DNA of 60,054 bases, filler included. It is 4 parts of 4 records of this genome, joined end to end, with 100 filler letters (N's around TTAATTAATTAA, not from the genome) between each part and the next. Parts side by side here need not be neighbours in the genome. Positions count along the whole stretch, not along the records: positions 18,234 to 35,118 come from SRR31156797_4605; 3 more parts are not named here. One strand, written 5' to 3'. Shown one piece after another: positions 1-60,054 of this stretch (its first letter is position 1; every line of letters starts with the position of its first letter). The notes under the pieces were generated by a model. The model worked only from the letters and a program-made list of their open reading frames with translations, made no database searches and was not told the DNA's origin. The position numbers and the translations under genes were made by a program.

Positions 1-981
1 TAGATAATCACTCGGGACGTTACAATTAGCTCCTGATAATCTTGCCCCTGATAGATTAGTATTTGATAAATTTGCGCTCCACAAATACGCTTTTCTTAAA
101 TTACCCCACATAATATTAGAGCCACTAATATTTGCTTCTGAAAGTGAAGCTTCAGACAAGTTTACCTGTGCAAGAAATGCATTGCTCATATTTACATTTT
201 TTAGATTAGCATCTATTAAAATAGTCTCAATAAGTGTTGCATTTTTTAAATTTGCCATTTCAAGGTCTGCATCTTTAAGATTTGCGCGGCTGAGAATTGC
301 CCCTTGCATGTTTGCCATTTTTAAAAATGTACCTTCAAAATTTGTCATTTCTAAATAAGCATTTTTAAAATTTGCGCTGTTCAGAAGCAGGCCGTCAAGT
401 TGAGCTTCCCATAAAAGGGCATTCTCGAGCTTTGACCTCCATAGTATAACCATCATTATTAAAAAACCATCTTGAGATTTAATGCTGCCGTCTTCATCGA
501 AATTCTCCAAATCTTCTTTAGGTTTTATATGGTTATTATGAAGAGTATAATAATTTACTTTAGTGAAAAGAGAGAATAACACCGGCTGTACAAAATTTTT
601 CCATGGAGATAAAAGATTTTTAAGCTTGATTTCGAACCCTGGATCAGGTGGTACTTTAGTTAAACCTACTGTCTTAATTAACTCTTTGTCAAAGATTGCA
701 CCTGACCCTAACAGGGTAGTCAGTGTGTTGTATTTAAATTCTGCCCGCTCTAGCAATCTTTCATGTCGGGCTGTGGCAAACCCTAACAGAGCAAAATATA
801 GAGTAAAGAGCAAAATTCCAAATGTACAAGGCGGTTTATAGTCCGGTGAGTCTGTCACCGATTTTGGTGGTGGAGCCAGTTTCACATATATTGCTCGTAA
901 TCCTAAAAACTCCCAGCATATCCAATAAGGGAAGCTTATTGTTTTAAAAATGATTTTTCTTAACAAAACAAATCTGTTCAT
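1..981 (-). CDS. Pentapeptide-repeat protein with N-terminal hydrophobic segment (3' end runs off the window)
   Basis: Absent from the ORF track because no stop lies in the window. Hand translation from ATG at 981 gives MNRFVLLRKIIF...FGILLFTLYFALLGFA... and later AILSR-ANLKD-ADLEM-ANLKN-ATLIE...ANLSN-TNLSG-ARLSG, i.e. A(D/N)Lxx pentapeptide repeats. Confidence 0.85.
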   Translation of the reverse strand, partial: MNRFVLLRKIIFKTISFPYWICWEFLGLRAIYVKLAPPPKSVTDSPDYKPPCTFGILLFTLYFALLGFATARHERLLERAEFKYNTLTTLLGSGAIFDKELIKTVGLTKVPPDPGFEIKLKNLLSPWKNFVQPVLFSLFTKVNYYTLHNNHIKPKEDLENFDEDGSIKSQDGFLIMMVILWRSKLENALLWEAQLDGLLLNSANFKNAYLEMTNFEGTFLKMANMQGAILSRANLKDADLEMANLKNATLIETILIDANLKNVNMSNAFLAQVNLSEASLSEANISGSNIMWGNLRKAYLWSANLSNTNLSGARLSGANCNVPSDYL

Positions 982-2006
982 AGTTACAGAGATTCATTCC
1001 TTGTTGGGTTGACGTTGATTGTTGATGCCTAGATTTTTTTAAAAAAATATGACTATTTGTTTTCCTTAAGTTTAAAGAAAGAGGGTTGACAGCAAAAAGA
1101 TGTTTACCCTACGCAACAAATTAATTCAGCCTGCCTGAAAGACAAGTAGCTTTGGAGATTGTTCAATGATACTTACTTTGCATATCCACCCCAGGGCTTC
1201 TTATTGTTCCAGGGTGGTTTAACCACCTCAACTTCTAGAGATATTGACGATGAGTTGCCATATAAATCCAGCAATAGCTGACAGAGTAGGAAAAAAATAT
1301 TCGGGGTTTTAAGTTGTGATTCAGAATGAACTTCGGAAGATAAATCCCCGAGTTTGCAGTGTGGCGAAGGCAGAGCTGAAAAATAGATCCTTCGGTTTTC
1401 GTACCACGAGGTGGGAAACACAACCAACTGTAACTACGATATTATTTACGTTTACAAGGAATGGTGTTAGAATTATTTCTCGAAATCGTGACAACCGACA
1501 CCGTCACCCTGCTTGCCAATCTTTCAGCGGTGGTGATGGTAGGAGTATTTCTGCCGACCTAGTGCAGGACAGCTTTGTATATGAGCAAAAGTAAAATTCA
1601 ATCACACACCAGCAAGCAAATTCGCCAGGAATTTTACAAGCAGCAAGAGTTTGAGAAACTCACAGCAAGTATAACAGGATGTTGAGTTTTTTTATATTGA
1701 TTGTTTCTGCTCATGGGCACCGTTTGCCCAAAGGTTTCTGCCCGTTGCAACAGGCCCTAATTAACAGGCGGCAATTACAGGATCATGGCTAAATGGTAAA
1801 AAATAACCTAGACGTGAAATTTTAACAGAAAATGGAAACATACAATTACAATAAATAGAATTGTGTTCTCTGCAAACTGCTTCAGCCCTTAAGACCCAAG
1901 GAGCAGAACGGCCCCCACGATTCAGCCACTCCAGAGGATCATGTACAGCGCACGCGGCGCTTTAACCTTATGAGTATAAAAATAATCAATAAAATGTCCA
2001 CCAATA

Positions 2007-2426
2007 ATGAATATCCTTCAATACCAAAATATTGCGTACTGTGGCCATCACTGTGAATATTGTTTCTATACAGAATGCACTGGCTGCCGCAGTGAAAAAC
2101 CAACTTGCTCTTATGCAAATCTCTTTGAAGATAATAAGTGTCCGAATATAACATGCTGCATCAATAAAAGCATTACTGGTTGCTATGAATGTCCAGGTCT
2201 TTCAGGATGCAAGTATGGATTTTATAGCAGAAAGGATGAACAAGTAGCAAAAGCTACAGCATTATTTATTCAAAAATACGGTCTCTGTAAATACGACAAT
2301 ACTCTTAAAAGAGCAGTTCAAAATGGAGTGAAGTACCCGGAGCAATTCAACAGACTACGTTCGGTAAAAGAAATGTTTCATCTTCTGGAAAAAATATTCA
2401 AGCAAAACACCAGATACAACCCGTAA
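2007..2426 (+). CDS. Cys-rich DUF3795-like protein
   Basis: IAYCGHHCEYC...CTGC...CPNITCC...GCYECP pattern typical of DUF3795. Confidence 0.7.
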   Translation: MNILQYQNIAYCGHHCEYCFYTECTGCRSEKPTCSYANLFEDNKCPNITCCINKSITGCYECPGLSGCKYGFYSRKDEQVAKATALFIQKYGLCKYDNTLKRAVQNGVKYPEQFNRLRSVKEMFHLLEKIFKQNTRYNP

Positions 2427-2494
2427 AAATAGTGACTTAAAAAAAATATGACACGTTAATTTCTGCCTCGTAATACTTCGTCAGTTAACTTAAC

Positions 2495-2532
2495 GTTGAG
2501 CCTGTAGTAAAAATGCCTACGTCTCGTTAGCC
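2495..2532 (+). mobile_element. 28-bp IS-end footprint flanked by GTT duplication at an attC-like crossover site
   Basis: GTT|GAGCCTGTAG-taaaaatgc-CTACGTCTC|GTTAGCC: imperfect inverted ends with GTT on both sides, preceded by the attC-end-like CAGTTAACTTAAC. Confidence 0.4.
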
Positions 2533-2540
2533 CAATACAA

Positions 2541-3236
2541 ATGAGGAAAATCATGAAAAACCAAGTTTCCACCATCGTTAAAAGCTGGGTATTTAGCTTT
2601 GTTATTGCCATAGTAGTAGTAACGTCTGTCAAATCTTCTCTTGCTGACTGGAATGATATCCCTACAGGCTCTATGCAACCAACAATATTAGTAGGCGACC
2701 GGGTATTTGTTAATAAGTTGGCATATGACTTTAAAATCCCCTTCACTACCTTTCATCTCGCAAAGTGGTCTGATCCAGCACATGGACAAATTGTTGTCTT
2801 TTTTTCTCCTAAAGACGGTACACGTCTGATTAAGCGTGTAATCGGAATCCCTGGAGATGTTATTGCAATGAGAGAAAACAGGCTTTTCATTAATGGTGAT
2901 TTTGCTGAATACACCCCTTTGAATGAAAACTGCAGAGATCAATTTGTCAAAAACCTAGAAAATAACCACATATTTTTAAATGAAAACATTACCAGGAAAC
3001 AGCATTCAGTAATGCTTTCTCCCTCACGTCCTTCATTAACAACATTTGGCCCAGTAACAATTCCAGAAGGAAAATATTTTATGATGGGTGATAATCGCGA
3101 CAACAGCGCAGACTCGCGATTTTTTGGTTTCGTAGATCGAAATGAAATTGTTGGCCAAGCAAAAACGGTTGTTATTTCCAGAAATGGTACTTTCTTAAAT
3201 CCACGGTGGTCTAGATTTTTCCAAGAACTAATCTAA
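2541..3236 (+). CDS. lepB: Signal peptidase I (S26A)
   Basis: Single TM segment, catalytic Ser box TGSMQPT, Lys box LIKRVIG, box E GDNRDNSADSR. Alternative start at 2553. Confidence 0.93.
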   Translation: MRKIMKNQVSTIVKSWVFSFVIAIVVVTSVKSSLADWNDIPTGSMQPTILVGDRVFVNKLAYDFKIPFTTFHLAKWSDPAHGQIVVFFSPKDGTRLIKRVIGIPGDVIAMRENRLFINGDFAEYTPLNENCRDQFVKNLENNHIFLNENITRKQHSVMLSPSRPSLTTFGPVTIPEGKYFMMGDNRDNSADSRFFGFVDRNEIVGQAKTVVISRNGTFLNPRWSRFFQELI

Positions 3237-3256
3237 AGATAGGCAATAATATCTTG

Positions 3257-3320
3257 TACCAACCAGGCGTTTATCGCGTTCGTTGCGCTCTCTCGGACAC
3301 GCTTAAGCTCGTCGATTACA
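3257..3320 (+). repeat. Degenerate attC-like site
   Basis: CCAACCAGGCGTTTATCGCGTTCGTTGCGCTCTCTCGGACACGCTTAAGCTCGTCG resembles the AAC...CGTTCGCT(T/G)CGCTCACT..GAC...GCTTAAGCTC style of integron attC sites. The terminal GTT is mutated. Confidence 0.45.
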
Positions 3321-3336
3321 ATGAAGGATTTCAAAA

Positions 3337-3969
3337 ATGCTATCAAGCAATACACAATCCGTTAATATTGTGCTTACCGGATCTAATATCGGCAGAACAA
3401 CCCCCGGAAGACTTTATGGATCAGGCGAAAAAGCTGTTATTTTTTCTAATATGGATATAAATAATCAGAATGACTGGGAACCAGTCATCAAAAATCTAGA
3501 CGTAAGTGGCTGCATGGTTCTCACATATGATTATTTTCAGTATGAGAACGAGCAGTCGGAAATCCTGAAAGATGCAATTTCTTTTGCAAAGGCTTCGGGT
3601 GCCCAAAAAATTATTCTTATAGGTGCAAGCAGAGGAGGCGTGGCATCCTTAAAAACCGCCGTAAAATCTGTTGATGACGATTGCATATCCGGCGTCGCAG
3701 CACTTTCCGCTCCTATTAACTATGAAGGAATAGTTTTCTATAGCAATGAGGAACTGAACAGAATCCGAATTCCGACACTTCTGATAAATTCCGAATTCGA
3801 TGACGGAGCTGATGATACGCGGGAAATGTATGAACTCGTTAATGATCCCAAAGAGATGTTATTCTATCCTGGTAATGCACACGGCACTGAACTTTTTGGC
3901 GAACAACGGGAACCACTTGTCAAAAAATTGATAAATTTTACAGAATCTGTTTTTTCAGACCGGTATTAA
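3337..3969 (+). CDS. Alpha/beta hydrolase
   Basis: Nucleophile elbow LIGASRGG, acid residue in SEFDD, His in YPGNAHGT. Confidence 0.8.
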   Translation: MLSSNTQSVNIVLTGSNIGRTTPGRLYGSGEKAVIFSNMDINNQNDWEPVIKNLDVSGCMVLTYDYFQYENEQSEILKDAISFAKASGAQKIILIGASRGGVASLKTAVKSVDDDCISGVAALSAPINYEGIVFYSNEELNRIRIPTLLINSEFDDGADDTREMYELVNDPKEMLFYPGNAHGTELFGEQREPLVKKLINFTESVFSDRY

Positions 3970-4057
3970 GAAAACCAAAATACATAACCAACTGCTGGCA
4001 GGGAAGCACAGCCATGACGCGCCCAATAGCAATATACCACTGCAGTGAGACATATGA

Positions 4058-4308
4058 ATGCCACGATACAAACCATACTCACATAGACAGGGTAAACAAT
4101 CCGAATATAATACCCAAATATCCTATTGCCCACTCCATAGGGGCCATTACAGGCGCAAAATTGCTCAATCCTGTCGGGATAATATTTTAAGGAAAATAAA
4201 AAACAAAAAGATCCCTGGAGAGATGAAACCCTGGTCTTTTTGTGATCCTGCCGAAAAAACGAGTTTCCGAGAAACAGGGCTGGCGCAAAAAGGGTTTCCT
4301 AAAGACTC
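4058..4308 (+). mobile_element. Internally deleted IS remnant (IS1182-like transposase N-terminus plus right end)
   Basis: The ORF begins MPRYKPYSHRQGK, like N-termini I recall from deltaproteobacterial IS1182-family transposases, then loses similarity. GGGTTTCCTAAAGACTC at 4292-4308 resembles the inverted end seen at 2498-2525. Confidence 0.45.
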
Positions 4309-4334
4309 ATTAACAGAATAAAAAACTTCTCAAA

Positions 4335-4834
4335 ATGAAAATTATGGAAATATTAGTGGCTCAAAGAAGAGACATTGTATCTCTATCTTCAATTATCAGT
4401 GAAAGCACAATAGAGATGTTGCTGAATTATTAGCTCTAACTATCAATAACGCCCCTAAACATCCATCGTTTTGCACTGCTGAGTGGATTATGTCTGATTT
4501 TGAAAGAGGACAAGAGTATTTCCTTTCAACAGAGGATGGAAGATCTACAGGATGTGTGGCTTTTGAACAACCAGATAAGGATACAGCATATCTGAATAGA
4601 TTATCCGTGCTCCCAAAATTTAGGAAGAGAGGAGTAGGCTCGTTCCTGGTTGAGCATATTGTTGACTATTCAAAGAAAAAAAAGGTTAAAAATATCAGCA
4701 TAGGAATAATAGCTGAGCATACGGTACTAAAAGAATGGTATCTAAAGCTTGGTTTCATCGAAGGTGCATTGCAGAAGTTCGACCACCTTCCGTTTAATGT
4801 GCGTTATATGAAATTTGAAATATCAAATTGCTAA
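4335..4834 (+). pseudogene. GNAT acetyltransferase, frameshifted near 4405
   Basis: The frame from ATG 4335/4344 (MEILVAQRRDIVSLSSIISES) stops at TAG. A second frame gives NRDVAELLALTINNAPKHPSFCTAEWI and runs into the 4490 ORF, which has motif A LSVLPKFRKRGVGSFL and WYLKLGF. A sequencing indel is also possible. Confidence 0.7.
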
Positions 4835-4916
4835 CCAGGCAGTCAACAGCACCTCGCTACACTATGTTCGAAATAGCTGAAGCTCGACCGGTTACGCTCG
4901 GCTCTTTCTGTTATGA
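4829..4916 (+). repeat. attC-like site overlapping the GNAT stop codon
   Basis: TGCTAAC (R''-like, contains the TAA stop), then GTCAACAGCAC-CTCGCTACACTAT..ATAGCTGAAGCTCG-ACCGGTTAC (imperfect palindrome), then GTTATGA (R'-like). Confidence 0.55.
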
Positions 4917-5388
4917 GAATGAAGAATATTTATCAATACAGGAAGACATGAAACGAAAATACATAAAACTCAACCGACTAGCATTTTGATAGGCATATTT
5001 GTTAAAGTTTAGATCTGACCCTGATCCTGAGAGCGGCAACAGGTGTTCCACCTAGGCATGACAGCAAAGCGCTGGTAATGAACTTTCCGGAGCCAGGGCT
5101 TGCAGGAAAGAACACCCATATTTACTCGTTGCTGGATAAGCCTGAAGATGCGAGCCGCAGTAACTCACCGTGGATACGGAGTCTATATTGGTGACACTGA
5201 TATGCAAATAAATTTTTCCATGATTTGCTTCGAACACTTTGTGTCTGTCAGTATCGCATCAACAGCCACTCAAAGTGCCCCCCGTATTGACGCCCCCTGT
5301 AAGCAGGCAAAGGGAGCAAGAGGACCGATAAGCTATATATTAACCGGTAGCGATTTTTGCAAAATGCCGCAACGCATGGAATGGTCTG

Positions 5389-6849
5389 ATGAATGCACAC
5401 CCTTTTAGGAGTATCATTCGCCTCTTATGGCCGTTGCTCAATTGGATACTGGGAGCATGTATTGCTCTAGTCTGTCTGTTTGTATGGACCCTCGAACAAC
5501 GGCCGGACCTCAAATTTTGGCACACCGTGGAACTCGATGCAGAATTCACTGCACAATCAAAAGTGAATAGCTTTCAAGAGTATCTCGCTTTGGAAGAAAC
5601 ACTTTTTACCCAACTGGATGAACTTGTCTACGACAGAACTGAGCCAGACGATCGCCTGAACATTAACCGGTATTCCAAGGGGAGCCTGGCGGACCCGAAA
5701 CGCTGGTCACCAAACTGGAATCGAACCTTTGAATTGGAACACGATACCCCCAGGGCAGGTGTATTGCTTTTACACGGACTTTCCGACTCACCATACAGTA
5801 TGCGGAGCCTGGGAACGCGTTTGCATGCGGCAGGAGCCTGGGTGATCGGACTGCGTATACCAGGCCACGGTACAGTCCCTTCCGGGCTTGTCAAGACCAA
5901 CTGGCAGGATATGGCTGCAGCAGTACGGCTGGCGATGCATCATCTGCAGAACAAAGTTGCCGACCGACCGCTCTACATTGTCGGATATTCCAATGGCGGC
6001 GCCCTGGCAATTCGTTATGTCTTCGAAGCTTTTGAAGATACATCGCTGCCGGCAGCCGATCGGCTGGTGTTGCTTTCTCCTATGATCGGGGTGGCGCCGG
6101 TAGCCGCCTTGGCAGTATGGCAGGCCCGGCTTGGCCTTTTACTTGCACTCCCAAAAATGGAATGGATTGATATCCGTCCTGAATTTGACCCATTCAAGTA
6201 TGGTTCATTTACCATCAATGCCGGCGACTTGAGCTATCGCCTGACAGCTGAAAACAAATCGTCACTTGCCAATACGAAAACAAAAGAAAAATTTAAAAAA
6301 TTCCCACCTGTTTTGGCCTTTCAATCTGCAGTAGATAAAACAGTGTCGACAAAAGCGGTGGTGGAAGATCTTTTCATGCAGCTTCCAACGGATGAGAATG
6401 AGTTAGTGCTATTTGGCGTAAACCGCAATAAAGACCTGGAATTTGTACTCAATGACGATCCCAAACCCTACATTGACGAACTGTTCAAGAAAAGTAGCCT
6501 GCAGTTTACACTCACTTTTGCAACAAAGACAAGCGAGGAAGCCAGCAAAATAGTTTTACGAACAAAGGGAGCAGGCATGCCTGAAATCATAGAGACCGAT
6601 ACAATCCTACAGTGGCCGAAGCAGGTATATTCATTATCCCATGTCGCCCTGCCCTTTAGAGCTGATGACCCACTCTACGGTGTTGATGCGTCAATTGACA
6701 GCCCGGGCATCCAACTCGGAAACCTGTCCTTGCGAGGTGAGCGTGATATACTGGAGATTCCTGCATCTACAATGCTGCGCCTGCGCTGGAACCCCTTTTA
6801 TGATTTCACCGAGGATAAACTACTTAATTTCTTGAGCCTTTCTGAATAA
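5389..6849 (+). CDS. Membrane-anchored alpha/beta hydrolase (esterase/lipase-like)
   Basis: N-terminal TM, LLHGLSDS oxyanion region, GYSNGG nucleophile, SLSHVALP His. Confidence 0.85.
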   Translation: MNAHPFRSIIRLLWPLLNWILGACIALVCLFVWTLEQRPDLKFWHTVELDAEFTAQSKVNSFQEYLALEETLFTQLDELVYDRTEPDDRLNINRYSKGSLADPKRWSPNWNRTFELEHDTPRAGVLLLHGLSDSPYSMRSLGTRLHAAGAWVIGLRIPGHGTVPSGLVKTNWQDMAAAVRLAMHHLQNKVADRPLYIVGYSNGGALAIRYVFEAFEDTSLPAADRLVLLSPMIGVAPVAALAVWQARLGLLLALPKMEWIDIRPEFDPFKYGSFTINAGDLSYRLTAENKSSLANTKTKEKFKKFPPVLAFQSAVDKTVSTKAVVEDLFMQLPTDENELVLFGVNRNKDLEFVLNDDPKPYIDELFKKSSLQFTLTFATKTSEEASKIVLRTKGAGMPEIIETDTILQWPKQVYSLSHVALPFRADDPLYGVDASIDSPGIQLGNLSLRGERDILEIPASTMLRLRWNPFYDFTEDKLLNFLSLSE

Positions 6850-6977
6850 AAAATCAACATATCCGCCCGCACGTCCACCACCCCCCAAAACCCCCTTTTT
6901 CCCACTTTTTTGAGCTGGAGAGAAAGGAAAAACCCGGTGGTGCTTATACCAGCCTACTCCTGCATCGTTTCCGTAAT

Positions 6978-7056
6978 AGGGAAAAAGAGATATTGGAAGC
7001 TATTATCCTAAGGTAAAGCGAGCTAGGAAATCGCCGAGGAACTTGAAGTCAACACT
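6978..7056 (+). pseudogene. LuxR-type HTH remnant
   Basis: Broken frames read REKEIL...GKAS*EIAEELEV, with a frameshift and a stop. Confidence 0.35.
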
Positions 7057-7716
7057 CCTCTCAGGCAGTTGCCAAGGACAGTTTCTTGGGTTAGCCACGA
7101 AAAAGAATCGAGCTAAAAAGCAATTAAAACATTAAATTCACAACAAATTATTCCAGATCAAATCAACAAATCCGAACCACCTGATTGCCCAATGGTCCCT
7201 ATAAATCTAAGCCACCGTTGAGGCTTTCAACTTATAGACTTTGGCGACATAACGGTATTGCTCACCAGTTTTCCGGGTCGGTATAGCCGAAAAATCAATG
7301 AGGCTCATTATGAGCTTCAAGTATTCCACTCAAACTACTAATAATACATCGAAGTTTAAAACTTACTCGCTTGCAAAAACATTTAACCTAGCACGACTTT
7401 TGAGGCTAGTGAAATCTACCAGATATATTTCAATGGTTAACATTGCCATTACTAGCCTCTATCATCTCGATATCACGCGTCATTGCAACCTCCTCTGCAC
7501 TTCTCTTAACCGGTGAAAAGGCTGCTTCGGGTTAGCCTTCTCCCGGTATTTACGAACGGGTGTGTCTCTCTCTGCTTGCTCTCGACTTTCCGTAAACTAC
7601 ACTATTGCCAATTCCATCTTGATTGAAATAATTTTACTAACCGTTGTCACGATGATAAGATCAAATAATGCCCACGAACTCATAGTCCCCACAACATTCT
7701 TTCAAAAGCAAAAATA

Positions 7717-8415
7717 ATGAGCAAGCTGAGAGCAAGAGTAGATCTCGAAAAAAATAGGCTTTACCTCGACTTTAGTGGCACTGTCACTAAGAATAAAATG
7801 GAAGAGTTGTATACGGACCTAAGGTTCTGTGTTGTAGATTTATCACCTGGATTTGACCTTGTTGCAGATTACTCTGAGTGCAAGTTACTCCAACTGCACA
7901 GCATCCCTACCTTTAAGAAAGTAATAGGGTTCCTAATTGAAAAAGGTCTCTGCGAAACAGTACGTATAATTACAGAAGATCATATTTCATATAATCAGAT
8001 TCTAAATCTAAATGTTCGTCTTCAAGGGTATTTACCAATCTACGCCTCAAGCCAGGAGGAGGCCGATGAAAAACTCAGTACTGTCGTCAAACGTAAAGGT
8101 GTCCGTATTCGCCTACATGAGGTTGCAGTTGATTTCGAAACTAGCTCATCCCACTCAGGAGTTGGCAAGGCAGTCGACATATCTACCAGCGGATGTGCTA
8201 TAAAGGTTCCAACTGAAGCAAAGAAGTTAAACGTTAACGACGAAGTTGATCTACAGATAATATTCAGTCAAGGAGCAGGAGAATCCGAAACCATCAGGGT
8301 CAAGTCCAGCGTGGTCAGGGTTGAAAAGAACCTGTTTGCTGTAGAATTCACTGAGTTAGAGGACGAAACAAAGGCGCAGCTATGGAAGCATATTCTGTCA
8401 GAAGCGAGGAATTGA
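7717..8415 (+). CDS. PilZ-domain protein (c-di-GMP receptor)
   Basis: RxxxR motif (RKGVR) and DxSxxG motif (DISTSG) in the C-terminal half. Confidence 0.85.
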   Translation: MSKLRARVDLEKNRLYLDFSGTVTKNKMEELYTDLRFCVVDLSPGFDLVADYSECKLLQLHSIPTFKKVIGFLIEKGLCETVRIITEDHISYNQILNLNVRLQGYLPIYASSQEEADEKLSTVVKRKGVRIRLHEVAVDFETSSSHSGVGKAVDISTSGCAIKVPTEAKKLNVNDEVDLQIIFSQGAGESETIRVKSSVVRVEKNLFAVEFTELEDETKAQLWKHILSEARN

Positions 8416-8781
8416 CGTGCGGCATCAAGATGACTGCCCCTAAGGTCACACCCAGGCAAAAATAGGGTTGTTACGTATACAAACTGTGAATTCAAGCCCA
8501 GAGAAGCATTGGAAACATATTGGCGTCACCCTTAAAAGGACATGTTGAATTGTTGGAAAAGTATAGCATATCAATATGATTGCAGATGGTTAAAGGTAGA
8601 GAGAACTGTTCTCTACAATAATTATTCAATAATCCCTATGGTTGACAAGGTCAATAGCCATGTGTCGGAAGGGACTCCATATGGTTTTAGGCATAAGTAT
8701 GATAATGTTACTAGACTGCTTTCTATTTTGATGAGCAATGAAACTTATACCAGCATTTCCAGGTACGACAGGAGATAGTCT

Positions 8782-10026
8782 ATGAAAATCGCCACCGCAG
8801 CCACGACAGATGTACGAGCCCAGGTGATCCTTGAATGCTACGATAACTTGATAGATGAGCTTGGGGTAGATCCAGATCTGCTGATTGTATATTGCTCCGT
8901 GGATTGTAACCTTGAAGATATTATCAGGAAACTGCGAAGCAAAACTCCCCAGGTGGCCCTGCATGGAGGAACTTCCTGCATGGGCGCCATGACACAGTTT
9001 GGTTTAGCCTCGCAGGAGGGCAGAGGGTTCGCCATGATGGGTATTGCAGATCCGATAGGGAGTTATGGAGTTGGGGCTGCTCCAATTGGAGATGATCCGG
9101 TTCAGGCTGCTCAAGCGGCTATAACACTGGCCTTAGAGCATGCCGATTGCCCAGGAGAGGTACCAGCAATGGTTTGGTTGACCTCTGCGCCAGGAAGTGA
9201 AGAGTTATTACTTAGCGGTATTGGTGATGTACTGGGAGAAGACGTGCCAATAGCCGGTGGTAGTTCTGCGGATAACACAGTGAGTGGCAAGTGGAAGCAA
9301 TTTGTCGGTGATAGCGTGTACGACAATGCTGTGGTTGTAACAGCCCTTTTTCCTTCTACAGAGGTTATGTTTGCCTTCCATAGCGGCTATGAGCCCACCG
9401 AGGCAAAAGGGATCATTACCAAAGCAGGAGGGTATGAGGCGACTAACAATAAAGGTATTGCCACGGAAGCCAGCCAACGAACACTAATAGAGATCGATGG
9501 CCAGCCGGCTGCTGCCGTCTATAACGAATGGGTGGATGGGGCTATCTCCGAACAATGCGAGCACGGCGGTTCCATTTTAGCGCTGACTACATTACACCCC
9601 TTAGGAAGGGTGGCCGGTTATATAGGTGATGTTCCTTATTATCAGCTATCCCACCCTGATTCTGTCAATTCCGAGGGTGCGATAACAATGTTCTCTGACA
9701 TTAACAGTGGTGATGAGATTGTCCTGATGCACGGGACTATTGACAGTTTGATTACCAGAGCTGGTCGGGTAGCAACATCAGCCATGGAAACCAGCCTTGC
9801 CGATTCAAAAGAGATTGCCGGCGCTCTTGTGGTGTACTGCGCAGGGTGTATGCTCACTGTGCAGGAACGCCTGGATGAAGTCGTTGATAGTTTTCGCGAT
9901 GCCCTTCCGGATACACCCTTTCTGGGGACGTTCACCTTTGGTGAACAGGGGTGTTTTTTAAGTGGTGAAAATCGGCATGGCAACTTGATGATATCGGTCC
10001 TGTTATTTACCAAAGATACTGATTAA
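8782..10026 (+). CDS. FIST N/C signal-transduction protein
   Basis: HGGTSC, IAGGSSAD, EIDGQPAA, YCAGC and FLGTFTFGEQ...RHGNL, all characteristic FIST motifs. Confidence 0.9.
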   Translation: MKIATAATTDVRAQVILECYDNLIDELGVDPDLLIVYCSVDCNLEDIIRKLRSKTPQVALHGGTSCMGAMTQFGLASQEGRGFAMMGIADPIGSYGVGAAPIGDDPVQAAQAAITLALEHADCPGEVPAMVWLTSAPGSEELLLSGIGDVLGEDVPIAGGSSADNTVSGKWKQFVGDSVYDNAVVVTALFPSTEVMFAFHSGYEPTEAKGIITKAGGYEATNNKGIATEASQRTLIEIDGQPAAAVYNEWVDGAISEQCEHGGSILALTTLHPLGRVAGYIGDVPYYQLSHPDSVNSEGAITMFSDINSGDEIVLMHGTIDSLITRAGRVATSAMETSLADSKEIAGALVVYCAGCMLTVQERLDEVVDSFRDALPDTPFLGTFTFGEQGCFLSGENRHGNLMISVLLFTKDTD

Positions 10027-10074
10027 TTTGCCGGATCGACACAACGCTATTTCTTCAATATTCATTTGGGCTTT

Positions 10075-11481
10075 ATGGTAATACAATCCGAACAGCTCCT
10101 TGAGTCCTTGCTAGACCTTGAGCGCTCCCGTCAGCGAGAACGAGATATTCGTATGGAATCCGAAGCTCTGCTCAAAGGGCTTCGGGGAATTACCGGTGCA
10201 CAGGATAGGACAGAGCTTTTCTTGTCCCTGGTAGATGCCCTGCGCAAGGTGATTGGCTTTGAAAATGCCTTCCTGATTGACGCTGCTCAGGAAGGCAAGA
10301 TGACTATCCTGGCCTCCACCCTTGAAGAGCTAATGGACACTACCTGGATCCCAGGCTCGGTTTTCAAACGGGTGTTGGCCGGGCGCCCGATCGCCTCTTT
10401 CGATATTACATTGCTACCGGAGTGGAAATCTCAGCCAGACTTCGTGAAAAACAAGATTACCTCTGCCCTGCATATTGGTCTGCATGGCGGCGACTGGAAG
10501 GCCATACTCGTTATTACCCATAAAGCCGCAAAACATTTCGGACCGAGTCATGTCAAGAAGGCCAAACGATTTTCTCCGCTGGCATCTCAGGCGCTGCTGA
10601 CCCTTGAGCTCAGAAAGGCCGTAATCCAGCGTGACAGGTTTTTTCAGTTGTCCATGGATGTCATGGCAATTTTTGATCATGAGGGCATCATTAAACAGTT
10701 TAATGATGGCTGGTCAGCCATTCTTGGATATGAGCGGGCCGAGGTCCGGAATAAAGGCCTCCTGGATTTTGTTCTTCCCGAAGATCTGGAGTCTGTGCAA
10801 AAGGTTATAGGTTCCCTGAAAAAGAGCGGGGGCAAGCAGTTTGCCGAGGCCCGTTTTAAGGAGAAGCAAGGGGATTATCTTTGGTTGTCCTGCAGCCTTG
10901 CATCCTACCACGATGAACAGCTTTTTTATTTGGTTGCAAGAGATATTACCAAGCGGGTGATGTTTGAGCAGCAATTGGCCTACGATGCCGGACATGATTC
11001 CCTGACCGGTCTCAAGAATCGGGCTGAATTTATGAATGCTTTGCAAATGGCCTTTGCCAAGCTCGAGCACTACAAGGGGTATTCTTTCGCCCTGTTCTTT
11101 CTAGACTTAAATAAATTTAAAATTATTAATGATACATTAGGTCATGATGTGGGCGATGAGTTGCTTCAGTTTTTTGCCAGCATGCTGCAAGAGGTTGTAC
11201 GAGGTGAAGACACTGTCTGCCGCCTTGGAGGCGACGAGTTCACAATTATTGTAAATAATGTCAAGTCACTCGATGATGTAAAGAAGGTGGTCAGCCGTAT
11301 CCATAACCGGTGTAACGAACCCGTCGTCATCAAGGGACACCAGGTAGAAGTCTCAACCAGTATTGGAGTAGCCGTCAGCACACCGCGCTACCAGAACGAA
11401 GAAGCTATGCTCCAGGCAGCTGACCAGGCAATGTACAATGCCAAAGCTGACAAAAAAGTTCCCTGCGTAATCGCTCAATAG
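10075..11481 (+). CDS. GAF-like/PAS diguanylate cyclase
   Basis: PAS/PAC (ILGY..E, ARDIT), HDSLTGLKNR, LDLNKFKIINDTLGHDVGD, intact GGDEF with RxxD I-site (RGED). ATG 10075 preferred to TTG 10066. Confidence 0.92.
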   Translation: MVIQSEQLLESLLDLERSRQRERDIRMESEALLKGLRGITGAQDRTELFLSLVDALRKVIGFENAFLIDAAQEGKMTILASTLEELMDTTWIPGSVFKRVLAGRPIASFDITLLPEWKSQPDFVKNKITSALHIGLHGGDWKAILVITHKAAKHFGPSHVKKAKRFSPLASQALLTLELRKAVIQRDRFFQLSMDVMAIFDHEGIIKQFNDGWSAILGYERAEVRNKGLLDFVLPEDLESVQKVIGSLKKSGGKQFAEARFKEKQGDYLWLSCSLASYHDEQLFYLVARDITKRVMFEQQLAYDAGHDSLTGLKNRAEFMNALQMAFAKLEHYKGYSFALFFLDLNKFKIINDTLGHDVGDELLQFFASMLQEVVRGEDTVCRLGGDEFTIIVNNVKSLDDVKKVVSRIHNRCNEPVVIKGHQVEVSTSIGVAVSTPRYQNEEAMLQAADQAMYNAKADKKVPCVIAQ

Positions 11482-11554
11482 CGCCCTTCTCTGCTCCCGG
11501 ATTGCCGTTGAATATAAACCACCACGCTTGCCACCAAACCTGTACCGTTTATTG

Positions 11555-11760
11555 TTATCTACCCACGACAGATTCCCTCTTTTCCTGTATGTTTTCAAGG
11601 CTCTCTGTCACCATTGCAGGAGTGAACTCTGTAATGTCGTTTCCAGCGATGTCATTTTGACAAAAAGGATCTTCCTCCGAAATAGCTTCCAGCGCTGTTG
11701 GGTTTTCGCATTGGATAGAATCACACCGCCAGTTCTTGGGATTTTTCTCGCGGAGCAATA
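11555..11760 (-). pseudogene. YciI-family pseudogene
   Basis: Two frames joined read RKIPRTGGVILSNAKTQQ / ALEAISEEDPFCQNDIAGNDITEFTPAM, carrying the YciI motifs PRTGG and DPF. Frameshifted, with no intact N-terminus. Confidence 0.6.
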
Positions 11761-11824
11761 TGCGCATCAAGACACATAATTTCCCCCATCCTTTTGCGTA
11801 CGTACCATTCACTCTACGTGGTCA

Positions 11825-12541
11825 CTATGCTTTAATTCCATATTTTTCAATTTTTCTATAAATCGTCGGTCTGCTGATACCATGGGCTGCTGAGGTTTTG
11901 CTTATATTACCACCAAAATCTTCAAGAGCTTGAGTAATGGTCAACTTTTCAACCTCAGCTAAGGTCTTACTGTGAAATGATGAAACGGTATCAGTATCTA
12001 CCTGCTCTCCTAACATTTCAGAGATACCGAAATGCTCTAGCAGTAAAATTTCATCTTCGCAAAGATGCACTGCTCGCTCAACCGCTCTCTCAAGCTGACG
12101 AATGTTCCCCGGCCAACAGAACTGCTGGATTGCCTGAACAGTCTCCGGTCTTTTGAAAAAAAACTGGCGATTAAGCTGAATTTCATGGCGACGGATAAAG
12201 TGGCCCGCCAGCTCTAAAATATCACAATCACGCAACGGTGGAATCGTAATTTTTAACGTACATAATCTATAGTACAGGTCGTTACGGAATTTATGGTCTT
12301 CAATGGCCTGGTTCAGGTCCCTGTTGGTGGCTGAAATGACCCGCAGATTGACAGGAATAGTTCGTAATCCTCCCACCCGCTGAATCTCACCAAGCTGTAA
12401 TACCCGAAGAAGTTTTACTTGCATATCAAAGGGCATATCTCCAATTTCATCTAAAAAGAGTGTCCAATTGTCTGCGAGCTCAAGCTTTCCTGGCCTACCG
12501 CCTTTTTGTGCTCCAGTAAACGACCCTTCCTCGTACCGCAA
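11825..12541 (-). pseudogene. N-terminally truncated sigma54-dependent activator (AAA+ C-terminal part plus Fis HTH)
   Basis: Starts at the GAFTGA-like YEEGSFTGA and has LFLDEIGDMP, ATNRDL, FRNDLYYRL, WPGNIRQL and a Fis HTH. Walker A and the sensory domain are missing. Confidence 0.8.
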
Positions 12542-12782
12542 AATAGAGATTTCAGGGTGATAAAGGTTATAAATGGCAGCTTCAATTAGCAGAGATTTAG
12601 CTTTACATTTTTATCGTCGGACATCACTATTGACATACTATTATAAATTATGGCAATACAGGGTTAATATTTTTTCCTATTACTTTATTGAGAAATTCTC
12701 CGCAAAACATCAGTCAAGTGACCGTATGGAATTAACAAACAGCATGCTGATTTAACATTCAACCCTTTGAAGTAAACCTTTA

Positions 12783-13214
12783 ATGCCTAGAACGTCAGCA
12801 TTTCAAAAAATCAATGCATGTTTATCGCTTCTGGCTCTTTTGTTTCTAGCCATAGGCACTCAAGCAATCCATCCACATTTCCATGCACATGGTCATGTAA
12901 ATAGCCATCTCAATTCTCCCTTTCCAACTCAACCTGAAAAAAGAAAACTCCACTGCAACCACAAAGACAGTGACCATGAAATTTCAGAGCAAAAGAAGCA
13001 GCACGCAGCTTTTGACCAAAATAATTCCAACCATCCACCTTGTCCACTTTGTGATATCCTTTCCAGCTGTTGCCTTGCTGTCGCTATCCCTATTTACTGC
13101 ATTTCCCCCCTAAATCCTATCGGTAGCACCTCTACACCCTGCACTGGCTTTATTGGTGTCATCCAGCCATACTCCTCACATATTCGTGGTCCCCCCTCAC
13201 AAGTAAATCCGTAA
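12783..13214 (+). CDS. DUF2946-like His-rich protein with CxxC and C-terminal RGPP (candidate metal-sensing leader)
   Basis: Hydrophobic N-terminus, HPHFHAHGH, HPPCPLC, and HIRGPP five residues before the stop. It lies directly upstream of a metal-uptake operon. Confidence 0.7.
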   Translation: MPRTSAFQKINACLSLLALLFLAIGTQAIHPHFHAHGHVNSHLNSPFPTQPEKRKLHCNHKDSDHEISEQKKQHAAFDQNNSNHPPCPLCDILSSCCLAVAIPIYCISPLNPIGSTSTPCTGFIGVIQPYSSHIRGPPSQVNP

Positions 13215-13287
13215 CCATAACAAGCATTATCAACGGCAGCTTACCTACCTGATATAACTTACATTAGTCTCATACAGGAGAATACGA

Positions 13288-13935
13288 ATGACTACTATAG
13301 AACGTCCTACCCCTGTTTCTACTTCACGAGACCTGACACTTTTTTTTATAACACTTTGTTTACTTAGTCTTATTAACACCACCCTCGCCTATGGAGCAAC
13401 CAGACAACACGAAAGTCATGTCCATGGTACAGCAAAGCTCAACATGGCCCTTTTAGACAGAGGATTATATGTGGAGTTTGAGAGTCCTGTTATTAATATG
13501 GTCGGGTTTGAGCATTCACCTCACAATGCTCAACAAAAACAGATTACGATTGATGCTGAAAAAAAATTAAAAAATGGCAATGCTCTTTTTATCCCGTCAC
13601 CAAAGGCGGGATGTCGCGTTGAAGAATTTGAAGTTAGGCACAAAACGTTACATGAAGAGCAAGCTGTATCTGAATATCACGAACATGACCATGGACAGCA
13701 TTATGAGAAAGGTGACCTTGATGAACATGGAATAGAGCACAAGACTGATGAAGGGCACAGTGAATATCATGCCCTGTATAAGTTTGAATGTAATGCCCCA
13801 AATAAATTGAATAGGATTGATGTAATGCTTTTTTCCATTTTTCCTGGTTTGGAAAAGATGGACGTACAACTGCTAACTCCTAATGGCCAAAAAGCTTATG
13901 AATTAACACCCGATAATTACCAGGTCAAATGGTGA
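13288..13935 (+). CDS. zrgA: ZrgA/DUF2796 periplasmic His-rich zinc-binding protein
   Basis: Signal peptide, HESHVHG, ESPVINMVGFEHSP, His-rich linker, HSEYHALYKFEC. RBS AGGAG. Confidence 0.82.
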   Translation: MTTIERPTPVSTSRDLTLFFITLCLLSLINTTLAYGATRQHESHVHGTAKLNMALLDRGLYVEFESPVINMVGFEHSPHNAQQKQITIDAEKKLKNGNALFIPSPKAGCRVEEFEVRHKTLHEEQAVSEYHEHDHGQHYEKGDLDEHGIEHKTDEGHSEYHALYKFECNAPNKLNRIDVMLFSIFPGLEKMDVQLLTPNGQKAYELTPDNYQVKW

Positions 13936-13945
13936 GAGTGAAGAA

Positions 13946-14671
13946 ATGGAAAGACATTCCAATTCAGAATCCATCATCAAAGTTGAAAATATCAGTTTTA
14001 CCTGGCCAACCAGAGCTGACACGACCCTTGAAATCAAGACGTTTCAGGTGAGAAAAGGTGAACAGGTTTTCGTGATGGGACCAAGTGGCAGTGGCAAAAC
14101 CACCCTACTCAGCATCCTCGCAGGTATTATAACGCCACAAAAAGGTTCTGTTTCTATTTTAGGGCAGAACCTTTCCCTGTTGCGTGGGGCAGCATGTGAT
14201 AAGTTTCGAGCCAATCACATTGGTTTTATCTTTCAGATGTTTAATCTTATTCCTTATCTAAGCGTGGTTGAAAACGTTACTCTACCCTGCCGTTTTTCGC
14301 GAATTCGACAAGACCGGGCCCTACAGCACTCATCAACCATCAGAGACGAGGCGTTACGCCTGCTGGGCCATCTTAACTTAAAGAGTACGTTATTACTCAA
14401 TACGCCTGTTGCCCAATTAAGTGTGGGGCAGCAGCAACGTGTTGCAGCTGCCAGGGCGCTGATTGGCTCCCCCGAACTCCTCATTGCTGATGAGCCGACC
14501 TCAGCTCTTGATAGTGATCACCGCAAGACCTTTATCCAACTCTTGTTTGAAGAATGCAAGGTTGCAGGAACGACCCTGGTATTTGTCAGTCATGACGCCT
14601 CGCTTTCTAATATGTTTGATCATACCATAAATCTACAAGGGCTTAATCAAGCTGCTAAAGAGGAGGAGTGA
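13946..14671 (+). CDS. ABC transporter ATP-binding protein (LolD/MacB-like; ZrgB-type)
   Basis: GPSGSGKT, LSVGQQQRV, LIADEPT, VSHD. Confidence 0.92.
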   Translation: MERHSNSESIIKVENISFTWPTRADTTLEIKTFQVRKGEQVFVMGPSGSGKTTLLSILAGIITPQKGSVSILGQNLSLLRGAACDKFRANHIGFIFQMFNLIPYLSVVENVTLPCRFSRIRQDRALQHSSTIRDEALRLLGHLNLKSTLLLNTPVAQLSVGQQQRVAAARALIGSPELLIADEPTSALDSDHRKTFIQLLFEECKVAGTTLVFVSHDASLSNMFDHTINLQGLNQAAKEEE

Positions 14672-15936
14672 ACATGAAAACTATCATACTTCTCACCTTT
14701 AAAAGCATAAGCAACCGCAAATTCACAACCGGCTTAACCCTTCTATCAATAGCATTAAGTGTTACCTTACTCCTTGGTGTAGAAAGGATAAGGAATGAGT
14801 CTCGTGCCAGTTTCACCAATACAATTGCAAGTACCGACTTAGTGGTCGGTGCACGTAGTGGCCCTGTCCAACTCCTTCTCTATGCAGTGTTTCGCATTGG
14901 TCATGCAACCAATAATATTTCCTGGGAAAGTTATAAGGAGATTAAAGCTAAACCTGAGATTAAATGGACAATACCCCTCTCCTTGGGTGACTCACACAAG
15001 GGATACCGTGTTATGGGTACAACTCGAGAGTACTTCCAACATTTTAGATACGGAAGGCAGCAACAGTTGGAGTTCAGTCAAGGCTATCCATTTAGTGACC
15101 TTTATGATGCCGTACTTGGAGCAGAAACAGCAAAAGCATTGGGGTACAAACTCAATAAATCAATAGTTATTTCACATGGAGCGGGTTCAGTATCATTCAT
15201 AGGCCATGACGACAAGCCCTTTACGATTGTTGGAATCCTTAAGCCAACGGGAACGCCGGTTGACCGCACAATACATGTTAGCCTTGAGGCTATTGAAGCC
15301 ATCCATATTGGCTGGCAGAATGGCACGCCTTCTAATGGTCTAGGTATTTCAGCCAATCTTGCCAGGCGACTAGACCTAACCCCTAAGCAGATTACTGCTT
15401 TCTTGGTCAAGCTTAAATCGCCCATAGCTACATTCAACATTCAGCGCCAAATAAATCAATACAGGGATGAACCCTTAACAGCAATTTTACCAGGAGTTAC
15501 ACTTCAGCAATTATGGGGACTCATTGGCATAGCAGAAAAATCTCTACTCATTGTATCTGGATTTGTTGTTCTTGTCGGTCTATTTGGAATGCTGACTGCT
15601 TTGCTCACCAGCTTGAATGAAAGAAGACGTGAAATGGCAGTTCTCCGTTCTGTTGGTGCTAGACCTATGCATATATTCTCCCTGATCATCGGTGAGGCTA
15701 CTATCATTACGAGCTTAGGGATACTCTTAGGTATTCTTCTACTTACTGCTCTGCTCACCATTACGCAACCGATCATAGTTTCACGAATCGGCATAAATAT
15801 TGGCACCAACACCTTTTCGCAGTACGAGATTATCCTAATCGGAGTTGTCTGGCTTACCGGACTTTTGACTGGCACCATACCAGGCTGGAGACTTTATCAT
15901 TATTCCCTGGTTGATGGCTTAACCATAAAAACCTGA
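14668..15936 (+). CDS. ABC permease, FtsX/MacB type (ZrgC-type)
   Basis: TDLVVGARSG, WTIPLSLGDSHKG, ERRREMAVLRSVGA; GTGA overlap with the ATPase stop. Confidence 0.9.
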   Translation: MNMKTIILLTFKSISNRKFTTGLTLLSIALSVTLLLGVERIRNESRASFTNTIASTDLVVGARSGPVQLLLYAVFRIGHATNNISWESYKEIKAKPEIKWTIPLSLGDSHKGYRVMGTTREYFQHFRYGRQQQLEFSQGYPFSDLYDAVLGAETAKALGYKLNKSIVISHGAGSVSFIGHDDKPFTIVGILKPTGTPVDRTIHVSLEAIEAIHIGWQNGTPSNGLGISANLARRLDLTPKQITAFLVKLKSPIATFNIQRQINQYRDEPLTAILPGVTLQQLWGLIGIAEKSLLIVSGFVVLVGLFGMLTALLTSLNERRREMAVLRSVGARPMHIFSLIIGEATIITSLGILLGILLLTALLTITQPIIVSRIGINIGTNTFSQYEIILIGVVWLTGLLTGTIPGWRLYHYSLVDGLTIKT

Positions 15937-15947
15937 GCAACTGAAAT

Positions 15948-16598
15948 ATGAATAATTTTTCCTTTTGGTTAGTTCTAATGCTAACCTTTACTGTCACTAC
16001 TTGTTTTGCAGGTAATGGTGTAGAAGAAATACATTGGGAACACCTCATACCCCAAAAGTACAGGACAGAAGACCCCCTTGCCCATTTAACTCAAGAGGAA
16101 ATGGACCAGGTTGAGTGGATTATTTATCTGCGACAAAACCTCCCTCAACATATAACAGCAAAAGAACAAGAATTTTATGATGAGATGGTAGAGGCTCTAC
16201 CAAAATTGAAAAAAAGAGGTGTCGATGTAGACAAGATCATTGCCATCAGAAAGATACGTGAAAACTCTATCAACTCTGAACTCGATGGAAAAGATGTCCG
16301 TCTTGCTGGGTACCTCTTACCCCTTGATTTAACAGGCCAGGAGGTAGGGGATTTTCTTTTAGTTCCCTATGTTGGGGCCTGTATACATGTCCCTCCCCCA
16401 CCACCAAATCAAATCGTCTATGCTACAACAAAGAAGCCAATAAAATACGAAGTAAACGACCTGTTCAAGCCAGTATGGGTTGTTGGAAAACTTTCTGCTA
16501 AATCGATGTCTACAGAACTCTACCTAGGGGACGGCGCTGCCGATATTAATGTCGGTTACGTCATGCGGGTAGAGGTAATTGAAAAGTATAAAGAATAG
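15948..16598 (+). CDS. DUF3299 protein (ZrgD-type)
   Basis: Signal peptide, WEHLIP, FLLVPYVGACIHVPPPPPNQIV signature. Confidence 0.88.
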   Translation: MNNFSFWLVLMLTFTVTTCFAGNGVEEIHWEHLIPQKYRTEDPLAHLTQEEMDQVEWIIYLRQNLPQHITAKEQEFYDEMVEALPKLKKRGVDVDKIIAIRKIRENSINSELDGKDVRLAGYLLPLDLTGQEVGDFLLVPYVGACIHVPPPPPNQIVYATTKKPIKYEVNDLFKPVWVVGKLSAKSMSTELYLGDGAADINVGYVMRVEVIEKYKE

Positions 16599-16623
16599 AC
16601 TTCCCAGGAAAGTGGGACATGGA

Positions 16624-16662
16624 AGATGGCAAGGCTGGCGTGGAACAGCAGCCTTGCCATCT
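16624..16662 (+). terminator. Perfect 14-bp stem-loop after the ABC operon
   Basis: AGATGGCAAGGCTG-N11-CAGCCTTGCCATCT. There is no U-tract, so it may be an mRNA-stabilising hairpin instead. Confidence 0.5.
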
Positions 16663-17207
16663 GTAAAGATCCTCCAGAAGAAAAACCGCGATTTTGACAT
16701 TATGAACATTCTTACATAAAGTTCCGGGCAAGGCTAGGCATCTCAATCACCAAAATATTACGTTTACTGCACTTAAACCTGTTTGAAAGGCGTTCGCTGA
16801 TAGATTTATTGAAACCGCCTGATAAGCAACCAATTGTTTCTCCGCAGCTTTTGTCTGGGGAAAATTATGAGACACCACTGCTTTTTAATCTAAAAACACT
16901 TGATGTATTAGCCCTTTTTTATGAAAAAAGTTCATTTAGGCTTTTTCCTATTTTAGCTTCTTCCCACATATTTCAAAGCTAGCTAATTTATCTAATCTAA
17001 CTTTTTTAAAAAAAATATTGAATCTGCAGAACTGGTTGATGTATATCGTGACAAGGTTGATAAAGATGGATATAAAAGTGTGGCCTTAATGGCTAGTATC
17101 AATTTGGACACAAAATATTTTCTAATATATCAGCTGACCATGTGCATTCAAAAAAAAGCCAGCACACATGCGTCAATTTAACGTACGTCATAGAGAAGGA
17201 TCAGAGC

Positions 17208-17498
17208 ATGAAAAAAAAGAATGTTACCCGTAAAGAATTAGCAATTTCAGTAAACGAAAAACTTGGGGTTTCCCAGCGCAATGCCGCAGAAATAGTTGAT
17301 ACAGTTTTTTCCACTATGAAGGACACGATGGTCTGTGGGGAATCCATTAAACTTGTTCAGTTTGGTACTCTGTCCGTACGTAATAAAGCACCTCGAAGAG
17401 GTCGTAATCCACGCACAGGAGAGTCCATGATTATTACCAAACGGCAAATGGTCTCTTTTCGTCCCAGCAAACGTTTGCGAGAGCGGTTGAATAAGTAG
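17208..17498 (+). CDS. ihfA: Integration host factor alpha (HU/IHF family)
   Basis: VTRKELA, IKLVQFG, RRGRNPRTGE, VSFRPS; conserved ihfA-merR-tRNA-Pro order. ATG 17208 follows AAGGA. Confidence 0.85.
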   Translation: MKKKNVTRKELAISVNEKLGVSQRNAAEIVDTVFSTMKDTMVCGESIKLVQFGTLSVRNKAPRRGRNPRTGESMIITKRQMVSFRPSKRLRERLNK

Positions 17499-17641
17499 TT
17501 ATGCTACTGTATAGTTCTTACGTTATAAGAGATGATTGAGGACAAATTATTACTTATTTAAATGGTTGTGGAGAGAAACTAGAAATTATCCATCTATGTT
17601 GTTGATTCCAGCCATCCCATTTGGTTAAAAATAAAGGCCTT

Positions 17642-18031
17642 GTGACAACCAGTTTACCCGATATTGATCGATTGCCAGCTAAAAAATATTTCCGGATAGG
17701 GGAGGTCAGTACCCTATTAGGAGTTGACGCACACGTTTTGCGATATTGGGAAAAGGAATTTAAATTTGTCAAACCTTATCGCGGGAAATCGAAACAACGA
17801 CTTTACAGACGACAAGATGTTGAAGCTTTACTCAACATTAGAAGGTTGCTTCACCATGAAGGATATACGATCTCCGGAGCTCGTAAATTACTTGCAAAAA
17901 AGTCTGTGGAACCATGCACTGAAACGAAGCTAGATGTTCCGCAAACTCAATCATCCGCTGACACTAGGTTGCAATTAATTAAATCTGAACTTAATATTAT
18001 TTTGACTCAGCTTACTAGTCAGATAAAATAA
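17642..18031 (+). CDS. MerR-family HTH regulator
   Basis: KKYFRIGEVS, HVLRYWEKEF, RLYRRQDV, GYTISGAR. Start is GTG 17642 or TTG 17621. Confidence 0.88.
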   Translation: MTTSLPDIDRLPAKKYFRIGEVSTLLGVDAHVLRYWEKEFKFVKPYRGKSKQRLYRRQDVEALLNIRRLLHHEGYTISGARKLLAKKSVEPCTETKLDVPQTQSSADTRLQLIKSELNIILTQLTSQIK

Positions 18032-18050
18032 CCGATATTTCAACTAGACG

Positions 18051-18079
18051 TTGACACAAGATGGCGGGAATGCTATCTA
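18051..18079 (+). promoter_or_regulatory. sigma70-type promoter for tRNA-Pro
   Basis: TTGACA-N17-TATCTA with a TG extension, 15 nt before the tRNA. Confidence 0.55.
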
Positions 18080-18094
18080 TGGACTTCAAAATTT

Positions 18095-18133
18095 CGGAAC
18101 GTAGCGCAGCCTGGTAGCGCACCTGAATGGGGT
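18095..18133 (+). tRNA. tRNA-Pro(GGG), 5' half truncated by contig end
   Basis: CGGAACG-TA-GCGCAGCCTGGTAGCGC-A-CCTGA-ATGGGGT: acceptor 5' strand, D-arm, and anticodon loop with GGG. Confidence 0.9.
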
Positions 18134-18233
18134 NNNNNNNNNNNNNNNNNNNNNNNNNNNNNNNNNNNNNNNNNNNNTTAATTAATTAANNNNNNNNNNN
18201 NNNNNNNNNNNNNNNNNNNNNNNNNNNNNNNNN
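18134..18233. other. Artificial contig linker
   Basis: N44-TTAATTAATTAA-N44, with stops in all six frames; identical to the other two linkers. Confidence 0.98.
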
Positions 18234-18260
18234 TCGCGGGTTCAAGTCCCGTCTTTCGCT
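18234..18260 (+). tRNA. 3' part of a tRNA, most likely tRNA-Gly, no encoded CCA; truncated by contig start
   Basis: TC-GCGGG-TTCAAGT-CCCGT-CTTTCGC-T: T-arm, acceptor 3' strand implying 5' GCGAAAG, and a U discriminator as in bacterial tRNA-Gly. Confidence 0.7.
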
Positions 18261-18270
18261 TAATTTTAGG

Positions 18271-18297
18271 CCGTATTCGAAAGAATGCGGTTTTTTT
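18271..18297 (+). terminator. Intrinsic terminator after the tRNA
   Basis: CCGTATTC-GAAA-GAATGCGG followed by T7. Confidence 0.8.
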
Positions 18298-18302
18298 ATG
18301 TC

Positions 18303-18322
18303 CGAAAGGCGGGACTTGAACC
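18303..18322 (-). repeat. Inverted copy of the tRNA T-arm/acceptor 3' strand
   Basis: Reverse complement GGTTCAAGTCCCGCCTTTCG matches 18239-18258 at 19 of 20 positions. Confidence 0.8.
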
Positions 18323-18802
18323 GAAAGTCCGGCGCGAGACGCGCAGCGCAATCCGGCAGGGATGCCGGTTTAGAAATATTCTCCACACTCTCTCTATACC
18401 TATATTTTACTACAGAGTAAGGATTTAATCAAACTTTATCTTGCAATCACTCTCTGCAATTCTTCCCAAAACCACCCGTTTTGAACCTATTTTGCTCACA
18501 CAAATGCTCACATAAGTACTTAGAGGATGAAATCTCAGTAACAATATATTCATCGATACGCTTAATCCTGATGATCTTGTGACTCATTTCATGGGCTCCA
18601 TCAATTTCCATGACCTCTAGGTGATATAATAGAATATCTATCATGAATCATACGAGAATATATGTGTCTTAGAATGTTACTGATTTAGCGAAACATAATT
18701 GATGAACCACTTCAATCGGTGTATTCTTAATAATCAAGGCTGGATTACAATATCGCAATAAATCTAAATAATAGCCGACAATAAGGCATATGTGGCGAAA
18801 TA

Positions 18803-21139
18803 ATGAACAATACACTGATTTATGATATTTCCATACCAAAAGAGTACCATTCATTATTGGTCAGACTCAGATCAGTTTATGGACCCAATTTAACAATTAA
18901 TGATTTTCTTGCAAAAGGGATTGATGAGTTCTCTACTCACCCAGGCGTTGGTAAAACTTACATTACCCGGTTTGAGTTATTTAAAGAATATCTATGTGAA
19001 CAATTAGAAAACAACTGTGTCCAGCTGTCTCTATTGGATATGGAAGCCTCGAATAATTTCAGCATTGATCCAAGAAGATCAGCATTATTTCATAAAATCA
19101 CGCAATGCTATTCGCATGTACAAACAGTTGAAGAAATAGGAATGATATCTCCTTCCGACTTTGCTTCCTTTCCTGGTGTTGGCAAAAGAAAAGTAGAAGA
19201 GCTAATCAGCTGGCAGCAAGAATTACTTCCTAATGAACAAGACATTAAGACCGAACAGCTTTCAGAGCAATTGAAAAAATATAGGTTATCCTATTTCAAA
19301 ATCTCTCCACAAGAAGAGAAAATACTTAACAAAGTGCAAAATAGTTTGTTACAAGAAAGAGAAATCACCCCTTCAGAGACTATTCAATTAAAAACTACAG
19401 ATATAGAGGGTTGTCAAGGACTGGGTAGAAAGACTTGTGATGGATTCTATGCGATACAGCAACGAATTATAAACAGTCTGAATAATAAAGATAATATATT
19501 AGTTCCTACAGATTTTTGTTCATCAAATACCTTAAAGGAAATATGCCCAATTATCGAAGAGGATTTATTTAAATTCTCTGAAATGTTATCTGGAAATAAT
19601 TCCATAATATGGAAAGCTAGAACAGGGTATAAGACAGAGCATTTAACCTTGCAAGAAATTGGAGACTCATTAAACCTTACTAGAGAGAGGATAAGACAAG
19701 TTGCAGATAAGCTAACAAGAAGATTTTTATTAGGAGTAAGAATAAGCCCTAATGTATTGGGTTCTAAGATTGATAAGATCACTAGAGTCCAGTTATTTGA
19801 TAATATCAAATCACTAAGACCAATATTCAATACAGATAATGATCTTCTTAATATGCTTGCTCTAATATCAGACGAAGATCCCAAAGATGTAATTCTTAGA
19901 TTTAATCCTCAGATTAACCGGAGTATCCTTGATAATTTCTTCAAATGGAACTCATATCCTACTCAAAGACATGAAATACTATCTTTTCTCCATGACGAGA
20001 TTGGTGGAACAGATGAAGAAATAGATATCTATTTTACTACATTGCTAAATTCGGGGATTATTCGTTCTAATGATATCGGAGTCACACCTCTTAGTCTTGG
20101 GAAAGAAAATGCAATTTGTCATATCTTAGCCGGATATCCAAAAGGTCTGAAATGGAAAGAAGTTGCAATAAAGGTCAATAAATCAAATATATCGAAAGTT
20201 AAGCTTTCACAGGAACGCCCTGATGCGAATCTTAACTTTTCATCCTCAGTCTTTCAATCAGCACAACATACATATTCACATATCAAGTTTTTTCCAACAA
20301 ACAGAGATGGAATAAAACAAATTCTAAACAATGTAAAGTTAGCACTTCTTTCATCGAATCATGATTCTATACACCTTATGGCTGAGTATTATGCTAAATT
20401 GGATTCTCCACAATATGATTATTATACAATTCGACACGCTGTAAGAAACTATGGTGAATCCTTCAACTTATTTTTCAAAGGAAAATCCCAGTCTGACACT
20501 GTTAGTATTAATCCTGATTCAAAATCTGTATCTCAAAAAGAGGCATTGAAGAGATTATTTCTAGATACAGACTCTCCTCTTACAATCCAGGAAGTAATGA
20601 ACCATATAAAGAGTCATTCTGAAGGACATGCAAGGCTTTATATTGATGAGTTAATAACCAGTGGAGATATTGTGTCCGTGGAAGTTAATCAATATCAGAA
20701 TAGAGAAGTTGCTTTTAAGAATATAGAAATTGAGCAGGCTCAAGAAAAAATAAAGACGATGATAACAGATGATGATAGAATCCATCATATTTCTGTTATT
20801 ACTCATCATATAAACCGAATGTTTGGCTATGACTATTCAAATCGATTTTGGCGTTCTTTTTTATTATCATATGCACCGCAGATGAATTGGTATGTAAAAG
20901 GACTTTTAGTCTCAAATGAACAAATAGGGATTAGGGGCCTCACAGAGCTAGTTCATGAGGCAAATGGGATGGATCAGGAATCAATAATAGCAGCTGTTCA
21001 ACAAAGAGTATGTGTTTCACGTGAAGAAATAAAGAATGCTATTTCAAACTATAATATGAAATCTTTGAAACCAAGTTCGCCTAGGTTTGAAAATCAAGGC
21101 CTTGCTTCCGATATAATGGAGGAGCTATTTCTGCTGTGA
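18803..21139 (+). CDS. Protein with three RNAP alpha-CTD-like HhH repeats, a sigma70 region 4 HTH and winged-helix-like C-terminal domains
   Basis: FSTHPGVGKT, FASFPGVGKRKVEEL, IEGCQGLGRKT; LTLQEIGDSLNLTRERIRQV matches sigma70 region 4.2. The stop overlaps the next start (GTGA). Confidence 0.72.
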   Translation: MNNTLIYDISIPKEYHSLLVRLRSVYGPNLTINDFLAKGIDEFSTHPGVGKTYITRFELFKEYLCEQLENNCVQLSLLDMEASNNFSIDPRRSALFHKITQCYSHVQTVEEIGMISPSDFASFPGVGKRKVEELISWQQELLPNEQDIKTEQLSEQLKKYRLSYFKISPQEEKILNKVQNSLLQEREITPSETIQLKTTDIEGCQGLGRKTCDGFYAIQQRIINSLNNKDNILVPTDFCSSNTLKEICPIIEEDLFKFSEMLSGNNSIIWKARTGYKTEHLTLQEIGDSLNLTRERIRQVADKLTRRFLLGVRISPNVLGSKIDKITRVQLFDNIKSLRPIFNTDNDLLNMLALISDEDPKDVILRFNPQINRSILDNFFKWNSYPTQRHEILSFLHDEIGGTDEEIDIYFTTLLNSGIIRSNDIGVTPLSLGKENAICHILAGYPKGLKWKEVAIKVNKSNISKVKLSQERPDANLNFSSSVFQSAQHTYSHIKFFPTNRDGIKQILNNVKLALLSSNHDSIHLMAEYYAKLDSPQYDYYTIRHAVRNYGESFNLFFKGKSQSDTVSINPDSKSVSQKEALKRLFLDTDSPLTIQEVMNHIKSHSEGHARLYIDELITSGDIVSVEVNQYQNREVAFKNIEIEQAQEKIKTMITDDDRIHHISVITHHINRMFGYDYSNRFWRSFLLSYAPQMNWYVKGLLVSNEQIGIRGLTELVHEANGMDQESIIAAVQQRVCVSREEIKNAISNYNMKSLKPSSPRFENQGLASDIMEELFLL

Positions 21140-23244
21140 AATCCGATTTATCAGAGTTACAATTGCAAATCTCATACAGGACAGGCCGCGATGATCTAAT
21201 ATCGGATTTTTATGTACCTTGCTTAAATCGATCTATTTTATACCAGAGAGCAGTTGGGTACTTCACAAGTATGAGTCTAGCAATCGCAGCGTCTGGCATC
21301 GCTAACTTGATATATGCAGGAGGTAGGATTCAGCTGATAGCCTCTCCCAACTTAACTGATGAGGATATAGATGCAATAGAAAGAGGCATGTCTAATGACA
21401 CTGATATTATTCAAAAAGCTGCAATGCGAAGCTTCTCAGAAATTAAGGATACACTAATAAAAGAAAGGTTAGAAGCTCTAGCATGGATGGTCTCTACTGG
21501 TTCTTTAGAAATGAAACTTGCCCTTCGCGTATCGAAATCAGGTAAACTGAGCCGGGGAATATATCATGAAAAGATTGGAGTATTTACAGATGTGAATGGT
21601 AATAAAGTTACCTTCATCGGATCTGGGAATGAAACGGGATCAGCATTACTTGAAAACTTTGAATCACAAGAAGTGTCATGGTCTTGGGATGACCCACAAG
21701 GTAGAGCGTTAGAAAAGATAGAACTTTTTGATAACTTGTGGGAAAATTCAACTGAAGGTTTAAAGATTATAGAGTTCACAGATGCGACATCTGAAATATT
21801 AAGACCATATACACCGAACTTCCCTCCCGATCCAATCACTTCATCTTCAATATCTGAAAGCCCTAGATCTCATTATTCAATACAGAAGCCGGATTTCCCT
21901 GATTGGCTTGAATTGCGCGATTACCAAGAATTGGCTATAAGAAATTGGTTCAATAATGACGGTATGGGTTCTCTTAAAATGGCGACAGGCAGTGGTAAGA
22001 CCATTACAGCTCTTTCGACCCTAATATATCTTTATCAAAAGGCAGGATTAAAAGCTGCGATAGTACTATGTCCATATAAGCATTTAGTAGACCAATGGGC
22101 TAAAGAAGCAAAGAAGTTTAATTTCTCCCCATTGATTGTGCATACCTCTAGAAATATCTGGTCAGAGGATCTAAATCGGAATCTCATTACGATTAAAAAC
22201 TGTAATGATAAGATTTTACTTGTGATCACAACTAATAGATCTTTTTCTAACGATTTTTTTCAGAGTAAAATATCTCTGTTTCCCCTTAGTACTATTCTTA
22301 TAGCTGATGAAGCCCATAATCTGGGAGCTAAAGATCTTAGATCTAAACTACCAGAATCAATAAAATGGCGATTGGCTCTGTCCGCTACTCCGGAGCGCTG
22401 GTTTGATGATGAGGGCACAGATGCCTTATTTCGATATTTTGGAAAAGTCTTAGAGCCAGAATTCACATTAAAGGACGCACTTGATTCTGGTGCATTATCC
22501 CCATACCGCTATTATCCTATTCTAGTAGAGCTTACAGAAGATGAACAAGAAGAGTATCTTTCACTGAGTGAACAGATTGCAAAAATATTTTCCATTGAAG
22601 GATTCAATAAAGAAAACAAGAGACTATCGATATTACTGCTACAAAGAGCAAGACTAATGGCCAGCGCTGAAAACAAATTACTCCATTTAGAGAACTTGAT
22701 GAAAGATAAGACTTCTTCCAAACACTGGTTATTCTATTGTGGAGACGGTCGAGTTGATGATCCTTCTAGTGATGAGGAAATTAGACAGATTGAGTCTGTA
22801 TGCCGTATCCTTGGTCATAGGCTTCAAATGAAGATTGCTTCATTTACTGCTGAAACATCACGTGAAGATCGAAAAGTGATTTCAAAGAAGCTTGATGAAG
22901 GAGACCTACAGGGATTAGTTGCTATCCGCTGTCTTGATGAAGGGGTAGATATCCCATCAACAGAGAAAGCAGTAATCTTGGCCAGTAGCACGAACCCACG
23001 TCAGTTTATCCAACGGAGGGGCCGAGTTCTTCGTAAGCCATATAAGGATTCGAAGAAAGTAGCTGAGATATATGATATGATAACAGTTCCTCCTGTTGAC
23101 TCTGTTGTTACAGAGTCTGAAAGAGCAATGCTAAGAAAAGAATTTACTCGCTTTGCTGAATTTGCAAAGCTATCGTTAAATGCCGGTGAAGCTCGAATGG
23201 TAATATTTGAATTACAGAAGAAATATGATTTGACTGATATATAG
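21136..23244 (+). CDS. pbeA: PLD-nuclease/SF2 helicase, PbeA-like (Dnd-associated restriction enzyme family)
   Basis: HKD-type YHEKIG...IGSGNET; helicase motifs MATGSGKT, DEAH, SAT, CLDEGVDIP, QRRGRVLR; adjacent to the dnd genes. Confidence 0.82.
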   Translation: MKSDLSELQLQISYRTGRDDLISDFYVPCLNRSILYQRAVGYFTSMSLAIAASGIANLIYAGGRIQLIASPNLTDEDIDAIERGMSNDTDIIQKAAMRSFSEIKDTLIKERLEALAWMVSTGSLEMKLALRVSKSGKLSRGIYHEKIGVFTDVNGNKVTFIGSGNETGSALLENFESQEVSWSWDDPQGRALEKIELFDNLWENSTEGLKIIEFTDATSEILRPYTPNFPPDPITSSSISESPRSHYSIQKPDFPDWLELRDYQELAIRNWFNNDGMGSLKMATGSGKTITALSTLIYLYQKAGLKAAIVLCPYKHLVDQWAKEAKKFNFSPLIVHTSRNIWSEDLNRNLITIKNCNDKILLVITTNRSFSNDFFQSKISLFPLSTILIADEAHNLGAKDLRSKLPESIKWRLALSATPERWFDDEGTDALFRYFGKVLEPEFTLKDALDSGALSPYRYYPILVELTEDEQEEYLSLSEQIAKIFSIEGFNKENKRLSILLLQRARLMASAENKLLHLENLMKDKTSSKHWLFYCGDGRVDDPSSDEEIRQIESVCRILGHRLQMKIASFTAETSREDRKVISKKLDEGDLQGLVAIRCLDEGVDIPSTEKAVILASSTNPRQFIQRRGRVLRKPYKDSKKVAEIYDMITVPPVDSVVTESERAMLRKEFTRFAEFAKLSLNAGEARMVIFELQKKYDLTDI

Positions 23245-23252
23245 GAGATGTA

Positions 23253-23402
23253 ATGGCTGATGAATTGAAACCTATTAAAGATGCTCCAGATAAAATACGA
23301 AATATTATTAGAAAAGTACTTGAGCATGAAAAAGGAAATATCAACAAGCAAAGAGGGATCAAAGATGACATTGTTGATATCATAAAAAAGGAGATCCAAT
23401 GA
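23253..23402 (+). CDS. 49-aa protein, PbeB-like (below the ORF-track cutoff)
   Basis: AGGAG RBS, then MADELKPIKDAPDKIRNIIRKVLEHEKGNINKQRGIKDDIVDIIKKEIQ. The TGA overlaps the next ATG (ATGA) and the ORF fills the intergenic gap. Confidence 0.82.
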   Translation: MADELKPIKDAPDKIRNIIRKVLEHEKGNINKQRGIKDDIVDIIKKEIQ

Positions 23403-25486
23403 AGCTTATCAGTCTCCAGATGCATAACTTTCGCCAATTCTATGGGACTACACCCATAATTAGATTTGCTTCAGGTAGATCCAATGTAACGATTTTTCAT
23501 GCTGAAAATGGAGCAGGAAAAACAGCCTTGTTAAACACCTTTACTTGGCTTCTATATGATTCATACACTAAAGGATTTGGATCTCCAGATGAAAAAGTGA
23601 ATAAAAGGGCTTTGGCTGAGGCTGAAATTGGTTCTACTGTTGAAACATGGGTCGAACTTTCTTTCGAACATAATAAAACTATCTATCAAATTCGTCGTCA
23701 AACAGCAGCTGTTAAAATTGATGAAGAGGAGTGGAGCTATAAACCAGAAAGAGCAGCTCAACTATCATATGCGAATGAAGATGGGCAATGGCACTCCGAA
23801 GATAAAGTCTCAGAAGTAATTGCACGAGTCCTACCCAAAGATCTTCATACATACTTCTTCTTTGATGGAGAACGAATTGAACGCATTGTGCAGCCAACTA
23901 AGAAAGAAAAAGATGAACTTGCAGCTGCGACAAAGAAACTATTAGGAGTGGAAGTATTAGATCGTGCGAGATCTCATTTAGACAATGCGCGCATTGTCTT
24001 AGAGAAGGAGCTTAAGCAGATTGGAGATCCTAAGACACAAAAGCTTCTTGAAGAAAAAGAAGAAAAGGAAAAAGAGTTACATAGCTATCAGGAAATCTTG
24101 GATCAAAATCAAACGAATTTAGATGCATTTAAAGAAAACAAAGTTGAAGTCGAAAGAAGATTAAGAGAGCTTGAAGGAGTTCAGGATTTACAAAGAAGAA
24201 GGGATCAATTAAACGAAGATCTTGATTCTCGTAAGGCATCATTAAATCAAACCCAAGAACGATTAAAACAGGCAATTGCTAAGAATGGATACTCTGTTTT
24301 TGTCGAAGATTCTGCCAATGAGTTCCGTGATTTGATTGAAGCGCTTCGACAGAAAGGAGAACTTCCGGTAGGAATTAAAAAACAGTTTGTTCAGGATATT
24401 CTTGATCAAGGGAAATGCATTTGTGGTCATAGTCTAAAGATTGAAGATGATCCTGAAGCCAGAGCGGCAGTTGAATCATGGATGCAGAAAGCAGGAAGTG
24501 ATGATGTAGAGAGAGCTGCAAATGAAATGGGTATATTAATAGAGAATATCCAAGAAAAAGTACCTTCGTTCTGGGAAACAGTTGAAAGCTGCCAGACTAA
24601 AGAAGAAGCTGATAGAATTGGAATCTCTGAGATCGAAAGTGAACTTGATGAAATAAAAAAGAAATTAGCTGATAGTCCGCGTGAAGAGGTGAGTTCTTTG
24701 CAAATTCGCTTAACTCAACTAGAAGAGGATATTGAAAAGTCCAATCGTAAAATAGGTGCTACCAACCAGGATATTAAAGATGCAATAGCTGTAATTGCAG
24801 ATCTTCAAAATCAGATTTCTGAACATAAAGGATTAGAAGAACAGCAAAATCTAGCAAGCCTTCGCGTTGATGCTGCTGTTGATGCAAGAGATCGTATTAG
24901 ACAAGTTTATGACAACATAAATGAAGAGTTAAGAAAGAAATTTGAAAAAAGTATTAATAAGTTTTTTAACCTAATTTCTGTCACGCCATACATCGCAAAA
25001 CTTGATTCCTCATATTCGTTAGAGCTATTTGACCAATCTACAAACATGTCAGTTCCTGTATCTCGTTCACAAGGAGAAAGCCAAGTCCTTAGCCTTTCAT
25101 TTATTGCTGGATTTGTTGATCTAACAAAAGCATGGAGTGCAAAAGGGCAAAGTAATATTGTAGGTCCAGAAAATGTTGAATATCCAATTGTTATGGATTC
25201 TCCGTTTGGAGCACTAGATACAACCAATCGTAGGCATGTTACAGAACATATTAATCGAGTAGCAGACCAGGTAGTAATGATGGTCTCTTCTACACAATGG
25301 AGAGGTGAAGTTAGTGCTGAATCTGTTGGAAAGGTCGGAAGATCCTATGTACTCACTTATCATACGCCAAAAGATGATCTAGAAGAAAATGTGACCTCAG
25401 AATTAAACGGACAAACATATGACTTAGTTCGAAAGAGTTCAAGTAAATTTGAATTTTCAGAAATAATCGAGGTAGAGAATGGCTGA
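23399..25486 (+). CDS. pbeC: Rad50/SMC-like ATPase, PbeC-like
   Basis: Walker A AENGAGKT, FFFDGE, long coiled coil with CICG zinc hook, signature RSQGE, Walker B/D-loop VMDSPFGALD. Confidence 0.8.
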   Translation: MKLISLQMHNFRQFYGTTPIIRFASGRSNVTIFHAENGAGKTALLNTFTWLLYDSYTKGFGSPDEKVNKRALAEAEIGSTVETWVELSFEHNKTIYQIRRQTAAVKIDEEEWSYKPERAAQLSYANEDGQWHSEDKVSEVIARVLPKDLHTYFFFDGERIERIVQPTKKEKDELAAATKKLLGVEVLDRARSHLDNARIVLEKELKQIGDPKTQKLLEEKEEKEKELHSYQEILDQNQTNLDAFKENKVEVERRLRELEGVQDLQRRRDQLNEDLDSRKASLNQTQERLKQAIAKNGYSVFVEDSANEFRDLIEALRQKGELPVGIKKQFVQDILDQGKCICGHSLKIEDDPEARAAVESWMQKAGSDDVERAANEMGILIENIQEKVPSFWETVESCQTKEEADRIGISEIESELDEIKKKLADSPREEVSSLQIRLTQLEEDIEKSNRKIGATNQDIKDAIAVIADLQNQISEHKGLEEQQNLASLRVDAAVDARDRIRQVYDNINEELRKKFEKSINKFFNLISVTPYIAKLDSSYSLELFDQSTNMSVPVSRSQGESQVLSLSFIAGFVDLTKAWSAKGQSNIVGPENVEYPIVMDSPFGALDTTNRRHVTEHINRVADQVVMMVSSTQWRGEVSAESVGKVGRSYVLTYHTPKDDLEENVTSELNGQTYDLVRKSSSKFEFSEIIEVENG

Positions 25487-25931
25487 ACGAAGAATTAGAG
25501 TACCAGCTGATAAAGTAGATTTTATTGAGTCAATGCTTAAATCAAATAAAGGACCATTTGAATTGAAAGCACAAGTCCTAGGTTATGCAGCGGCGTATGG
25601 TGCCAAGTATGGAGAACGCAGACCAATAACAAAAGCATCGAGCAGTGAGTCTATTCGCTATAGTGTCTTTATTGGAGAGAAGTTGGATACCTTAATAAAT
25701 CTTCTTGCTTTCACAAATACAAAAGATCCTAAAGTACTAGCACGCAGTGAGGAAATGGAGGATCTACGTGCAACGATTTTTGAAGAGTATGCTAATTGTG
25801 GATTGACAATGTTAGAGGAGAAGCTAATAGGAGAAGTAAAGTATTCTCAATCTCTATTATTGATTATGAAAGAAATCGGATCATCAGAAGATGAAGTTGA
25901 GAACTTAATTGGACTATTAGGAAATAGTTGA
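25479..25931 (+). CDS. Dnd-associated protein 4 / PbeD-like (DndE-like)
   Basis: RRIRVPADK, YAAAYG, IFEEYANCGL motifs; overlaps the ATPase stop. Confidence 0.75.
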   Translation: MAERRIRVPADKVDFIESMLKSNKGPFELKAQVLGYAAAYGAKYGERRPITKASSSESIRYSVFIGEKLDTLINLLAFTNTKDPKVLARSEEMEDLRATIFEEYANCGLTMLEEKLIGEVKYSQSLLLIMKEIGSSEDEVENLIGLLGNS

Positions 25932-25939
25932 GGTAATAT

Positions 25940-26986
25940 ATGAGAGTTATTGATGTAATAAAGACACAGTATAAAATAAGTGATTTTGTGTCTTGGCAAA
26001 AACAAGGAACTTTAGATCTATCTCCCGATTTTCAGAGAAGACCTGTTTGGAAAAAAGGTGCAAAATCATATCTTATCGATACTATTCTAAGAGGATTCCC
26101 AGTTCCAATTATCTTCATAAGAGAAAAATTGGATCTAGGTAAGATGGAGCCTATTCGAGAAGTTGTTGATGGACAGCAACGCTTACGAACTTTGCTTGGA
26201 TACATTAAGTCAGAACTATTAGTTGATTTTAAACCTCAGACTGATCGATTTAATATACTGAAATCCCATAATGAGGAATTTGCAAATTGTTCGTTTGAAG
26301 ACTTGAGTGAAGAGGCTCGTCATCAAATCCTAAATTATCAATTCAGTGTACATATTTTACCATCTGACGTTTCAGATCGAGAAGTTCTTCAAGTTTTTAG
26401 TAGAATGAATGCAACTGGTGTAAAGCTAAAAGCGCAAGAATTGAGAAATGCTGAATACTATGGAGAGTTTAAGACCTCTGTATATGATATTGCATTAACT
26501 CAATTAGACCGATGGAAAGATTGGAAACTATTCTCAGAAGCTAAAATTGCCCGGATGGAAGAAGTCGAATTTGTTAGTGAAATTTATGGCTTAATTTTAA
26601 AGGGTATCAAAGGTAATAAACAAGATTTTATAAATAGTCTTTATGACGAGTATGATGATATATTCTTAGAACGTTTAGTTGTAGAAGCTAGATTTAATAA
26701 AGTACTGGATCTAATTGAAGATCATTTTTACAATACAATACTTAATTATAAATTTTACAGAAATAAAAATGTATTTTATATTTTATTTTCTGTAATATAT
26801 GACAAGTTGTATGGCATTGGCTCTTTATTAACTGATTCACTACCAAATAAAGTGAAACATCATGATATTTCAGATATAATAGATAAAATGAAAATTTTTG
26901 AAGAAGATAATTCACCTGATGAGTTTGACACTAGACGATTGGGCCAACAAGAAAACAGGATTAAGGTGATAAAGTACTTTGCCTAG
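25940..26986 (+). CDS. DUF262 (ParB/Srx-fold, GmrS-like) protein
   Basis: PDFQRRPVW, LIDTILRGFPVP, VVDGQQRL, FSRMNATG..L..QELRNA. RBS GAGG. Confidence 0.9.
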   Translation: MRVIDVIKTQYKISDFVSWQKQGTLDLSPDFQRRPVWKKGAKSYLIDTILRGFPVPIIFIREKLDLGKMEPIREVVDGQQRLRTLLGYIKSELLVDFKPQTDRFNILKSHNEEFANCSFEDLSEEARHQILNYQFSVHILPSDVSDREVLQVFSRMNATGVKLKAQELRNAEYYGEFKTSVYDIALTQLDRWKDWKLFSEAKIARMEEVEFVSEIYGLILKGIKGNKQDFINSLYDEYDDIFLERLVVEARFNKVLDLIEDHFYNTILNYKFYRNKNVFYILFSVIYDKLYGIGSLLTDSLPNKVKHHDISDIIDKMKIFEEDNSPDEFDTRRLGQQENRIKVIKYFA

Positions 26987-27584
26987 AATAAATTCAAATT
27001 ATTATACCAAACTAGTCTCTCAATACAACCAGATTCTTATAACTCGAGGGAAAATAGAAAAATTATGTAAATCTGGAGATTTATCAAACAGAGATGTTAA
27101 AAAATTATACTCTGGTCTATTCATAAACTCTGTAACAAGTTTTGAAGGATACTTAGAACAGATTTTCATAGCACATTTGATTCATCCAAATAGAAATATA
27201 ATTCCCCGTTTTACTGTCAAATCACATAAGATTGCTTATGAAATTTTATCTGGTGATCGTTCATATATAGATTGGCTACCATATAGAAATACAAAAGATA
27301 GAGCATTAAGATGTTTTCGATCAGGATTTCCATATAGTAATATTACAACCTCAGAAGAATCTAGATTAGATATTGTGTGTATTATTAGGAATGCATTAGC
27401 TCATAATAGCAAACATGCCGATATTAAGTTTGAAAAAAAAGTTACTTCTCAAATACCTTTAAGAAAAAGAGAGAGTACTCCAACTGGATATTTAAGAGCT
27501 ACTTTCAGAAGTTCACCTCGCATGACTTATTTTGAGCTACATTTAAATGAACTATTACATATTGCTTACAAGATAGATTTATAG
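26979..27584 (+). CDS. HEPN-domain protein (putative RNase)
   Basis: RxxxxH motif RNALAH plus the N-terminal HEPN helix SFEGYLE. TTG start overlaps the DUF262 stop. Confidence 0.72.
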   Translation: MPRINSNYYTKLVSQYNQILITRGKIEKLCKSGDLSNRDVKKLYSGLFINSVTSFEGYLEQIFIAHLIHPNRNIIPRFTVKSHKIAYEILSGDRSYIDWLPYRNTKDRALRCFRSGFPYSNITTSEESRLDIVCIIRNALAHNSKHADIKFEKKVTSQIPLRKRESTPTGYLRATFRSSPRMTYFELHLNELLHIAYKIDL

Positions 27585-27585
27585 G

Positions 27586-27936
27586 TCAACTATATTGAGA
27601 GAATTCGTTTGAATTGAGAATTCCAATACCCCGGTGTAAATGAAGTTTAAATTGATGAGATAAGTCTCCATTATCAAGTTTTCCAAAATCCTTATAATAT
27701 CGCTGCTTTAACAAAGCAAGGTAAATATCATGATGTTCTCCTCCAAAAGTCCTCCATGTCATTTCAACATTACTATCTAGAGGTATTTGTGCTGGTGAAG
27801 GGGGAGTTTCATCTGCTAATGATAAACATAATGCCCAACGACATAATACATTCCAGTGCTCTATTCCTGTTTTTTGTTTTACAGTTATCAACTGGCGTTT
27901 GGCCTTCTCAGATATGCGGACCGTATCAATACTCAT
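27586..27936 (-). CDS. dndE: DNA sulfur modification protein DndE
   Basis: KTGIEHWNVLCRWALCLSL, VEMTWRTFGG, HLHRGI. Confidence 0.92.
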   Translation of the reverse strand: MSIDTVRISEKAKRQLITVKQKTGIEHWNVLCRWALCLSLADETPPSPAQIPLDSNVEMTWRTFGGEHHDIYLALLKQRYYKDFGKLDNGDLSHQFKLHLHRGIGILNSNEFSQYS

Positions 27937-29906
27937 ATTAAATATCCTTCAGTAATCTTAGTAGTTTGCTTTTCTTCATCATATTTAATAGTCCATTCAT
28001 TACTTATATGACTGCTTATTCTTTCATAGTAGTCGCCATATATCTCTTCATCAGTTGACAGTAATATCACTTGATGAGCTGCATTAGGAAAATAGCGATT
28101 TATTAAATGTTCTCTGTGAACTGAATCAAGCCTGCCCATTGGTGTATCAACGATTACAGGGATAGTTCTATTCGATGCCTTTTGCAATCCCCAAAAAATG
28201 GCAACGGCTAAGAGCTGTCTTTCCCCTGCTGATAATTTATCAGCCGATATTTTCTTTCCATCCGAGTTTGTAAGAGTTATTAAGAAAGACGCAGTATCAA
28301 TTCTTAGATTGTTGACGAGCGATTTTTTATTCACTAGATTGTTAAAACTTTCTAGTATTTGAAGTTCCAATGTTTCTAAGTGCTTCTTCACCAACTCATC
28401 TTTATATAAATCAAGATACTGCTGAGCCTTCAAACTATATGATATTATTCTATTATTATCATCTTCTGAAGAAGTCACTCTAGCATTCTCGCCAATCAGT
28501 TTTACAACCCTTTCCTTCAACAGGGCTAATTCTGATTGAAGATTCTGCAACTTATCTTCTTTAAATTGAATATCTGACTCAATACTCAACAATAATTTAG
28601 TACTATTTACACGTTCATTGTATAAAGATTCTAATTCTCCCTCTTCTGGAGTTGAATCGAGAATTATGTTTATCTTTCTTATTCTTTTATCTAAAGCAGT
28701 ATGATCCTTAAGTAATTGATTGTATTCTTTCTCTCGCTCAGGAATGTTATGAAGAATTGCTTCTAATAAGGGTATACTATCAGTGGGGAAACCTAGATAG
28801 AGATCAGCATCCTCAATCTTTTGATTTAAAGTTTGCTTTTCTGTAGTTGCCAAATTAGTTAATGCATTTATTACTTTTCTTGATGCCCCGTTTTCTTCAG
28901 CAACTATTAGATGTTTTTCATGGATTTGATCATATTGGGATAATTGTTGAATACAATTAGCAACATCCACTTCTACTTTCACTTGTTCTTTAATTTGAGA
29001 GAGCTGATCTTTGACTATAAACAAAGGAAGAACGCCAGATCTTTCCTTAATAATCTGTTTTGATAATAACTCTGATTGTTTTTCTAGTTCTTTTTTAAGA
29101 GTTTCATTTTTACTTCTTTCATCTAGTAAAGTACCACCCTTGTATTCATATTCAGAATCAAGAATTGCTATTTTTTTCTTAATATCACTTCTCTGGTTTT
29201 TTAAACTAACTATTGCGTCTTCTAAGCTTTGAATCTCATTATCAACAGTTTCATATTGATTTTCAGCTACCTTTAATTTATGAACCTCACTTTCTGACTT
29301 ATTATTAATAGATTTATTACGATTCAAAATAGATAGATCTTGTTGTAGTTGTTCAATCGTTCCAATTCCAAGAAGCTCAACAATAGCAGATTCTAGAAAC
29401 TCTTGGGCTGTCTCTGGTCGAACTAAGTTTTCAATCTGTTCACCATCAAAAAAAAACAAAGTAGAGAGCTTTGCAGGTAATATTGAATCGATATACTGAT
29501 CCCAAATTGTAGAGATAGCCTGATCAAGTATATTATTGATAAATACATCTTTACGCTCTTTAATACCTTTTCCTGTAGAAATCCATGAAAACTCAACTTT
29601 AAAATCTGTTTCTCTTCCTCTATATGGATGTTTAAAGCTAAGTTTTATTCTTGTTTCAATCGTTGGCTCCGCATCACGATTTATCCAAGATCTGAGATAA
29701 TCGGCCCACCTTTGGTCAGATCTTTTAAATGCATTAGATCTCTTCCCATAAAGACACAATTGCATCGCATCCAGTATAGTGGTCTTTCCTCCGCCATTAT
29801 GACCACCAATTAATAAAATAGGTTCAGTTTTTGTAGTTACTAAAGATATTTTATGCTTGCCTTTATACTGACCAAAATTCTGTAAAGTTAAATCTTGAAA
29901 TATCAT
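27933..29906 (-). CDS. dndD: DNA sulfur modification ATPase DndD
   Basis: GGHNGGGKTT, LFFFDGEQI, LSAGERQL, IVDTPMGRLDS.HR, QVILLSTDEE. Confidence 0.93.
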   Translation of the reverse strand: MIFQDLTLQNFGQYKGKHKISLVTTKTEPILLIGGHNGGGKTTILDAMQLCLYGKRSNAFKRSDQRWADYLRSWINRDAEPTIETRIKLSFKHPYRGRETDFKVEFSWISTGKGIKERKDVFINNILDQAISTIWDQYIDSILPAKLSTLFFFDGEQIENLVRPETAQEFLESAIVELLGIGTIEQLQQDLSILNRNKSINNKSESEVHKLKVAENQYETVDNEIQSLEDAIVSLKNQRSDIKKKIAILDSEYEYKGGTLLDERSKNETLKKELEKQSELLSKQIIKERSGVLPLFIVKDQLSQIKEQVKVEVDVANCIQQLSQYDQIHEKHLIVAEENGASRKVINALTNLATTEKQTLNQKIEDADLYLGFPTDSIPLLEAILHNIPEREKEYNQLLKDHTALDKRIRKINIILDSTPEEGELESLYNERVNSTKLLLSIESDIQFKEDKLQNLQSELALLKERVVKLIGENARVTSSEDDNNRIISYSLKAQQYLDLYKDELVKKHLETLELQILESFNNLVNKKSLVNNLRIDTASFLITLTNSDGKKISADKLSAGERQLLAVAIFWGLQKASNRTIPVIVDTPMGRLDSVHREHLINRYFPNAAHQVILLSTDEEIYGDYYERISSHISNEWTIKYDEEKQTTKITEGYLI

Positions 29907-31462
29907 ATTACTTTATCTTCTTCATTCTTTAATTGAATATATTCATCTGTATCACGTTCCCATTCATCAACTTGCTTATCTATATAATGTTGTTTTGACT
30001 GGGCATAATTGATAGCATCGTCTTCATTTTTATAAAAATTTCTTTTTATTGAACTCTCTAAGTTCTTTAACAGGTTAGTTCTCCGGATTTGAGATGACTC
30101 TTTCAGTTCAACGCTCAGTAAATCTCTAACAAGATTATAATCGTTTCCACAAATCTCTTTGAGAATATTTAAGTCACCTCTATCAAATGGTTGATTTCCT
30201 TGTAATTCCTTTCCAGAAAATGGTTCACCAATTTCTTCTTCATAGACAGTGGGTAGAATATCTTCAATTTCGTTCTTTTCGAAAACCCATATCCGCCTGA
30301 TCTCATCAAGTTCATCTTCTGTTATTAGCTTAATATCCTTTACTTGCTCAGGCCCCTCATCACGGATGAATCGTTGAGCACTAAGAAGCATTCTTAGAAA
30401 ACGTTCCCTAACTTCTGGTTTATATGGACCTGGGATATATTTCATTTTGTCTCCGAATAGTTGAACTCGACCATTCATCCTTCGGAAATCTCGTAAACTT
30501 CTGTCGCTATCATCCATACTGAATTGTCGAAAATCAATCGCATTTCTTATCTCCAACATTGGGAGCATCCATTCTTTATCCGCATCATTTTGAATCATAG
30601 CAGCCATTGATTTATCCTGATCGACCAAGGTACAAGTCCAGCACCCAAATCTACTATCTCCACAGCTCGGTGTACTTGCATCAACAACCAATGGGCATTC
30701 ACCACCTTCTGTTGCTCCTGAGTAGAGTCCTAATAGCTCTGCATTACTATAACCCCATGGATTACTGTATTGATTTAAGAAAAGCCACACATCATCATTA
30801 GTCCACTCTTGAATTGGAGAATATATCCAAGTGTTGGGTAATTGACTATTCGGACTAACCTTAGATCCGACTTCAAGATCCCCATATCTATGCTCTTTTG
30901 ATCGTTCTCCTTCATAATGTTTCATTGAAGATGCTCTTTTAGAACTTTCTTTCTTTCTTGTTCCAAGACATAGAAGAACATCACCATGCTGCTTGGTTGT
31001 TTCAAGAATAAACTCATTTGAAGGCCATATCTTCAATCGCTCCGTACACCATCTAAATTTAGGACGTGGTGCTGGATATCCCTTCCCAATGAGATTTGTC
31101 CAGAAGCTATTTTCGGGTTTTGGTCTCAATTGATGAGGATAGAATGGAAGATTATTCTCTAATGCACTATCTTCCATATGTTGTAGAGACCCAAACACCC
31201 ATTGAGCAACAATCGGATTCTCTACTAAAGTATCAGTAGTAATGATATGGACTGCTTTCTTTCGTTCAGATTCCCTTAGTGATGAAATTGCCATCCATAC
31301 AAGCTGGAGTACTGCTGTTGAGTCTTTGCCACCACTATAGCCAATTACCCAAGGTACTTCATCAACCAGATATAGAGTAGTTATCTCATTAAGCAGCTCA
31401 TTGATAGATGTCTTTATACCTGATTTACTAAATGCTGAATCTGAATTATTGTCCTTTCCCAT
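29903..31462 (-). CDS. dndC: DNA phosphorothioation sulfurtransferase DndC
   Basis: PP-loop YSGGKDS, GKGYPAP..FRWCT, ECPLV...SCGDSRFGCWTCT. ATG 31462 follows GAGG (the ORF track starts at 31483). Confidence 0.95.
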   Translation of the reverse strand: MGKDNNSDSAFSKSGIKTSINELLNEITTLYLVDEVPWVIGYSGGKDSTAVLQLVWMAISSLRESERKKAVHIITTDTLVENPIVAQWVFGSLQHMEDSALENNLPFYPHQLRPKPENSFWTNLIGKGYPAPRPKFRWCTERLKIWPSNEFILETTKQHGDVLLCLGTRKKESSKRASSMKHYEGERSKEHRYGDLEVGSKVSPNSQLPNTWIYSPIQEWTNDDVWLFLNQYSNPWGYSNAELLGLYSGATEGGECPLVVDASTPSCGDSRFGCWTCTLVDQDKSMAAMIQNDADKEWMLPMLEIRNAIDFRQFSMDDSDRSLRDFRRMNGRVQLFGDKMKYIPGPYKPEVRERFLRMLLSAQRFIRDEGPEQVKDIKLITEDELDEIRRIWVFEKNEIEDILPTVYEEEIGEPFSGKELQGNQPFDRGDLNILKEICGNDYNLVRDLLSVELKESSQIRRTNLLKNLESSIKRNFYKNEDDAINYAQSKQHYIDKQVDEWERDTDEYIQLKNEEDKVI

Positions 31463-32561
31463 TATGTCCCTCAATAAATGCATTCTCTTTTTTTAGCTCT
31501 TCAGAAGAAAGTTCTAAACCAAGAATAGTTTTAATGTAATTAGAAGTCAGTACGACATTATTGGAAGACTTTTGAATATTGCCACCTATCAAAACTCTCC
31601 CTTCCCAACATGTCGTATTAGTCCGTGACCAGTTTATTTTTTTTATATTTGTTAAACGATCCTTCCAATCGTCGGGAAATTCTTTAATTAATGAGTTCCC
31701 AACAATGCCAAGTGCATGTAGTGCTGTGCTATGAGAATGAACATAGTCACTTCGTGATTCACCTGCACTTAACTTATGCTCATAAACAAGTATCCACTCT
31801 TGAATATGACTAGCTACAGCATCCCAATAATCGACTATAAGTTCAATTAGCTCATCATTCTGATACATAAGATCTTTTACTAAAGCTTTGATTGCAGAAT
31901 AGACCGCACTCAAAGTGAACAGTTTTCTTGAGCGTTGTGACAACGAACTTTTCTCCATTGCAACGACACTACTAAAAAGCTCTGACCGTGATACGACTTC
32001 TTTCGTCAATAATGAGTATTCATCCCTATAATCATATAGAATATTGAGAGATTTTGACGGTCTGATAGAATAGCGGTTTAAATCAGCAAACATTTGCTGA
32101 CATCTCTTAAGTCCCTGATCAACAAAAAACACAACTGAAATAGTTTCATTTGCAATATCTGGATTCTCTTTAATAGCTTCTTCAATCGCAGCCCTACGGT
32201 GTTGACCATCGTTGATAATCAGCTTCGCATCCATATCAATATGAAGTGTTCCCATCTTACTATGATGCTTATCATCTTTTACATGAGGTATGAAGTTTGA
32301 TTTGCCATCAATAGATGCTGTAATTGCAGAGAATACATAGCTATCTAAATTATCTAGAATGTATCGCTTTATCTCTGGAATCCTAGCTTTATTTAATTCT
32401 CTCTGGGCGCGTAATATTGCAGGAATACCGGGTTCATCAAATAAAAACATCTTAGGTAGTAACCTAATAGGGCACATTGATATATAATATTCTTGCTGTG
32501 CTTGGATACCTCTTATTGCTGGAAAAACGTACTCATACTCATACAAATGATTTTCAGCCAT
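31446..32561 (-). CDS. dndB: DndB (DGQHR) regulator
   Basis: FPAIRGIQA, RAQRELNKARIP, INDGQHRRAAI, QQMFADLN. Confidence 0.94.
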   Translation of the reverse strand: MAENHLYEYEYVFPAIRGIQAQQEYYISMCPIRLLPKMFLFDEPGIPAILRAQRELNKARIPEIKRYILDNLDSYVFSAITASIDGKSNFIPHVKDDKHHSKMGTLHIDMDAKLIINDGQHRRAAIEEAIKENPDIANETISVVFFVDQGLKRCQQMFADLNRYSIRPSKSLNILYDYRDEYSLLTKEVVSRSELFSSVVAMEKSSLSQRSRKLFTLSAVYSAIKALVKDLMYQNDELIELIVDYWDAVASHIQEWILVYEHKLSAGESRSDYVHSHSTALHALGIVGNSLIKEFPDDWKDRLTNIKKINWSRTNTTCWEGRVLIGGNIQKSSNNVVLTSNYIKTILGLELSSEELKKENAFIEGHNGKGQ

Positions 32562-32594
32562 AACTAATCCTTAATTGATGATATGTGTGTACAC

Positions 32595-32612
32595 TACTTC
32601 ATTTTGAGCGTA
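32595..32612. promoter_or_regulatory. Candidate DndB operator
   Basis: TACT-N10-CGTA in the dndB/dndA divergent intergenic region, one mismatch from the TACG-N10-CGTA DndB site as I recall it. Confidence 0.45.
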
Positions 32613-32672
32613 TTATCAATACAAACAGTACGCGTCTGTAATACATACACATAAAAAGAAGGATGGATTGCA

Positions 32673-33806
32673 ATGAGCATTTATCTTGATTGCAACGCAA
32701 CAACACCTATCGAACCAGAGGTATCTGAAGCAGTTAGATATTATACAGAAGAAGAGTTTGGAAATGCTGGAAGCCGTACACATGATTATGGGACTATTGC
32801 CAAAAAGGCTGTTCAAAAAGCTAGAAAGCAAGTAACTGATCTTTTACCAGCGTTAGATTCTTCAGATGTAATTTTTACTTCTGGAGCAACAGAATCAAAT
32901 AATATAGCACTTCTAGGTCTTTTGACTTGGGCGAGGGAGAACGGAAAAAATCATATCTTAACTACATCAATAGAGCATAAAGCCATACTAGAACCCCTCG
33001 CTTATGCAGAATCCATTGGATTTGACGTTGAAAGGATTTCCCCAAATGACTCTGGTGCTATCAATGCTACGGATTTATTAAATAGGGTTCGTAAAGATAC
33101 TTTTTTAGTTTCAGTGATGCATGTAAACAATGAAACAGGTATTATCCAACCAATCGATCAGATAGCAAATGGACTTCCTGAACGAGAGTGCTATTTACAT
33201 GTTGATGCAGCTCAGGGATATGGAAAAGAGTTTGATGAACTATCAAATAACAGAATCGATCTCATAAGCATAAGCGGACATAAAATCTATGGGCCAAAAG
33301 GTGTCGGTGCATTAATCATGAGAAGAAGGAAGTTCAAAAGAGCACCAATAGTACCTATCATGTATGGTGGAGGTCAAGAAAGAGGGCTTCGCCCAGGAAC
33401 CTTACCTGTACCATTGATAGCAGGTCTTGGAATTGCGGCTGAACTTTGCCAAAAAAACTACAAACAACGAAACCTTGCGAACAAAGCACTCCGTGAAGAA
33501 CTACTTAAATCCTTGGAAAATATCAATTATGAAATAAATGGAGATGGATTACTCTCTCTTCCTCATACCATTAATCTTTCATTTCCTAATATAAACTCTG
33601 AAGCGCTAATGTTAGCACTAAAAGGATATATATCAGTTTCTAATGGTTCGGCCTGTACTTCGCAAAGCTATGAGCCAAGTCATGTTTTAACTCAAATGGG
33701 TTTCTCTAAAGATCGGATTAATTCATCGATTAGACTTTCATGGTGCCATATGACAAAAAATCCTAATTGGGAGTATTTCATAAAGATATTAAAATCATTC
33801 GACTAG
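32673..33806 (+). CDS. dndA: Cysteine desulfurase DndA
   Basis: YLDCNATTP, FGNAGSRTH, SGHKIYGPKG (PLP Lys), SNGSACTSQSYEPSHVL; divergent from dndB. Confidence 0.93.
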   Translation: MSIYLDCNATTPIEPEVSEAVRYYTEEEFGNAGSRTHDYGTIAKKAVQKARKQVTDLLPALDSSDVIFTSGATESNNIALLGLLTWARENGKNHILTTSIEHKAILEPLAYAESIGFDVERISPNDSGAINATDLLNRVRKDTFLVSVMHVNNETGIIQPIDQIANGLPERECYLHVDAAQGYGKEFDELSNNRIDLISISGHKIYGPKGVGALIMRRRKFKRAPIVPIMYGGGQERGLRPGTLPVPLIAGLGIAAELCQKNYKQRNLANKALREELLKSLENINYEINGDGLLSLPHTINLSFPNINSEALMLALKGYISVSNGSACTSQSYEPSHVLTQMGFSKDRINSSIRLSWCHMTKNPNWEYFIKILKSFD

Positions 33807-33943
33807 GAGAGTGAAGTTGGATAACGATAAGTTCAAGATCCGACATACAATTCTCTGCTCAACTCCAGACTTTCTAATCTTTTGACCTCCGGTCATCTTA
33901 ACTCATAAACATTCTTTATCTACCTTCCAGAGGGGATATTTTC

Positions 33944-33975
33944 TACTACACATACGGCTATATGTAGTATATAAT
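33944..33975 (+). promoter_or_regulatory. abiE promoter: inverted-repeat operator plus -10 box
   Basis: TACTACACATA-CGGC-TATATGTAGTA (10/11 inverted repeat) abuts TATAAT at 33970-33975, 7 nt before the ATG. Confidence 0.65.
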
Positions 33976-33982
33976 ATCATGC

Positions 33983-34585
33983 ATGACCGATGAAACCAGA
34001 AAGCGGATTATACAAGTCTTTACGGAACATTCCGGTTATGCAAGAACCCGGGACATTCGCTTCAATGGAATTCACAACAAATACCTCCAGCAGCTGATGA
34101 ACGAAGGCAGTATCATCAAGCTCAAACACGGCCTTTATAGCCTGGCGGAAATAGATAATTATGCAGTTCTTCAGGAAGCGCTCCTTACAGTTCCCGATGG
34201 AATCGTCTGCATGGGGACTGCCCTTTCCTTCTACGAGCTGACAACCTGGAATCCTCCAGAAACACATATTGCCATCCGGCGGGGAAGGAAGATCGTCCTT
34301 CCGGAGTACCCTCCTATCAAGCTTTATTATATATCGGAAAGCATGCTGGTACTCGGGCGTACTGAGATCAGAGCAGAATCCGGACAGATGATCGCCATAT
34401 ACGACAGAGAGAGAGTCGTCTGTGATGCCGTACGATTCAGGAACAAGATTGGCATGGATATTATGAAGGAAGTTCTTAAGGAATATATGGCAAGTAAGCA
34501 AAAGGATCTCAACACCCTGTACGGCTATGCACGGAAGCTGCGTATCGAGACCGTACTCAACCAATACCTGGATGTGCTCATATGA
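33983..34585 (+). CDS. abiEi: Type IV TA antitoxin, AbiEi family
   Basis: N-terminal wHTH (KLKHGLY), TALSFYELT, YDRERVVCD.VRFRNKIG; ATGA overlap with the toxin. Confidence 0.88.
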   Translation: MTDETRKRIIQVFTEHSGYARTRDIRFNGIHNKYLQQLMNEGSIIKLKHGLYSLAEIDNYAVLQEALLTVPDGIVCMGTALSFYELTTWNPPETHIAIRRGRKIVLPEYPPIKLYYISESMLVLGRTEIRAESGQMIAIYDRERVVCDAVRFRNKIGMDIMKEVLKEYMASKQKDLNTLYGYARKLRIETVLNQYLDVLI

Positions 34586-35118
34586 AGAATAAAGCAGCAT
34601 CTATTCGGACCCGGTTGCTTAATCTCTCCCGTGAGGAGAAGAAAGACTTTGTACTGATATCCCGTCTGTATATGCAGGAAGGGATACTCAGAAGAATAGG
34701 CCAATCCAAGTACAGTGAGTCATTCTATCTGAAAGGAGGTCTTCTCCTCTACTCGATCTCCGGCTTTACAAGCCGTCCCACAATGGACATCGATTTACTG
34801 GGTTTGAGTATTCCAAACGATTCTGATCGGCTGCAGGGCATACTATCCGAGATCCTCTCCATCCAGATTGAGGACGGTTTATCTTTTGAGACAGAGTCGA
34901 TGAGCCTTCAGGAGATCACGGAAGGTGCGGACTATCATGGACAGAGACTCAAGGTTCTCTGCCGACTCGGTTCTGTCCGAACGAACCTGAAGCTTGATAT
35001 CGGATTCGGCGATATCATCTTCCCCGAGCCGGTGAAGATAGACTACCCCCTGCTACTTGATTCAGAGAAATTCAGTATCTCGGCATATTCGCTGGAGTCG
35101 GTCATAGCTGAGAAGTTT
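34582..35118 (+). CDS. abiEii: Type IV TA toxin, AbiEii nucleotidyltransferase (truncated by contig end)
   Basis: LKGGLLL, RPTMDIDL, LDIGFGD, ESVIAEKF. Confidence 0.9.
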
Positions 35119-35218
35119 NNNNNNNNNNNNNNNNNNNNNNNNNNNNNNNNNNNNNNNNNNNNTTAATTAATTAANNNNNNNNNNNNNNNNNNNNNNNNNN
35201 NNNNNNNNNNNNNNNNNN
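35119..35218. other. Artificial contig linker
   Basis: N44-TTAATTAATTAA-N44. Confidence 0.98.
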
Positions 35219-35929
35219 TTGCGAAATGCAAAGATGTTTCCTGTGCATTTATGAACAGGTAAGTGCAAAAAATAGGGCTGAGGACTTGAGGTTGCCAAGT
35301 CCAATCTCTGAGGCAGCTGACCAGAACGTCATGCTACGCTATGTCTCCATAGATGACTATCAAAGTTATTGCCGGCCCAAGATATTTCCAGATAATTTCA
35401 GCGATGTTCAGGGATTATCTTAGACCGTTGATTTACAAGAACAGTCCAAATTTGCAGGGTTTCCAGAGTTGTTGACCTTGCCATTTCTAGCCTGAACCAA
35501 TGCGGTAAAATATATCCCTACTGGAAACAATAGGCGCATCAAATCTATGCGTAGCTTGGCCGTATTGAGATGCTCATGGACAAGATTAAGTCCCTAGTTT
35601 CGTTTTCTTTGATAGGGTTTTAGAACTGACTAGGTGTCTCGAACAGGAGTAATGTAAACTTTCTGATTTCTCAGATACTCGTGGCCTTATCAGATACAAT
35701 CTTAATCCTAATGCCATATATAAAAAAGACCACAAAGAGGTATCCCGCTAGCTTTAAGATTGGTCTGTGTAACAGTCTTAAGATTAAGTGAATAGTATTG
35801 TCGAGATATTGAGATTAGACCAGCCAATATAAAATATGAAGTAATTTTAGGCCCCATTTATTTCGGCTTAGTTCAAGCATGCTTTCACTTACAGAAGAAA
35901 GATAGAAAAAGTTACCAATTCATTTCTTA

Positions 35930-36193
35930 ATTGCTACCAGTGCCGATTCTGACTGGCACTGGCTCAGCGGTGAAGCCTGGGGGTACACCAACCGGACTCA
36001 AAATCTTGATGATGGTGTTATTGACAAAGATCCTCGCGACAACACCCAACCCAATGATTTAGGCAGGAATAAGAGCTAACGAATCCTTGGTTTTGGTGAA
36101 TTGAACCAGCCGGTTCCTACATGTGGTGACTACTCTGATGAAAACAGAGCTGATTCTGAGGTAGCTGAAAGTAGCTCCAGCTCTTTACCATAG
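35930..36193 (+). pseudogene. 3' remnant of a C-type-lectin-like gene
   Basis: DWHWLSGEAWGYTN...TQPND, an internal TAA, then in-frame LGFGELNQPVPT; no start found; followed by a terminator. Confidence 0.35.
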
Positions 36194-36233
36194 TCGGCCT
36201 CCCTAAAGCCCATCCGGGGGAGGCCGACTTTTT
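36192..36233. terminator. Stem-loop terminator between convergent units
   Basis: AGTCGGCCTCCC-N14-GGGAGGCCGACT followed by a T-run. Confidence 0.75.
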
Positions 36234-36242
36234 ACGAGATTA

Positions 36243-36848
36243 TCAATATTTCACAGAACAGCCGTATGGCGGAGAGCTTTTCTTTGCTATGCTCTTGCCT
36301 GCCAGCAATGAGGTCAGCCCCGCATCCACATAGTTGGTCGCTCTCTCAATATCTGCCGGATTGGCAGATTGAATGTTATCGATGCCCCCCGCGTATCTCA
36401 AGATGCCATCCTTATCGATGATGTACATGTGTGGCGTGGTTCGAGCGCCATACTGTCGTCCAACTATCCCCTCAGGATCAAACAGCACATGGGTGGGTGC
36501 GGCGTTGCGGCTGCTGGTGAGCACATTTGCAGTTTGCCCATCCACATAGCCCTGTTTTCCCGGAGCAGAAGAGATGATCGACAGCCACACCACATTACTG
36601 GCCGTGTATTTGCGCTGTAGTGACTGCATGTTATCGCTATCGTAATGCTTCTGTACATATGGGCATAGATGGTTGGTCCACTCCAGTACCACAATTTTTC
36701 CCTGGTAATCCGAGAGTGAAACCGTCGCTCCCGAAGCGCTGTTCAGGGTAAAATCCGGGGCGACCTTGTCCAGTTGAACTGCGTAAACCGCGGTATGACT
36801 GAGGCCCAAAAACAGTATCAGGGTAAATAAACTATTTTTAATTTTCAT
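36243..36848 (-). CDS. Exported redoxin (AhpC/TSA-like thioredoxin fold)
   Basis: Signal peptide from MKIKNS, APDFTL, LEWTNHLCPYV, YGARTTPHMY, PYGCSVKY. Confidence 0.88.
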   Translation of the reverse strand: MKIKNSLFTLILFLGLSHTAVYAVQLDKVAPDFTLNSASGATVSLSDYQGKIVVLEWTNHLCPYVQKHYDSDNMQSLQRKYTASNVVWLSIISSAPGKQGYVDGQTANVLTSSRNAAPTHVLFDPEGIVGRQYGARTTPHMYIIDKDGILRYAGGIDNIQSANPADIERATNYVDAGLTSLLAGKSIAKKSSPPYGCSVKY

Positions 36849-38880
36849 AGCTAAGCTCTTTTTTCGCTGTGTTAATTGCGTTAATCCCTGTCTGAGGTGT
36901 AAGTAATTGAGGCAACACCTGTTCATATGTATTCCCGGCATAAACCACATAAAGCGGTACGCCGGAGCGTTGATACCTGTTTAAAAACTGCAAAATAGGC
37001 TTATTTTTATTGGTCCAGTCCCCCACCATATAATGGACGTTCTGCTCACTGAAGAGAGTGTTTAGCTCCTCTGAGCCAAGGGCAACCTGCTCATTTACCT
37101 TGCAGGTGATACACCAATCTGCGGTCATGTTTACCAGTACCACCTGGTTGTCGTCACGCAGTTGTTGCAGTCTGTCTTCGTTAAAGGCTAATTTTCGTGA
37201 ACTGGTGTTCTCCAAATCTGGAGAGAGCGGCTGTTGCTGCAAAGCGGGCACCATACTGAGCAGGGCAAACAGCAGGGCAAGCTTTGATTTGATATCACCT
37301 AGCAGAGCTGAGAGCCACAGCAGCAACGAAAACAGCAGCAGGCTCGCCAGCAGGACAAATTGCGCCGCACTACCAGCCTGACTCTGGTAAACCCAAAGCA
37401 ACCAGACAACCGTTGCCAGTATGGGAAACACCAGGAACTGACGAAAAGTCTGCATCCAGGAACCAGGTTTGGGCAGCAGCCGACGGACCGCGGGGAGCCA
37501 GAAGAGAATTGTCATAGGTAAGGCAAATCCAACCGCCAGGCTGGTAAACAGGGTAAAGCTGACAAGCGCGTCGCTGACCAGAGCAACTCCTAATGCAGCG
37601 GCCATAAACGGGGCAGTACAGGGTGAAGCGACCAGAACCGCCAACACTCCTGTGAAAAACTGACTGGAAAAACCGTTGCCGGTGGTGAGCTTATTCCCCA
37701 ACCCCATCAGCCCCTCGCCGCTGGGCGCAATATCCATCAATTGCAACGCAATAAAGACAAAGAGGAAACCCAGCAAGGCAACGACCCAGGGCTCCTGCAT
37801 ATGGAATCCCCAACCCACCGCTTTTCCGCCCTGTTTAAGTAACAGAATTGATACAGCAAATACGTTGAAGCTCAGCAGCACACCCAGTGGGTAGGCCAGC
37901 TTATTGATACTTGCGCCTGTATCATGCTGCAGGGATAAAGCCTTGATGGACAAGATGGGAAGCACGCAGGGCATGAGATTGAGGATCAGCCCGCCAGCAA
38001 ATGCCATGAGGGCTAACAGGAAAAGAGAAGGAACCTGACCGGGAGATTCAGCCTTTTCCCCGCCCACCTTATTTGGAATACTGGTGAGGTAGTACCCTTG
38101 CTGGCCATCGGTGAGCAAAAACTGCAGGGGCTGGCCGTCCGCCTCAAAATATTCGGAGAGCTTCAAGGTTTGGGTGAGCTGGCCATCGATCAAATGGTTG
38201 GACTGTGGCTGGTTGTGCTGGATAATACCAGCGTCCAGAGGGAGCAACGACCAGTCGGTTTCATAAGGGGGGAGATATCTCAGGTTTATATGCTGGGCTG
38301 TGATCTCATAGCTGCCGCTGAGAGTTTCCTTTTCAGGGAGCCGATCACGGGTGGTAGCGAAGATCTCAGTATTCCCGCTTTTGACCGCGTTACCTGAAAC
38401 AGGCAGAGCAATATCCAAGGTGGCCCAACCGGGAATGCAATCCTCCCTGCATACCAGCCAGGAGAGGTCCGCTTCAATGTTCACCTGCTTCCCGGAAAAC
38501 CCTGTCCCAACAGTCAGCGGGGCCATCAACAGAACGGGACCCTCATAACCGTAGTTGACCAGGTGGGCAACCGATACCTGCTCGGGAACAGGCCATTGCA
38601 GCTCACCTGCTTCAACGCCCTCTGGTAGCTTCCAGGATACCTTGGGCGGCTCACCAGAATCCCCCGGGTTGCGCCAGTAGGTGTGCCAGTGGGGCTCAGG
38701 CTCCAGTAGAACCCCAATAAAATGGGTTCTCCCCGGTACAAGAGCTGCATCCTCACTGATCAAGCTCACCCGAATATGTGGGCCGGTGGCACTTTCTGCA
38801 GCAAAGAGTGATCCGCAGCTCAACAGCAACAGTAGAACAAAAAACCAACAGACTTTTTTTGTTTTTGGTAACGTGGACAT
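36838..38880 (-). CDS. dsbD: DsbD-family thiol:disulfide interchange protein
   Basis: WHTYWRNPGDSG, LVCREDCIP, LNLMPCVLP, ASPCTAP, ADWCITCKVNE. Confidence 0.88.
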   Translation of the reverse strand: MSTLPKTKKVCWFFVLLLLLSCGSLFAAESATGPHIRVSLISEDAALVPGRTHFIGVLLEPEPHWHTYWRNPGDSGEPPKVSWKLPEGVEAGELQWPVPEQVSVAHLVNYGYEGPVLLMAPLTVGTGFSGKQVNIEADLSWLVCREDCIPGWATLDIALPVSGNAVKSGNTEIFATTRDRLPEKETLSGSYEITAQHINLRYLPPYETDWSLLPLDAGIIQHNQPQSNHLIDGQLTQTLKLSEYFEADGQPLQFLLTDGQQGYYLTSIPNKVGGEKAESPGQVPSLFLLALMAFAGGLILNLMPCVLPILSIKALSLQHDTGASINKLAYPLGVLLSFNVFAVSILLLKQGGKAVGWGFHMQEPWVVALLGFLFVFIALQLMDIAPSGEGLMGLGNKLTTGNGFSSQFFTGVLAVLVASPCTAPFMAAALGVALVSDALVSFTLFTSLAVGFALPMTILFWLPAVRRLLPKPGSWMQTFRQFLVFPILATVVWLLWVYQSQAGSAAQFVLLASLLLFSLLLWLSALLGDIKSKLALLFALLSMVPALQQQPLSPDLENTSSRKLAFNEDRLQQLRDDNQVVLVNMTADWCITCKVNEQVALGSEELNTLFSEQNVHYMVGDWTNKNKPILQFLNRYQRSGVPLYVVYAGNTYEQVLPQLLTPQTGINAINTAKKELSYEN

Positions 38881-38900
38881 AGGCGCTTCTCACACATGTG

Positions 38901-39800
38901 CTACTGCATATTGAGACCCCAGTCATATTCAATGAATCTAATGACATAGTCCCTGGCAAAACTATCAAGGAGTACCTGCTTCTTCGGGTTCAGGTACAAG
39001 CGTATATATCCCAGCAGCGATGATTCCTCTCCAGGATACTGTTCCTGGTACCAGCTGGTAAAATCCTCCTCGTACCAGTTGAAGATTGATGAGAGGTATA
39101 TTGTTTTTTCGTTGTGATTGATGCTGAAGTTACGGGGTTCGGCAAGAAACTTTCTCGTTTCATAATCAAGCTGGTTATCGAGTCTGTCCCCTGTAAAAGG
39201 GATACGTGGTAGTTTGGGACAAGCAATGGATGCACAGTTGAGAGCAAAATGAATCCTCGGATCCTTATACCTATCCCGTATCACCTTGCTCTCAAGATAG
39301 TAGAGGCTGGTAGTTGCCCCGCCGAAGGTGAGTCTTTGAAAAAAGAAAAACCCAGCTTTATCGGTAAGGAAAAAGAGGAGCGCCGGATTTTTAACATCCA
39401 GTACAGAATCAATAGGGTAATAGGTTATGACGGTTTTCAATACCCCAGCATTGTAGGCGTTAATCCAGTATGCAAGTTCGTAGGCTCTTCCCGGAAAGAG
39501 CTGAGGATGTGAGTCAGGACTATACCGGGTGATGGCGTCGTAGTACAACTCAAGCTGTTCAGGCTGATTCTTTAAACCCACATAGTCAACTCTTCCCAGC
39601 TCGTTTACATGACTTTGCAATACAGTTCGGTATTGCTCATGGGAAAAGAGTGTTTCTACAGCGAGATGATCGTCCGTAACGATCGGTTTGATTCCTGTAC
39701 ACCCGGTGATAAACAGCAGCAGAAGGCTGAGAGCGATGGATATTCTGTTGTAAAGCCCTCTGTTCTTCATAACTTTTCGTCCTTCCTGCCGATTCTTCAT
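38901..39800 (-). CDS. DUF547 lipoprotein
   Basis: Lipobox ITGC, VDY, AYWINAYN, DPRIHFALNCASIACP, SSIFNWY, YDWGLN. Alternative start at 39770. Confidence 0.88.
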   Translation of the reverse strand: MKNRQEGRKVMKNRGLYNRISIALSLLLLFITGCTGIKPIVTDDHLAVETLFSHEQYRTVLQSHVNELGRVDYVGLKNQPEQLELYYDAITRYSPDSHPQLFPGRAYELAYWINAYNAGVLKTVITYYPIDSVLDVKNPALLFFLTDKAGFFFFQRLTFGGATTSLYYLESKVIRDRYKDPRIHFALNCASIACPKLPRIPFTGDRLDNQLDYETRKFLAEPRNFSINHNEKTIYLSSIFNWYEEDFTSWYQEQYPGEESSLLGYIRLYLNPKKQVLLDSFARDYVIRFIEYDWGLNMQ

Positions 39801-40936
39801 TCAATAAGGTTTGTAAACCTATGCAGATTATTATAGGCACAAAAGGAAAAGACACCCTTGTCGCTGGCTATCGCGTAGCAGCAGTCTGCAACACGTTCGG
39901 GGTCAAGCGCACTCTTTTCCATGAAGGCCTTTGCAAAGAGGAGCAGGTGCTTACTCTTGAGTACATTATAGGGATTATTCCCAAAAATTGGGCTCGCCTG
40001 ACCAATCAGTTTCCACGCCTCTTTTGAGAGGAGGTGCCTTGCAAAAAAATGCTTCTTCCCGCCAAAGGTGGAAAGTATTTTTTCACGGCTTTCTTCCCCC
40101 AGGAAGCTCAGAGCATCGTCCTTGTTAAGATGCTTAAAAAGCGGCTCAAGGCTATCACCCACGACAAAGACGGGCGACATGGCGTTACAGGTGCTGTGCC
40201 CCAGATGCTCGGAGAGAAAGGTATCAGCCCCGATACCGGTCTGTTTTTCTATCAGATCGAGCAGCTCGGAAAGGGAGTAGCCATCATACTGCTCTTCCAG
40301 GTCAAAGCGACCGGTTAAGCGGGTTGCCGACTGAAAATTAATGGCCCGCACCACATCAATATTTTGGATGGCAAAGTTGATGATATCCCCAAGCTCATGG
40401 TCGTTAACCCCTTTGGTTACAACCACGGCCAGGGTGGCGCAGAGGTCGGTTTCACGGATGGCGTCAATGGCCCTGCGACGCACCTCCCGCATATCCTGTC
40501 CTCGGATGGCAAGGGTTGTCTCCGGCTGCAAGCCATCAAACTGCAGGTATACGGCGGTGAGTCCCTGCTGCTTCAGGCTCTGCAGGTAGTCCGGTTCTTT
40601 GGCTATACGAATTCCATTGGAAATCACCTCTATGTTTTGGTAACCCATTGCCTTTGCCATGGCGACGATCTCAGGCAAGTCAGCATGCAGGGTCGGCTCT
40701 CCACCACTGATCTGTAAGGGGATAGGAGTCTCGGTCAGCTCAAGGAGCTGCTCAATGGCGCTGCGGACTTCTTCAATGGATTTATCCCGGGCGCCCTTAT
40801 GGGCTTTGGAATAACAGATTGGACAGGCCATATTGCACCTGTTGGTAATCTCAACCATGGACATAAAAGGCTTCTTTGCACCTGGTTGAAACTGGCCGTA
40901 TAAGCTGCTGTTTATCTCTGGTTGTTTTGCTGCCAT
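39797..40936 (-). CDS. Radical SAM protein, MJ0619/Tes-like core without the N-terminal Cys-rich domains
   Basis: EITNRCNMACPICY, QISGGEPT, VYLQFDG, C-terminal DPERVADCC...FSFCAYN. Confidence 0.8.
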   Translation of the reverse strand: MAAKQPEINSSLYGQFQPGAKKPFMSMVEITNRCNMACPICYSKAHKGARDKSIEEVRSAIEQLLELTETPIPLQISGGEPTLHADLPEIVAMAKAMGYQNIEVISNGIRIAKEPDYLQSLKQQGLTAVYLQFDGLQPETTLAIRGQDMREVRRRAIDAIRETDLCATLAVVVTKGVNDHELGDIINFAIQNIDVVRAINFQSATRLTGRFDLEEQYDGYSLSELLDLIEKQTGIGADTFLSEHLGHSTCNAMSPVFVVGDSLEPLFKHLNKDDALSFLGEESREKILSTFGGKKHFFARHLLSKEAWKLIGQASPIFGNNPYNVLKSKHLLLFAKAFMEKSALDPERVADCCYAIASDKGVFSFCAYNNLHRFTNLIE

Positions 40937-40963
40937 AACAAAAAATCCTAGCTACACTGCGAT

Positions 40964-41770
40964 TTAATTTTTATTCAGCTTCCAATCATATTTAAGATAC
41001 TTGATCTTCACCTTATCCTCTTTAAGAGCCTGCACCTGCTGATCTGTCATCCCCAGTTCTGTCTGATGGTTAGCCAGGTAACTACGTAAAGAATCAATCC
41101 CTGTCCACCCCTTGGAAAAATCCTCTTCATACCACTTAAAGATTGAGGAAATCTCAAGTAGTCCACTCTCTTCATTGAACCGATTTCTTGACTTGTCGCT
41201 TAAAAACAGTTGCTCCACCTCACCAAGCTGTTGATCGATTCTTGCTCCCACATAGGCTTCGGCGCGAAGTGCAGGGCAGCCAATGCTTGCACAGTTCACT
41301 GCAAAATGAATCCTTGGTTCCTTGTAGCGGTCTGAACCCCTGATCAACCTATGTTCAATATCATCCAGGCTCCTGGTCTCTCCAAGGAGGGGGATAAACG
41401 ACTTCTTCCAGGGGGACTGAAATAATGAGCCAAGATCTTTAATGGAATCCAGATCCGGGTATTTGCTGAGGATCAACTCCACTGTCCAACTGTTATAAGC
41501 GTTGATCAGAAAGGCCAACTGCTCTGCACTGCTCCAGCTGTCAAACTCATCCTCTGTTACTTCTGAGAGGGATTTCAGGTAAAAGGTGAGCTGTTCTCTC
41601 TGGGCCAGCATTCCATCATAATCCACTGCTGTTGCCCGACCTTCATTAAAGAGGACAACGTTTTCCTGTAGCAGATGATTCCAGCTGGTGTGATCAAAAG
41701 CAGCAAAACTTAGTGTGGCGGAAGAGAGCACTGCATATATAACTAGAACTGTAAGCTGTACTATTCTCAT
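40964..41770 (-). CDS. Exported DUF547 protein
   Basis: Signal peptide, AVDY, AFLINAYN, EPRIHFAVNCASIGCP, YDWKLN; TGATG coupling with the upstream gene. Confidence 0.9.
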   Translation of the reverse strand: MRIVQLTVLVIYAVLSSATLSFAAFDHTSWNHLLQENVVLFNEGRATAVDYDGMLAQREQLTFYLKSLSEVTEDEFDSWSSAEQLAFLINAYNSWTVELILSKYPDLDSIKDLGSLFQSPWKKSFIPLLGETRSLDDIEHRLIRGSDRYKEPRIHFAVNCASIGCPALRAEAYVGARIDQQLGEVEQLFLSDKSRNRFNEESGLLEISSIFKWYEEDFSKGWTGIDSLRSYLANHQTELGMTDQQVQALKEDKVKIKYLKYDWKLNKN

Positions 41771-43923
41771 CAGGATCCCCTTTTCCATGTATGATATTTC
41801 TCAATCCAGGCCAGTAATTTTTCCGGTGCGTTGGCCCGTTTCCACTCTCCTGCTGCATACTTATTCGCTTCTGCAAGGGTCGGATAGGTGTGGATTGTGC
41901 CAAGGATTTTGTTCAGGCCGAGCCCATGTTTCATGGCAAGGACGAATTCAGCGAGGAGGTCACCGCCATGCTCACCCACAATGGTCACGCCAAGAATCCT
42001 GTCCTTACCCGGAGGGGTGAGAACTTTAACGAACCCTTTTGCCGCACCGTCGGCGATGGCCCGGTCGAGATCATCGATACCGTAACGTGTAACCTCGTAA
42101 GCGATCCCTTTCTCTTTTGCCTCCTTTTCGTTGAGTCCCACCCGGGCTACTTCAGGATCAATAAAGGTGGTCCACGGGATAACGGAGTAATCCGCCTTGA
42201 ACTTTTTCCACTCACCAAAGAGTGCGTTCACAGAAGCAAACCATGCCTGATGAGCTGCCGTATGGGTGAACTGGTATGGACCCGCCACATCGCCCGCCGC
42301 CAAAATGTTGGGGTAGATTGTCTCAAGGTATTCGTTGGTGACAACGGTTCGCTGCGTTTCTATTCCAAGATTCTCCAAGCCATATCCGGTCAAACGTGCG
42401 GTCCTGCCAACTGCGCAGATGAGGGCATCGTAGGGGATACGAATTTCTTCACCTTTATGCTCGACAATAATTGATTTATCATCACCATCCCGTTCACAGC
42501 GCAGGGCAGTATGTTCGGTAAGAACCCGTACTCCATCTTTTTCAAGAGACTCTTTTGCAAGGGCGGAGACTTCCACATCTTCCCTTTCCATGATCACACT
42601 ACGTCTCTGTACCTGCACCACCTCTGAACCGAGGCGGGCAAAGGCCTGGGCCAGCTCACAACCAATTGGACCACCGCCAAGGATAACCAAGCGGGCAGGA
42701 ACCTCATCATGCACTGCAAGGGCGTCCCAGAGGGTATCGCTTGTAAGATAGCCCGATTCCTCAATACCGGGCAGCGGTGGAATAAATGGACTGGCCCCGG
42801 CAGCAATCACAATGGACCTGGTAGTCAGCCGCTGTGTGGTACCGTCGTTGAGTTTGATTTCCACGGTCCAGGGGTCGATTACGGTGGCATATCCTTTAAG
42901 AACCTCTACTCCAAGCGAGGTAAATCGCTCTACACTGTCGTGGGGCTCGATGGTTGCAATAATATCATGAACCCGTTGCATCACCTTCTTGAATTGAAAT
43001 TTCGGTTCAACCTTTTCCAGGCCATAATGTTCACCTTCTTTCTGGTAATGGACAAGCCTGGCACTTTTAATGAGTGCCTTACTGGGTACGCAACCATAGT
43101 TGAGGCAGTCACCACCCATTTTCTCCGCCTCCACCAGGGTTACCTTGGCTTTTACCGCGGCAGCGATATAGGAGCTGACAAGTCCGGCTGCTCCTGCCCC
43201 AATAACCACCAGGTTCCTGTCAAATTTTGAGGGCTTCTCCCATTTGGCATACACTTTTCGTTTTTTGATCCCTTCGGTCACCTTCTTGGCAATAAGGGGG
43301 AAGGCTCCAAGCAGGACAAAAGAGAGTAAAAGAGGGGCTGAGAGGATGCCGCCAAGTCCGTCAATTTTTGCCAACTGCGTTCCTGCATTGACGTAGACAA
43401 TGGTTCCGGCCAACATACCCACCTGGCTCACCCAGTAGTAGGTCCAGGTTTTAATAGGGGTCAACCCCATAAGGATGTTGATGATAAAGAATGGAAAGAT
43501 GGGCACTAGCCTCAGCGTGAAGAGATAAAAGGCACCTTCTTTTTCCACGCCATTGTTAATCGCTTCAAGCTTATCTCCAAAACGATTCTGTACACTTTCC
43601 CGAAGCAGATAGCGCGATACGAGAAAAGCGATAGTGGCGCCAATGGTGGAGGCAAAGGAGATCAGCAGAAAACCCCAAAGCAACCCAAACAGTGCACCAC
43701 CCAGAAGGGTCATGATTGCAGCTCCAGGCAGTGACAGGGCAGTCACCAGAACATAAAGACCGAAAAAGACAAGGCTTGCCATAACCGGAGCACCATCACG
43801 AAGCTCAAGCAGATGTGCCTGGTTATTTTTTATGTTCTCCAGGGTCAGTGCACTGTCGAGATCAAAGGCAAAAAACGAGATGACTGCGGCAACAATGATA
43901 AATACGATTGCAAGTTTTTTCAT
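41770..43923 (-). CDS. VTT/TVP38 (DedA-like) membrane domain fused to a pyridine nucleotide-disulfide oxidoreductase
   Basis: LRLVPIFPFF VTT motif; GAGAAG, GGDCLNYGCVPSK, GGGPIG, HTYPT. Confidence 0.9.
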   Translation of the reverse strand: MKKLAIVFIIVAAVISFFAFDLDSALTLENIKNNQAHLLELRDGAPVMASLVFFGLYVLVTALSLPGAAIMTLLGGALFGLLWGFLLISFASTIGATIAFLVSRYLLRESVQNRFGDKLEAINNGVEKEGAFYLFTLRLVPIFPFFIINILMGLTPIKTWTYYWVSQVGMLAGTIVYVNAGTQLAKIDGLGGILSAPLLLSFVLLGAFPLIAKKVTEGIKKRKVYAKWEKPSKFDRNLVVIGAGAAGLVSSYIAAAVKAKVTLVEAEKMGGDCLNYGCVPSKALIKSARLVHYQKEGEHYGLEKVEPKFQFKKVMQRVHDIIATIEPHDSVERFTSLGVEVLKGYATVIDPWTVEIKLNDGTTQRLTTRSIVIAAGASPFIPPLPGIEESGYLTSDTLWDALAVHDEVPARLVILGGGPIGCELAQAFARLGSEVVQVQRRSVIMEREDVEVSALAKESLEKDGVRVLTEHTALRCERDGDDKSIIVEHKGEEIRIPYDALICAVGRTARLTGYGLENLGIETQRTVVTNEYLETIYPNILAAGDVAGPYQFTHTAAHQAWFASVNALFGEWKKFKADYSVIPWTTFIDPEVARVGLNEKEAKEKGIAYEVTRYGIDDLDRAIADGAAKGFVKVLTPPGKDRILGVTIVGEHGGDLLAEFVLAMKHGLGLNKILGTIHTYPTLAEANKYAAGEWKRANAPEKLLAWIEKYHTWKRGS

Positions 43924-44199
43924 ATAGAAGCTTTGTTTAGGTTTTATGGATCTATACTTTCCCTTTTCTTTCTTGTAGTTAAGGTAACTGGTTGTTGGAG
44001 CAAATCATATGCAGTCAATGTAAAGGGTGGACAAATTAAATATAAAGATTGTGTAAAGGTGCGATTTCACTACCGTGGTAACCTTTCAAACAGTACCTGT
44101 TGGTACGAATATCCCCGCAAGTCCATAATATCTATCTGCCAGACATCAGTCCGGTGGAAATAAAGTAACTGAAAATTTGAGGAGAGGGCTGGTTGTTGT

Positions 44200-44230
44200 A
44201 AGACCCGGACCCTGTATTGCTCCGGGTCTT
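44200..44230. terminator. Stem-loop downstream of the rhodanese gene
   Basis: AAGACCCGGA-N11-TCCGGGTCTT. Confidence 0.6.
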
Positions 44231-44259
44231 TTGCATTGCAAATTTTTCTGGATTATTAG

Positions 44260-44646
44260 TTACCTTTCTTCAATCGGGAATTTATTTCGCTGCCAGTCTT
44301 TCCAACCTCCTTTTAGGGCATATACTTTGGTAAAACCTTTGTCTATTAACTTTTGTGCCTCACGGGCACTTGTATATTCATTGGGTCAAGCGCAGTAGAA
44401 CACGAAGGTGTTTTCTTTAGGCAGGCTCTCAATAGGTGGGTGGTCCTTGCCACCGCCTCTCACTGCACCCTGAATTTTAAATTCACTTGTGGACCAGTCT
44501 CTTCCGGTGCGGACATCAACAACCACCAGGCTTTCCTGACCAAGCAGTGATTTAAGTTCCTCTTTCTCCACTTTGGGGACTTCAGCCAATAGCGGGGTGG
44601 CCGCAAAGACGACACCTAGAAAAAGTAACAATATTAGTCTTTTCAT
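44260..44646 (-). CDS. Exported rhodanese-like selenoprotein (128 aa, Sec87 in CAU motif)
   Basis: The ORF track stops at TGA 44386-44388 in the active-site loop FYCA*. The frame continues PNEYTSAREAQKLIDKGFTKVYALKGGWKDW...ER to TAA 44260 and completes the rhodanese fold. A SECIS-like hairpin follows the TGA. Confidence 0.85.
44355..44369 (-). promoter_or_regulatory. Candidate bacterial SECIS element
   Basis: GTGCC-CGTGA-GGCAC hairpin starting 17 nt after the in-frame UGA, with G near the start of the apical loop. Confidence 0.6.
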
Positions 44647-44650
44647 GGTT

Positions 44651-45895
44651 TTATCTCCTTTTTGGGGATAGTGACTGTTGCTGGTTACCGGTCAGGCGAC
44701 TGAGCCAGAACCAGATGATTGAGACAGCAAAGCTGCCAGACAAAAGATATGATAAAAACCGCAGACTCAAATCAAGAGTATCTCCAGTACAGAGGAGATA
44801 GATACTGGCAGGCAGTATAATGAGCGCTGCTGCCGCACCTGATCTGGAAAATCGATTTGAAGTTGGTTGCTCTCTGCAGTGGATAAACGTGGTTAAAGCT
44901 GTAAGCAGCAGCCAGAGGCTCAGCGCAGTATAGATGTAGACCTCCAACTTTTCATAACCGGCAAGACCGCTTGCCATAAAGTATCCCACTCCAGCGCAGA
45001 TCAGGACGCTAAAAACCCTGTTAATCACTGCTGCACTACCAAGTTTAAGTTCAAATTGGAGAGCCAGTTTATGGATATTTTGCTGGAACAGGATGAGAAG
45101 ACCATTTAATACACCCACCGCACCCGCTATAATTGCCACTCCCATTATGATTCTACCAGGTTGTCCCAGAGTTTCTCTTGCTCCGATAATGTATGGAATT
45201 GAGGAGTCCGCAAGTTTACTCTGGGGTACATGAAGCAGGCTCGCACTACTCCAGAGAGTGGTAAATAGCAAGGCTATAAACAGGGGTAGATATGCGGTAT
45301 AAGTGGGGGCTCGTCTCATTTCCCCATTATCGCTTTCCCCTTGCCCTCCTAAAAAGAGAAGGAGGGCAAGGGGAAAGAGTGAAAATGTATTTGAAGAGAG
45401 AGTTGTTTTTTCAGTAAACAGTTGTTGATCTCCCTCTGTAAAAATACCGACAAGGGCAAGGCCAATCACATTGATGAGAACAAGAATGGTGGAAATAACC
45501 TGCAGGTATTTCGGGACCTTTCCGCCAACGAGATGACATACCAACACCAGTCCGAGTAGTAAAAAGGCAAAACCGAAGTTGGGGAACCAGTACACAAAGG
45601 TTTCGTTAAAGGTAAAACCTGCTGTGACCAAGTTTCCCGTTGGAATAAAGAGCGCCAACCCCAGGTAACAACTAAGAGTAAGGGTGGTGAGAGCTATCTG
45701 AACAATTTGGGGTAATCGGTTTTGGGTTGAAGGGTTAGCACTATAGGAAGGCAGAAACAGAGCAACTGCACCAATAAAGAGCAGCAAGGACCATGGCCCA
45801 CCCTGTCCGGCGATATTACCAAGCAGGAGAAGGCCATCTGGAGAGAGTGTCCAGCAAAGTGATAAGGCGATAAAAAATATGATAGTAAAGTTCAT
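44651..45895 (-). CDS. Polytopic membrane protein, distantly APC-permease-like
   Basis: About 12 hydrophobic segments; LADSSIPY..GARETLGQPGRIIMG resembles APC loops. Confidence 0.6.
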   Translation of the reverse strand: MNFTIIFFIALSLCWTLSPDGLLLLGNIAGQGGPWSLLLFIGAVALFLPSYSANPSTQNRLPQIVQIALTTLTLSCYLGLALFIPTGNLVTAGFTFNETFVYWFPNFGFAFLLLGLVLVCHLVGGKVPKYLQVISTILVLINVIGLALVGIFTEGDQQLFTEKTTLSSNTFSLFPLALLLFLGGQGESDNGEMRRAPTYTAYLPLFIALLFTTLWSSASLLHVPQSKLADSSIPYIIGARETLGQPGRIIMGVAIIAGAVGVLNGLLILFQQNIHKLALQFELKLGSAAVINRVFSVLICAGVGYFMASGLAGYEKLEVYIYTALSLWLLLTALTTFIHCREQPTSNRFSRSGAAAALIILPASIYLLCTGDTLDLSLRFLSYLLSGSFAVSIIWFWLSRLTGNQQQSLSPKRR

Positions 45896-46043
45896 AACCT
45901 TTCCTTTGAAAGCGTATTCCCAAAAGCTGTTTCTTTTCAGAGACTGGTGATTTGTGTAAAGGCACTCTTTCAGTTTTGTGGAGAACTCTCTGCTTCGAGC
46001 ACTTCAGGCCAGCAGGCAGCCGCTGGCCATCCAGTGTTTTCTA

Positions 46044-46790
46044 TCAAAGAATTTCAGAAAGATAGCCTACAAACCTGCTCCACGATTTTTTATCCGCATC
46101 CTCGCGGTACCGCTCTGAACCAAATACTGTAAAGGCGTGTGGTGCCCCTGCGTAGGTAACCATCTCATGTTTAACTCCCGCCTCTTCCAACTCTTCTGCC
46201 AAAGTCGCAAATTCGTCCATACTCACCGCTTTATCTGCGGTACCGTGCAGAATCAAAACCTGGCCTTTGGTGTCTGAATACCCCTGTCCCTCAGGAGTTG
46301 TTAAGCCGCCGTGAAACGAGACAAAACCTTTCATATTTTCTCCTGAACGCGCCAGTTCAAGGGTTACCGCTCCGCCAAAACAGTAGCCCATAGCTACAGC
46401 GTTTGTGGTGTCGATACCATTTTCCGTGGCTGTTACAAGAGCCCCCTGCAGTAGGGCTCGCATACGCTTTCTATCTTTGTACAGAGCTGTGGTCTGCTTC
46501 TTTTTTTCACTTATCTCTGTGGGCCGGACACTGGCTCCATACATATCCACGGAAAAGACCGTATAGCCAAACTCTCCAAGCATTTCAGAACGCTTTTTCT
46601 CATAGTCAGTCAGACCATCCCAATCATGAACAAGAATTATAGCGTGACCGTTTGCGGCTTTTGGGCTGTATAAATAACCGGTAAAGGCTTCATCGCCGAT
46701 CTTGTAGTTGATGTCTTGACCAGCGGCAAAGAGCTTTCCGGAAGAAATGGTTATGGTAACAAAAAGGAGCATTGCTATTGATTTTTTCAT
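46044..46790 (-). CDS. Dienelactone hydrolase family protein
   Basis: Signal peptide, HDWDG, GYCFGG, SFHG, HGTAD, APHAF. Confidence 0.9.
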   Translation of the reverse strand: MKKSIAMLLFVTITISSGKLFAAGQDINYKIGDEAFTGYLYSPKAANGHAIILVHDWDGLTDYEKKRSEMLGEFGYTVFSVDMYGASVRPTEISEKKKQTTALYKDRKRMRALLQGALVTATENGIDTTNAVAMGYCFGGAVTLELARSGENMKGFVSFHGGLTTPEGQGYSDTKGQVLILHGTADKAVSMDEFATLAEELEEAGVKHEMVTYAGAPHAFTVFGSERYREDADKKSWSRFVGYLSEIL

Positions 46791-46819
46791 GGGTCGACCT
46801 CTTTTGTTTAAAGTGTTGA

Positions 46820-47467
46820 TCAGTCAATTGAGGCAAGAATGTCTACAATATCGGAAGGCTCTGCTCTGTAGGTGTAATCTGCATTTACATCTACAAACAA
46901 GACCTTACCATCTCTACCGACGACAAATGTTGCGGCCAGGGGTAAATCAAATTTGCCTGGCCCGTTATGTTGTTCAACGTCAATGCCAAACTCGGCATAA
47001 ATAGGTTTCAGGGAGTCCGGCAGGGTAAAGACAATACCTAAAGATTTTGCAAATTCAGCCTCCGGGTCAGATAAAACTGTAAATTTCAATTCGTTTTTTT
47101 CAATGGTTGTGAGTGATGCGTCTGAAAGTTCAGGTGAAATAGCGACCAAATTTGCCCCGGCATCTATAATTTTGTCCAAAACGTTCTGATAAGCACGGAG
47201 TTCAAAGTTGCAGTACGGGCACCAGCCGCCACGATAAAATGTGACAACAACAGGGCCTTTGGCTGTTAAGTCGATCAGCTGTACTTCATCACCAGATTGA
47301 TTACTCAGGATGAAATTTGGGAAAATATCACCGGGCTTAGGTGCATATTGCTCCAACGCTTTTGCTTTAAGCGCCTTTGTTTCAGAAATCATCACCTGAT
47401 GTATCTCAGCAGGGAGATTCTGGGCAGATGCATTGCGTCGCTCGGTCAACTTTTCTAGTAGCTTCAT
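46820..47467 (-). CDS. Peroxiredoxin-like AhpC/TSA protein
   Basis: FYRGGWCPYC, AISPE, LPLAATFVV, DYTYRAEP. Confidence 0.9.
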   Translation of the reverse strand: MKLLEKLTERRNASAQNLPAEIHQVMISETKALKAKALEQYAPKPGDIFPNFILSNQSGDEVQLIDLTAKGPVVVTFYRGGWCPYCNFELRAYQNVLDKIIDAGANLVAISPELSDASLTTIEKNELKFTVLSDPEAEFAKSLGIVFTLPDSLKPIYAEFGIDVEQHNGPGKFDLPLAATFVVGRDGKVLFVDVNADYTYRAEPSDIVDILASID

Positions 47468-47492
47468 ATTCCTTTTCCTTCACTGAATTTAT

Positions 47493-47569
47493 TTTTGAGT
47501 GGGCATTCAAAAAAGAAAATATATCTTTACAATTGACAGTCAAGGATTATTTTGAATGTGTATTCAAAA
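47493..47569. promoter_or_regulatory. Two 20-bp palindromic operators in the divergent tetR/peroxiredoxin promoter
   Basis: TTTTGAGTGGGCATTCAAAA (47493-47512) and TTTTGAATGTGTATTCAAAA (47550-47569), flanking overlapping TTGACA (+) and TTGACT (-) hexamers. Confidence 0.75.
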
Positions 47570-47610
47570 AGCAGGTGCAATTTTCTCCAGATCTATGGGG
47601 GACAAGAAAA

Positions 47611-48177
47611 ATGGCCAAAAAGAAATTTGAAGTTGAACGCGTTATTGATACTGCTATCTCTATATTCTGGAAGCATGGTTACGCTGCGACAAGTATCCAA
47701 ATGATTGTCAAAGAAACAGGGCTGAAACCCGGAAGCATCTATCATGAGTTCGGCAGCAAAGAAGGACTGTTCCGATTGGCTCTTTCCCACTATGCACAAC
47801 AATCCATAGAAAACGCTTCGAGAATAATACTTGAGAGTGAGAATGTTCTTGAAGGAATCAAGAAACTGCTAAAGGGGCTTGTTGAGTCATCAGGCACGAC
47901 GGATTACTGTGGTTGTTTCCTAATTAAGAGCCAGCTTGAACTTGCATCGCAAAATGACGCGATTTATGTAAATGCTGTTGAAAGCTTAAAGAAAATTGAG
48001 ACAAACTATGTATCTCATTTAGGTCAAATTTATCCCACAAAAACAGCTACACTTTATGCAAGCCAGTTGATGATGGTGATCTTTGGATTGAGGATTTATG
48101 GCTATCAGAAGGGGGCCCAGCAAAAAATAACCACCACTATAGAGTCACTCCTGCCGTGGTTGTATGAATCAAATTAG
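47611..48177 (+). CDS. TetR/AcrR regulator (NemR/ComR-like)
   Basis: FWKHGYAATS, GSIYHEFGSKEGLF, GCFL. Probable start is ATG 47611. Confidence 0.9.
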   Translation: MAKKKFEVERVIDTAISIFWKHGYAATSIQMIVKETGLKPGSIYHEFGSKEGLFRLALSHYAQQSIENASRIILESENVLEGIKKLLKGLVESSGTTDYCGCFLIKSQLELASQNDAIYVNAVESLKKIETNYVSHLGQIYPTKTATLYASQLMMVIFGLRIYGYQKGAQQKITTTIESLLPWLYESN

Positions 48178-49001
48178 ATTGTCGAAAACAAAATGTGGCA
48201 CAAGAGGCTAATTTAATAGGAAGAAATTAATTTGTAGATAACCCGTGTGAGCTGAAAATTTTCTCCAGTTCACCGAACTTCTGCATCCATCTGGTCTTGG
48301 TTGAGGTAAGCGAGGTACTTCAACTCAACACTCCTGCTGTAGCATTATTAAGTGATTAGTATTGGCAGTTCTACGTAGTTAAAACTACCTGTACCTTAAT
48401 CTACTTCCCGTACCTAAAAGCCAAAAGCTACCCCAATTTTTTGAAAAAAGAGATTTTTTGGCTGATTCTCAAAATTTAAGGTTATCCCGAGTTCTCCGAG
48501 TGAGATAATGACGATGCCTGGGTTTAGATTTTCATTATTTGGTGAGATCGGCCAACAACCAAAAATTGTTCAAGAATGGAGCAACTGCAAACAGAACCTT
48601 ACCAGAGACAAGCTCAAAGTGGCCTTATGAAAATCGGATTTGAGCATAGCCTTGAATCCGGACTTGCAGTAACTGGGCTGTGAGCATGATATTGCCAAGT
48701 CGAAGGTCATGAATCTTTTGACTTGGCACAACTTGAGGTGCTTCCTGTATATCTGACCTCTAAAAGTCTAGATTTCTCCCATCAGTCATGACTAACTGGA
48801 AAGATGTTGACTCAAATAAATAAATCTGGCCCCTTTTGCTATAGGTGGAACGCCATGAAAATCCAGGAATAAACCGGCAAATCGCACTGTTCTTTGTCTT
48901 CCGACACACAGTCCATGGCAACGAGAACATGAACTGGTTGCCCCTAACATTTCGTAGGTTTGCATTGTTCGCTACCTGAACACCTCTTCGCAGCATCATG
49001 T

Positions 49002-51416
49002 TCAAGGCGAACGCTTATGCACTGCCTCGCTGTGTTCCGAGGCCTGACAGGCCTTGCGGTACGCCAGTAGGGTTTTCTGGGCATGACGCAAGGCGCTGCC
49101 GTGAGGAAAAACGCCATTTTTTTTGGCGGAACCCGCAATCACACCGGTAAGCAGTTCCAAGCCTTCGGAGACATGCTCCACCGTATAAATATGAAACAAC
49201 CCCTGGGCCGCGGCTTCGAGTATCTGGTGATCGAGCATCAAGTGGCGACGGTTGCGGTGCGGCATCAGCACTCCCTGGCTGCCGTCCAGTCCGGCAGCGG
49301 TGCAGATCTGGAAATAGCCTTCGATCTTTTCATTGATGCCGCCTACCGGGAGCACATCACCGTGCTGATTGAGCGAACCAGTCACCGCTATGCCCTGCTT
49401 GAGCGGCAATCCAGACAGCGATGAGAGCAAGGCATACAATTCGGCGCAGGAGGCAGAGTCGCCTTCGACGCCACTGTATTCCTGTTCAAAGACAAGAGAG
49501 GCATTGAGGGCAAGAGGGGCGTTGCGGGAAAACAGCGCTGACAGATAGTTATGGAGGATGAGCACGCCCTTGTCGTGGACAGGACCGGACATCTCCACCT
49601 CGCGCTCGATATTGATCAGGCCATCCTCACCGGCGTAGGTGCGCGCAGTGACCCGCATGGGGAAGCCGAAGCAATGATCCCCCAAGTCCACTACGGTCAG
49701 GGCGTTAAGTCGGCCGACCTGATCGCCATGCAGGGAGATCAGCACCTCGCCTTCAGCGATGGCTTCTCGCATCCGCTGCTCGGGATAGTCATGGCGCAGT
49801 TTGCGTGCAGCAAGAGCCGCATCGACATCCCTTGCCTCGACCAGACAAACGTCTTTTTTTCGGCAAAGGACAGCACTTTCCATTATCAGCGCCTTGGTGT
49901 GGCCGAAGATGGCACTTTGGCGTGAGCGGTCTTCTACTTCGCGATGCCCCTGTTCCAACAGACGTGCGACCGCTGAAGCTGAAAAATGGGGCAGCCCCAG
50001 TTTTTGACAGGTATGAGCAACAAAGATAGCCGAAGCACGACGCGTATCACCGTTGGCGGCAAATCGATCGGCAAAGTCCACCTTAACCCGGAAGCGGCGT
50101 GCGAACTCGGGATCACCCTCCTGCAACTCATAATATAGCTTTCGCGAGCCGATCAGGACAATCTTTACGGTGGCATCAACCGCTTCGGGTACGAGCGACA
50201 CCGCCGCAATCGGGGCAAAGGTCGTGCCTGGCTCTTCAATTTGGAGGCGCCCGCTGCGAAAAAAACGCCGCAGTTTTTCCCACACCAGAGGGTCAGTCAG
50301 CAGATCACGCAGATGCAGCATCAGAAAGCCGCCGTGGGCCTCGTGCAGGCTGCCTGCGTGGATGCGGGAAAAGCCCGTTATCAGCACGTCGCTCTCGGTT
50401 TGGTATTCGATGCTGCCGAACAGTGAACTGAACAAGGGATCATCTTCAACAATCACCGGTGCTCCCTGCAAGCCGTGATTGTCGACCACCAGATTAACCT
50501 GATAGTGGGACAGCACATTGTTTAACGCCTCTTTGCGCAACTCATCATCGCTTTCAGACGCCTTAAATACCTCCAGGTTGTCGAGCAGGTCGTCCACCAC
50601 CTGACCCATATAAACGCCAAGTTTAGAGGAATTCTTGATTTTCAGGGCAGTACGAGTTTTTTGCAACTCGCGATCCAGTAACGGCCTGACCACCTGGCGA
50701 CCTAAAGCCGTAAGCGCCTCATTCTTCTCACGTTCCAGGGGACGGGTTTTCTCAAAATAGCGATTGATTTCAGCGAGGAGTTCCTGCTCCGCCTGGGCAA
50801 TGGCGGCACGTCGTTTCTTGGGCAAGGCAAGCATTTCACTCTCGGTCATGGCGTGACCCTTCTTGCCTTGCAGGGTAAAGAGCATCTGGTTGGCTTCCCT
50901 GTGCATCCTGAAATGGCGAGCTTCACCAAAGGTTTCAAGTTCAGCGAAGGCCTTGGACTCTTCCTCATTATAGGATTTTTCTATCCGCTCGCTTTCCACC
51001 TTAAAATCCGGCCCATCAAGCTGAAGCGGTATTTCCGTCAACAGATCCTTCATCATGCGCGCCATGTGTTGGCGGAGCAAACGACCTTGGCCGGCTGGCA
51101 GGCGCACTGCGCAGGGATGTTTCGGTGTGTCGAAGTTGTGCAAATAGCACAAGTCCGGCGGAGTCGGCCGTTTTAAGGCGGCTTCCTGCATAGCCTGTTT
51201 AAGCAGCGAAGAGCGGCCGCTGCCGACCTCACCCAGCACGAACAGGTTATAATCCGCGTGTTCCATTTCGAGCCCGAAGCGAGTGGCAATTTCCGCGCGC
51301 TCCTGGCCAATCCAGGGCAGCGTATCATCCAGCAATTCTGAGGTGTCGGAGAACCCCAGCGTGTCGGGATTAACTGTGAGGCGAAGTTCGGTAACGGTCA
51401 GATTCGAGATCGGCAT
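49002..51416 (-). CDS. Lon-like S16 protease (LonB/LonC type)
   Basis: IGQERA, GSLHEAHGGFL, RRFRVKVDF, EGDSAS catalytic Ser, VGGINEKIEG Lys. Confidence 0.9.
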   Translation of the reverse strand: MPISNLTVTELRLTVNPDTLGFSDTSELLDDTLPWIGQERAEIATRFGLEMEHADYNLFVLGEVGSGRSSLLKQAMQEAALKRPTPPDLCYLHNFDTPKHPCAVRLPAGQGRLLRQHMARMMKDLLTEIPLQLDGPDFKVESERIEKSYNEEESKAFAELETFGEARHFRMHREANQMLFTLQGKKGHAMTESEMLALPKKRRAAIAQAEQELLAEINRYFEKTRPLEREKNEALTALGRQVVRPLLDRELQKTRTALKIKNSSKLGVYMGQVVDDLLDNLEVFKASESDDELRKEALNNVLSHYQVNLVVDNHGLQGAPVIVEDDPLFSSLFGSIEYQTESDVLITGFSRIHAGSLHEAHGGFLMLHLRDLLTDPLVWEKLRRFFRSGRLQIEEPGTTFAPIAAVSLVPEAVDATVKIVLIGSRKLYYELQEGDPEFARRFRVKVDFADRFAANGDTRRASAIFVAHTCQKLGLPHFSASAVARLLEQGHREVEDRSRQSAIFGHTKALIMESAVLCRKKDVCLVEARDVDAALAARKLRHDYPEQRMREAIAEGEVLISLHGDQVGRLNALTVVDLGDHCFGFPMRVTARTYAGEDGLINIEREVEMSGPVHDKGVLILHNYLSALFSRNAPLALNASLVFEQEYSGVEGDSASCAELYALLSSLSGLPLKQGIAVTGSLNQHGDVLPVGGINEKIEGYFQICTAAGLDGSQGVLMPHRNRRHLMLDHQILEAAAQGLFHIYTVEHVSEGLELLTGVIAGSAKKNGVFPHGSALRHAQKTLLAYRKACQASEHSEAVHKRSP

Positions 51417-51828
51417 AGGCGGTGAGATAATAAGGTGATAAAAAAACGTTTCAAGCGAAGAGGAAGGGGAAAAAAATCAGAGTGAACCGAAAGAATCAAG
51501 GTTCATTAAGAGTTTACAGTCGCCTTGGCGACAGTTTTGCTCACCAGAATCCCCGCCGCGATAGAGCATCGGCCGCAAACTACTTTAACAAAAGTTAAAA
51601 ACAGTAAGTTAGAAGTCAATGATTTCTAGAGCTGCACCAAGTAGCACTGTACCACGATTATGCGCTGAGAACAAATGGGCTTGGGTTACTAGAACCAACT
51701 GATATAATAAACTTAATATCCACCCTTGGTGTATGAATGAGGATCGCCAAGCAAAGTCCCCTTTTCTTTGTTTTTATTACTTTAGCATCGAGGTGAAAAA
51801 TATGAAAAAGGAAACGTATCGAGAACAA

Positions 51829-51928
51829 NNNNNNNNNNNNNNNNNNNNNNNNNNNNNNNNNNNNNNNNNNNNTTAATTAATTAANNNNNNNNNNNNNNNN
51901 NNNNNNNNNNNNNNNNNNNNNNNNNNNN
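51829..51928. other. Artificial contig linker
   Basis: N44-TTAATTAATTAA-N44. Confidence 0.98.
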
Positions 51929-52192
51929 GGTAAAATTGCAAAATGGCCGATTATGAGTGTATTTGGTATCTATTATTATCCTCAGAAAAATGCTTTTGTT
52001 AAACCAACAACAGCTAAAAATATCTTAAAATATTTCGAAATACTTGATTTTGCATATAAGCCACGACCATCATATGAGTTTTATGTTAAATATCGAGAGT
52101 TGGTTAATGAGATGAAATCAAATGTAAGTGATAATCTTTATCCTGATAATGCCGCTTTTACCGGTTTCTTAATGCTTACTATGCCCAAATAA
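51929..52192 (+). CDS. Hypothetical protein, C-terminal fragment
   Basis: Open from the contig start (GKIAKWPIMS...FVKPTTAK...YKPRPSYEFY...NAAFTGFLM); followed by a terminator. Confidence 0.65.
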   Translation, partial: GKIAKWPIMSVFGIYYYPQKNAFVKPTTAKNILKYFEILDFAYKPRPSYEFYVKYRELVNEMKSNVSDNLYPDNAAFTGFLMLTMPK

Positions 52193-52202
52193 TTATATAT
52201 AA

Positions 52203-52235
52203 AAATAAAGCTACTCAAACGAGCAGCTTTATTTT
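52203..52235. terminator. Bidirectional terminator
   Basis: AAATAAAGCTACTC-AAAC-GAGCAGCTTTATTTT between convergent genes. Confidence 0.7.
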
Positions 52236-54837
52236 AGTTTTTTACTGATTTTAATTTAGCTTTTGTTTTTTTAGCTTTAAACAAATGTTTTTCAAACACT
52301 GTTATTAATGCCGGTAGAATAATTATAGTTGCAACTGATGATATCGCCAGTATAGTTGATATTAAGATTCCAACTGTTTTATAAGGAACTAAAGGTGCAA
52401 AAAGTAGTGGTAAAAAACCAATTGCAACAACAATTGCATTTTTTGTAATTGCTCTTGATGGCTCTCCAGCCATTATTTTAAGAGTCTCTCGCCAAGAATT
52501 AGTTTCATTATATATTTCTCTTGCTCTTTCGATAAAGTGAATAGAAAAATCTACTGATAATCCTAATGTTAATGATGATAATACCGCAACTGGCATATCA
52601 TAAGATTTTCCAACAAAACCAAGTGTTCCATATGTTAATAATACTGTAATTGTAAGTGGAATCATACTAAGAATTCCCCATGCAACTGATGAGAATAAAC
52701 CGATCATCATGAATAGTACTACAACAAATGATCCAAGTAAAGATTTTAACATTCCGCCAACCATTTGATCTTGCCATACAACATTTACATAAGTTAGCCC
52801 TGCCCAGTCATATGATAAAGATTTTGGTGCCGGATTTTTTTCAACCCAAGTTTTAACATCTTTTATTACTTGATTCATACTTCTGTTATCTCCATTTTTA
52901 AGTTGAATCCAAATATTAGCATTTTGATAATCACTCTCAACGAAATGCCAGATAAAATTCGAGTTATGACTGTTTTGGAAAGAAATTAATGACTGCCCGA
53001 CTGCACTTCTAGTATCAGGAATTCTGTTATATTCCTCATTACCTTCCATTAATTCCATATATACTTTTTTAGTAATATCTGCAATTGAATTTGATTTTCC
53101 AATATTAGTATTTTTATTTAGTTCAGCTTGAAGTTTTTCAATATATCTAAGTACTTCAGGTGATTTAAATGTTTGATATTCTAATTCAAGATCATCCAGA
53201 TAATAAATAAAATCATCCAAAGATTCTGAATATATTTCGTCTAATTTGGCCTCAAATTCAGGTTTAATAGTTTTAATAAAATTTAATCTAGATACTTCAT
53301 TATTTTTATTATATATGTCATATTGCTTATCTAAAATAGTTAAATAATGATTTTGTTTATCAATATCATCATTGAAAAACTCACTTATTTCATTTTGTAA
53401 AGTAATATATGTTTCTGTAATATCAGCTTTTGTCTCATGTGTTTCCCAAACCATATAAGCCATATATGTTCCTGCAAAATTTCTATTTAAAATTCTATCT
53501 GCTTCTCTAATCTTATGATTTTTTTCAAACCAATTTACTGGATTATCATTAATTACAATTTTTTTAATTCCAAATATAGATATAATAATTGCGATTATTA
53601 CAGCAAATTTAATTAATCTTGCATTTTTATATGCACTTGCCGTACTTCCTTTTAATAACTTACTTAAGAATGAATCATCATTATTTGTTTTAGCACCATA
53701 ATTCTCAAGTGATTCCTCTTTTACGAATTTCATTATATATGCAGGAATAAAAGTAATAGTTAAAATCCAAGCAAGCATAATTCCAAATGCTACAAATATT
53801 CCAAATACTCTAACAGGTGGAATAGGTGTTAATGCAAGTGAGGCAAAACCAACACTTGTAGTTAACGAAGTATAAAGCATAGGTGTGAATAACTCATCCA
53901 TAACTTTCTCCAAAGTTTTTTTCTTATCTTGAATGTGTTGATAAGAATCATAAAATGCACTTAACAAATGCACTGAATCAACTACTGCTATTGGCATCAA
54001 GAATATTGGAATCATTGAGCTCATAATATGAACTTTGAATCCCATTCCTATTAATAAACCGCTTGTACAGATTACACTTATCATTGCAATTATCATAGGT
54101 GAAATAATTATAGACAATTTTTTGAAGAAAATCCATAATAAGATAAAAATTACTAACATTGCCAGTGGAGCCGATATTGCCATTTGTTGAAACATTAATA
54201 CACCAAATGTATCTTCTGCCACAGGTAAACCACTTATATAATACTTCTCACTACCAGAGAAATTATTAGTTAGTTTTTCAATCTCTTTAGAGACTTCATA
54301 ACTTAAATCCTTGCTTTTAATAGGAACATATACTGCCAATGCCTTACCGTTTTCTGAAACCATAGTTCCTTTAAGCACAGGATTTGACATTATTCTATCT
54401 CTAATAATTAAAGATTCTTCTCTTGACTTGGGAGCTTCACCCATTAACCAATCAAATTTAATTGCACCAAGCCCAGATTGTTCTATATGATCTTGAGTTG
54501 ATGGTGAAATTATATCTTCTTTTACAACACCATCCATTTTTTTAATTTCATTTGTTAAATTATATATATTTGCTAATGTATTCGGATTAAATACACCATT
54601 TTGATGTTCCTCTTCAATAACACCAACAACAACCATATCATATAAAGAAAATTCATCTTTTACTTTATCATGAAATATTCTAACTGGTGCATCCGCTTGT
54701 AACATATTTTCCGGATCAGTATCAATTTTTATTCTTAACATTTGTAATCCTAAAATAACTGTTAATAATAAAAAGATATTCATTGTTAATTTAGGTTTAT
54801 TAATCCCTAAATTAATTAATTTTGATTTAAACTTCAT
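52234..54837 (-). CDS. MMPL/RND-family transporter
   Basis: IDTDPENML, two TM bundles with IAVVDSVH and GLSVDFSIHF, TSLTTSVGFASL. Confidence 0.9.
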   Translation of the reverse strand: MKFKSKLINLGINKPKLTMNIFLLLTVILGLQMLRIKIDTDPENMLQADAPVRIFHDKVKDEFSLYDMVVVGVIEEEHQNGVFNPNTLANIYNLTNEIKKMDGVVKEDIISPSTQDHIEQSGLGAIKFDWLMGEAPKSREESLIIRDRIMSNPVLKGTMVSENGKALAVYVPIKSKDLSYEVSKEIEKLTNNFSGSEKYYISGLPVAEDTFGVLMFQQMAISAPLAMLVIFILLWIFFKKLSIIISPMIIAMISVICTSGLLIGMGFKVHIMSSMIPIFLMPIAVVDSVHLLSAFYDSYQHIQDKKKTLEKVMDELFTPMLYTSLTTSVGFASLALTPIPPVRVFGIFVAFGIMLAWILTITFIPAYIMKFVKEESLENYGAKTNNDDSFLSKLLKGSTASAYKNARLIKFAVIIAIIISIFGIKKIVINDNPVNWFEKNHKIREADRILNRNFAGTYMAYMVWETHETKADITETYITLQNEISEFFNDDIDKQNHYLTILDKQYDIYNKNNEVSRLNFIKTIKPEFEAKLDEIYSESLDDFIYYLDDLELEYQTFKSPEVLRYIEKLQAELNKNTNIGKSNSIADITKKVYMELMEGNEEYNRIPDTRSAVGQSLISFQNSHNSNFIWHFVESDYQNANIWIQLKNGDNRSMNQVIKDVKTWVEKNPAPKSLSYDWAGLTYVNVVWQDQMVGGMLKSLLGSFVVVLFMMIGLFSSVAWGILSMIPLTITVLLTYGTLGFVGKSYDMPVAVLSSLTLGLSVDFSIHFIERAREIYNETNSWRETLKIMAGEPSRAITKNAIVVAIGFLPLLFAPLVPYKTVGILISTILAISSVATIIILPALITVFEKHLFKAKKTKAKLKSVKN

Positions 54838-54857
54838 TTGTCCTCCTAGTTTGAGTT

Positions 54858-56099
54858 TTAAAAACTATATCTTAATCTTGTATAAATATTTGAATTATCT
54901 TTTAATTGAGCAAAGAAAGTATGATCATCTTTTCCATAAAAAATATTCGCTCCTCCAGATAATGTTAAACCATCTCGCCAATTATAATCAACATTTGGAT
55001 TAATGTAGCCATCAGCATCACTTGGAGAATAATAAGTAAACAGATCAGCCTTAACTGTTTGCTGTTTTAAAAGTTGTGTCAATCTTATTGCTAAAAGAGT
55101 TCTATCTTCATTTTCTAAATAATCATAGTCACTTCCAACAGAATCTTTATAACTATCATAATTTAACATATGATCAATCTGTAGTTGAACTCCTAAATTA
55201 AGATTTGCTATGATCTCTTTTCTAAAACCAATTAGTGTTTTAAAAAATGAGTTATTGATTAAAGAATTATCTCCATCTTCATCATCAATAGAGTTCTCAT
55301 ATCCCATTTCTATATTAAATATCCCGCTAAAAATACTAGTTTCCATACTAGCTCCAATTAAACTCATTTTAGAAAATTCTAAACCGGTATAATTTGAGTT
55401 TGCATTTGGATTTTTATAAAAACCTTTATACCCATAAAATGCAAGTTCGGCATTATCTAAACTTTTTTTAACCCTAAGCGCTGTTTCCATATTGTTAAAA
55501 GTTTTATCAGGTGATTCCACCGGCATAACTGAACCTGATGGAATATAACTAGAATTAAGAGTATTAAAATATGTAAATCTCTCTCCATCGATATAGTTAT
55601 TAGATTCAAAAGTTGGAATTAAAACTAAATCAACGATATAATCTTCGGGGAAAAGAGAAAATTTAATTGCATCTGAGGCTAATTTCATATCTGTTTGATT
55701 ATTCCCGTAAAAGAATGCCTTATAGTCTTTTGGGAATATATCATTAATAAACATAAGGTCACCGGTTCCCCAGGTAATAACTTGTCTTCCGGCTTTTACT
55801 TCTAGGATATCACTAGGCATAATCCAAACATAAGCTTCTCTAATATTGATATCTGTCTCTTCAGCAATTTGATCATTTAAGATTTCAAATTTACCAGTAA
55901 ACTCTACTTCATCTGATTCAATAGCTAACACTTCAAGTCTACCTTGTGTTTCAGCTAAAATAAAACTGTCATCAGAATAATCAGTATCACTATACCTTGA
56001 GCTATATGCCTGTTCTATCATTCCGTTAAACTCAAAATCAGCAGCAAAAAGTGATATTGAGCTAAGTAGAAAAAGTGTAATTATATTTTTAAGTTTCAT
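54858..56099 (-). CDS. Predicted outer-membrane beta-barrel protein
   Basis: Signal peptide, IREAY, KAGRQVITWGTGD, C-terminal RLRYSF. Confidence 0.75.
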   Translation of the reverse strand: MKLKNIITLFLLSSISLFAADFEFNGMIEQAYSSRYSDTDYSDDSFILAETQGRLEVLAIESDEVEFTGKFEILNDQIAEETDINIREAYVWIMPSDILEVKAGRQVITWGTGDLMFINDIFPKDYKAFFYGNNQTDMKLASDAIKFSLFPEDYIVDLVLIPTFESNNYIDGERFTYFNTLNSSYIPSGSVMPVESPDKTFNNMETALRVKKSLDNAELAFYGYKGFYKNPNANSNYTGLEFSKMSLIGASMETSIFSGIFNIEMGYENSIDDEDGDNSLINNSFFKTLIGFRKEIIANLNLGVQLQIDHMLNYDSYKDSVGSDYDYLENEDRTLLAIRLTQLLKQQTVKADLFTYYSPSDADGYINPNVDYNWRDGLTLSGGANIFYGKDDHTFFAQLKDNSNIYTRLRYSF

Positions 56100-56132
56100 T
56101 ATAAGTCCTTTCACTATTTGTTTTGAGTAAAT

Positions 56133-56909
56133 TTATCTAATATACTTTCTAGGTGGTTTTCTTAAATATCTCTCTGTAAATATCTTTTCATCTATTCCGA
56201 TATTATAATCAATATTTTCGAAGGTATTAATTGTATAACCTCCTGTTTCAAGATTCTCAGCTTTCATTTCGATAATTGTATCTATTCCTTCTATAGATTC
56301 GACTTTTGTCGCACTAATTCTTCTGAATATTTCGTTTTTTTCATTAAAATACTCTGATTTAACCGGAATAAATGTCTTTTTATCTATCCAAACTGTATAA
56401 TACTCAAAATCTTCTTTTGAATTTGGTGTATTTTTCAGTACATAATAGTTATCATTCTCTTCTGTTATTTCGTGTTTATCTGCTTCTAATGATCTACCTG
56501 AAATATCTTCGTATGTAAAATCCGAACCAACAAAACTAGCTCTTTTATCACTAGATTCTATTTTTCTGATCATATCCAGAGCCGGCATATAAAGCCATCT
56601 TTTATCACCTTTATCCAGATCTTTATGTACCATAAATGTCATTTTTTTGACATCAGCTGGTTTTTGAAAATAAATAAAATATTTTTGACGACCATTATCT
56701 TCAATATCTTTTCTAAGCATTAATATTTTTCTTATTCTTTCCTTACCTTTTTTGTCTACTATTTTCATATTTACAACCGCTTTACCATCGTCTCCCCCGT
56801 AGTAAGCTGCTTTGTATGCTTTTTGTACTAAATCATCAACTTCGATTGCAAATATACTAGAACTTAATAAACTAAGTGAAATTAAAATCTTACTAATTTT
56901 CTTAAACAT
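56133..56909 (-). CDS. LolA-like outer-membrane lipoprotein-sorting protein
   Basis: Signal peptide, FQKPADVK, RWLYMPALD, SFVGSDFTYEDI, FTERYL. GGAGG RBS. Confidence 0.85.
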   Translation of the reverse strand: MFKKISKILISLSLLSSSIFAIEVDDLVQKAYKAAYYGGDDGKAVVNMKIVDKKGKERIRKILMLRKDIEDNGRQKYFIYFQKPADVKKMTFMVHKDLDKGDKRWLYMPALDMIRKIESSDKRASFVGSDFTYEDISGRSLEADKHEITEENDNYYVLKNTPNSKEDFEYYTVWIDKKTFIPVKSEYFNEKNEIFRRISATKVESIEGIDTIIEMKAENLETGGYTINTFENIDYNIGIDEKIFTERYLRKPPRKYIR

Positions 56910-57064
56910 TGTCCCCTCCAAATTTTTTTATTGAATTATTCATATAAAACTGATAGAATTGCATGTTCTTTATTTTATACAATACTTTAATATACTAAAG
57001 AATAGTACAATAAAAGTCAAGAAATATATAATTAATTATGACACAGAAAATTAAATAGTGTTGT

Positions 57065-57123
57065 ATAACATTTTCATCACATCTATAGTTTATTATATAA
57101 TAGAGATGTGATAAAAATGTTAT
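57065..57123. promoter_or_regulatory. 20-bp inverted repeat flanking a TATAAT box
   Basis: ATAACATTTTCATCACATCT-N19-AGATGTGATAAAAATGTTAT (19/20); the spacer contains TATAAT. Confidence 0.65.
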
Positions 57124-57162
57124 GAGTTACATAAAATAGATTTATTTAAATTGGGAGGCGGG

Positions 57163-58650
57163 ATGAATAGTTTAGAAAAATATTTTTCAAAATATCGAAA
57201 AAAAATTATTGGAATTAATCACAAGATTCAAACACCATATGGTAAGAAAAAAATTATTTATGCAGATTGGATAGCGAGTGGTAGATTATACTCTGATATT
57301 GAAAAAGTTATGAGTAAAAAATTTGCACCTTTTGTTGGAAATACTCACTCTGAGTCATCTGAAACAGGGCAAATTATGACTTTGTCATATGAAAAAGCAC
57401 GTGAAATAATAAAAGAACATGTTAATGCAAATACAAATGATGTTTTATTTGTTTCAGGTAATGGAATGACTGGTGCAATAAACAAATTTCAACGTTTATT
57501 AGGAATAAAGATACCAGAAAAGCTGAATGGTAAAAAATCATGTATAAGAAAATGCATTCCTGAAGAGGATAGACCTGTTATATTTATTACACACATGGAG
57601 CATCATTCCAATCAAATCTCTTGGCTTGAAACTGTGGCAGATGTTGTAATAATTAAGCCAAAAGAGGATTTAACGATTGATTTGAATAATTTAGAAGGGG
57701 AATTAGTAAAATATCAAAACAGGAAGTTAAAAATAGGAAGTTTTACAGCATGCTCAAATGTGACAGGAACAAAAACACCATATAAGGAAATGGCAAAATT
57801 AATGCATAAACATAATGGATTTTGCATGGTTGATTTTGCTGCTTCAGCACCATATGATGAGATAAATATGCATCCTGATGAAGATGGTGCATACTTAGAT
57901 GGTATTTATTTTTCTCCGCATAAATTTCTTGGAGGTCCGGGAACTTCAGGAATAATGATAGTAAATAAAGAACTTCTTGCAAATAATTCACCAGATATAC
58001 CAGGTGGAGGAACAGTATCATGGACAACCAGATGGAATGAATATAGATATGTTAATAGTTTAGAACATCGTGAAGATGGCGGAACTCCTGCTTTTCTTCA
58101 AACAATTAGAATTGCTTTATGTATTAAATTAAAAGAAAAAATAGGAGCTTATAATATTCAAAAACGAGAAGAGGAGTTATTGAATATTGCATTTAATGAG
58201 ATGAGTAAAATTAATGATTTAAATATATTACTTCCTCAGCAAAAAGACAGATTAGGTGTAATATCTTTCTATATTAAAGATATTCATCATAATTTAGTTG
58301 TAAAACTATTAAACGATAGATTTGGGATACAAGTAAGAGGAGGATGTTCCTGCGCAGGAACTTTCGGGCATTATATTTTTGATTATTCTAAAGAGGAATC
58401 AAAAAAAATAACGGATCAAATTGATAGTGGAAATCTTTTTTCTAAACCAGGCTGGGTTAGATTATCTCTACATCCAACTATGACGAATAAAGAACTTTAT
58501 ACTGTAATTAATGCACTAAAACAAGTTCAGGAAAATATTAAAATATGGGAAAAAGATTATACTTTTGATAATAGTTGTGGGGAGTATTTCCACAATACTA
58601 CAAAAAGAAAAGAAACTAATGATTTTGCTGATTGGTTTATTTTTGCATAA
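57163..58650 (+). CDS. Class V PLP-dependent aminotransferase / cysteine desulfurase-like protein
   Basis: YADWIASGR, MEHHSN, FSPHKFLGGPG, RGGCSCAG. GGAGG before ATG 57163. Confidence 0.88.
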   Translation: MNSLEKYFSKYRKKIIGINHKIQTPYGKKKIIYADWIASGRLYSDIEKVMSKKFAPFVGNTHSESSETGQIMTLSYEKAREIIKEHVNANTNDVLFVSGNGMTGAINKFQRLLGIKIPEKLNGKKSCIRKCIPEEDRPVIFITHMEHHSNQISWLETVADVVIIKPKEDLTIDLNNLEGELVKYQNRKLKIGSFTACSNVTGTKTPYKEMAKLMHKHNGFCMVDFAASAPYDEINMHPDEDGAYLDGIYFSPHKFLGGPGTSGIMIVNKELLANNSPDIPGGGTVSWTTRWNEYRYVNSLEHREDGGTPAFLQTIRIALCIKLKEKIGAYNIQKREEELLNIAFNEMSKINDLNILLPQQKDRLGVISFYIKDIHHNLVVKLLNDRFGIQVRGGCSCAGTFGHYIFDYSKEESKKITDQIDSGNLFSKPGWVRLSLHPTMTNKELYTVINALKQVQENIKIWEKDYTFDNSCGEYFHNTTKRKETNDFADWFIFA

Positions 58651-58664
58651 TTTTATGAAAACAG

Positions 58665-58701
58665 ATAAACACCCCTTGATTATTTATCAAAGGGTGTTTA
58701 T
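58665..58701. terminator. Bidirectional terminator
   Basis: ATAAACACCCCTTGAT...ATCAAAGGGTGTTTAT between convergent genes. Confidence 0.7.
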
Positions 58702-58704
58702 TTA

Positions 58705-59883
58705 TTATAATTCTTTTATAATTTCTTCAAATTTTGTTAAAAATTCATCAATTTCAGATTTAGGTACATTGATTCTAGGAATAAGTCTTACTACAGTTCC
58801 ACTTGTTACATTTAGAAGCATTCCCATATCCATTGCTTTATCTTTAATAGTCATTGCAACTTCTCCAACTTCTAGTCCTACCATGTAACCTCTACCTTTA
58901 ATCTTAGTAATTAAAGGATATTTTGCTTTTAACTCCTCTAATTTTTCCATCATGTAATCAGCATTTGCTTTAATTTCAGCCATGAATTCTTTATCTGTAA
59001 GTTTTTCCATGATATACAGACCAGCTGCACATGCTACAGGATTTCCACCAAATGTAGTTCCGTGTTCTCCCGGTTGAAGTACATTTTCAAGTTTTTCATT
59101 TACTAATATTGCTCCAAGAGGAAGACCTCCACCTAGGGCTTTAGCAACAGTTGCCATATCAGGTTCAAATCCATACTTTTCAAATGCAAAAAGATCTAAT
59201 GTTCTACCAAATCCTGCTTGAATTTCATCTGCGATAATCAGGAAATTATATTTCTTTTTTAATTCTAATAATTCATTTAGGAAATCTTGATCAAGATCAA
59301 CAATTCCTCCTTCTCCTTGGATCATCTCTAAGAAGATAGCACAAGTATTTTCATTAATTAATTCTTTAATACTTTCAATATTGTTGTACTCAAAGTATTT
59401 AACCTTAGGTAAAATAGAAGCAAATGGTTTTTGCTTATCAGGCTGTCCAGTTAATGCAAGAGCTCCTGTTGTTCTACCATGAAAACCATTTAAGGCTGAA
59501 ATTATTTCAGTTTTATTTTCATTAATTGAAGAACCCCATTTAACAGCTATTTTTAAAGCACCTTCGTTTGATTCTGTTCCTGTATTTGCAAAGAATACTT
59601 TTGATGCAAAGCTGTTTTCAACTAATAATTTAGCTAATTCAACTACAGGATCAGAGATAAAATAATTAGATAAATGAACATATTTATTAATCTGATCGAT
59701 CATTCTTTTCTTTAATTCAGGATCATTATGTCCAAATTGATTTACAGCTATTCCACTGAAAAAATCTAAATATTTTTTTCCATCTTTTGTATATAAATAT
59801 CCGGCATCACCATAGTCGAATTCTAATGGAATTCTTTTATATGTATTTAATATATATTTCGTATCTTGTTCATATAACGTCAT
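58705..59883 (-). CDS. argD: Acetylornithine aminotransferase
   Basis: YLDFFSGIAVN, FHGRT, IQGEGG, DEIQAGFGR, AKALGGG, HGTTFGGNP. Confidence 0.9.
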   Translation of the reverse strand: MTLYEQDTKYILNTYKRIPLEFDYGDAGYLYTKDGKKYLDFFSGIAVNQFGHNDPELKKRMIDQINKYVHLSNYFISDPVVELAKLLVENSFASKVFFANTGTESNEGALKIAVKWGSSINENKTEIISALNGFHGRTTGALALTGQPDKQKPFASILPKVKYFEYNNIESIKELINENTCAIFLEMIQGEGGIVDLDQDFLNELLELKKKYNFLIIADEIQAGFGRTLDLFAFEKYGFEPDMATVAKALGGGLPLGAILVNEKLENVLQPGEHGTTFGGNPVACAAGLYIMEKLTDKEFMAEIKANADYMMEKLEELKAKYPLITKIKGRGYMVGLEVGEVAMTIKDKAMDMGMLLNVTSGTVVRLIPRINVPKSEIDEFLTKFEEIIKEL

Positions 59884-59934
59884 TTTTTACCCCCTGTTAT
59901 CTAAAACTTAATAAAATTCTTTTACTTTTATTAA

Positions 59935-59973
59935 TAAGCCGACTTGAATAAATAAATATTCTAAGTCGGCTTA
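59935..59973. terminator. Stem-loop upstream of argD
   Basis: TAAGCCGACTT...AAGTCGGCTTA. Confidence 0.55.
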
Positions 59974-60010
59974 CTTCGGCTATGTATTACAAGTTAATTT
60001 TTAATTTAAA

Positions 60011-60054
60011 CTATTTTCTTAATTCTTCCATTAACTGAGTTTTTTCTTCAGTTT
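60011..60054 (-). CDS. 3' end of an upstream gene (partial)
   Basis: ...TEEKTQLMEELRK-TAG, open to the window edge; too short to identify. Confidence 0.4.
   Translation of the reverse strand, partial: TEEKTQLMEELRK

Follow-up and report, generated by a model that had tools for sequence, protein, structure and literature searches.

A sigma-region-4 and winged-helix protein at the head of a PbeABCD operon: a candidate DNA-reading subunit of nuclease–motor restriction systems

The canonical PbeABCD system consists of four genes and works in H. jeotgali (PMC6459918). Xiong et al. (2019) saw no DNA cleavage by Pbe (PMC6459918), and the Aravind group holds that PbeA must cut (PMC10853773). In Dnd-type systems, DNA or its phosphorothioate (PT) modification is read by winged helix-turn-helix (wHTH) modules: the SBD is itself a wHTH, and triple-wHTH modules occur in DndG, SspB and FokI (PMC10853773). 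The same paper (Aravind group, NAR 2024) gives one sentence to a sigma factor-related HTH insert in a large variant of DndH, and this is the sole earlier mention that we found of the module described here; its main text describes neither the winged-helix array nor the free-standing family, nor any link to Pbe, Mrr–helicase or GmrSD systems, and our literature search returned no paper describing the free-standing family. Another defence-associated protein, the sigma-70-like MzaA of the Mza anti-phage system (NF041931, PDLC02203), carries sigma region 4 near a terminus; searches of the literature for MzaA, or for sigma factor-like partners of anti-phage helicases, found nothing relevant.

Here we describe a PbeABCD locus that exceeds the four-gene form at both ends. 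The window (the whole stretch analysed, 60,054 nucleotides with filler, four records joined end to end) contains, in order on the plus strand, pbeA (21136..23244), encoding a PLD/HKD nuclease with an SF2 helicase (PADLOC PbeA, E 1.7e-235; TIGR04095); a pbeB-like ORF of 49 aa (23253..23402), assigned by its position and size in the gap between pbeA and pbeC, with a homologue at the corresponding place in two related loci (L001 and L038); pbeC (23399..25486), encoding a DndD-like (CxC) ABC ATPase (PADLOC PbeC, E 5.4e-220); and pbeD (25479..25931), a dnd_assoc_4 gene scoring 124.5 bits against a TIGR04062 cut-off of 74.25. All four Pbe components are thus present in order beside dndBCDE. Downstream of pbeD, and added relative to PbeABCD as described, lie a gene for a DUF262/GmrSD_N protein (NsnA-like; 25940–26986, +) and one for a RiboL-PSP HEPN protein (a weak match; 26979–27584, +). 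The PT modification genes dndE, dndD, dndC and dndB follow in convergent orientation (27586..32561, minus strand), and then a class-V aminotransferase gene of the cysteine desulfurase type, taken to be dndA by its position (32673..33806, +).

The addition at the upstream end is a fifth, translationally coupled gene (18803..21139, +), an uninterrupted ORF from an ATG start encoding a protein of 778 aa, here called P0001. It is the first gene of the operon and is preceded by 500 bp of AT-rich intergenic DNA; its TGA stop (21137–21139) overlaps the GTG start of pbeA in a 4-nt GTGA (...CTGCTGTGAAATCC at 21131–21144). The initial annotation had placed the gene at the head of a Pbe operon and coupled it to the PLD-helicase by GTGA, and both points are borne out. 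P0001 matched none of the PADLOC PbeA–D models, its sole PADLOC hit being MzaA (E 1.4e-4, over region 4), and the possibility that it is a variant of PbeB or PbeD is ruled out because both occur separately in the locus. The order sigma-like gene, PbeA, B, C, D is repeated in loci L001 and L038, and, as indirect evidence, four more close homologues come from contigs of the same lengths as those of the closest PbeA homologues. Among 400 sampled genomes, none of the three PbeA loci has a P0001-type gene within 1.5 kb upstream. Since canonical PbeABCD functions without such a gene, and since none lies within that distance in the three sampled PbeA loci, the role of P0001 is accessory.

The most readily identified part of P0001 is sigma-70 region 4, comprising 4.1 and 4.2 (residues 244–316; 19532..19750, +), within which LTLQEIGDSLNLTRERIRQV occupies residues 281–300 and the recognition helix TRERIRQ residues 293–299. 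As the initial annotation had proposed, this domain is real, by Pfam (Sigma70_r4, 25.9 bits against a cut-off of 24.1), by PDB sequence search (the top match of P0001 being RpoD region 4, 1tty_A, E 1.4e-3) and by fold. In an AF2 model covering residues 1–320 (pLDDT 91.6), residues 246–316 superpose on sigmaE region 4 with Z 9.6 and an rmsd of 1.7 Å over 68 residues, and every one of the 16 chains matching the domain at Z>=8 is a sigma region 4. Taq sigmaA region 4 shares this fold with 30–37% identity; the DNA-bound chain (1rio_H) has 37% identity and an rmsd of 2.3 Å. When P0001 was compared with the RpoD proteins of five genomes that contain its relatives (the source of both the RpoA and the RpoD used for comparison), 16–21 of 73 positions were identical, including the whole of TRERIRQ and the TLxExG motif, whereas the sequence past the recognition helix was not RpoD-like. 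The same division runs through the family: 143 family segments give the recognition helix a conservation of T77 R90 E90 R89 I57 R92 Q91 (%) and also keep TLxExG, the RxG of region 4.1 and the hydrophobic 4.1 positions, while the stretch past the helix (in RpoD, AKALRKLRHPSRS) is unconserved, most positions falling below 40%.

P0001 is nonetheless not a sigma factor. In contrast to the sigma-70 family it lacks regions 1–3 and carries region 4 internally; no Sigma70_r2, Sigma70_r3 or enzyme family was found by Pfam at E<=10, NCBIfam or PADLOC, in agreement with the earlier reading that there was neither a sigma region 2 nor a catalytic motif. Thus region 4 is present and region 2, which provides core binding and −10 recognition, is not, and the NCBIfam sigma models match P0001 at their C-terminal region-4 positions only, with 13–26 bits against cut-offs of 323–779. 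Nor is this a degraded sigma factor gene, a candidate ruled out by a conserved non-sigma part of 500 residues shared by 228 family representatives (E<=1e-30). Long Foldseek alignments to whole sigma factors, with an rmsd of about 20 Å, are meaningless beyond region 4. The likeness to MzaA is likewise local: the weak matches (E 1.3e-5 and 1.4e-4) are confined to region 4, with no likeness beyond it, and P0001 scores 24.2 bits against NF041931, whose cut-off is 800.

N-terminal to the sigma-like domain are three helix-hairpin-helix (HhH) repeats: residues 5–72 (18815..19018, +; hairpin HPGVGK at 47–52), a SAM-like/(HhH)2 fold by AF2 model and profile alignment; residues 89–144 (19067..19234, +; FPGVGK at 123–128), which match Pfam HHH_5 below its cut-off (E 1.2e-3); and residues 163–229 (19289..19489, +; CQGLGR at 204–209), identified from the translation and profile alignment. 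Profile–profile alignment of the three blocks, cut from a 51-sequence family alignment, gave probabilities of 99.3% (E 2e-20), 97.8% and 98.4%; the blocks are therefore true internal repeats rather than chance, and in this the initial annotation was right. It had also called them alpha-CTD-like, a description that is true of the general SAM-like/(HhH)2 fold and of nothing more specific. The repeats and the alpha-CTD (PF03118) have in common a helix – helix-hairpin-helix topology, and repeat 1 matches alpha-CTD chains (8w9z_A, Z 6.1, rmsd 2.0 over 59 residues; 1z3e_B, Z 5.6, rmsd 2.5 over 61), but it matches SAM domains (Z 6.3) and the N-terminal domains of RAD51/RAD51C (Z 5.6–5.7) equally well. 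The best of the three against a profile of five alpha-CTDs is repeat 2 (hhalign 72.6%, 32 columns, HhH core in register). Pfam RNA_pol_A_CTD (PF03118) is silent on P0001 at E<=10 and matches two of 51 relatives (best E 2e-3), against eight of 51 for HHH_5; in the five genomes containing relatives, PF03118 at E<=1e-3 matched RpoA only. In the alpha-CTD the hairpin residues Gly-Lys-Ser contact DNA. P0001 itself has GVGK, GVGK and GLGR, but across the family only the Gly is conserved (consensus GVG..Y / GFG) and the Lys/Ser are not kept. Structure modelling, a check that the initial annotation had proposed, confirms the sigma-4 fold, and finds repeat 1 matching alpha-CTD at Z 5.6–6.1, no better than SAM or Rad51 N-terminal domains.

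The C-terminal half (residues 317–757; 19751..21073, +) begins, by structure model and family alignment, with a helical linker and continues as an array of about five winged helices that ends in a three-helix unit. The winged-helix domains are what the initial annotation had called "further helical domains". A low-confidence linker and an acidic-hydrophobic C-terminal tail, GLASDIMEELFLL, complete the protein (21074..21136, +), the tail being confined to the Pbe-linked clade. Residues 577–639 form a canonical wHTH that matches MarR, IclR, Zalpha and SelB at Z about 9 (rmsd 1.3–2.6), and the family's most conserved motif, FFKGKSQSDTVS, lies in the wing of the third winged-helix domain. For the array as a whole, whose fold comes from a model with a pTM of 0.43, the top local Foldseek matches are SelB WH1–4, UFL1/DDRGK1 and TFIIIC tauB (probability up to 1.00, none at E<=1e-3); at E<=1e-3 Foldseek matched no PDB entry to the model of the whole protein or to that of its N-terminal part. 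By hhalign, no pair of winged-helix units within P0001 is detectably related in sequence, and the array shows no relation to 21 DndG sequences (probability 0.2%). By analogy with the triple-wHTH modules of DndG, SspB and FokI, which are winged-helix arrays through which restriction enzymes read DNA (PMC10853773), the array of P0001 may do the same; those modules have three domains, whereas P0001 has about five, set behind the sigma-4 and HhH domains. The protein is acidic overall (pI 6.1); its basic parts are the sigma-4 domain (net +2, pI 9.0) and WH2 (residues 433–498; net +6, pI 9.8), and the HhH repeats, at −2, −1 and +1, are not basic.

The family to which P0001 belongs has 228 representative clusters at E<=1e-30, and P0001 has relatives at 54% identity. 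The module is adjacent to or inside a defence nuclease–motor in 50 of 67 related loci, or in 50 of 55 once loci cut on their upstream side are set aside. It stands before PbeA in two loci, the window being additional, and directly downstream of an Mrr_cat+SF2 helicase gene in 20; in 25 the partner is DndH (23 times inside the DndH ORF and twice directly after it), and in three it is fused to GmrSD. SF2 helicases are the commonest stand-alone partners, dnd genes adjoin 28 of the 67 loci, and further fusions of relatives join MmeI/Eco57I-type methylase, HerA/FtsK, AAA+ and HEPN domains. The 23 DndH-type ORFs match P0001 with phmmer E-values of 1e-51 to 1e-66, the alignments of the large ORFs (2413–2456 aa) running from about query residue 160 or 270 to 765. 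In the DndH ORF of locus L004, Sigma70_r4 falls at 1501–1540, flanked by the DndH body (to about 1290) on one side and by HerA/FtsK (2050–2340) on the other. Judged from these sequence matches, the sigma-HTH insert of DndH is homologous to the sigma-4 domain of P0001 and the region downstream of it; the insert sits within an enzyme, whereas P0001 is free-standing, has three HhH repeats and heads a Pbe operon. The number of HhH repeats varies by clade from about 0 to 3, DndH inserts beginning at query residues 161–269. Relatives also occur in E. coli, where a protein of NCTC9699 is 25% identical to P0001 over about 750 aa (E 6e-62) and a two-gene relative (helicase plus sigma-like protein) is present in 83 of 5426 complete genomes. 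Three IncHI1A plasmid copies also match P0001 (tblastn E 1e-53). The PGAP name of such relatives is "Sigma factor-like helix-turn-helix DNA-binding protein", and their similarity to P0001 is full-length.

The family tree, from a quick tree search, splits by enzyme partner. A Pbe clade (SH-aLRT 100) is sister to an Mrr–helicase clade (91), with a DndH clade (95) and a GmrSD clade separate, and partner labels change 13 times on the tree as against a mean of 33.6 when shuffled, none of 200 shuffles being as low.

Taken with its domain make-up, these patterns lead us to favour, with moderate confidence, a reading of P0001 as a non-catalytic, multi-domain DNA-binding subunit for landing or recognition, working with PbeA and bringing PbeABCD to five components. 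The sigma-region-4 domain keeps the residues by which primary sigma factors read the −35 hexamer. With the help of the basic winged-helix domains it would bind double-stranded DNA, probably at sites that resemble the −35 element or are otherwise preferred, there giving the translocating nuclease a loading place or licensing its loading. The HhH repeats may contribute weak backbone or protein contacts, one of the Pbe proteins may be docked by the C-terminal tail peculiar to this clade, and self and non-self would be told apart by PbeC/PbeD and the Dnd modification. The conserved TRERIRQ could serve something other than reading −35 DNA. When PbeA (702 aa) and residues 570–778 of P0001 were co-folded without alignments, the outcome (score 0.00, mark 0.34) counted neither for nor against binding. 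The suggestion in the initial annotation that the protein recognizes promoters and recruits the helicase–nuclease is compatible with, and near to, this reading.

The initial annotation had also named P0001 an RNA-polymerase mimic, possibly a decoy whose sigma-4 and alpha-CTD-like domains imitate surfaces attacked by phage takeover proteins. On such a scheme, a factor that binds or modifies the decoy would free the nuclease–helicase. A single non-sigma protein encoded in defence operons does unite a genuine sigma region 4 with folds of the alpha-CTD type, and neighbouring ESM-Atlas clusters carry RNA_pol_A_CTD (81–100% of members) and Sigma70_r4 (90–95%), a lead obtained without alignment. It is, however, the DNA-recognition helix that stays conserved and not the segment after it (AKALRKLRHPSRS in RpoD); the sigma-like domain is internal, so that a free sigma C-terminus is missing; and the repeats vary in number between clades, fall below the Pfam alpha-CTD cut-off in the P0001 subfamily and do not conserve the alpha-CTD-type hairpin Lys. 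Moreover, homologues are inserted in DndH or fused to GmrSD, MmeI-type methylases, HEPN domains and HerA/FtsK ATPases; modules that handle DNA for restriction enzymes behave in this way, and such a part fits better than a bait. The mimic label thus finds no support in the computation and is mildly disfavoured, and we regard the decoy itself as improbable. A sensor of a different kind, in which the winged-helix array detects PT or other modifications and so directs the nuclease to attack some DNA and leave other DNA alone, overlaps our preferred reading and does not exclude it. The 28 loci beside dnd genes are consistent with such a sensor, as are the wHTH domains (SBD) that read PT in Dnd-linked nucleases (PMC10853773) and the winged-helix domains that read 6mA (PMC11037411), but of five genomes with Mrr–helicase pairs that were searched, three yielded no DndC, one of them a complete chromosome, in a fourth DndC lies 3.4 Mb from the pair, and no sequence link to DndG was found (hhalign probability 0.2%); as an account of the array it seems to us rather unlikely.

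Two further explanations, each of which we consider quite unlikely, take the resemblance to transcription proteins at face value. The sigma-4-like domain might dock on the beta-flap of core RNA polymerase as a true sigma does, bringing the nuclease–helicase to transcription complexes, for example on invading DNA, as the complete 4.1+4.2 fold, the conserved RxG and hydrophobic positions of region 4.1 and the frequency of SF2 helicases among stand-alone partners would allow; yet conservation falls where a fold core and DNA reading would lead one to expect it, and region 2, with which sigma factors chiefly bind core polymerase, was not found by Pfam or NCBIfam. Alternatively, P0001 might be a plain regulator whose HTH domains serve only to control the operon that encodes it. 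Such domains are typical of regulators, the gene heads an operon behind a long AT-rich intergenic region, and relatives carry PGAP transcription GO terms (by electronic inference). But 778 aa and about nine domains make it much larger than known defence regulators; in other systems the module lies downstream of the enzyme gene (Mrr–helicase), inside DndH or fused to GmrSD and methylases; and the tree tracks the enzyme partner.

One possible though fairly unlikely extension of the DNA-reading subunit favoured here is that the module still works as a −35 reader, perhaps with UP-like contacts, and that enzymes of at least four defence types, Pbe, Mrr-SF2, DndFGH and GmrSD, load at an invader's sigma-70-type promoters, or compete there with host RNA polymerase; if so, phage early promoters would be an address label for defence. 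The sigma-type recognition helix makes for a precise, mutable prediction, and an exchangeable DNA-reading subunit common to Pbe, DndFGH, Mrr–helicase and GmrSD systems would, if true, offer a concrete handle on target choice by Pbe and by nuclease–motor restriction systems in general.

The gene for the sigma-like protein P0001 (18803-21139, plus strand, 778 residues) lies outside the four described Pbe genes and, given a block of low G+C (31-38% at ~18.3 to 35 kb vs 40-50% in the flanks) and a complete gene set, opens a complete Pbe-Dnd island as its first gene. Its TGA stop overlaps the GTG start of pbeA by three bases (…CTGCTGTGAAATCC…), bearing out the GTGA coupling to the PLD-helicase gene claimed in the initial annotation. 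PbeA (PLD and SF2 helicase; PADLOC E 1.7e-235; TIGR04095, 'DNA phosphorothioation system restriction enzyme') is followed by a PbeB-like ORF of 49 aa in the PbeB position, PbeC (PADLOC E 5.4e-220) and PbeD (TIGR04062). The pbeD-dndE interval (25940-27584) holds genes for a DUF262/GmrSD_N protein (PADLOC NsnA, 1.1e-40) and then a weak RiboL-PSP HEPN protein; both are without counterpart in the related locus L001, and some P0001 relatives carry a GmrSD fusion. Beyond the HEPN gene come dndE-D-C-B, which are convergent, and then a divergent cysteine-desulfurase-type gene.

The low-G+C block begins beside an apparent tRNA gene broken by an N-run. Within this tRNA-like sequence (18080-18300), two N-runs surround the TTAATTAATTAA linker (18115-18234); ARAGORN found no tRNA genes in the window. 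Because the island starts right after the broken tRNA-like sequence and a terminator-like hairpin 3' of it (18268-18293), the region resembles either an insertion site on the side of a tRNA gene or a joint between scaffolds. A gene with an AbiEii toxin domain (34582-35166; Pfam 4e-28) is overlapped by an upstream ORF of 200 aa, and the two, within 33983-35166, probably form an AbiE pair on the island's right-hand edge. A second low-G+C stretch (52000-60054; 28-29%) carries MMPL/RND-like, DUF1302, LolA-like and aminotransferase genes.

The sigma70 region 4 proposed for P0001 is upheld by Pfam (25.9 bits vs a cut-off of 24.1), by a PDB sequence search that picked up nothing else (best match RpoD region 4, E 1.4e-3), and by fold: in the part modelled with AF2 (residues 1-320, pLDDT 91.6), residues 246-316 overlay region 4 of sigmaE with a Z of 9.6 (rmsd 1.7 A, 68 residues), and all 16 chains at Z>=8 against this model were sigma region 4. 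Searches of Pfam, NCBIfam and PADLOC detected neither sigma region 2 or 3 nor any enzyme domain, in agreement with the reported absence of region 2 and of a catalytic part. Without region 2, P0001 is ruled out as a sigma factor; it is likewise ruled out as MzaA (24 bits vs 800). What evolution keeps in this domain is the recognition helix, conserved across 143 family segments (T 77, R 90, E 90, R 89, I 57, R 92 and Q 91%) as TRERIRQ, a helix shared with the RpoD proteins of five genomes. These segments also retain TLxExG and the RxG of region 4.1, and the stretch past the helix (AKALRKLRHPSRS in RpoD) is without conservation in the family. In primary sigma factors this helix contacts the -35 element through its Arg, Glu, Arg and Gln, and region 4 alone can bind -35 DNA. 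P0001 is otherwise acidic, its basic parts being this domain (pI 9.0) and, of the winged helices described below, the second (pI 9.8).

Both the three N-terminal hairpins and the region-4.2 string were found in the P0001 translation, and blocks for the HhH repeats, taken from a 51-sequence alignment, proved mutually homologous (hhalign 99.3%, 97.8% and 98.4%), so the repeats stand as described. Their designation as alpha-CTD-like holds in part. Repeat 1 of the AF2 model matches alpha-CTD chains at fold level (Z 5.6-6.1) but is equally near SAM domains (Z 6.3) and Rad51/RAD51C N-terminal domains (5.6-5.7). Against five RpoA alpha-CTDs, hhalign gave 72.6% for repeat 2, 52% for repeat 3 and 12.6% for repeat 1, scores that cover 29-32 columns, the core of the HhH. 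Pfam RNA_pol_A_CTD has no match on P0001, which rules it out as a member of that family; among relatives it matched two of 51, and HHH_5 eight of 51. ESM-Atlas neighbour clusters offer a lead and no more: 81-100% of their members have Pfam alpha-CTD, along with Sigma70_r4. The repeats are not basic, and the hairpin Lys is lost in most relatives.

Residues ~317-757, the family's largest and best-conserved region, had been noted as further helical domains; the region is indeed helical, and in the full-length model (pLDDT 79.8, pTM 0.43) recurring helix-helix-helix-hairpin units parse, by our count, into about five winged helices. The top local Foldseek matches were tandem winged-helix arrays (SelB C-terminus, UFL1/DDRGK1, TFIIIC tauB), with probabilities up to 1.00 and none at E<=1e-3, and residues 577-639 matched MarR, IclR, Zalpha and SelB winged helices (Z ~9, rmsd 1.3-2.6 A). 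Besides region 4, the top conserved motif is FFKGKSQSDTVS, in the wing of the third winged helix. The final 20 residues, GLASDIMEELFLL, come after a linker modelled with low confidence and are common to the closest clade only; this tail, GLASD(I/V/L)M(E/Q)ELFxL, sits behind a disordered linker (21074-21136 with the linker), is conserved in the Pbe-linked clade only (P0002-P0007, P0010-13, P0016, P0018 and P0111) and looks like a candidate docking peptide.

Searched with a family profile, 1.84 billion representatives yielded 228 members at E<=1e-30, a number that rises to 341 at E<=1e-10. We classed 67 loci (37 genome, 30 metagenome) by phmmer, Pfam and PADLOC, and a partner was present in 50 of them, or 50 of the 55 uncut loci. 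The gene lies directly upstream of PbeA-B-C-D, as in the window, in two loci (L001, L038). In 23 loci the module is within an ORF also matching DndH (two such ORFs split), as in L004, where Sigma70_r4 (1501-1540) has the DndH body on one side and HerA/FtsK on the other; in two more it is its own gene directly 3' of DndH. It lies directly 3' of a ~740-aa Mrr_cat and SF2 helicase gene in 20 loci (17 clear, three partial) and is fused to GmrSD in three. One locus has an unfamiliar N-terminal extension on the module, with dndBCD adjoining, 12 are truncated by the contig start (two adjoining dndBCD), and in four no partner was seen. Further fusions among representatives involve MmeI/Eco57I-type methylase, HerA/FtsK, AAA+, HEPN and DUF6339. 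A quick maximum-likelihood tree (region 4 to the end, 62 rows) divides by partner: the Pbe clade (SH-aLRT 100) has the Mrr-helicase clade as sister (91), the DndH clade (95) places the fused form (100) next to the adjacent form, and the GmrSD clade stands apart. Partner labels required 13 changes vs a shuffled mean of 33.6, and no shuffle out of 200 reached so low a count.

Pbe-linked forms are rare. For PbeA we counted at least 3635 relatives (E<=1e-50), and none of three PbeA loci in 400 sampled genomes had a sigma-like gene within 1.5 kb upstream. Only about 20 relatives have 67-79% identity to the window's PbeA, after which identity falls to 61%, and several of these are indirectly linked to the closest sigma-like proteins by equal-sized contigs. 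One relative at 72% identity, P0168, was seen on 70 contigs; its sources are numerous, one of them labelling it Poseidoniales archaeon, which suggests that it is widespread in marine settings or that binning went wrong.

The Mrr-helicase pair can do without Dnd: no DndC turned up in three of five searched hosts, including one complete chromosome. An E. coli relative of P0001 (25% identity, E 6e-62; PGAP 'sigma factor-like helix-turn-helix DNA-binding protein') forms such a pair and is present in 83 of the 5426 complete E. coli genomes; the pair is not covered by any PADLOC v2 model. In E. coli NCTC9699 (L087, 4771-9451) a 742-aa Mrr-type SF2 helicase accompanies an 816-aa sigma-like protein. 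IS and integrase remnants flank the two-gene cassette, and an IncHI1A plasmid copy (L086) has IS1 at the expected place of the helicase gene. Other pairs lie within defence islands (L021, 12202-15582; L016, 12373-13818), with IetA-IetS directly 3' in L021 and also L018, and an AAA_15/AAA_23 ATPase directly 3' in L016.

Since the recognition helix is kept, region 4 and a winged helix are basic, and the module is fused to enzymes, the simplest reading is that P0001 serves nuclease-motor enzymes as a DNA-reading subunit, to which we give about an even chance. P0001 would then be a landing or recognition module for such enzymes, and in the Pbe operon may load or license PbeA, with PbeC/PbeD and PT marks setting self vs non-self; DNA binding, site preference and PbeA contact are what we infer for it. 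Winged-helix readers and recognition modules of Dnd-type systems, as covered in the main text of PMC10853773, appear comparable in role. A reader of DNA modification, which we consider unlikely, overlaps this reading, but family members also occur in genomes in which no DndC was found.

The decoy for phage takeover factors put forward initially is attractive but unproven, and is rather unlikely beside a DNA-reading subunit: conservation lies on the DNA-reading surface, repeat number differs among clades, and the module is found inside restriction enzymes. We consider a tether to core RNAP via the flap improbable, region 2 being absent, and just as improbable a regulator of its own operon only, because the module also occurs downstream of, inserted in and fused to enzymes and its tree follows the enzyme partner.

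PbeABCD has been described as four genes (PMC6459918), re-annotated as HKD-SF2, a small protein, a CxC ABC ATPase and a DndE cognate (PMC10853773); the window's system differs in an additional gene upstream of pbeA. In the main text of PMC10853773 'sigma' appears once, in one sentence that sets an HTH related to sigma factors between REase and HerA/FtsK in a larger gammaproteobacterial DndH. That sentence is the only printed mention of the module that we found; neither our literature searches nor that main text gave an account of the free-standing family or of how it is linked to Pbe, Mrr-helicase and GmrSD. The earlier observation on P0001 is confirmed and extended, and the locus is a Pbe system with a representative of an accessory family that is widespread and essentially uncharacterised.
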